A stretch of DNA of 47,800 nucleotides, from positions 1-47,800 of the forward strand of contig CT868082.1 in NCBI GenBank assembly GCA_000165425.1, in the 5' to 3' direction. A model generated the notes under the pieces. It worked only from the letters and a program-made list of their open reading frames with translations. It did no database searches and was not told the origin of the DNA. The stretch is from Paramecium tetraurelia (taxonomy: Eukaryota). The position numbers and the translations under genes were made by a program. Shown here piece by piece: positions 1-47,800 of the stretch. Numbering within the stretch: position 1 is the stretch's first letter; each line of letters starts with the position of its first letter.

Positions 1-1402
1 CTCAACCCCAAACCCAAGCAGAAAGACTGTGAGATGATTGAGGAAACACCTTAGGGCAATGTTGTCCATCGTTGGAAGGCAATTGTTGCTGTCCCAGATC
101 CACCTAAGGGGAAGCGGGGCTGTAAAAGTGATTGGGTTATTCACTTTATATAAATAAATTATTATTATTATTAATATCTTTTTAAGAATTCAACCTATAT
201 AACAAGCTCACGTTTAAAAATACATGAAGTTCTGTTTAACTATAAAATGACCACTTTTTTAAAGTAATGGCACAAATTATTTTTATAGTTCCAGAAAGGA
301 AAATTTATACTTTTTAAGATTAACTGCAGGAGTGAGGTTTAGAATTTTCGATTGGAATTTCGCTTTAATTGCAACTTATTTGTTATCTGATTTAATTTGG
401 ATATTTATTTATATAACTAAAATATGAGTTTTCCTATTCCCCTCTATCATTATTCATTATGGAGGGGAAATAATTTCACAACAATTTGTTTTACTTTCAT
501 TAAAAATTCAATAATCCCAACCTATACTGTACTCTTGATATATTATCTACTTCTTAATCTTTAAATCACAAGTTATAGTTGATTTACGATTCATACAATT
601 GTAAGGTTTAACCATTTACATATAATTAAGTATTGAGTAGATATTTAGATCCCATCTCTTGCCTGGAATATTTATTGATCGTTATTGTTGAATTATTCTG
701 GTGTTTATATTTAAAATGATTTGAAAATAGCTTAAGCTGCAATTCCCTACAGATATACTAACTTCCTGATAATTCTGTAAATGATCAACTCATGATCTAT
801 TCTTAATCCAAATATTTAGAACAGGATTTTACTCTCAAATATTACAATGTTGATTTGAGATATGCTATGTAGGTTGACTATCAAAATGGAAATATATGAA
901 TAACAAGTGGCTTTAGAAATGCCAAATGATGTTTTTTCAGATTCCAGAATATCCAACACTAAAATAGCATCAAATGAATTTTAAGATTAATAGCAAAGTC
1001 TAAATTTAACCGAAATAAATCAAAGAATTGAATGATTAATATAATAAAATTAATCAATAATAATCTTTGTAAGCATCAATGCTTCTAATATGGTGGGAGG
1101 GTTTTAACATCATAATTAAGAATTAATCTGATAAATCCTGGTGTAATTTTAAATAATATTAAAATATACAATAATCATAATACACTTACCTCCACATGAA
1201 TAATAGATTGAGTGAAATTAATGATATGAATGTGTGTTATTCCCTTAAATTGGTTAAATAAATAAATAATAAATGTGTCCTCAGATCAAACTTTTGTGTT
1301 CCTCAAACTCTGTCTAAGTAAAACACTCAAAATTTTCTCAACCTCTGCTATATTGATGTCCCTTTTATCATGCACGATTAATTTCCCTTGAACATTCAAA
1401 AA

Positions 1403-1552
1403 NNNNNNNNNNNNNNNNNNNNNNNNNNNNNNNNNNNNNNNNNNNNNNNNNNNNNNNNNNNNNNNNNNNNNNNNNNNNNNNNNNNNNNNNNNNNNNNNNN
1501 NNNNNNNNNNNNNNNNNNNNNNNNNNNNNNNNNNNNNNNNNNNNNNNNNNNN
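1403..1552. other. assembly gap (150 N)
   Basis: Run of N bases in the sequence. Confidence 0.99.
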
Positions 1553-1749
1553 TCCTTTTCCTTTTTCTCACCCAAAATGCTGAAAACAAGCAAAATTTGT
1601 TTCTTCTAAATTTAAATAATTATTTAAAAAAGATATTCCCTCATATATACAGATATAGGCTCTTTTACTTATGTAGAACTCTGTGCTCTTTACCCCGACA
1701 GGAAAGGATAAGTTGTTCCTAATTCTATTTGTGCTTTTCTTAGAAAATC

Positions 1750-2192
1750 TTTGCTAATTCCTAATCTGAAATGTTATTAATTACCCACGACTACTTTCAT
1801 AAATTATTGTTTCTATATTATTGAATATTATAAAATCCGATATTGCATAGAAAGTTGTTTTTAGATCCCAAAACCATATTTTTAAGGTATTTAATTCATA
1901 GGTTTGGTATAGATAAAATATTATTGAAGTTCCAATCAGGCTTGTTGGATGTCCAAATCTATATTCTACTATGTAAATATTATCAAGTAAACAACTTCCT
2001 TCATTACCTCCTTCAATATAAATTTTATGATTTTAGAAATTACTCCTCCTCTACACATATTTAACACATTAAATAATTTCCTCTTATGATTGATTTAATT
2101 GTTGTATCTGTCTTTTAACAAATCTAATTAGTCACTAATTCAATAATAATTAACAACAATGATGTTGATAGAATGTTATTTTTCTATTTCAT
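1750..2192 (-). pseudogene. frameshifted remnant of a small secreted Paramecium-family protein (3' end approximate)
   Basis: ATG at 2192 gives a signal-peptide-like MKQKNNILSTSLLLIIIELVTNQ. The segments NVLNMCRGGVIS and YQTYELNTLKIWFWD lie in different frames, implying at least two -1 shifts. Confidence 0.45.
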
Positions 2193-3716
2193 TTTTAATT
2201 TTAATTAAGTGATTTTATTATGAGTATTCAATAGAATTTTAAGAATTCAAAAAGAATTTAAAATCTTTTATCCTACTTTATCTCATTCAAGAAGAATCAG
2301 TTTCATGTCTTATTTCATAAAGTAAGATATAAAACAAAAGTAAAATTTAGCTTTATTAAAATAGTTACTTTAGATGTACTCAAAGAGGAATAATATTGAG
2401 TGTATTGGATTACATGGTAATCTTTAATTAATTTGCTATCGGTATTGATTTCATTCTGGTTGTTTTTTTATTAACTTCCAATTCTAAATCCATTTGTTTC
2501 TAAACGACTTATTAAATCAGCCCAATTTATAATCTATTCAATTTTTGTGAAAAAATCTTTGAAAGCAACAACCCAGCCTCAAAAATTATCTGGTCAAATG
2601 GATTTAACTTTTAGTAACAAATCATCTAATCTAAAAAAAAAGATTGGATATGATTTAGAGAAACCATCTCTTTAATTGAAAAAATTCAGATTCTAAATCT
2701 TACCTTCTATAAATTCAATGAATATGCTTTCCTCATCATAAAAATATTATATTAACAATGAAATCTAAAATAATAAAGAATATAAGATTTTACAGCCAAG
2801 ATATATGGGAAATTCCCTGCAATTTTAAACAATAATCCCACCAGAAAATATATTAATAAGGGGATTATTACAAGTGGCTACACATAATTTTAAACTATAC
2901 TTAATGAATTCTTAGTTGAATATTAATATGATTTCATTTTTATCATATTCAGATATATAAATCTAGATAAAACTAAAATAATTCTAAAATTGGAAATCTA
3001 TTATTATAAATAATAATTGTATAATTTTTTTGTTGTTTTAAGATAACAAAATATAGATATTCCAATTTAAAGGTATCAAAAAGAACTGTTCAAAAGATAC
3101 AAAATAAAACATAATATTACTCAAAGGTAGAAGATATAATATATAGATTGAGTTTATTATAATATCATTGATGAAGGAGTTTTACCTAGAGATGCACCAA
3201 GTAATCTCTTAAGAAACCTACCTTATTATGAAATTGTTCAAAAAAATTTATTTGTCTTTTGACTCCAGTTTGACAGTTCTAGCAATTAGTTATAGTTTCT
3301 CTAATATTTTGACTTCAATTATTTCTTGACCATTCTTTGTTTTTTCATCCATTTGAAGATTGTCCTCGTAATATTTTTTTTCCAAAATTGAACACAATTT
3401 ATAATTCTTGCAATATCTATTTTTCAAGATTTTTATTTTTGATTTTAAAATACATTAAATTATTCTATGTGATATTTCTTTGTTTTTTTGAGAAGGGCTG
3501 TAGAGAATAGTATTGATTCACTTCACTATATTAAAAACTATCAATTCCAATAATTTGATTATTTTAAGGTTAACAGGTAGGATTAATAGATATGAGCCAT
3601 CAAAAATTGTAAATTTTTGTAAAAATCCAAATTGAACTTTAGAAACAAATTTTAAATTTATTAAACTATTTGAAAAGGATATAAATTGAAATAAATAAGA
3701 ATAAATTATTTTATTT

Positions 3717-5314
3717 TCATTATTCTTATAATTAAAATATTTAATACTCTTTTTTTATTTCATCCCAAAATACTAAATGATTCCCATCATTTGTGACAGT
3801 TCCAAAAATTTTATTGGTTTATCTATTTAATTATTCAACAATTTTAAAGTTTCCATTTTTCAATTCCCTTATGATGTATATAAATATTTTGTGTCTTAAC
3901 ACCATTAAATTCCTGTTTTTATTATAAACTAATGGAAATTAGAACATTTCCATATTCACATTATCTGAATTTAATTTAAGTTTCTTTTCTGTATTCTCTT
4001 GAAATACACCATCTTATAATTCAAATATAAACATTTCATCAATTTAATTACTATTAGGTATCCAAATAAACTAATTCTCTTTGATAAACAAAACCTTTGA
4101 TCCAGGGCTTTAAATAGATTGTTTAACAATGTATTTGAATTCCATTTAATTATTTTATCCTCTTTCCCAAATAATTATTTTATCCTCGCCTATAGAGCAT
4201 GATGCTAAATATTGCTCTTTTGATTTAAACTTAATGAATAAACACCATTATTGTGTTTGTCCAAAGAATATTAATATTATAATTCATTCTTATCTAAATC
4301 TAATTTCCAACTGTTTATTCTATAATCCAGACTTCCAGAGAATAGTTCATCTTCATTTTAATTTAAAATCATGCAAAGTACTTTATCTGTATGTTATTGG
4401 TATGGAATAGAGCTAATCCACTCATTTTATCCGTAACTTTTCCAAACTCTTATTGTTTGATCGCTTGAACAGGAAAGAAATAAGTTTTATCTTTTACTAA
4501 AAACCAATGAATTAATCCAACCTTCATGATATTTCAATTGTTATGATAATTCTAATTTTCCATTATTAAAATTCCAAACATTAATTAAGCTTTTATTTGT
4601 AGATACCATGATTGAGTCAGAAGAATTAAAAGCTATGCTTAAACAAGAGCCCTATTATTTAACTGATAATTCAGTTTATTTTAATTTAATATCATCTTCT
4701 GATATCTCAATTTATTAATTAAAATTTACATTCAATTTCTGGATCATAAGTTTATTATTTTCTAACATCTCCTTGCATTTTTCCTATTCTTAGAATTAAT
4801 TGAATAAATCTAACTTTGAAGTAACTTTTGAGTACCAAATATTTTGTTCTTTACTGATTCTTTATAACAATTCATTCTAATCAAAATAAATGCCTTTATT
4901 ATTTATAAAGTTTTCTAATTCATCATGAAAACTGTATTATTAATATTATTGACACAGCAATTATAGATTATTGATCCAATCTTGAACAGCACATTGAATA
5001 AATTCGAATTATTGAATTACATTTGATTTCAACAGATTTAATTGAGTAAGAATCTATTAAATTTAGTTTACCTATGATTTGATTAGGTTATAAACTTATT
5101 CTAATTTTATTTACTATTATTCTTAAATTATTTCGAGTATATCTTTGTACACAATTGCTTTTCCATTTATATTTATAGTTTATAAGCATTAGCCACATAA
5201 AAGCCTCTGATCTCTCTATAATTAAGGGTTTAGAAGGACTTAAACAATTTTTTGGTTATGTTTCAAAGCGCATTGCAATTATATCTCATTTTCTATCATT
5301 TTTGATTTAAGCAT
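3717..5314 (-). CDS. WD40 beta-propeller protein with N-terminal Cys/His motif and coiled coil; one -1 frameshift
   Basis: Starts MLKSKMIENEIQLQCALKH...QRLLCGQCL. WD repeats include FLSCSSDQTIRVWK and LFSGSLDYRINSWK. Ends GTVTNDGNHLVFWDE...QEQ-TGA. The span is 1598 nt, one base short of 533 codons; the shift maps to the T4 run at 4218-4221. Confidence 0.85.
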
Positions 5315-5642
5315 TTTTAATTTAATTTCTTTATGGATTTATAATTCTCAAAGAAATTTTTTTATAATTTTGTTTTAAGTAATTAAAATAAATTGATGCA
5401 AATAATTGCCTAAGTCTCATTTTTATTGAAATTATGACCCACTTATTAATGTTATGGAATTTAAATATTTAAATAAAGCATAGTTATTATATAAATATAT
5501 ATCAAATCAAACATTTAGCTAGAACTTTTTTAGTTTTAAGTCCAGCTTTATTAAGAGACAAACTTCAACTAATTATCTTACAAGCATGGTTAAGACCAAA
5601 GTACCATATAAAATATATTAATATTGAATAATTTTAAATTAT

Positions 5643-6685
5643 TCATAAATAATTACTTATATTATTTTCAATAACTTGCTCAATATTCTCTTTCGATGTA
5701 AGCTGTCTAACTTGAATTGATTTTGAAAACCAATCACTCCTTATTAAATATTAACCGTCGTCACTTAAGGTTCCGAATACCCAATTGTGTCGATAATTAA
5801 TACTTTTTGTTCCAAATGACATTCCCAGTCGGATGAAGAGAATATAAATTATAACACATTAATTTTATATCAGTTCTTGCATATTAGAATATTCTTTGAA
5901 GGAATATAAATGGCTGGAAAATAACTCTAGAAGGCATCTTTTTGCCCTTAAACTGCAATGTCTCTTGATCTGACATATTAATTTTCAATAGAATCTAGTT
6001 TATAGATGTATATAGATTTTCCAGTCCATGGTAAGTAAGCAAACAAGTTATTATTGATAAATGACAATCTTACTCCAACTTCAGATAGTTACCATAATTT
6101 TGAGCCAGAATAGCTCATAACCATTATTTATTTTGTTGAACAGGAAATTAATTTATTTCCGTCTTAACTTATAGAAATTTGAGAAACAGAAGAATTATGC
6201 TGCGAAATAGTCTATGAACAGAACCAAGTTGACTTATTTGAGAATTATGAACAATTGAAAGTCCAAAATTTTATTGATTTATCATCTGATCCGCTAATAA
6301 TTAGATTGCTTTTAACAGGATGTACAAGTTACTTCATTTTTATGTTCTTTTAATCTAGCTAAATATTTGAAATCCCAATTCATAACTAAAGACCATAAAA
6401 TAATTGAAGCATCATGAGAACCAGATACCAAACCTGAATTTTATTTAAAGACATTAAGAGTAGTAATTTTGATTGAATGTGATTTTTAACTTATTATAAC
6501 TATCTCAACCCATTTATCAATTAGAACACTACAATATTATTATAATGGTTAGCATACACCATTGTATTAGAGCTATTAATTGCTAAAGGAATAGAATGTC
6601 TACGTAGTTCAAATGAGAAATCTGGAATGAGTTAATAACTATAATGCTATGAAATATATGGATTTAATACAAATTATTGCTGCAT
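5643..6685 (-). pseudogene. WD40-repeat pseudogene, same family as 3717-5314
   Basis: WD motifs LVSGSHDASIILWS and IISGSDDKSIKFWT; C-terminal GTLSDDGQYL. Frameshifts at ~6485 and ~5804-5808, in-frame TGA at 5870-5872. The family N-terminal coiled-coil part was not found. Confidence 0.8.
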
Positions 6686-7145
6686 CTTTTGCGAAAAAAA
6701 GAAATATTTCAATTTAGAGATATTACTTATATGGATAATTAAATAATTAAGTTTTATTCCAAAAAAATTAAATATTTACAAATATCTATTTAATGAATTT
6801 GATTATATTAAAACATAATTTTCAAGATTAAAATATGGATATCTTGGTCATCAAAAGTTTAGATATTATCATCGACCGTATTCACTCCTTTTAAGCAAAA
6901 ATGTTAGTATTTATAATTATTTGCTATTTATAAAAAGAATTTTATATATTGGGTATCTCACATGATCCATATAATATTATTAGAATAGGCAATATATTAT
7001 AAATGAAAAAACGCATTTGAATTGAATGCGACTGAATAGAATTTTCTTCAAGTTATCTTTCAAATCTAGTTGATCAAAATATTATAATCACATTCTTAAT
7101 ACAGAATTGAACAGAATACATATTATACTGTATAACTTATACTAA

Positions 7146-7880
<735 letters not shown>

Positions 7881-8612
7881 ATATTATTTAAATATTCATA
7901 CAAAAAATGATTCTATTTTAATCTATATTGGTTTTAACATTCATCAATTACATAATAAGTTCATGTTTACGTTTTCATATAATTTGTAAATTAAATTTTT
8001 CTAATTGTTATGATTTTATTAATATCAACTCACTATTTGTTGATTTAGTATAAATATAGTATTTTTTAAAGATATCAATAACTTATCTATTTGATAAAGC
8101 ATAAAATCGATACCTTGCATCATATTGTTAAACACTGTTCTAATCATATTTCAATTTTCTTAATTAATTATAATCCTCAATCCCATAATCCTTAAGTTTC
8201 CCGAGATCTTTATTATTTTATTAATTAGTAAATTAGCAATTCGAATTAAATCTTAATATTCATATTACAATAAATTTACCATACACCAAAAATTGGATAT
8301 ATTGTCTTCATTGATCACTTCGTAACATATATTTGAAATTCCACCAAAAATATTTTTAATACCAATTTCTAAATAAAATATGATAGCGATATATGTTTCA
8401 ATTTAAGTTCTCAAAAAATTCATATAAATCAAATTCAATTATTCTTACTCAATAGAGAAAATGACCCAAAGCAACCCTATTCATAAATAAAAAATAAATT
8501 CCATTATATTAAACTTAATATTGTTCCACAAATCATTCAACAAATTACAACTTCTAAATAATTAATATATGATTGATGACAATAAAAAGACTAAATTATA
8601 TTCAATTATAAC

Positions 8613-11600
8613 ATGTTCTCAATTTTAATTTGGTTAGTTTACATGAAGAAAGCTAGTTGCTTTGTGTAAGTCTACTCCTTTGATGCAAACGATCAAAATC
8701 AGGATTGTAATACATGATATTCGAATTTTTAGGTTGGAATATCACAAATATGCTAAATACGATGTTTAGAACCTGTGATTCTTAAGTGATTTTTGGTGGA
8801 CCTAAGAGTTTTGGAATGAATACCTACATTACGAGATTTTTTAATGACCTTGATCCTCATTACAAGTTGAAAATTGAAATCGAGCTGTGGATGTAGAATT
8901 TGATCTTTTATTTTTAGAATAGATAAATGGACTTCAGATTAAATAAACATTGAAATTGACAATACTTTGTAATTCTAAAAAGGTTACACGCATTCTGACG
9001 CATTTCCTGATTATTGTGGTACTGGGAGCCTGTTGGATGATGATGATGATTCTTCTGTTTACAGTGATGAATAAGATACAATATTAATTACAATTCCTCA
9101 TGTTAAAAGAAGTGTCTGGGTTCATATTTATGTAGATGTTTAAACTGATGAAAATGTAAAATTATAATTAAAAAAAGTAATCATGGGGCATAAAAACATT
9201 TAAATTAAGTATAGAGAAATGTCTAAATGGATGTCTTGCATGTTTTGGTGATGATTACTCATAATGTCTAAAATGGCAAAAACATACATAATCCTTTTCG
9301 TAATCTTACATTAGTGGATCTGATTTATGGGATGGAATTGGATTTCCTTTAAATATTTTTCAGTCAGACTAATGCTCTGGTTGCAATTATTTTTATGGTA
9401 TGAAATTTAGAAGATTTCTGAATTTGCCAAAAAAATAATAAATCCTTCTTAGATTATTTAAATATGAGGCAAATACTTTTCAAATTTTATTAAATAATCT
9501 TATTTATAAAATTATTTACAATCCTATTGGATAGATACAAATTTTGATAGATGATTGGAAAGGCGAAATATATGAAATTCTGCTTGAATCCTTATCATCT
9601 AATTTATATATAAGAGATATTGATATTTACTATGCAGATCGGGAAGAAGAAAATATAATCTAATTCATGCCTGGTTGTGTGTTTTTTATTGACTTGATAT
9701 GTAATTAGTGTTATGAAGGTTGGAAGTTTATTGACATTCACTAAATGTGTCAACCATATTGTGGTGATAAACTTATTGTTGGAGATGAAGAATGTGATGA
9801 TGGTAATGATTTATCTCATGATGGATGCTTTTAATGTTAATTCTAATGTGATCAAAACTGCCTTGTATGCTAATTTGGCAAATGTGTAGAATGTTAAAAC
9901 AGTTTTGAATTAAATAGTGATTAACTATGTTTACCTATTTGTGGAGATGGATTCGTAGTTCCTTATACTGAAGAAAAATGTGAGGATGTCAATAATATTG
10001 AAGGTGATGGCTGTTTTAATTGTAAATTTGAATGTGATTAAATGTGCAGTATTTGTTATTTGAAGAAATGCTTAGAATGTTAAAAAGGATATTAATTAAT
10101 TGACAATTAATGCTATCCTTATTGTGGGGATAAAATTGTAATTAATGGTTTTGAGGATTGTGATGATGGTAATTTACTACCATTTGATGGATGTTTTGAA
10201 TGCAAATTTTAATGCTAAGCAAGTTGCATCATATGTTAAGAAGGGAAATGCAATGATTAATAATGTGAAGATGGATATAAATTACTCTAGGGGGAATGCA
10301 TTTCAATTTGTGGTGATTAGTATGTTACATCGTAAGAAGAATGTGATGATAGTAATGATATTGAGTATGATGGCTGTCATAATTGTAAATATTCATGTAC
10401 TTTGAATTGTTTTGATTGTTAATAAGGATAATGTCTTGTCTGTGAGGAGCAATATCAAATCACTAAAAGTGGAGAATGCCAATAAATTAAAATTTCATAT
10501 GAGGAGGAGTATGCTATTATAGAATGCGATGATGGTAATGATTTACCAAATGATGGGTGCTATAATTAAATGATTGAGTTTAATTGGGTGTGTTCAGAAT
10601 ATTCTATTGACACACTTAGTTAATGTACCTTTTCTGTAAATCCAAAGTTGATACTTACCTTCCTAAATTATACGTAAGATACATAATTTGTAAAAATTTC
10701 ATTCAGTGAACAAGTTATGACTACATCTTAATTTGTTCTTACGGATACGATGGAAACATTGGTAATAGATGTTTCAGAAGATAAATAGCTATTAAATTTA
10801 TCTATTATTTAAGATGCAAGTGCATAACTTTCATAGCCAGAATATGTTATTGCAATTCAGATATTTTAGTTACTTGAAATTAAACCAATACTTTAGATTA
10901 AATTAAATTAATAAATTGTTAATCAATATGGAGCTTCTGTGATTCCTAATGATCATTACATTACCATAAATATTCCAAATTACTTGGATGAAGTCTAAAA
11001 GGTATACTCGTTAAAGTTGAAATAAGTCAATAAATCTATTATTTATTTTATTCTTGGTGTTGGAATAATATCCCTATTTTTTGGCATGTCTGAATTATTT
11101 TTGTAAATTATCAACATATTGTAATATCAACAATACCTAAGGTACCTTAATTTAAAGTTTCCTTAAAATCTCTTGATATATTTTGAATTAGGTGATCTGT
11201 TATAGAGTTAAACATTGATGGATTATTTTTGTGTGCAAGATTTTTTCTAATTTTTCGAAGTAGAATCGAACTTTAAAACTTCTTATGAAAAATTCTATTA
11301 CTATAACCTTAATGTTGATCTCATCTAAAATATACAGTGGTAGTTATTTCAATGTATAATTTGCTTACTAATAATATCAATTGTTCATATGTTATAAAGA
11401 GTGTTCTATTATCACATCTTTACTGATTAATTTGTTCCAAAAATCTCTACTTTATTAAACTGCATAAAAAATCAATTTTTAATAAAGATTTTGTAAGGAT
11501 TTTACAAATTATTTAAATGGTTCTTAAGCTTAGAAGAAGTGGCCACTTATAATGGTATCAAACAGTTATTATTAATTAATGGATGGGATTTAATTTTTAA

Positions 11601-12219
11601 AACTTTATTATATCTTTAATCAATAAATTCAGTCTTAAAAAGGGATATTACCTCACTAATATTAAGTTCAATCATTCTTCTAGCCTATTTAATTATATTG
11701 ATTTCTGCTTGTAATAGAGAAACATTAATCAGAAATATAAGTCCAAAGTTCTTATTGTTAAAAAGATATGAGATTTTTAATTTGCTAAGATAAACTAGCT
11801 TCCTGATAATCTTAGTATTCTTATAGCGATAAGAAATTTTGTAGACTTTGCTCATTGCACTAATATGTGTGATGTGTCTCAAAATCGTTTACAATTATCG
11901 AAAGGTTTTTGAGATGGCAAACTTTTTGGTTTAATTTTGTGTTGAAGGATCAATAATATTGTTTACATTTACATCACTCGTATATGTAAGTGATTATGCG
12001 ATATATATCAACTAGGAGCTAAAAATTAAATTTGGTTGGTTTCATATCAGCATTCTCTCAATTGGTCTTATTGTTCAATTAATTATGATTATTTATGAAA
12101 GGATTCGTTCATTCTATAAGAAACACCAGCACGGAAAAGAAAAATTCAGTTAAGTTCGAAAAAATTCTCATTTGATTTTAGTGGAAATAAAAAACCGTGT
12201 TATAATTCAAGATGTATGA
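8613..12219 (+). CDS. cysteine-rich surface/membrane protein with Myxococcus-type Cys-rich repeats and multi-TM C-terminus
   Basis: Signal peptide MFSILIWLVYMKKASC; three tiny introns near the 5' end (e.g. 8707-8732); repeats CGD..EECDDGN..DGC; hydrophobic helices at ~11040-12100; TGA at 12217-12219. Confidence 0.88.
9760..10563 (+). repeat. about five tandem ~60-aa CGD...CDDGN...DGC coding repeats
   Basis: CGD at ~9760, 9939, 10123 and 10309, plus a final partial ECDDGNDLPNDGC near 10523. Confidence 0.85.
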
Positions 12220-12535
12220 ATTATAATAAAATTAATGTTGATATTTCATCTCCATAGAAAATACATCAAATTTTAATTAGTCATTAATTTGATAATAAAA
12301 ATTTGTTTTTCTTTTTTTTTCAAACTTTTGAATAAAATCTTCTTTCTCATTTTTAATTTATTTTTATAATTTTCAGTATTTTTGTAGTCTATGTTTAAGA
12401 TTCTATGAGATGCTTAACAATATCAGTTTTGGACATTAGACATAACAGGTTTTATTGTATTGAATCTCTAAATGTAAAATCCCATGCAAATAGAGATAAA
12501 TAGTAAAATATTATTTCAATTAAAAAAAGATATAA

Positions 12536-14098
12536 ATGATTGAACCATAAATGTTAGAAAATCTGGAAGACTTAAAATGTGCATGTATGAGTGATTCTCC
12601 AGTCACAAAAGTAATCTGCGATCATTAATGCTCTGAAATGAATAGACTATTATGTGATAAATGTTGTTAAAACAAAAAATAATATGCATTAAAAATGAAA
12701 ATTCATGAGTTTAGCCAAATCATATTGAATTAATAAAGAGATAAGCTTGCTTCATTTGAAACTTGCATATCGCAATATCAAAATTCTATCAAGTTAATTT
12801 AACAAGAGCTTGAATCAATAAAATATAATTGTATTGATCGACTTGATCAATTATTGAAAATGACATAAGAATGGATTTAAAGCTTAGAAAATCAAAAAAC
12901 TCAAGCAGCCCAATACAGCTTTATTAAAGAGTTCGAAGCTATTATAGAAAATTAAAGGAATCCTAAGGTAAGAAACTATACTGCCTAATGTTAAGCAGAG
13001 ATCGACCTTGTAAGTGCTAGCTATCTGAAGAGGGCATAATCTTATTTAGATTAATTTTAGGCAACATGTGCATCCCAATAGTTTAATAAATTATTCGGAA
13101 ATATATAAGAACTTCATTAAAAACAATGGAAATTAAATTTGGAATGTATCAGTAAAAAGGAAATTCAGAAAGCAAACGTATCCTATGCGATGACATTTAA
13201 TTAAGATAGCTCTCTTTTACTAATGAGTTTGGATAGTGTTATAAAAGTATTTAATATTAGAGGAGGAGAAGTAAAATAATTACAAACTCTTTAACATATT
13301 TCAAAATATGTTACTACTCTAAATGTTTTTAAGAGAGGATCTTTATTTTTGTCTACCTCTTTTGATTCATTTTTAAGGTTAGAATCATTCAATCTATTGT
13401 AAAGATCAAAATATCTTTAAAAATTTGAAGGACATTCAGATGGAGTTTTCTGTTGCAAGATGAATCCACTAAATACTGTGATTATTTCTGGAAGCTTTGA
13501 TAAAAGTATAAAATTCTGGTCAAAATCATTGAATTCATCATGGAAGTGTTTTTAGACAATATCCGAACTCAATGGTGAAGTATATGATTTATCAATCAAC
13601 CAAAAAGGAGACTAGGTTATATCCTGTGGAGTTGCTGGATTTATTTTAGTAATTGAATAACAGAAGCTTAATAGTTGGGTGATCATATAAAAAATCCAAG
13701 TAAATCAACTTGGAGAACATCTGAGTTACATCAGTGACAATTAATTTGTATTTTAACCTTTTACTTCTTAAAGACTTGAATTCTATACTTTAAACAAGGA
13801 AACCAAAGAATATAAGCATTCGTAAAATCTTAAAGAGAATTACGTAGGCATTATAAATAAAGGGAATTCAAGATTTCCTATTATTTACCATTTCAATAAA
13901 GGTTTCGTCTTAAAGTAAGCAGGCTAAGCATTAAACTTTATTAAGTTGATTGATGTTAATTCATTAAACTGTGTTTAGCATAACGTTGATGAATTCAAAG
14001 ATTCATATATTTAAGCTGCTCTCAGTGATGAAGGAACATTACTAGCAACTTGGACTAAAAACTAACAAGTTCTCTAAATTTGGAGATGTGTATATTGA
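12536..14098 (+). CDS. WD40 beta-propeller protein (520 aa), intact member of the same family
   Basis: MIEPQMLENLEDLKCAC...NRLLCDKCC, a coiled coil, then GHSDGVFCC..IISGSFDKSIKFWS and C-terminal AALSDEGTLLATW. The 1563-nt span is divisible by 3. Confidence 0.9.
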
Positions 14099-14293
14099 TA
14101 ATTATATACTAAATAACAAAATACAAATTTAATTAAAATAAATTTTTATACTTATATATAAATTTAATTTAACTTGATTTATTGGATTTTATAATAATTA
14201 AAAACATGTTTAATCTAAGATTAAGATAGACCTATGTTCTTAATTTTTATATATGGTGTGTGTGTGTATAACTTGAATTTATAAAAATAAATA

Positions 14294-15709
14294 ATGATCA
14301 ATATACATTCAGATTCTAAACTAACAATTGAGTAACAAGACTCAGAAGTTTATCACTTGATTGAAAAAAAAAAGGAATTACAACAAAACAGTATAAATTT
14401 GATTCCTTGTGAAAATTATGTCTCTAAAACAGTAGCTGAAGCATAATCATGTGTCTTTAGCTCGAGATATGCTCCAGGTAATGTCTATCTTATTATTATA
14501 TAATAGGTCTATAGGGAGGCAAATACGCACCCCAAGCTGAGAATTACGATGCAATTGAAAAGCTATGCCAAGATAGAGCATTGGCAGCATTTTATTTGGA
14601 TCCTTAAGAATGGGGAGTCAATGTATAGATGGGAAGTGGAATTACATCCAATTTAGCCATATTTTTATGATTATTAGAACCGAAAGATAGAATAATGAGT
14701 ATGGAATTTTAGTAAGGTGGACCCTTTTCTCATGGTTACTAAGTTGGAGAAAAAAAGTTATCTCCTGTTAACAGAATCTTTGAAGTCCTCTTTTATTAAC
14801 TTAAAGAAGTAAATTCATAGATTTATCTTTTTAGGAAACATAAGAAATTGACTACTATAAAGTTGAATTATTGGCTAAGTCATTTAAGCCAAAGCTAATT
14901 GTAGCTGGTTTTTCAGCCTACGGTAGATTAATCAACTTTGGAAGATTCAGAAATATTTGTGATTAAGTAGGGGCTATTTTATTAGCTGACATAGGTCATA
15001 CGAGTGGTTTAATGTCAGCAGGAGTGATTCCTTCCCATTCCCTTTGCAGATGTTGTAATGAGTACTACTCATAAATCGTATAATATATTCTATATAATAG
15101 CTTACGAGGACCAAGAGGAAGTTTAATTTATTATAAATTACAATACAAAAATAGAATTGATGAATCCGTTGCCCCAGGATTAGTAGCTGGTGCTCATTTC
15201 CACACAATTACTGCTATAGCCGTGGCATTAAAAGAAGCTTAATCTTCATCCTTTATGCAACTATAGTAGAATGTTGTTGAAAATAATAAACATTTTGCAG
15301 CAGAATTCTAAAGATTAGGATTTGGTCTCATTGGAGGGAAAACTGAAAATCACTTAATTTGGTAGATTTGAGAAATTTTAACGTTGATGCAATTAAAATG
15401 GAGTATATATTAAGTTTGATTAACATTCAATGTAATAAAAACTATGTTCCTTTTGACACAGTTTCTTATAAAAGGGCTTTGAGAATAGGGTAGTTATGAT
15501 ATTAAAAAAAGATCAATCCCATTAACTGTTAGATAGGCTAATAAAGACCATTTCACAAGATTAGCCGAATCATAAAATAATCAGTTGAATTGGTTTAAAC
15601 TGTTACCATTGACATTAAGTAATTGGCAACAGAAAATTAGGATAAATTGATGCCTTTGAAATAATAGGTTATTGTATTGGCTAATGAGTTGCCAATCCCT
15701 TGGATGTGA
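14294..15709 (+). pseudogene. SHMT: divergent serine hydroxymethyltransferase-like gene, disrupted
   Basis: [34 protein letters not shown] and the PLP-lysine motif STTHKSLRGPRG. Four tiny introns (e.g. 14478-14506). In-frame TGA at 14668-14670 and frameshifts at ~15035-15045, ~15360 and ~15569. Confidence 0.88.
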
Positions 15710-16411
15710 ATAAATATATAAGAAGATAACACAGTATTTGTTCTATCTAACTTATTTTGATTGTCGATGATCATCCAATTTTTTGAGTACTTCTACTTTT
15801 AATCTGTAAAATTAAAGTAAAAGATATATTCCATAAAATTGTAATTTAATTTTCCAATTAATCAATGTAGATTTTAAATTCCATATTTCTTTTTTACAAA
15901 AAATTTGTTTACTGAAATAATGTAAGGTTATTGAAGTTTCTATATCCAACAATAATTACTATAAAATTGCACTTTGCTTACTTTAAGATCCTCTAAATAT
16001 TTGCATTAAAATGTATGGAGTTTTGAATAAATTAAATTTATTTATTTATAATAAATAACATATTAATCCAATATTATCATTTTTAAATGAGTCCTGTATG
16101 AAGATATACTCATCAATAATTTCATTATGAATCCAAAAATAGCCAAATTATTAGTTCCTTAAGTGAATAAATAAATAGAGAAAATTTTCAAATTAACAGT
16201 AACTCTCATCTTTGGTTTCTGAGCTCAGCTAAACTTACATGTTTAATTTATAATTTTGATTCACTTTATATGTGGAGTATTATCTAAAGGTAATCCAGGT
16301 AAAAAAGATTTGAGATTATAAATACAAATATATATTCTATTTGCTTTTAAACTTATCATGTTGATGATCCCTATATTAAAAAGGATAATTATGAATATTA
16401 TAAATTCAAAT

Positions 16412-16723
16412 TCAATATCCCAAAATATTAGATGTTGAGTTAGCTGTTATGCAGTATGTTAATTCAAATACCATTTGATAATTACCAGGTGCTTAAGGAA
16501 TTAATAAACTCTGAACATGTAACTCATTTTTAAAGTTGTTGACAACTGTCTAGTTTCTGCATGTCTAATAGACTATTTTTTAATCAACACCAACTGAAGT
16601 AACATAAGTAAAGGCACAACAAAATCCAGTTGCGCATTCCGAACTTGATCTACATTATCTTTAGCTTGAAATTGGAATGATTAGTACGGATAAAAGAACA
16701 ACAAAAAGCAAATTAGTTTTCAT
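16412..16723 (-). CDS. small secreted cysteine-rich protein (103 aa)
   Basis: MKTNLLFVVLLSVLIIPISS signal peptide, then QRQCRSSSECATGFCC...C...C (C-x5-C-x4-CC-x18-C-x35-C); 312-nt open frame. Confidence 0.7.
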
Positions 16724-17600
16724 TTCTTTAATATAAATATTAACGCCATTAATAAATACTGAATTTGTTATATATATGTAAATTATATTGATTTCTGATT
16801 AGTCAATAAATTTCCTCAGTTATTTAATAATTATGGATAAGAGAACTTAAATTCTTGTTAGGGAACTATTTTGTTTGTCAATATTGACTATAATTGCTAT
16901 TTAATTTTTAATTGGTCATATAATTCTTGAGCAATATATATCTCTCTTTTAATGTACTCTTAATCAATAAAAACAGCTTCTCAGATTCAGTAAATTTCTT
17001 TGACGATTTAGATTATATCAGTCTGCTGGTGTGTACATATGATACAATAAAAATAATCTGTATATTCATATCTTATAATTATGATTAATTAAAAGAGTAA
17101 TTGATTAATATTAAATTTGTTAGAAATATCTAAACGCTAAAGTAAAATTAATTATTTACAACAATAACGAGATTACATTAAGACAATAATTAAACTTAGA
17201 GATATAAGAATTAATTTGAAATAGGGTTGTTCAAGTTGGAGAAAAAAGAATGTAAATTAAAAATATTATTACAATAAATGTATGATGAGGATACGAATTG
17301 ATAGGAGTTTAGTTACCAAGTAATTGCTCCTTCTTAGTGTAATAATTGATATTATTGAAAGGGCATTAACAATAAATATCTAACACAAAGGGACTTAGTC
17401 TGAAGTTAGGATTTAATGGTGTGATAAAATTGAGAAATTAGTAAAATTTGATGTATTTTAATAATAGATAATAATAAATTGAAATAATTAATGAATTTTT
17501 TGATATCTAGAATAATTGTTAATATTTAGCATCTTTCAATAATGATGATGGTAAGATAATGAGATTGAATAATTAATTTCTCATATTAAATTAATACATA

Positions 17601-19510
17601 ATGAATTCTGATTTATTCGCTTGTTAATTTTGCAAGGAATATTTCTCCATTCAAAGGGAGCCATTCCTATTACCTGATTGTGGTCACAGTGTTTGTGCTG
17701 AGTGCCTAACTGTAAAATTAAAAAATGGAAATTAATTTGTATGCAAAGAAGATGGGTATATATATTTGAATTATTAGGGCAGTGTACAAGTAACAAGGAA
17801 TTAGATGAATGAATTCCCAAAAAACTTTGCTTTGTTGTAGATAATCAAAAATAGACCAACAAACAGAAAAATCGTAATGAACAATTCTCCAAAGTAGACA
17901 GAAATCGAATAGGATTCAGATCGATGCAAGAAACACGGCGAGAGAATGGACGTAGTTTGTGTTGATCATCGTGTAAGGATTTGTGCAAAGTGTGCATTAT
18001 TTGGAGATCATGCAGATCATAAAGTTGTTAACTTGGAAGATGCGTTAAAAAAGATTATTAGAAGAATAGATGAATTGAAGGACATGTCAGAACGACTAGA
18101 CAAAGCAGCAAATGAAACCTTTGAAATGTCCTAGTATTTTAACAAAATTGAGCTGCATTTTTAATCTAACTTGGACATTCAGATCAAGTAAGTCAATGCC
18201 TTTTTCGATGAATTAACCTAAATATTAGATAGCAAAAGAAATAAAATAATCCAAGAATGCAGAGAGAAAATTATACATTCCCAAGAACTATACAATAAGT
18301 ATATAACAGAGTCATTTATCGATGTTCAACGAAAAGTAGAATTGTGGAGAATGACTAGCAAAGATAGAATTCATTACTATGAAGAACAATAAAAGTCTAA
18401 TTCCATTCCATTTGAATTGATTTCAATATCTTCAACCAACGAATTGATGTTGATTGGTGCACAATATTTGAAGGAATTAGAGACTACCAAATAGTAAATC
18501 TTACTCAAAATCGATGAGCCATCCTACAGGGAGATACATCTGGAGATGAAAAGTGATTTGGAGCAATTTATAAATACTCATTTGATTGTTTACTAAAAGG
18601 ACCCCTAATTCAGATTAGAAAACTCATTATCAAGACTTGAATCCATAACTGAATGCTCACTCCTTAAAGATATTAATAGTTCAATCATTCAAGATCCCTT
18701 GAATCAAAATTAAATGGAATTGTGGATCAAATAATACCAAGAAAATCAATAGTACAAACAGTAATTAAATCAACAATTCTAATTGTAATAACAGCAATAA
18801 CAACTATAATAACAGCAATATCTATTTGTGCAACAATAACATTAGTAATAGCCCTCAAATTAGCCATATCAATAGTTGTCTTATTCGAATCATTAGCGAA
18901 CGGATCAACCTTTGACATCTCAAGAGTTAGACGATTAATACTTGAATAACTTGAAGAAATCTCCTTCTGCAACCACTTTGGCTACTAGACGAACTGTGTC
19001 TCCTTCGCCAATCAGAAGATCGATGAAATAAAAGAAGATTAATGAGAAATTCCAGCCTCTGATTGTGAAACTCAAAGGGGACGGATTGGATCAGTGTGAT
19101 TTTAGTTAGGCTGAATTAGGAGATGAAGGGCTATTGTCTCTGATCACAATAATAAAAAAAACAAAGAATCTGAGAGTATTGAAATTGGCAAAAAACAAGA
19201 TTTAAGATGGAGCAGCGTAATAATTGTTGATTGAATTGATAGAGAAGCAAAATGAGAATGAATAGGAGAATAATCAAATATCAACTATAAATTTATCGAG
19301 TAACATGCTGACCGACAAAGTTGTAGACACTATTCTTGATTTATGTAAGATTAATTTAAAAATCATATTTTCTTAGGTAAGAAATTCTCTAAAACTATGC
19401 AGCATTAATCTTTGAATCAGATATATCTAAATCAAAACATCATAAACCTATCAAGAGTGAAGAGAAAAGTGGATGAGATAAAGAAGTACGGATTGATAAT
19501 AGCCATATGA
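17601..19510 (+). CDS. RING / B-box / coiled-coil (TRIM-like) protein with Gln-rich linker and C-terminal leucine-rich repeats; probable E3 ligase
   Basis: RING CQFC..LLPDCGHSVCAEC..CKED; B-box CKKH..VVCVDH..ICAKCALFGDHADH; coiled coil; LRR-like LGDEGL, LRVLKLAKNKI, INLSSNMLTD; two tiny introns; TGA at 19508-19510. Confidence 0.88.
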
Positions 19511-19581
19511 CTTAGTTTTAATTTGATAATCTATTATATTTATATAATATTTTTAAAGAGTAATTTGAATTATTATCATTA

Positions 19582-20973
19582 TCATCTTTTTTTAGTTTTA
19601 CTTTATTATTAAATTGTTGATCTAAGTTTAGTGATCTTCACTTGATCATCAACCTTTTGTTCTTAAAGTTTCTTAATCTCTTCCATTTGAATATACTTGT
19701 CCTATTCAAATTGCTGATATATTTCTCGTAATAGATTTTCAAACACAACAAACATTTTATTCTATTTCTTTACTAGTGATGTTTTTAACTATTGATTTTC
19801 TTGTTTCAATTTTTGGATCCATTAAAGTACAATCTATTCGATTTGCTGAGTTCTAGTTTTCCAGTGCAATAAACCCTATTTCATGACATGCAATCGTTTC
19901 TCATAGACCGACTTGATGGATGGGGCATAGCTGATACTAAATTGCTTATTTTAATAGGATTCCAATTGATTTTCGAGGTTGTCAATTTTGGTTTCCTAGG
20001 ATTAAGTAAAATAGATACTAGAATCATCTTTTCGTCAATGAGATCTTGATACATCTTGGATAGATTTGTTTGCTAAGAAATTCTACTGACTTTCTTATCA
20101 ATCTATTCAGTGAGCAATTCTGAACTCAGAGCTTGACACATGAATTACAACTCTTTGAATGCTTTTTCATAAAGTTTCTGGAATTCATCTTTGGCCTTGG
20201 TGTGAATATTATTGAGTTAATTCTGAAGCATTTCTTTTTCAGATTATTCTTTGGCTAATCTCTAGGTGAACAAGTCCAACTCACCTTTTGTCAAATGCAA
20301 ATCAGACTCTAAGGATAGAATGTATTATTTGATATCTTAGGTCAGATCTGTAGCGTAAACGAATTCCTCGTGTTGTTACTTGAGATCTTAGATACTTTGT
20401 TGTAGTTGTTGTTATTTCAAATTATATTCTTCTGTTAATGTTGTTAATTATTGTCTTAAGAATCTCTCCTACTTGGATTTCAATTCCAATTCAATCTTCA
20501 GATACACATTCTCTCTCTCCAGAAAGCTAGCTTAATCTTAACCTTGAGTAGGATCTAGAATAAAATCAAATAATACAAATTTATTTAAGGGCCTCCAATT
20601 TGTTTTATAAGAAACTAATCTATTATGGCAATATATCATCCTTGGTACCTGATTATGATATCTGATAGGGTTGTTCTTCTTTGCCACTTTGACCCGAATA
20701 CTAATAGTCATTGTTATTATTGATATTATGATTATTCTTATGTTTAGAGCTGGTGATAAAATTGAGTTCTTGCACATCTTGCATATTAATTTTGGATTCT
20801 GTTGTTTTCTTTTCTCTGCCGAATGTGTTGTGCTCATTATTTCTACCAGATTACTCGGATTATGGAGTTTTCAGATTTTCTTGGTCATAAATGTCTATTC
20901 CGAGATTATTTCTGATCTTCGTCAGTTTCTGAGTAATTTATTCTATGAATTGGGAATCATCTTCTTATAGCAT
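19582..20973 (-). CDS. hypothetical coiled-coil protein
   Basis: MLQEDDSQFIEQITQKL..., a long E/Q/K/L-rich frame with a probable tiny intron near 20000; ends QQQSKTKKR-TGA. Confidence 0.75.
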
Positions 20974-21061
20974 TTAATCATTAGCTTCAAATTAACTACT
21001 CATCTGTTAATATATTAAATGTTGTTTTTTATTAAAAACATGAAAATGTTATTTTATAAGC

Positions 21062-22033
21062 TCATTCTGGTCCCACAGAAGCTTAAGCACCTCCTTTATC
21101 TTCGAAGTACATGTAGTCCATCATAAGAGTGACAGCAAGCAGCAACGCTTTGTCTTCCTTCGAAGCTCCTTTGGGGAAGATCAAACTGAAGTTGTCTGCA
21201 TCACCCATCGCGTTTTTACAACAGTCCTTTCCTTTCTTCATTAAATGAGCCACAACCTAATTATTCAATCAATTTGAGTGCTTACCTCTCCGGTTGGTAC
21301 TTTAATGACGAACTCAACCTTGTTGCAAGAATTGCATGGGCATTTGCACCAAAAATAAGTTTGGCAACAACTTGCTTCTACGATGTATCTCAAGTTGTCG
21401 TGAATATCCAGTACGTGACATCCTATGTTGCAGAAATACCATGGATTCACTATTGTTCCCAGTTTCTTGTTCTCGTCGTTCTCCACATACAAGACTTCAA
21501 GACGAGGTCTATTTTTAAATCACCCAATCAAAATACCTATTAAAACACAAGCATGTGCATTGATACTCTCTCTTGAACTTGAAGACTACTCTCTTTTCGT
21601 CCTTCAAGAACATCTTCGCCATGGCTGGCTAGAAGTCCTTACATCCGTAATTGTTGATTTTCATTTCAAAAGGCCTTGTATTCCCTCTAAGACGAATTAA
21701 TCTAATGAACTTACGGAAGACAAAGACGAGCACAAGTGGACGATTTCTCTTTGCATTTGAATAACGCCTTTTACTTCTTCTTCTTCCCTTAATCGTTTGC
21801 TGCATAGACCTTATATACATTCGGAGTTTCGAAACCTAACAATAACTCATAATTTGAGTACCTGTGATTGCCTCGAACAATTCAAATTTCTATTTAATGA
21901 AGATACCATCTTGCTACCCCAATATATCCAAACAACTGCTAGAAATTGCTTGGATCAAATGTTGTGCCTGTTCATTCATCTAATTAGCCATGGCCTAACC
22001 CAAGCTTCCTATCTGATTAAAAGCTCCTTGCAT
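21062..22033 (-). CDS. phospholipid scramblase family protein
   Basis: IFIKQKFELFEAITGFETPNVY, CKEKSSTCARLC, Cys-rich centre, and C-terminal DADNFSLIFPKGASKEDKALLLAVTLMMDYMYFE; several tiny introns. Confidence 0.92.
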
Positions 22034-23379
22034 AGTTAGAAGTCAAGTAAAATGTTATGAAAAGTTAATATTAATATCTATTCGTCATTAACAGTTACAC
22101 ATAAATAGGGTTAATTAAAATAACCAATCTTTTAATTGTTTAAAATTAATAATCAATTTACATATAACCAATAATCCTCCGTCCAAAAAAATATCAATTT
22201 CACTACACCATTATATCCCACAAGAAGTCCTGAAGGAATCAGCCAAGAAACCATGGCACACCTTGATCCTATAACTCCAATATAACATGTGAATAAAAAC
22301 GCTGTGTCAAATTATATTGTTATCCAATGAAGCAATTATTTTTCACTCTTTAATTAATTTTTTAAATATTAAGCTATTTTCTTTTATTTCCTGCTAAATT
22401 TAAAGCTAGCTCAAATTAATTGTGGAAAAGTACATCAAAAAGGATTCTATTTTTGGATCTAAAAACTAGGGACTGAAAAAATGAAAACAATCTGTATCTT
22501 TAAATTTAAATTTCTTAGCATTCTCTTAAAATAGAATTAATACAGTATTATAATAACAATCCTTATGCCTAATCATTACCAAAGAGAATTATCATTGATA
22601 GAAATTAAAATTATCAAACTTGTAATCTTTTACTGCTACAATAATAGCCAATTGAAAATAGTAATTGTTGATATATATAATATTCAGTATCAAAAAGTAT
22701 TCTATTTTATACTCCATATTACTTATTACCATAATCCTCATCATTATTTGTTCGATAAAAGATTTTGGTGATATAAAATTGCAATTAGTATTTATATTCT
22801 AGTTATCACTATTGCTTAAAAAATCAGATAATTTAATATCTATATTCAATAAAGATCTTTAGGAATATTGTAAGATAATCAATTTTGTAACTACAATATA
22901 GAAGTCATTTAAACATAAATGTATTGATATAAACCCTTTTATTAATCTTTTAAATAGCTATATCTAGATAAAGTGAAATAATTTCCATAATTATTTGTGT
23001 ATCAGAATGGGTGTGTTAATTGATTTTAATTTGTTTGGAATATCAACCTCAATTAAAATATTTACATTTCTTGAATTTAAAAAAAAAAATCTACATAGTG
23101 TAATTATAAAATACTTTGTTTTTTTTCTCACAAAGATGGATATTTTTGCAAAGGTCCTAGCTTTACATATATTAAATTAACATTATTTATCTTATTGCAG
23201 GTAAACAATTAAATTCAATAAAATCCATCAATTTGATTGAAATTATACTTCGAATAAATATACAGAGATTTGACAACACTGCAAGCTATTCATATAGCAA
23301 GTATTTCATAACTTTTCTAACCCGTTAATATTTAATAAATGATATTAGGAATACTAATAAAGTCTATTGAAAACAAAAA

Positions 23380-25354
23380 TCATTAATAATTTATTTCAAC
23401 ATTGTCACATATTGGAATCTTCCAGAAGTTTTAACATTAGTATTCTACTTCATCAACAGGAGGGAAATAAAGATGGATATCCTTATTCATTTCCACATAA
23501 GTAGTGATTTCATCAGTATTATATTTTTGGATATTGCTATCTGGGTCTATTATGAAGATTCGACTAATATCCACATTGACTGCCTAATAAGCAGTAGAAT
23601 CCTAATAGACATAAATAAATATCTTATTACTGTTAATCTATTTCCAAATCCACAATAGAATGGACTCTCTCCAATGAACAAGTTCCTAATTTCTTTTAAT
23701 GCCGTGATCTTGAATAATTCAGGAGTTCTGTCGATGACTTCTCTCTTAAATGCAGGGAACAAAGAGTCAGGACTCAAAATTATAGGTCCCTTTGGCAATT
23801 TAGTATTATTTTATTGTAGATTTTAAATAAAATCTTTAGTTTGATCTGCTTATCCTATCGCTCTGGCAGTCAAATAAATTATTTTATATCCCATAGATTA
23901 TATATTCTAATAGAGATTGGCTACTCCATCATGATTCCAATCGGTTCCTAATTTTGGCATTAATTAACCCAAAATGTCTGACTTTGTGATGGTACCATCA
24001 ATGTCCGATATCACCAATTTAGTTTTTTAGTCATAAAAGTAGATAGTCCCATGCAATTCCACAATATCACTTTTTTTGGGTATGCATATTCTGTATGTAA
24101 TTTTGTTATTTCCCTTTTTCAATCCTAGTTATTTTAAAATTGATGAATTAGGTTTTAGTATTGGTCTTTATGACTTTCTCCTTTTCTATATGGACATTGT
24201 ACTATATGTATCAATAGAATTCTCACTGAGTTTTCTGAGTCTATCTTAAGATTTAAATTATTGGTGCTGTTTTTGAGTCTATTCATTATTATTTATTCTC
24301 TGAGTATTATTGTTCTATTCAATTTAATCCGATCCTTTCTTCTTACCAAAGAGAACACTATACCATTATTACTATTGTTAAGTGTTCTGCTTCTTCTATT
24401 GATCCAAACTATCAATAACCATATCTTGAGCGAAGACTTGTTTGGCCAACAATTAAATTAATCCTGCTTCTCTGCTGAAGAACTTATCTCCAATCTTAAA
24501 GACAAGATCTTTGTGATTTATGATTTTAAGTGAGTCTTTTTCGAATGCTGAAAAGGAAATTTTGTGTTGTTCGAACAATTGGAATCTCTGAGTTTATGTT
24601 AGATTTTATTATGAGATTTAATATTGACCACAGAGAGAGAGTTCTATTACTGATTGGCGTGGAGAGAGGGTCTCCCTATCACTACAAGTAATATTGTCTT
24701 TCTCGTAATCGTTTGTTTAGATGTGTTTGTCTGATTGTTGGGACTGGAATTATTTTTGCAATTATAATTACGATAGTCTCTAATATGATGATATTATAAT
24801 TACTAAGGATGACGTATCGACTTATTAAAATTCTTTGAGGTTATTTGGTGTTTCAATTTTGATTCCCTCATCTTTTTTGGAATTGGTCCCTTTGCCCCAA
24901 AATTTTAGAGTTTGAAGCCAATTGCTATTCTTCTTGTCACTATTGAACAAATCATCAGGCTTTTTGTAATAGTGTGATTATCTAAACTCCGATGCTTCAT
25001 CAAACAATCTATGTTGTGTAATGTAAAAATTATACGAGATCTTCTCGGAAAATGTGTCATCAGATTGGTAGCCAGAAGAATAGGAACTCTTTTCGAAATA
25101 CGCTGAGCCTTCCTTCCCCAATCTCATTTTCACATCAGTCAATTTGTCATTCACAATAATATCCACTTAGTAGTCTTAACCATCATATTTGCCAAATCGC
25201 ACATGAAATGGGGTCGATTTCAACGATCCATTATGTTATTCCACAACAATTATATCAATACAGCCACTTAGATAGTACTATAAGGGATAGATTTAGATAG
25301 GATTACTTGTCTTGGATCTAACTTGGATATAATCTTTTAAGTTATAGAGGTCAT
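23380..25354 (-). CDS. LPIN: lipin / Pah1 phosphatidate phosphatase
   Basis: N-LIP motif [20 protein letters not shown]; catalytic [31 protein letters not shown]. Confidence 0.95.
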
Positions 25355-25376
25355 TATTATTAATAATATATATTAA

Positions 25377-28252
25377 TCACTTTTAATCTTTTTTCTTCTT
25401 CTATTTTAGGAATTCTTTTCTTAAGGCTGCATCATTCCTCTGGGATTGTTCCAACCTTTCCTTCTCCACCTATGCCTTGTTCATGTCACCAGCAATCATA
25501 CAAATTCTATCCGTCCTCTTCGTATGATCTGAATCCAAGTTCGATTTCAATATCTGCATCGCAAATGGCTTTATCACTCTGGCATCCCAATATCTAATCC
25601 CATCGAAATCGGCGAAACCCATGTAACTCCCAAACAATTTACTGAGCACAGTCTTCCCTTGTTTGATTTCCCCTTCGAAGTAATCCGTTGGCTTGTTTTT
25701 CACCTTGCCCAATTGCACAATACAATTTAAATCTAATCATTAATTCATTAAGTACTATTGACTTCATCTACAAAAGATAGAGCTCCTTAAGATTCATTCT
25801 TCATTGTTCCAAAGAATGTTCCTGAATAATGTTCAGATGAAAAAGTACACACTATCTTTTGATCTGGGAACTAGATTGTTCTTTTCCCATGATTCAATAT
25901 AGTCAATGAATTTAAACCAGCTTTTGCTTCATAGAGAGAGTATCCGAAAAATTTGTAAGATTTCTTAGGTCCATAAACTAGAAAATAAGACAAAGGAGGA
26001 TGATGAGATATCTATATAATAGAATCTTTTATATTCTTACTTATTCACAATACAATTAAGTACCATCTTCGTAGCCACCCTCAAAGGTTTCACCTAAGAT
26101 TGGATTGAGAGGTTTAAGAAATGAATTAGCCTAAATGTAATTAGATATAAGAGCAACTATACTAAGTTTCATTCTTTCTAATGGCTTTTAAAGAGAAGCA
26201 GCCTTGTTCATATACAAAGGAAAGAGAATTGTTTACATAAATGTTTTTTCTAAGGCAGATTTAGGAATCATAGCTTTGATCTACAATAATAAACCAAATC
26301 AATTACTGGAAATGAAACTGTTGTTAAATTGAAATTTCCACTGAGCAATTTCTGACCCACCTACTTGATCATGTTCTTTCCCACACTTCTTGCTAAATCA
26401 ATTATTTTTTCATCCTAACAAGCCGTCCCTCCTTTCTTATGAGCCTAAGGAACCCTATACTCATCCTTGTAATCAACTTTCTTGAAATTCAACGCATAAT
26501 TCATAATCGTATTAAAATCCCTATGATTGCAATGTTCTCCCTCATCGAACACAATTGAAACCTTAACAAGATCGATTTCATCTGAATCTTCCTCCTAATT
26601 CTACTCTGTCTTACTCGGTTAATGTTAGAGTAGTTGCTACTCATTCTTCACTACTACCTACTATTACTCCTCACACTGCATCTTACTGTAATTGTTGCCC
26701 TATTGATTATCAGATGCTTCCTATTTATTATTAGTTCCATTCCCATTCTCATTGACATCTTAATTCTCATTCTTGTCATCATCTGCCTGCTTCTATTCGT
26801 TGATTTCATTGGCATAATTAACTGCAGATTCAAACTCATTCCCTTAGAAATCACTAATGAATTTCATTTTTGGACTCATATCAGCGACCCCGTTGACTTA
26901 TCTCCTCATGTGAACTAAAAGTGTTGATCTTATATATAATATTACCTTTGATACTCTTAGCTACTTGCACACCTGAACCCACTCCTCCACTTTCATCGCT
27001 AATATCATCAAATTTAAATGAACTCTTTTTTTGAGCACTTCCCTTATTGGGAGATGATTAATTATTCATCACGAAGACTTGTGTTTGTTATTTGCTTACA
27101 ACAATGAACTCTTTGGTTTCATCATCCTGATTATTCATGTTTTTGAAGTTCTTTTTATAAAATTCAAGAGCATTATTGGATAGCAACTTATCTCCATCTA
27201 AATCATTTTGGTCATCCACATACTGTGCTGAAAACATACTGCCTTGTATTAGAGCATAATCAGCCACATTCAGTTTGGAGTTATGAATGTAGATTTTGAC
27301 ATTGTCATTTTTGGCTATTTCGATGTATTCAGTTTGATTGAATTCAGCGATGTCAGTTTTCAATTTCAATAACTGTCCTTTGCCAGATGGGATCACCCTC
27401 TTCTTGGAGAACTTGACCAATTTGAATATGGCCTGGTGGAGTACTTTAGGATTTCTATTTATGTTATGAGAGAGTTTACTAAAAATTATCGAATAGGATG
27501 ATGTCGATGGTTTGTGTCGATGGGTTGAATATGATTCCCAGGATCTCATGTTGTTTATAGAAGGATCCGATGATGCCTCCCAGTAATTCGATATTGCTTA
27601 TCAATAAATTAAAACCACTATCATTTTTTAACAAATAATTATTATTGTTGTTTATGGACCAATCATTTAAAGACACAACCACTCCAGTAGTCAGCTTAAA
27701 TTCATTGCCATCTATCTTCACAAGGCCTATTCCCAAAAGAGCATAGAAGGCCTTCACATTTTGCATTTTCGAAGAGAAACAAATCTGCAAATATCCTAGA
27801 ATCTTATCATAGTTCTCGTTTTCGTCGATCATCAATTTAAACACTCGCCCCTTTGCTGTCCTCACATATATCACTGACTTAAATTATAAGGTGCCGCATT
27901 ACTTTCTAATCATTGGCTTGCTAATAATTCTTTTTCTTTCTCAAAGATTATTCGCATTTTTGGATCTCAGCCTCATCCCTCACAAAGTCCCCCTTGTTCA
28001 AAGAGTAATAATTATTATAACTACTGGATTGTTGAGTCTTGTAACACAATAACCTACCCTTCCTCAGGTCAAAGGAGAAGAAGTAATTGTAAAGAGTTCC
28101 CCATTTTATGTATGATACTGCACCTAATTTCCGATCAATCTTTATCGCCTTTCATTATGACATACATCAAATACTTGAGACTTTGGGAAGGGAGCCTACT
28201 TTATATCCTCGTCGTCCTCCAACTCATAGATCACACGGTTATTTTATTGCAT
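25377..28252 (-). CDS. oxysterol-binding protein-related protein with N-terminal PH-like domain and Gln-rich linker
   Basis: OSBP motifs KPLNPILGETFE, EQ|ISHHPP (split by an intron) and EKERLEQSQR. The frame continues upstream through 25-26 nt introns (e.g. gtaatgcggcaccttataatttaag) to a PH-like segment KWGTLYNYFFSFDLRKGRLLCYK...VIYVRTAKGRVFKL and the ATG at 28252. Confidence 0.85.
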
Positions 28253-28508
28253 TTATTATTAATATTAATAAACGAGAAATTAATTAATCTCATCAAGTTC
28301 ATTCTTCACACATCAATTTAATCCTCCTCAATCTTTCAAAACCGTTATTATCAAATATTCCGTTTACTCTTCCATCTCCCCCCACCATCATCATGTACCT
28401 CTCAATAGACCTCCATCAACCACAAAATCCTTTTCAGCAAATTATAAAATTATTAAATAAACTAAAAATTAATAAATGAAAGTGTTTTTTATGATATTTA
28501 TTTCCAAA

Positions 28509-30963
28509 TCATTGAAAATCGTATTGTTTATTAGAAATTATCTATTAAAATATCTCAAATTATATTCCACTATTGTTATTGAATACAGGCCTCAAGTATT
28601 GTTTAGAAACAACCTGCACTCTCTACTATCCATCCAATTTAATAGTCTTCTCTTTTGCCCACTTAAAATCAAAAATCAGATTCGTTGAATGATCCTGCTC
28701 ATTCTACAATGACAACTACTGCTATTGTTTGATTTCCTTCTCAATGTTCTACTTCAATTACTGCCTTGCCTTCTTTACTTGCTCATTGTTCTAACCTCTC
28801 TGTTGATTCCTTGCTCCTGAATGATTACACTTCTTATCGTCTTCTTGATAGTTCCTCTCCTGCAACATAGTAATCAGGTGAAATCCCGTTATTTTGTGAC
28901 ACAATTGTTGTTTATTGTTGATAACAATCACGTTCTCCTTCTAATTAAGATTGTAGAAGATTTCCAGATATTGCGAGAATTGCATCTCATTGATTTGAGA
29001 TGAAATGGGAAACCAAAATTGAATGTTCTTTTGGTATATTCTTTTTTCGATTTTCTTTTTGTTCAGCAACTATTCGAAATTATCATTATCAAATTCCGAT
29101 TTGCTCAGGATAATCAATTTGATATCTAATTACAAGGGGAGAGATATGATCTAATCCAATTAACTAATCCTTTGAGGATCCTAGTAATCCATTAAAAAGA
29201 TGATCAAATATTGATTCTTAATAATAAAGATAATTGCATACCTCCTACGAAACCACTATTTTATCCAGTTTCTCTTGATACTGCGAAGTTTCATCCACTG
29301 AAGTTGAATTAATAAATGAAATCTGGTACACATCACAAATAGGCGAGTACTCCTCATTTAAATTCCACTTATCAAGCATTATTTGACTTGTGATTTTATT
29401 CACTATTTCTTAATCAGATCTTCGAGTCAAACACTTCAGCAGTTATTTGGCCTAAAAGTAAATCTACTGCTTTTTGGGTTGAGCAAGATTGGCGATCCTG
29501 AAATTATCATAAAACTTGATCATCTTCCATTTATACTTGTAATTCTGATAGTTCTGATTTTGAATGTTGAATTGACTATTGATGATCTCATCTCCCAGAC
29601 TCCATTGAATGTGCAAGATGGAATTGATAATTATTTACACTTAATTCACATATTGATCCTTGAATATTTATTGCAAAATCTAATAGATTCGTTCTTTATC
29701 TGGCAATTGGAATTTGGAGGATTGCTTAACAATCAATGTGTCATAAGAGGCTTTCCTGATGATGGTCAATATTTCTTGGGTCTTGCTCTCGATTTCATTG
29801 GCATTTTGCAGTTTCAATTGGGAAGGCATATAGATTTTCTATTGCAATTTCAAATCTTTATAAATCTTCTGGGTTGACAATTTCAATTTGAAATATTGAG
29901 AGAATTAAGAAGACTTCAATTAAAGTGCTTAAATAAGTTCTTTGATCATGATCTGCTTAATTGACTTGTAGATTTATTAATCAATATGTTTTTTATCCTG
30001 CAGAGACTTCTGAGTATGAAATTGGAGGCCTTTAGTATTAAATTCATTGATTTCTGTTATTTTGTAATTCTGAATGGTAATTATGGATGTGTTGGTGGAT
30101 ATGTGAGTTTGGGTTGAATCCAAAAAATTGAAAATGAGGGTTCCATCATCCCAAAACTACTCTTGATCCTCTTGATTTAAGAATTGAGTAAGTATTCTGG
30201 AATGAGAATCCGAATTCTAGTTTTTCTTTTATTTTTTGATGACTTTGGTGTAAAGATTTATAATTGTATTGTATCGATCCTCTTTGTCGTCGACTCCAAT
30301 TATTACTGAATAACTAGGTATTATAGATATGATACTTTTGAAATGAATTGGTCTCAATAAACAAATTAATATGTTGGTTATCATTGTTGTCATCTTAACG
30401 AAAGACGAGCAAAAAGGGTTGATTAAGATCTTTAATGAATTGCAAAAGTGCATAACCGATATCAATCTGGTTGATGACAACTATTATGATGGTGGGATCT
30501 ATTTGGATCTTGGAGATCTGATTATTGTAAAATCTTAGATTCAATTATTTGGGGAACAGATCACCTACTCTAAGCAGAGCTTGATATTTGAGACCCACTT
30601 TGTTTACTAGAGTATTTAATTTGTAATCTTGGAATCTAATTAGGAATTCCGATGTTTTTATGTAGATTTCTCTTAGCTGATTCGTGAGGACTGGGATCAA
30701 GTAGATGTTGTTATTAAAGGGGGAGTGGATGTCCTATTAGATGGAGGTTTGTAATTCTTTTAAATAGGGTCTGCAGGGGGAGAGATAATGATGAATTGAT
30801 ACATGAATTTGATTTCAATTGTTTTTGAAATGACGATTTAACTTTCTTGGAATCCGAGGAGTGTCAATTGTTCAATTAGGAATGCTTCAAAATTGGATTT
30901 GTTGGATTGATGGAATGGTTCAATGGGTCCTGATATGTATCCAGAAGCATTCATACATCCCAT
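28509..30963 (-). CDS. hypothetical protein with MGC N-terminus (possible myristoylation/palmitoylation)
   Basis: Starts MGCMNASGY; long TGA-free frame in the segments read; ends SNKQYDFQ-TGA. Internal introns not fully resolved. Confidence 0.7.
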
Positions 30964-31032
30964 TAGTATTATATATTATAAATTATAAATTAATACTTAT
31001 GTGACTTAATTTAAATATTATCTTTAAAAAAA

Positions 31033-31857
31033 ATGAGTGGAAGCATGTATGATTTATCAGTAGCCACATATTCCCAAGAGGGACGTATCTATTAGGTGGA
31101 ATATGCAACAAAAGCAGTTGAAAATTCAGAGTACAATTTGAATACATCTATTTAGGACTGTGATCGGAGTCAAGTGTAAAGATGGAGTCATTTTGGCAGG
31201 AGAGAAGTAAAAGTTTTCCAGATTGTTGGAAGACAACACAAACAAGAGAATCTATAATATCGACACTTAAACTGGAATGGCTATATGTGGTAAATTGCCA
31301 GATGGAAGAAACATCTTATAAAGAGCAAAAGCAGAGTCATCTCAATATTAAGACATGTATGCAATTCCAGCATCTGCCAATGTGTTGTCAGATAGAGTGG
31401 CACAATATGTCCATGCCTACACAATGTATTCTGGAGCGAGACCCTTCGGATCTGCAAGTATCAACACTTCTCTAATGTTCAGCATTCATTGCCAGTTACA
31501 ACACTTTCGATGGTTATGAGTTATTCATGATTGAACCCTCAGGAAACAAATATGCCTATCATGCCTGCACTCATGGAAAAGGTAGAGCCGTTTGCAAGTC
31601 TGAGTTTGAAAGAAGAAGTTTCAAAGACCTTACTTGCTAAGAAGCCTTGGTCTACATTGCTAAGATGTAATGCATATTGTTTAAATTTCAGGTTGATACT
31701 AGCACATGAAGAATTCAAAGAGAAGAAATACGAATACGAAATGACTTGGATCACTGATAACAATGGACGTAAACATCAAAGTGTCCCTCAAGATTTGATT
31801 AATAACGCTGTATAATAAGCTGAATAATTAATTGAACAAGATTAAATGGGAGAATGA
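31033..31857 (+). CDS. PSMA3: 20S proteasome subunit alpha-7 (PSMA3/PRE10 type)
   Basis: [60 protein letters not shown]; three tiny introns (e.g. 31131-31155). Confidence 0.95.
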
Positions 31858-32265
31858 TCATATATCTACATAAAGACAACCATAAATTAGTATTCACAGT
31901 TTAGACTATTCGACTTGGTATGATGGACAAAATCTAATTCATCAAATCTAGTTCATTAATTCTCATCTATTTAGGGTATTATTATATTTCCATTAAAGAA
32001 TTTGGAATATTTCAATATTAAATCACATCTTGAATTTCTCTTTTTTATAGAATATTATTATAGATCTTCTTGAGGGTATAATGTTAAGAAATAATGCATT
32101 TATAACCCTATAAGCTTCTTAATATTGAAACTATATAATACTGATTACGGTAGTCAAATCTAGAAACAATTTATCGATAAAAGTTTAACATTATTTAATA
32201 GATAAATTAGATTAGAACAAATATAGTTTTGTATTTTAAAAAATGAAGCAAATATATTATTTAAT

Positions 32266-33099
32266 ATGAAATTTTCATTCTTGAAACATAATTTAGCCGA
32301 CCTCATTAATAAGGCAGAACAACTAGATTCACCTAGCTCAATTATAAAGAAATTCGGTCCTTACCTTATGACTAGTTTATTTAATCAAAAATTATAAGAG
32401 AGTCAGGAAGTCATTAATTACATGGAGAAGAATATTGATAAAAGCACATTCATTCGAAACTTTACACATGATCCTCATGCTAAGAATTGGAGAACTAATT
32501 ATAGAAAATCAATAGAAAGTTTAGCTTGCTCAATAATAGTTGATAATCAAAATATCATTGATAAGCATTACACAAATATATTAAAGGAAGAATAAATTAC
32601 TTTAGCAGAAACACTGCCATTATCGTATACTTTGGTTATTCAAAAGTTAAAAAAGTGGAATATCACAAATGAATAAGAAGTCTTGCAAAAATTAAACAAG
32701 TTACTCGCTACATAAAAATAGGAACACTAAAAGATGAACATAAATCTTCTATATCAAAAACATTTTCTATCTGATCTTGCATTGCATTACCCAGAATTGT
32801 AGGCATATTCATAAGGTAAGATCTTATGTACAGAGCTGCCCTTAGATTATTTTATAGGATAATTGAAAATAGAGCATACTGATTTCTTTATAGAGAATAA
32901 CTCTTTGATTGATTTAAAGATAGGAGATTCAGTTTATGTATTTATGTACCCAGATGAATTTGAAAATTAAACTATTAAAGCTTTTTTGTTAAAATATGTG
33001 AGAATCAAGAGGCTGTAAGAATTCCATTCTAATCTTCATGTTGTTTGGTGTTATAAAGGAATGAAAAAAGAAGAGTTATTTGATGCAATTTGTATCTGA
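32266..33099 (+). CDS. hypothetical protein (277 aa; start uncertain)
   Basis: 834-nt TGA-free frame MKFSFLKHNLADLINKAEQL...KEELFDAICI-TGA. Confidence 0.65.
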
Positions 33100-33567
33100 G
33101 AGTTGTTTTTTATAATATATATTAATAATCAAGAAAATAAAATATGTAAATTTATGAATGAGCCTATATTCTTCAATCAAGTGTAATCTAAAAATAATCA
33201 AATTTATATCTACAAGTGAACTTATTTAAATAATTATAAATTTCTATATCTAATATTATGAAGGTGGAAATATAATTTATAATTGATTATTTTATACCAA
33301 TTTTAAAGGCAGAATGATTAAAATGTGATTGTTGTTTCACTATCATATATAAACAAAAGAAAACTGAAGTTAAGTTAAATTTCATGAGTACTGAATGTAA
33401 TAACATAGTTTTATTTATAAAGAAACTTATAACTATGAAAGTTATTATAATGAAAAATGATTAAGAATAATCTTAATTTTTAAAGGGAAGCATTTGCTAA
33501 ACAAAAATATGAGGAAATTGCAGAAATTACTATTATTTTATAATTGTTTCAAATAGTATTGATTTTA

Positions 33568-34456
33568 TCATCGTTTATGAATTTAAGCTGACATCATTCC
33601 AGTGGTTGTTTAATACATCTAAAGTTAATCCTTCTATACTTACATTTTAATATTATTTTTAGTCTGTTGCCCAAGGTGGCTATGCCTTGCCTTTTTAATA
33701 TGATTAATATTGTTATTTCGAATCCAAAGACATTTGTTGCATCATCTAATCCAATTAATCCATCTTCTAAGGGGTTTATTATGGTTAGACTCTTTATTGT
33801 TGTACTTACTAGTTAACTAATTAAGGGTTTTATGATTATTAATGATTTTGTTGCGCAAATTATTATTGAGAAACATTAGTCGGTCTGTTATCGAAAAAGT
33901 ATTGTGAATAGACCACGTAATTATTATTTTGAGGTATATAATTTTATAAATTGTAGTACTTCTTTAGGAATCCCAACAATTTTGGAGATGGTCGATCATA
34001 ACCTAATTTTTCTGGTCTCAAAGTTTCTTATCTGAGCATTTCTTCAAAGAGCTCTTTGCCAATGCCTTTTCTTTGAACTGATTCATGTACGTAAAAGTCT
34101 AGGACGCACATTGGTTAGATTTCTTTAATTACTCCATTTAAATCTCTATGAAATAAGTTTTTTCTTCCTATTTTTAGAATTCCCAAACAAAGCTGACAAA
34201 TATTTCATAGAATTACTTTTCCTTCTGATTTGATATACATCTTTTGATCCGTCTAAAAGAATCTGATTGGACTTGTAATAACTTATTTCAAATTTTAGGC
34301 CTAATTTAAATAGATGTTGATTACCAATGCAGAAGCCTCGCCCATGACAGTAATAACATCATCCAACTGAGGATTGCGTTTCTAGTTTCCATTCACTATT
34401 GTCATCCCATTCTCATTGACTGCCATGCATTTAGATAAGTAAAAGTTGAATTACAT
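33568..34456 (-). CDS. ATAT1: alpha-tubulin N-acetyltransferase (MEC-17 family)
   Basis: MQFNF..., LGILKIGRKNLF, CVLDFYVHESVQRKGIGKELF, YDRPSPKLLGFLKKYY, PQNNNYVVY, then a Gln-rich tail. Confidence 0.95.
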
Positions 34457-34479
34457 TGTGTTAATATTATAAATTAATA

Positions 34480-35101
34480 TCAATCATGCGTGCTATTGTT
34501 GTACTCTCTCATATTATTCACTTGCTCGGTCTAACTAATAGAGTTTCCTTCTCAGCATAACACATTGATGTTGCAACTCCTCCCTTTCTCGTAAAATCGC
34601 CAAAATCAAATTGGTAGGTATCCTCAACAATTAAGCTTCGTTGCTTTCTACCAAAATGTTGAAGCACTCTTCATATGAACTTATCATTTATACTATCGTC
34701 GAATGATGATAATGTTCAAAGATTCTCTGGTAATCAGTCGATTTCCTCATCTAACTATCCTACTTTCTGTAAGAATAACTAAAGTCAAATTAATTTTGAA
34801 CTAATTTTTGAGTACTATCAGCTTGATTTTCTACCTAAGTGCCCTTAGTCAAAGTGGTGTGCTTATAAGAACTCGATTTTTAATGCTCAGACTTTTTGAT
34901 AGGTGTTTCCTAATTAAGCTTACGAAGAGGCAATATCTGAGGTTCGATATGCATTGCGATGGGCTTTGACAATTACCTAATGTTTTAGATAGATTGTTGC
35001 AATTTAGACTAGAAGATTGATGATTTGATTTAAGATTGAACTTCTAAGTTGTTTAAGATCATAATTTCTGATTGATCTCTTTCTTTAACTAAACTATTCA
35101 T
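34480..35101 (-). CDS. hypothetical protein
   Basis: MNSLVKERDQSEIMIL..., one 23-nt GT-AG intron restores the frame; ends HNSTHD-TGA. Confidence 0.7.
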
Positions 35102-35742
35102 AAGTTGTAAGTAGTAATTTATTATATAATTTTATAACTAAAATTAATCAGATATATATGTTTATATAATGATGAAAAAAATTTAAATTTTTCAGTGTGG
35201 ATGTACTAATTTGAGTAAGCCATGCATAATTTAATTTGTTATTTTTGTGATGATAATCATCTTGATCTAAGCATAGCAAATCAATAAGAGTTGTCTGCTA
35301 TTGAATAAGTTCATATATAAGAATGGCCAAGGTGAAATTTTAAACTACATAAATGCACTCATTTTTATGATATAACTTGTAAGCATTAAATGAATATATG
35401 TAAAAGATTATTATAGGTTTAATTTGGTTATAGAATTTAACATCTTGCTTTCATTCTATCATTTCGAATGCATTTTTATCTATACAGAAATTGGCTCTAT
35501 TTTATTCATGTTTATTTGTCATTTTTTTAACACAATTTCTTACTTAGTAACTAAGTCATTACTTGAATACTGTAAATTCATATCCAGAATTACAAATCTT
35601 CTAGTATTCAAAGCATTCAGTATAGATTTGAATGATATTTATTGAGTTTGTTTGAGTAAACTTCTGAAAATACTTATTTTATAATATAATTATGATTCTT
35701 AAAGTAATAAATAATAGAATCAGTAATAATAATTAAATTTAT

Positions 35743-36339
35743 ATGAGTGCAATTAGATTAATACGACCATCATTTGGATCCTCTTAAGAGATTTAGATTA
35801 ACCCTTCTTGTTCTTTCACTCTAAAGTAGACTAAATCCCAAACTTTCATTCAAATGAAAATCAAAAGTACACCTTCCGGTAGTAAAAATTCATCATTGGC
35901 CAAATTAAACTCTCCTTATTAGCCTCATCAAAAAAGTTAATTTTCTACTAAAACTCATTATGATTCATAGGACATCCATTTTACACTAAAAGGATGCATG
36001 AGAATCTTTAAAGAGATTCAAAAGAGTTCTTTAAATAGTTAAAGTGAATTTGTCTTACTTGATGTAAAGGATAGGATGCATAACATTGAAAATATAATTG
36101 AAGAAATGCTAAATCATCAAAATAACAAAAATAATAATTAAAATAAGATCTCTTAATTTATGATGTTAATTATTGAAGAAAAAAAGTAAAAGTAATAAGC
36201 AATTCAATCAGGAGAAAACTTAATTAAATAGCAAGCAAATTAAATCTAATAGTTGGTATAATATTAATTAAATAATTTTAGAAGAATAGAATTTCTATTT
36301 ATTCATGATTTTATTATTGTTTAATAATATTTATTATGA
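35743..36339 (+). CDS. hypothetical protein with C-terminal coiled coil (3' end uncertain)
   Basis: MSAIRLIRPSFGSSQ..., TGA-free frame with a tiny intron at ~36256-36281. Confidence 0.6.
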
Positions 36340-37847
36340 AATTACTTAATCTGTTACTAATTACTATTATTTTAACTATTTTAATGAGCTTCATCATCTT
36401 TATTATTCTTATCTTAAATGTTAATTGTACTTTATCTCAATATAATAAAATTTGTAAATTATTTTTATATTTAAAGATGACAATATAGATATGATAGAAT
36501 ATTCTTATAATCATTAAAAATGATTATAAGAATAATTTCTCAAAGAATAAAATCTCGAATTAAATGTTAAAAAACTTAATTTTTCAAATTCTAGATTAAT
36601 TTAAATTATTATTTATCAAATTCTATTAAAAATTATGGAATAAAATAACAAGCTTGAGGTTATAGCCTCACTTATTCTAGAAAACTAAACACATAATGTT
36701 AATAGCTAATATTTACTTTGATAATTCCTATCGTTACGCAAAATTTTGCACTTAAGTAATCGTGATGAAATGATGGCTCATCCAATTACAAATTATTTCT
36801 ATATTTATACTTCAATCAAATGAGAAAGGATAGATGCAACATATGGCCTCAACTCCTTGAAAAATTAATTTTATGGAAATTTTGCTTTAGCAGAATGTTC
36901 ATTTTTAACACAAGAAGGAAGGAATTGAGAAATAATCTTCTTCACAGAGTGAAAACGTTATCTGAAAAACTGATATTCTTAAATATTTGATCACAAGTTT
37001 AGAATAATAAAGGGAAAAGGCAAGTGAGGAATACTATTAGAGAAAAGTACTTAAAATTGACAGAATTTATTTTGATACCATCCACTATTCTAAAATTACA
37101 ATTCTACACAATTTATATTCAGGTAAGTTTAAAAATAGAAGGGAATTTAAGTTACTGTAACAAAAGAGGTTTTTTAAGACTTTAATTTTTCACAATTGAT
37201 ATATCAGATGATAAAAAAGATATATAAGAAGTTTTAATTAATTTTAATGTAATGATTAATATAGAGCTACTATAATTTATTTAAAACTAGAACTTTGGAG
37301 CAGCAAATCATAGTATATTTAAAAAAAGGGAAATTCTATTACAAATTTATCTTTAATTATATGATAAATTGTAGTTTGTATAATAGAATGATCATGAGAT
37401 AATTAATAAACATAGATTCTAAAATCTGTTCAATCCAAAATTCTTATGTTTTCATTTCATTTAAGAAAAGTTAATAAATCGAGATTTCATAATCATTTTT
37501 CAGCATAGATAGAACAAGTTAAAAGGGGTTTTTACATATGATTTAAGTTAATAATTTAGAAGCTCAATCCATTCCCTATATTTATAGTTTTTAAATTATT
37601 GTTATAAATTTCAATATATGAAATTAATAATAATAAATATTTAAAATATTAACTTTAAGGAACATTCTAAATGTTCTAGATAGACAAATTAGTATATCAG
37701 TTCTCATAGAATTAATTACTGATTTGATATTATATATGAACCACAATGTAATTAAAGGATATGATGTAGAAATATTTTATAAGTTAGGATTTTGAATTTA
37801 TAAATTTAATCTTTCTTAAAAAATGTTTATTATTAATTTATTTAGAA

Positions 37848-40800
37848 ATGATTGCATTATTTTAGGTTTTGGATGGTTCACATGTATCCCTATCTGGTTC
37901 TAAGCTTAATATTCTATCAAAAGATAAATCAAATTCCACTATCTTAATATTTGATTCTGATCTCCTTTTGTTTCGGGAGTACTTGATAACAAATAGGAAG
38001 ATTTAGACTGCATTCTGTGATCCAAACATACAGATTCTGCTTTTATTTGAAGAATAGGAATAAGAATAATTGACTTAGCTTTATTCAGCCAATTTAGAAA
38101 AATCTTTTACACCAATATCAAAAATATTGATTCCAGCTACTAAACTAAGAACTATAGATTGGTGTAATTGTAGAATTTGTGCATTAATTTTCGAAAATTG
38201 TGTTGTCTTATATGATATTTTGTTAAACAAAATTTTAACAAAAATTACATCAAATTATAATACTATATCTAGATTTTTAATTTCTAAAAAGCTTACTTAA
38301 ATATTTTGTTAATATTAAGATAGAGAGAATAAATCGATATGTTTGGTATTAACAATTGAGAATTAGAATGAAGTATAGAAGTTTGAGAATTGTGCTTTCT
38401 TTAAATTAATCGAAGAAAAAGATGATAATAATTTGTTGATGGTCCAATATCAATCTAATAAAATGGTAATAATGTTGGCAAAATTTGATGAAGAATTTAG
38501 AATTGAGAGAAAAATTGAGTAATAGCTTTCTAATCCTGATTAAAAAATTATGAAAGTTGGATATAGAAAATAAACGCAAGAATTGCTTTTACTTGATTCA
38601 AACTAAAATTTGCATATTTATTCAATTAATTCAGATTTCTAGATAAATTTGAAAGCCCAAACTATTCCAAATATCATTTAATTTAATGTTTCTCTACTAA
38701 AAGAAAACTTAATACTCATTGACAATAAAAAAAATATAATTCTATAAAAATTGCCATCAGAGACACAAATAGAGCGTTTAACTTATTAAACATAAACTTT
38801 ATCCTTAGCATCTCAGTTTAAAAAGAGAGCTATTTAGGGTATTTTAACAGATCCGAATATTTCTTAATAAACTAAACTATTTGTTCAGTAATATCGTACA
38901 GATTTTGATAACTTGAGCCCAAAATTTAAAAGTATACTAAATCTAAAATTTAAATCTCAGTTCTTACCTCTAGTTGATTTTAGAATTCTAAATCTTGATT
39001 AAAATCATAATTCAAAATTTAAAGAATTTATTCCAAAGATGGATACTTATGCTGAAACTCAAAGTGTGAAGAAGCATTTGATTTAATTAGAGGCTGCTCT
39101 CAAAGGAGATAATCCAATCTTATGTGAAGGTGGTGCTGCTTGTGGTAAGACTTCAATAATCTAATATTTGGCTTATAAAAATCAATAGCCACTAATAATC
39201 ATGAATCTTAGTTCTTTTACTTAAATTTCTGATTTAATTGGCAAAGTTGAAATTTTACCAGGATTTAAATTTGAATTTTAACTTGGTCCTTTTGCTCAAG
39301 CTGTATAAGAGGGTTTGTGGATACTTTTGGATGAAGCTAATTTGGCAAGTGATTCAATACTGAGGGTTATTGAAGATGTTCTTGAACTTGGATACATCAC
39401 TATCTATGGCAGTTAAATTAATTCTCATGTCGATTTAGTTGATGGAACCTTAACAATAAAGAAACATTAAAATTTCAAACTATTTTTAACTCAAAATCCA
39501 GCAACAGATTAAAAGTTTGCTTCTTCTAGAAATATTTTTTCTCCATCTTTGATGAGTTAATTTATTACCATTAAATTTGAGCCAATTAGCCCAAATGACC
39601 TACATTTGATTATTGACTAAATCATATCCTAGAAACAGTAAGAAATAAAAGAACAACTAAAACAACATATACCTAACTAATAATTATCTTCATTGCTAAT
39701 GATAATTTATGAGGAAATTAAATAGAAAAATATGGATGATGGTCTGTTCACCATAAGAGATATTGTTTAAATTATTGATCTTTTCTTTTTATGCCTAGAA
39801 TAAATGAAGGAGAAAGTTTTAGAAATATTAAGTTTTAAGGATTGTATGAAATTAATCTCAACATAGTTCATCTCATTATATAAAAATCGTGAACTAATTA
39901 ATTATTAAATTGACTAAAATAAAGTTCTCTCTAACGCAAATAAGTTATTCTTCTCAACTAAAAATTAGAGAGAGTCTGAAATATAAAATTGGAACAGTAA
40001 TTAGCCACTTAAATTTCTCTCATTCCATAAATATTTATTTCAAATGTTGACATTGTGTTATAAAACGAAAAGAGCGGCTCTAATTGTGGGACAATAATAT
40101 TGTGGAAAATTATCAAGTGTTCTCCTTTGGCTTAAATTGTTGAATATTTCAAAATATGAAGTATTAGAACTATCATCAAATACCACTGCAGAAGATTTAT
40201 TTGGTAAGTATCAACCAACTTAGAATGGTTTTGATTTCATCTTAGGACCAGTAACCAGATGTTTCCATCAAGGAAAAATTTTAATTCTTACTAATTTTGA
40301 TGCCCCCGATTGTGCCTTGACAGAATCACTAAATGGTGTATTAGAAAAGAATTTTAACTAACTGGTAGTATAAAATCAAAAATACTAAAGACATGAAAAT
40401 TTTGCTATAATTGCATTATCATCTGATTTGGAGCAATTAGAAAAAAAAATTACCCCATCTTTGAAAAGCAGATTCGTAAGTTTGTAAATAAAATTTAGAT
40501 TGAATTTGAATGATATCACTTTATTGTTATAATCAATAGGACTAACAAAAAGAAATTTTTAATTTCCTAAAATTATTGATTAGCTGATGACATTAGGTAA
40601 TAGCAAGGATACCTCAAATTTGGGAAAAAAGATTGAACTGATCTCATTTAATAAGATAATTAGATTTTTAAAACCTATTTAAGAGATATAAAAGTTTGCT
40701 AAATCTTAAAATAATTAAGTTTTATAACAAAAAATTTTTGAGTGTATTGATTTCTTCTTAGCCTTTTGTTTGCAAGATAATAAATCCATTTTGAATGATA

Positions 40801-43800
40801 ATATAAAAGTACCAATAAATTACCAAGAATTATTATTAAATAATGGTAGGTAAAATAATTATGTCATTACTGAATCAAGGAAAAGGGTTGCAGACATTAT
40901 TGCAACTGCTATTAATGCTAAAGTTCCGTTAGTTTTATAAGGATCAGCAGGCGTTGGAAAAACAAAACTTATTTCTACATTCTAATAAACATGCAAATTA
41001 TTTGAATCAACTAGTTTTCATTATATCAATATGAATTAAAATTCAGAGTTAAATGATTTAATGGGATAATTTGTATCTACAGGCTAGAAGGATAAGATAG
41101 AATTTACATTTAAAAAAGGTCCATTATTTTTAGGGATGGAGTAAGGTGGCATCGTTCTTATAGATGAAGCTAATCTATCAGATGCTAGCATACTTAACTT
41201 TTTAGCTAATGTAGCCAAGTATCCATCAGAATTTCATGATCCTGTTTCGGATCAAATAATAAGGGTTCATGAAAAATTTCGAATCTTATTTGCATAAAAC
41301 CCTCCATCCTATAATGGCAGAAATTTGCTCCCAGACACATTAGCATCTAAAGTTATAGTGGTCAATGTTCCAAATTATATTTTGGAAGAAGTACTTTAAA
41401 TTTGCACCGAATCTTAGCCTTGTGTGTAAAATGAAAATTAGATTTTCATTAAAAGAGGTATGGAATATTTTCTAACCAAATTAATACAATATCCTAAAGA
41501 TGGTAATGAAAGATAGCTGAATATTAATGGTACTTAATTTACTTTAAGGTAATTCATTAGATTTCGAAATCGATTAGCGAGAACTGGTTTCTCTACAAAC
41601 GAGCCTAATTGGGAAAGCATTTTACAATTACATTAAATGATACTTTTTCCGAAAAATGCCTATGAAGAATATAACTTAGAATCTTAGATAAATAAAATTG
41701 GATAGAATTTATTTTTTTCGATTAAAAATCAATAAGCTTAACTACAAATAGCTCTTAAACTTAAGAATAAAATTTTGAAAAAATATGAGACATTAGTTCA
41801 AAATTTAAACTCAATTTAAAGATTAGTATTCTGCAAAATAGCATTTTGCTATTATTTTAAAGAAAATATTCTAATTTCAGGAGAGACCTCTTCAAAAACC
41901 TACTTGTCTAAATTGTTTTCAGAATTGATTGAATTTTAGAATCCAAATCCATTTGAATTAATTTATGTAACTTCTGAAACCAATATTACTGATTTAGTTG
42001 GCAGTATGGAGTCTCATACTAAAAGTTCTTATCACCAATATTGTTTAAGTTTGATAAGAAGATTTAATTAGAATATGAATTAAAATGAAAAAAAAACTAT
42101 CGAAGATCATTTATAAGAATTAAAATAAAGCTATGATTCACCAGAATTCTTTGATCAAACTATTAAAAATATAGGCAATTAATTTCCCTTTATTGAAAGA
42201 GGATTGACATTTAATGCTAGATTCGGTGGGGTTTTATGTTTAAAAAATATATCATTGGCAGAATAATCTGTTATTGAAGGATTAAATGCTTTATTGGAGA
42301 TTGAACCCCATTTTATTGTAAATGGAAAAGAAATTAAATTACATAATGAATTTATTTTGATTGCAATTATTAATAATACATTTGGAGGTTAATTAAGTGA
42401 TGCATTATAGTCAAGATTTACAAAAATTCGAATTCAAGTTCCAGACCTTATTAATCCTTCTTAAGAAATAGATATTTCTTATGAAAAATATCTTATTAAT
42501 AAAATCCCAGATATAACTTAATAAAAAAATATTATTTAGTTTATAAAGGAACTTCTTATTAGTACAAAATAATATAAGGAGCTTTTCTATTAAAATATAT
42601 CTAATCGCAAATTCTATTAATGGATGAGCTTTTTGAATTTAGATTTGGAGGCAACATTTTAATAAAAATTAGCATTAGGATTTTAATTTGTGATTTTGGA
42701 TAAATATAAAGTAAATTTTGAAGAAGTCATTACGAATCCTGAACTTTAAGAACACTATTAATAAATTTAAAACAAAATTTAACTTAAAATAAAAGAAAAA
42801 TAATTTTTCAATTCTCAAAAAATCATTATAAACCCAATTACTAATAAAATATTATAAAGAATATATTCAGCATTTTCTACAAAATATATACCTTGCCTGA
42901 TAGGACCACCTGGAGTCGGAAAATCTGCCATTGCATAGGAACTTGCTAATATAACTAAAAAAAAATTCTGCAGAATTTGTTGCTCAGATTCTTTGAGTGC
43001 TGAAGATTTATTTGGATCTTATGCACCAAAGATTGAAAATGATAAAGTAGTATTCGTTTTCCAATAGGGTTGTTTGGCATAAGCAATATCTTCAAACAGC
43101 CTTATTCTATTTGATGAAATTAATTTAGTATCTCCTGAAATATTAAGCACTCTTTAAGCTTTATTTAACACTGATGAAAAAGAAATTACAATAAAAGATA
43201 GTACATTTATTAAAGAAAAATGCATATTTTTATGCTCAATGAATCCCACTACATATTAAGGAAGATAAGAATTACCTTAATGCATATCAAATCTTTTATG
43301 CGAAGTGTATATTGAAGCATTCAATATTGATCATGTAATTGACATATTTAAATTGAAATACTAAAAGGAGATCATATAATTATAAAAGGCTGGAATTAAT
43401 TTTAATATTATTTTAGATTTACACAAAGAGCTTGCTTTATTAGACTAAGAATAATAAAAATCCAACTATGACTTTAATATAAGATTTTTGGAAAATCTCT
43501 TGTCTCTTTACAGCTAATATTTTTTAAATCAAATATAAAAATTAAATAATGAAAACCTTAAATTAGAATTAATAATTGTTTGTTTAGATATTATATATGT
43601 TTAACACTTTTATTAGACAGAATTTTCACAATAAGTACTAAAAATAATATTGGATAAATTCGGCTTAAGTTAAGATTAATGGAAAAAACGAAGAGTTTTC
43701 TTAGAATAATAGGGAAATGTAATTAGAATAAGTAGATAAATCGGAAAGGATTTTATACCCATATTTGATTAGGTTTTATCAAATTAGGTCATTCCTTAAC

Positions 43801-46800
43801 TTTCCAATAATTCATTCGTTGTTAACCTACAAAACTCTATTATTTTAGAGAAACTCTTTATTGCAATTAATTCTAAAAAAGTAATATTATGTTAAGGGGA
43901 TGTTTCATCTGGGAAAACCTCATGTGTTATTAAAATGGCAAATCTTTTGAACTAAAGGTTCATTTTGTTGCCAATTCATAGTGATTTAGAAACTGATGAT
44001 TTACTTGGTAGTTTTGCTTAAGTGAACCCTAATCATGATGAAATTTAAGTGGAATTAGAGAGGTTATCAAAAAAATTCATATTGAGAAGATAAGTAATTG
44101 GATAACAATAAAAAGAGATGCGAATGAAATATGCTGAAGGAGTATTAAAAATTTGTTGTAAATTTGGTTATTGGTTAATTTTGGATAATATTAACCTAGC
44201 AAGAGCTGAAATAGTAGAAAGGTTAAATTCCTTAGGAGAAGATTAGCCTTGTTTATTTAATAATGAATTTGGTGATTCAAATACTTGCATAATTCCACAT
44301 GAAAATTTTCGTTTAATATGTTTGTAAAATCCAACGAGAGTAGATTAAAATTAATTGTCTCCTGCCTTTTATAATAGATGTATTAAAATTAATTTTGAAA
44401 TTGATCTAAAACATAATTCAAACGATATTATTGAGATTTTAACCATAAAAGGTTTAGGGTAATAATCAATTCAACAAGATAATGTTGTTCTGGCGAGTAA
44501 TTTATTAAAGTAAGTCATATTTATTAAAGAACATACAAATGCTTTAATTAATATAAGAAATGTTATAAAAGCCTTCAATATGATTCAAGAAAATGGATTT
44601 TAATAGTATGATTAAATAATGGAAATTGTTTTTGGCTCAGAATTTAAAGAATCCAAAAAAAATCCATATTTTCCCATTTTTGATTTAAAGTCTCATAATG
44701 TTACAGATAATATTATGGATAAATACACTGATTCCATATTAAATAAATTAGTCTCAAACACATTAAAATAGATAACTGATTAACCCAAAAAATTTCTAGA
44801 TTTTATAAATATTAGTTAATTTTTAAAAGCAAACTTGCTAGAAAAAGAAATTTAGGTTTATTAAAGGTTCATTTAAGGTATAAGCCAATAAATCTGTCTA
44901 GTTAATTTTGTAGAGGAGAACTAATATGATTTGGGATGTTATAAATTTCAAGTAAAAGGAGAATTAATTAAATATGTTGGTTAACAAACTATAAAAATAT
45001 ATCCAACATTTTTGTCCTTATTTATATAAAGCAAAGTATTGAAGAATTTGTTAGTCAAATCTAAATTTGTATTTTAGGAATAATCTATTTTAGCTGAGGC
45101 AAGGTTAAATTCTGAAGGTCAAATGTTAGTATCGTTCTAGTAACCAAATGATTTATTTTTGGTTCCATTGATTAAGTCTCTTATTGGACCATCTTATTAA
45201 TAGTTTTTTAAGATTTTTAAGCATATGCTCTCAAAATCTGAGATTGAATGCTCAATATATCTAGATTAGCATATAGAACTATTCTTCAATTTTAAATTAC
45301 TTGATTATTCATTATCCTACATCCCCAATCTTTAATTTAAGAATATATTTGGACAAATTTCTTTAAATAAAGAGAATATTATTACATAATTTTCACTAAG
45401 TTGTGATTTATAACTTGAATTAAATTAGTATTTTATTAAAAAAGGTTTCTTTAGCAGAGTGCATAATTTAAATTCACATAGGGGTGAGATTAGTATTCCC
45501 CCTGAAAGTTAAATTTTTATCTTTTAAGATTACAATTGCTTCAATTTATTTTCAAATATAAATATAGTTTAATCTCCAAAGTTTACCTCATATATAGATC
45601 TTGAGGAAAGAAAAGTAGAAATAAATTTAGAATGTGAAAATTCTATTTAAATCTATAAGTTGCCATTTCATATTAGAATAAATAGAATTTTCGTTTATTT
45701 CTTATTAAAAGAAAAAATTACTCTAAATGGAAATATTCAATGTACATTTCAGATATTTGATAAGGATTTTTGTAGTTTAAAGGCCCAAATTGATAAATCA
45801 AAGTTAAAATTACAGTTATCTTAAGGATAGCATTAAATTAATTGTTAAAATTTCATTAAATAATTTTTTTTGAATTATTTTGAGAGCAATAACATTTTTA
45901 TTTAACAGTTTGTGGAGAATTAAAAGACTATTATAAAGAAATTGGATTTAATCACTAATACACTATACTGGAATTATGAATTTAATTTTTAAATTGATTG
46001 GAAAATGAAAATTTTCAAAAATATTATTTTAGAAATGAAAAATATGGATATCTATTGTCATATTGATCCTTAGACAACGAACTTTACTATTTGTTTCACT
46101 ATTGAAATTCTTAAATTTTGTTTTGAATTTTATGTTGATTTTGACTTTTTGTCTTTTTTTTCCAAATAAAAGAAAAAGTAATTGACGATGATTTTAAAAA
46201 GTGGAAAAAATTCTCCTCTTCTAAAAGAAATTATTGAGGTATTTTCAAAAGAATTGAAAAGCAAATTATAAAATATTTCTGGATTTAATTAATAACAAAC
46301 CAAATAATTCAAGAGGAAGGAAGATTCTCCATAATTATTCAATGCTGATAACTTTAGAAAATTAGGAGAGTAACTTTCATAATAATTTGAAGAAAAAGTT
46401 CATTAAATCCACAATGATCTTGGATCTAAATTACGCATCGAAAATTCTTAATCCAATTTGAATGAAAAAATTGAAAAAGAAATTAAATTAAATTATCAAG
46501 AAAATAGCAATTAGAAATTTAAATTATCTCAAGAATCTTATATAATATGGGATGATTAGATTGAGTTGAAATTTAGCGTCGATCTATTAAACCAATGGAG
46601 TGTATCCAAATACTTAACCCTTAGTCAATGTTGTTTAAATATTATAGCAAAAAATTAAAGTTTTGATCTGAATTTAAATGGCTTTATCAAAATTATGAAT
46701 ATGACTCTAAATAAGTTTTAGTTGTTACTAACTCCTAACAGCTTGCTTGATTTAAATATCGAAAATGAACCCTTAATAATGTAGATCAATCCAATTAGTT

Positions 46801-47800
46801 TCGGTTTTGGCTTGCTTGATTATTAGTTTGAAGATTTAGATATATTTCCTAAATTAGATTAAATTGTTGGATTTTAATACAATATGTTATCTCAAAAGTT
46901 TAACGGAGAGTTTAAAGTTGGGAAATAAAATATTAAGCATAACCTTTCTGGTTTATAGTTTGAGAATATTTAACTAGTATTTGGTTCATCTGATAATTTA
47001 AAGAATACCTTCGCAACTTTGGAAATAAAAGTCATTTTCTTTAAGCAAGAAATTAATTTTTATTTATAATTTTAACGCGAATAAATTAATAAACCTAAAA
47101 GTTTAATTAGATAATTACAATTTACTTCCTATGCATTAAAGAATTTTAGTTTTAATGAATTCTTAGAAAATAGTGTTGGAATAACTCTTTCATAAAAAAA
47201 ATTACAGTTTAATGTTGAAAATTTTGAGTTTTTTTTAAAATTAGAAAAGAATTTATCTTGGAAACATTCAATAATATTATAGATATAAAACAGTTAATGT
47301 CAAATTTTAGAGAATTTTGTAAGACTTCAAAATTTGAATGGTTTGATTCTTTATAAAAATTAAAGTTGGGTGGACAGTTGTATATCAGGAATATGCTTTG
47401 TTCGAGATTTTAACTTAGGATCTTTTAGTCTAACTTTTAACAAAGAAGTAAATGGACTTGAAGCTAAATTTTAAGTAAACCCTAAATTTGAGACGAAAGA
47501 ATTTTTCTTAACTATTCATAATAAATAATTGAATTTCATTTTTTTTGAGAATATAGGACATGATGAAATAAAAGTTAACTTGGGTCTTTATAACAATAAA
47601 ACCATATTCGAGCTTAAAGAAGAAGTTAAAATATTCTCATGGAGTAATATCTCAGCTTTAAAGTTGAAAAACATTGTCTTCAAGTATTTTGTAAGTGAAG
47701 AGATTGAAATAGAAAAAAATTCAAATTTTTAATTTGAAATAGAAATTTTTGATGATATTAATTTGAGAACTAAAATAACTATGCTACCTAGGACCACCCT
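37848..47800 (+). CDS. giant midasin-like protein with six tandem AAA+ modules (partial, runs off the window)
   Basis: Walker A sites GGAACGKT (39129), GQQYCGKL (40089), GSAGVGKT (40941), GETSSKT (41880), GPPGVGKS (42903), GDVSSGKT (43896). Midasin-type DLxG, F..GP, DEANLA and QNP motifs. All checked motifs and the 47529 track ORF share the frame of the 37848 ATG. Confidence 0.9.

What the first reader, a model, noticed from the sequence alone, without database searches (positions are those of the whole stretch)
37848..47800. Giant six-AAA+ ring protein with a non-midasin beta-rich tail
Seen: a frame of >3300 codons with six midasin-type AAA modules (~39000-44600). The ~350 aa before them are short beta-strand repeats (IQTAFCDPNIQILLLFE, IMKVGYRKQTQELLLLDS). 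The >950 aa after them are dominated by alternating-hydrophobic strands (YKFQVKGEL, ITLNGNIQCTFQI, FTICFTIEILKFCFEFYVDF, FNGEFKVGK, LGSFSLTFNK). Established: true midasin/Rea1 follows its ring with an alpha-helical linker, an acidic region and a MIDAS domain. Inference: this is a repurposed ring motor with a propeller-like sensor and an extended beta-sheet body (possibly repeating-beta-groove or AsmA/TamB-like). It is a candidate for membrane remodelling or cell-autonomous defence, by loose analogy with RNF213.
Basis: partly seen in the sequence, partly recalled or inferred. Interest (0 to 1): 0.75.

Follow-up and report, generated by a model that had tools for sequence, protein, structure and literature searches.

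The report
Divergent midasin-like giant ATPase of Paramecium
The window holds the first two thirds of a roughly 5,500-codon Paramecium gene for a relative of the ribosome-assembly motor midasin, which keeps the six-module ATPase ring but has a different, strand-patterned middle part and a worn-down binding domain at the end, so it probably pulls on some other, unknown target.

Summary
The frame is real. Under the ciliate code, 37848-47798(+) has 0 TGA in 3317 codons, against 41-156 in the other five frames. It runs off the contig.

It carries six AAA_5 modules that are collinear with the Rea1/Mdn1 ring.

The part after the ring has beta-type hydrophobic periodicity. It shows no profile similarity to the helical midasin linker, although trypanosome linkers matched fungal and animal ones at E 1e-135. 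It has no relatives outside Paramecium.

"Non-midasin tail" is only half right. Full-length relatives (5438-5554 aa) continue into a low-complexity spacer and a probable VWA/MIDAS-derived end domain. The overall plan is therefore midasin's.

The family differs from canonical midasin in several ways:
- Walker A+B are intact in AAA1/3/5, not AAA2-5.
- Midasin lid families are not detected.
- DxSxS is degenerate.
- It lies outside the canonical clan in a ring tree.

My reading is a lineage-specific midasin-derived mechanoenzyme, probably a paralog of MDN1 (0.55).

I could not check whether Paramecium has a separate canonical MDN1. Both AlphaFold models were low-confidence, so the fold of the body is unknown. 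The RBG/AsmA, propeller and RNF213-like ideas found no support.

The parts
37848..47798 (+). 5' part (3317 codons) of a giant gene read with the ciliate code. It is open at the window end. Relatives suggest a full length of about 5,400-5,550 codons.
   Evidence: 0 TGA in frame; collinear with P0003, only four 1-2-residue indels; full-length relatives P0126 5507 aa, P0127 5554 aa; contigs of other runs continue beyond 47782
37848..39014 (+). N-terminal region (~389 aa) of unknown fold. It is conserved within Paramecium.
   Evidence: no Pfam family; PDB phmmer gave only E>1; hhalign against the canonical midasin N-terminal domain Prob 1%; periodicity neutral
39015..44735 (+). Ring of six tandem AAA+ (AAA_5) modules, collinear with the Rea1/Mdn1 ring.
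   Evidence: hhalign ring against ring E 1.1e-91 over 1659 columns
39129..39335 (+). AAA1: intact Walker A (GGAACGKT, 39129-39152) and Walker B (WILLDE, 39318-39335).
40089..40301 (+). AAA2: degenerate Walker A (GQQYCGKL) and no Walker B acidic pair (ILILTNFD).
   Evidence: same in all 8 Paramecium members
40941..41168 (+). AAA3: intact Walker A (GSAGVGKT) and Walker B (IVLIDE).
41880..42248 (+). AAA4: degenerate Walker A (GETSSKT) and no Walker B (VLCLKN).
42903..43118 (+). AAA5: intact Walker A (GPPGVGKS) and Walker B (LILFDE).
43896..44189 (+). AAA6: intact Walker A (GDVSSGKT); the Walker B position reads DN (WLILDN).
44736..47798 (+). First ~1020 aa of a ~1650-aa body with beta-type hydrophobic periodicity. 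It stands in the place of midasin's helical linker and is found only in Paramecium.
   Evidence: periodicity; no linker homology; relatives only in Paramecium; no PDB sequence match; low-confidence AF2 model, 29% strand, 19.5% helix
47783..47800 (.). Last 18 bases of the window. They are not matched by contigs of other runs, so the last ~6 codons of the frame are doubtful.
   Evidence: table 8 (the fit ends at 47782 while X16 record 6 continues for 2845 letters)

Best explanation
The window holds the first ~3,317 codons of a Paramecium gene of about 5,500 codons. The gene encodes a midasin-derived giant AAA+ mechanoenzyme from a lineage distinct from canonical MDN1/Rea1.

Shown:
- A six-module midasin-type ring in which AAA1, AAA3 and AAA5 keep both Walker motifs, AAA2 and AAA4 have lost them, and AAA6 keeps Walker A only.
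- After the ring, a ~1,650-aa body with strand-like periodicity that is unrelated in sequence to the helical midasin linker.
- In full-length relatives, a ~900-aa Q/N/S-rich low-complexity spacer and a ~600-aa end region.

Likely: the end region contains a VWA fold descended from the midasin MIDAS domain, with the metal-site motif degenerate (DxSxL/M or DxNxF instead of DxSxS; H/N at the later Asp position).

Inferred mechanism, by analogy with Rea1: ATP turnover at the three alternating sites changes the ring. The body transmits this. The tethered end domain holds a partner and pulls it out of a complex. Because the metal site is worn and the ring's active-site pattern differs, the partner is probably not the Ytm1/Rsa4 UBL domains. 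I expect a separate canonical MDN1 in the genome, but this is not shown.
For: Gene and ring:
- The gene is real.
- The ring has six AAA_5 stretches, Mdn1/Rea1 as best solved relatives and collinear profile alignment at E 1.1e-91.

Differences from canonical midasin:
- A canonical fungal midasin (P0014) hits AAA_lid_7 3.5e-55, AAA_lid_5 3.7e-27 and MDN1_4th 7.4e-16. None of these is among the 25 families shown of 27 found for P0001 at E<=0.1.
- Walker A+B are in AAA1/3/5 in all 8 Paramecium members and in P0008. Three canonical midasins have Walker B in AAA2-5, as stated for Rea1 in PMC6286127 (passages read).
- Tail against canonical tail gives Prob 0.1%, while the control gives Prob 100%, E 1e-135, over 1877 columns.
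- Periodicity is 0.60 in three family members against 0.35-0.39 in five canonical linkers.
- A phmmer search of the tail against 1.84 billion representatives found only its own cluster and two fragments.

End domain in relatives:
- In the ESM Atlas search the rows shown for the best hits were VWA-type (VWA, VWA_CoxE, CobT_C), apart from one cluster without a family at rank 15. The best score was 0.94, and the ten best hits that carry a family share a family or clan.
- Foldseek on the low-confidence model had tandem-VWA PTMP1 as best hit (E 6.2e-4). At least 24 of the 44 rows listed are VWA or integrin-I type by title.
- A five-sequence profile against the canonical MIDAS profile gave E 0.0053 over 167 columns, in register from the conserved pre-beta1 motif through the DxSxS position.
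- P0008 links to the Paramecium end domain with Prob 84%, E 8e-6.

Ring tree:
- Canonical midasins of fungi, animals and trypanosomes form one clan (SH-aLRT 100) that excludes Paramecium.
- The AU test rejects canonical+Paramecium+P0008 as one clan (p 0.00076).

Expression:
- RNA-library contigs (18, at least 99% alike) cover 21 of 30 bins.
- 8 stranded RNA read mates lie with the orientation expected for + strand RNA.
Against: - I could not search a Paramecium genome for a second, canonical MDN1. Paralogy therefore rests on divergence and an unrooted tree, with long branches and skewed composition flagged by the program.
- The AU group was named after seeing the tree.
- UniRef names the P. 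tetraurelia member 'Midasin'.
- The domain order is the same as midasin's, which also fits a fast-evolving ortholog.
- The VWA/MIDAS reading of the end domain is not secure. Pfam found nothing. A canonical MIDAS HMM did not hit P0005. hhalign probabilities are low (0.5-6.8%). The AF2 model has mean pLDDT 37.
- The beta-rich nature of the body rests on periodicity and on a model with mean pLDDT 34. Its fold is unknown.
- The end domain lies outside the window. Its presence in this very gene is inferred from P0127, a member of the 90% identity cluster of P0004, whose lineage is sister to window+P0003 in the ring tree.
- RNA evidence is thin, and the contig library may hold DNA.
Confidence: 0.55

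Rival explanations
1. It is Paramecium's own MDN1/Rea1 ortholog, duplicated by the whole-genome duplications. [quoted passage not shown]
For: - Best solved relatives are Mdn1/Rea1.
- The ring is collinear.
- The domain order is the same: ring, ~1,650-aa middle, low-complexity spacer, VWA-like end.
- UniRef names it 'Midasin'.
- No canonical Paramecium or other ciliate midasin appeared among the 120 best of 2329 ring hits, nor by composition among those held.
Against: - The Walker pattern is 1/3/5 instead of 2-5.
- Midasin lid families are not detected.
- The linker is not alignable, although trypanosome linkers are.
- DxSxS is degenerate in 4 of 4 end domains, although the canonical motif binds the UBL ligands.
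- It lies outside the canonical clan, and even a protein labelled as from an archaeal MAG (P0052) is nearer to canonical midasins and keeps a recognisable MIDAS domain, E 9.5e-14.
- The list of 120 is only the top of 2329 hits, so a canonical ciliate MDN1 could sit lower.
Confidence: 0.25
2. One reading: a repurposed ring motor joined to an extended beta-sheet body of the repeating-beta-groove or AsmA/TamB kind, acting in membrane remodelling, lipid transfer or cell-autonomous defence.
For: - Strong alternating hydrophobic periodicity over ~1,650 aa.
- The low-confidence AF2 model draws many 10-16-residue hairpins separated by helices.
- Such amphipathic strands would suit a sheet with one greasy face (inference).
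Against: - No Chorein/VPS13/ATG2/AsmA/TamB family among the Pfam hits of P0001 (E<=0.1) or of the 4204-aa P0003 (E<=0.01).
- No internal repeats by self profile comparison (best off-diagonal Prob 0.6%).
- Foldseek gave only scattered hits with E>=0.028, none of these kinds (the model is too poor to count as a test).
- The ESM Atlas search found no named family.
- The protein ends like midasin, in a tethered VWA-like domain.
- Nothing links it to defence.
Confidence: 0.08
3. It is not a functional gene: a chance open frame under a code with one stop codon, or a decaying pseudogene.
For: With only TGA as a stop, long frames are easier to get in AT-rich DNA. RNA support is thin.
Against: - 0 TGA in 3317 codons against 41-156 in the other frames.
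- 84-89% identical and collinear with the P. octaurelia protein.
- Conserved at 47-78% among older paralogs.
- Catalytic motifs are conserved in 8 of 8 members.
Confidence: 0.02

Closest known systems
Midasin / Rea1 / MDN1 (pre-60S assembly-factor remover)
   Same: - Six AAA_5 modules in one chain, collinear with the Rea1 ring.
- In full-length relatives the same order of parts: N-terminal region, ring, ~1,650-aa middle, long low-complexity spacer, terminal VWA-like domain.
   Different: - Walker A+B in AAA1/3/5, not AAA2-5.
- Midasin lid families not detected.
- The middle part is not alignable to the helical linker and has strand-type periodicity.
- The spacer is Q/N/S-rich, not D/E-rich.
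- DxSxS is degenerate.
- It lies outside the canonical clan.
P0008/P0125, an unnamed 4107-aa protein from ENA assemblies (ring, acidic spacer, VWA-like domain, LRRs)
   Same: - Nearest non-Paramecium relative of the ring (27% identity over 94%, 517 bits) and sister in the tree (long branches).
- Same AAA1/3/5 Walker pattern.
- Shared motif before beta1 of the end domain (Prob 84%, E 8e-6).
   Different: - It has no long strand-patterned body (tail periodicity 0.49).
- An acidic spacer follows the ring directly.
- It ends in leucine-rich repeats.
- Its composition is not AT-biased.
MoxR-type AAA+ with VWA partners (NorQ/NorD, CbbQ)
   Same: - Same AAA_5 clade: NorQ/CbbQ chains are the only other solved hits (E 7.8e-7 to 5.2e-4).
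- They work with a VWA domain, and the NorD VWA is among the Foldseek hits of the end domain.
   Different: They are single-module proteins that form homo-hexamers, with the VWA on a separate chain.
VWA8 (several AAA_5 modules plus a terminal VWA, about 1,900 aa; recalled, no sequence examined here)
   Same: AAA_5 modules followed by a VWA domain (recalled).
   Different: VWA8 has no long middle part or spacer (recalled). Not tested further.
RNF213 and dynein heavy chains
   Same: Six AAA+ modules in one polypeptide (established knowledge).
   Different: No RNF213 or dynein chain matched at E<=0.001. No RING or E3 family and no dynein linker, stalk or tail family among the Pfam hits.
Repeating-beta-groove (VPS13/ATG2) and AsmA/TamB proteins
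   Same: Only the long run of amphipathic strand-like periodicity.
   Different: No family hit, no repeats and no fold match.

Membership tests
Midasin/Rea1/MDN1 | Six tandem AAA+ modules of the AAA_5 type in one chain, collinear with the Rea1 ring | tested here: met
   6 AAA_5 stretches, E 3.9e-74; Mdn1/Rea1 best in PDB; ring profile alignment E 1.1e-91 over 1659 columns
Midasin/Rea1/MDN1 | Midasin-specific lid domains (PF17867 AAA_lid_7, PF17865 AAA_lid_5, PF21108 MDN1_4th) | tested here: not met
   Absent from the 25 shown of 27 families at E<=0.1 for P0001, so any match has E>0.027. Absent at E<=0.01 in P0003, P0004 and P0006. Present in canonical P0014 at 3.5e-55, 3.7e-27 and 7.4e-16.
Midasin/Rea1/MDN1 | Hydrolytic sites in AAA2-AAA5; AAA1 and AAA6 lack Walker B | tested here: not met
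   Walker A+B in AAA1, AAA3 and AAA5 only, in 8 of 8 Paramecium members. Canonical P0014, P0029 and P0121 show AAA2-5. The Rea1 statement is in PMC6286127.
Midasin/Rea1/MDN1 | About 1,700-aa alpha-helical linker homologous across eukaryotes | tested here: not met
   hhalign Prob 0.1% against the control's 100%, E 1e-135. Beta-type periodicity 0.60 against 0.35-0.39. The fold itself is unresolved (pLDDT 34).
Midasin/Rea1/MDN1 | D/E-rich spacer before the end domain | tested here: inconclusive
   Not in the window. Relatives have a ~900-aa low-complexity spacer in that place (entropy 2.0-2.9 bits), but it is Q/N/S-rich.
Midasin/Rea1/MDN1 | C-terminal MIDAS (VWA) domain with an intact DxSxS metal site | tested here: inconclusive
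   Not in the window. A VWA fold in relatives is likely. The motif reads DLSQL, DLSQI, DLSSM and DMNSF in 4 of 4, so the intact site is not met. The canonical MIDAS HMM gives no hit.
Midasin/Rea1/MDN1 | Orthology: the genome's closest counterpart of MDN1, nested among eukaryotic midasins | tested here: inconclusive
   Not nested in the canonical clan. The AU test gives p 0.00076 against one clan with it. The tree is unrooted with long branches, and no Paramecium genome could be searched.
Repeating-beta-groove / AsmA-TamB proteins | Match to Chorein_N, VPS13, ATG2, AsmA or TamB families, or repeated five-strand units forming a groove | tested here: not met
   No such Pfam family. No internal repeats. 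Foldseek gave nothing of the kind, but the model is poor.
RNF213 | AAA ring plus RING and E3 module; sequence kinship with RNF213 | tested here: not met
   No RNF213 chain at E<=0.001. No RING or E3 family.
Beta-propeller N-terminal sensor (WD40/Kelch and the like) | Repeat family match or blade-like repeats in residues 35-423 | tested here: not met
   No repeat family. Periodicity is not different from shuffles. PDB phmmer gave nothing below E 1.
VWA8 | Kinship of the ring and VWA with VWA8 proteins | not tested
   No VWA8 sequence was at hand.

The most novel reading that the evidence does not exclude
A midasin-type ring has been joined in Paramecium to a new ~1,650-residue amphipathic beta-sheet body, a kind of force-transmitting or cargo-carrying element not known in any AAA+ motor. 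Together with P0008 it would define an unrecognised, old eukaryotic branch of 'alternating-site' (AAA1/3/5) midasin-like mechanoenzymes with metal-independent VWA heads. These would act on a non-ribosomal target such as a cortical, membrane or secretory structure.
Probability: 0.12. Interest if true: 0.85.

Novelty: new variant of a known kind. Interest (0 to 1): 0.5.

Why it matters
Midasin is usually treated as a single, highly conserved, essential motor with one job. This family shows that the same ring and domain plan can be rebuilt. It has a different set of live ATP sites, a middle part with no detectable likeness to the helical linker, and a binding head that has lost metal-site residues.

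If a canonical MDN1 coexists in Paramecium, this is a second, lineage-specific use of the midasin machine. Its partner would be worth finding. Its body would be a natural experiment on how a ring transmits force through something other than the helical linker.

If no canonical MDN1 exists, ciliate 60S maturation runs on a very unusual Rea1. That would be equally informative.

Tried and rejected
- Whole-genome search for a second midasin was not possible: no genome is held.
- Earlier findings of the scan: nothing.
- AlphaFold2 of the tail (5-row alignment) gave mean pLDDT 34.1. For the end region of P0005 (2 rows) it gave 37.1. Neither is good enough to name a fold. Foldseek on the tail model gave only scattered hits with E>=0.028.
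- ESM Atlas search on the tail: recognition 1094, and none of the 30 hits has a family.
- phmmer of the tail against PDB found 0 matches at E<=10. For the N-terminus it found two chance-level rows.
- hmmsearch with a canonical MIDAS HMM built here did not hit the Paramecium proteins. hhalign with 1, 2 and 4 sequences stayed at E 0.08-0.12. Only the 5-sequence profile that included P0008 reached 0.0053.
- Self-comparison of the body found no repeats.
- Literature gave nothing on this family. Searches were midasin+Paramecium, midasin+Tetrahymena, midasin-like/AAA+/paralog, Rea1/MDN1/ciliate terms, the P. tetraurelia gene and protein identifiers, and VWA8+midasin. PMC3495828 and PMC5100056 (passages read) mention midasin only in general evolutionary terms.
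- The joints in the DNA contigs have sides of only 20-21 letters and were not taken as introns or rearrangements.
- No complex prediction was sent. No binding claim is specific enough to test.
Full report
**What is in the sequence**

The window is AT-rich (GC 0.21-0.34). It has no ORF of 150 aa under the bacterial code in the region. Under the ciliate code it has one frame of 3351 codons, 37746..47798 on the + strand, open at the window end. Counted from the Met at 37848, which lines up with the start of the closest relative, the frame has 0 TGA in 3317 codons. The other five frames have 41-156 TGA. 224 TAA/TAG codons are read as glutamine. The closest proteins are all from Paramecium aurelia-complex species, so this is Paramecium macronuclear DNA. 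The frame is collinear with the 4204-aa P. octaurelia protein P0003 (84-89% identity). The only differences are four indels of 1-2 residues, so there is no sign of read-through introns.

Transcript evidence is thin:
- 18 contigs of an RNA library, at least 99% alike, touch 21 of 30 bins of the gene region.
- 8 mates of a stranded RNA run lie in 3 bins, with the orientation expected for a + strand RNA.
- The program warns that contigs of an RNA library may be DNA.

Contigs of two other runs stop matching at 47782 and then continue; one runs on for 2845 more letters. The gene therefore goes on past the window, and the last ~6 codons are doubtful.

**The ring**

Pfam finds six AAA_5 stretches (E 3.9e-74). 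Against all PDB chains, the only matches at E<=0.001 are five midasin sequences (E 5e-74 to 2.6e-71) and four NorQ/CbbQ MoxR proteins. No dynein and no RNF213 chain matched. A profile of the Paramecium ring aligns collinearly with a profile of 27 canonical midasin rings (E 1.1e-91, 1659 columns).

The ring is not a canonical midasin ring:
- A fungal midasin (P0014) hits the midasin lid families AAA_lid_7, AAA_lid_5 and MDN1_4th at 3.5e-55, 3.7e-27 and 7.4e-16. None of them is among the families found for the window protein or three relatives.
- Walker A plus Walker B are intact in AAA1, AAA3 and AAA5. They are lost in AAA2 and AAA4. AAA6 has Walker A and 'DN' at the Walker B position. This holds in 8 of 8 Paramecium members.
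- Three canonical midasins scanned the same way have Walker B in AAA2-5. This is what PMC6286127 states for Rea1 (passages read).

**The part after the ring**

The fraction of 11-residue windows whose hydrophobic moment is larger at 170 degrees than at 100 degrees was compared across regions:

| Region | Fraction |
|---|---|
| Tail in the window | 0.60 |
| Tail of P0003 | 0.605 |
| Tail of P0005 | 0.60 |
| Shuffles of the same residues | 0.475-0.485 (sd about 0.03) |
| The protein's own ring | 0.42 |
| Five canonical linkers | 0.35-0.39 |

Along full-length relatives the signal runs from about residue 2400 to 4050.

The profile of this region has no similarity to the canonical tail, meaning linker, acidic region and MIDAS (Prob 0.1%). 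In the control, trypanosome tails match fungal and animal tails with Prob 100%, E 1e-135, over 1877 columns.

Further searches on the tail found the following:
- phmmer against 1.84 billion representatives found only its own cluster and two fragments of 67 and 51 aa.
- The word-based search found only four other Paramecium proteins.
- PDB phmmer found nothing at E<=10.
- The ESM Atlas search found no named family.
- A self-comparison found no internal repeats.

AlphaFold2 with the 5-row alignment gave mean pLDDT 34.1. The model is 29% strand and 19.5% helix, with many long hairpins, but it is too unreliable to name a fold. Foldseek on it gave only scattered weak rows. What stands is this: the region is strand-patterned, specific to Paramecium and not the Rea1 linker. 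What it folds into is not known. Nothing supports RBG, AsmA or TamB.

**The N-terminus**

The ~389 residues before the ring match no family and no solved chain below E 1. They do not match the canonical midasin N-terminal domain (Prob 1%), and their periodicity is like that of shuffles. 'Propeller-like sensor' has no support.

**What the whole protein looks like**

The window gene is cut by the contig end. Relatives are longer:
- P0005 (P. pentaurelia): 5438 aa.
- P0126 (P. octaurelia): 5507 aa.
- P0127 (P. primaurelia): 5554 aa. It is in the 90% cluster of P0004, the sister of window+P0003 in the ring tree.

Several shorter database entries (3256-4204 aa) look like truncated gene models. After the body, the long relatives have about 900 residues of low-complexity Q/N/S-rich sequence (entropy 2.0-2.9 bits), followed by about 600 ordinary residues.

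For that end region:
- Pfam finds nothing.
- In the ESM Atlas search the rows shown for the best hits were VWA-type (VWA, VWA_CoxE, CobT_C), apart from one cluster without a family at rank 15. The best score was 0.94, and the ten best hits that carry a family share a family or clan.
- The AF2 model is poor (pLDDT 37.1). Foldseek on it nevertheless puts the tandem-VWA protein PTMP1 first (E 6.2e-4). At least 24 of the 44 rows listed are VWA or integrin-I domains by title, including NorD.
- hhalign against a canonical MIDAS-domain profile always picks the same register. A motif that is identical in four paralogs (KGTTIDIKGIIKFFCTNGTA.DI...) is laid on the conserved midasin motif before beta1. 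The following VVLDLSQL is laid on the DxSxS strand. E is 0.08-0.12 with 1-4 sequences and 0.0053 over 167 columns with five.
- The fifth sequence is P0008, whose own motif matches the Paramecium profile with Prob 84%, E 8e-6.

The metal-site motif reads DLSQL, DLSQI, DLSSM and DMNSF in the four Paramecium end domains. The later Asp position aligns with N-H. I take a midasin-derived VWA head with a degenerate metal site as likely, at about three in four, but not as shown.

**Ortholog or paralog**

Among 2329 ring relatives (E<=1e-10), the 120 best are:
- the window's own protein (P0002);
- five Paramecium proteins;
- P0008 (27% identity over 94%, 517 bits), an unnamed 4107-aa protein from ENA assemblies;
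- rotifer and other 'midasin' paralogs;
- canonical midasins at 21-27% identity.

No other ciliate appears among the named rows, and none of the proteins held has a ciliate-like composition apart from the family itself.

P0008 shares several features with the family. It has the AAA1/3/5 pattern and the end-domain motif. It lacks the strand-patterned body and ends in leucine-rich repeats.

A ring tree was built from 33 rows and 1902 columns, with LG+G4 and a quick search. It has three clans: Paramecium+P0008, a rotifer/JGI group, and the canonical midasins of fungi, animals and trypanosomes. A protein labelled as from a Thermoproteota MAG (P0052) attaches to the canonical side. The canonical clan has SH-aLRT 100. 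P0052 keeps a recognisable MIDAS domain (E 9.5e-14 with my HMM, which hit 39 of the 123 proteins then held at E<1e-5). The AU test rejects putting canonical midasins, Paramecium and P0008 on one side of a branch (p 0.00076).

Caveats:
- The tree is unrooted.
- The program flags long branches meeting and skewed composition.
- I named the tested group after seeing the tree.
- The decisive test, looking for a second canonical MDN1 in a Paramecium genome, could not be run.

My odds are 0.55 for a distinct midasin-derived lineage beside a canonical MDN1, and 0.25 for a very divergent ortholog.

**How it most likely works**

Shown:
- A ring with three alternating complete ATP sites.
- A long conserved body.
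- In relatives, a flexible spacer and a terminal globular region.

Inferred by analogy with Rea1 (PMC6286127, and the abstracts of PMC11603028 and PMC6624252 seen in the listing):
- The tethered head binds a partner and docks on the ring.
- ATP-driven changes in the ring are passed through the body.
- The partner is pulled out of a larger assembly.
- The degenerate metal site and the changed ring argue for a partner other than the Ytm1/Rsa4 UBL domains, bound without the MIDAS ion.

The identity of the partner and the cellular site are unknown. No paper in the searched library mentions the family or its P. tetraurelia identifiers. bioRxiv supplements, for example those of the Paramecium subcellular proteomics preprint listed, could not be seen and might hold a localisation.

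**Verdict**

- The object is a new variant of a known kind: a midasin-plan motor with a replaced middle part, a different active-site pattern and a worn MIDAS head.
- It is so far annotated only as 'Midasin' or 'AAA+ ATPase domain-containing protein'.
- Interest is moderate (0.5). It would rise if a canonical MDN1 is shown to coexist and the body proves to be a new kind of sheet structure.

Noticed in passing
window 23487-25244 (-): A lipin/Ned1/Smp2 phosphatidate phosphatase gene (LNS2 E 3.7e-72, Lipin_mid, Lipin_N) under the ciliate code.
   Followed up: no
window 33173-34186 (-): The frame begins with a Mec-17-type alpha-tubulin acetyltransferase domain (E 3.8e-42, profile positions 77-173). 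The rest looks like Q-rich and then hydrophobic read-through, so the gene model needs introns or ends to be set.
   Followed up: no
window 3956-5314 (-) and 12536-14098 (+): Two WD40-repeat proteins with similar Cys-containing, coiled-coil-like N-terminal halves, probably paralogs. The P. primaurelia gene model P0124 fuses the end of a midasin-like gene to WD40 repeats, probably a merged neighbour.
   Followed up: partly
window 8887-12219 (+): An 1110-aa frame with four DUF4215 Cys-rich repeats (E 4.2e-50) followed by a long hydrophobic C-terminal part. It is likely a surface or membrane protein.
   Followed up: no
window 17298-19415 (+): A RING plus B-box zinc-finger protein with a Q-rich middle.
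   Followed up: no
window 47783-47800: The last 18 bases of the window are not matched by contigs of runs X16 and X17, which fit up to 47782 and then continue. There are also two C>T differences, at 47517 and 47636. The contig end looks unreliable.
   Followed up: partly
window 37634-38141: In runs X16 and X17 a contig joins 37634 to 38141 with 14 other letters between. This would remove the gene's start (table 5c). It may be a paralogous locus or an assembly effect.
   Followed up: no
proteins P0008/P0125 (ENA, unnamed organism): A 4107-aa protein with the same AAA1/3/5 Walker pattern, an acidic spacer directly after the ring, a VWA-like domain and C-terminal leucine-rich repeats. It suggests a wider, undescribed branch of midasin-like proteins.
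   Followed up: partly
proteins P0009-P0013, P0019, P0040 (rotifers and a JGI protein): Proteins named 'Midasin' by UniRef form a third clan apart from canonical midasins in the ring tree, with yet another Walker pattern in P0009.
   Followed up: no
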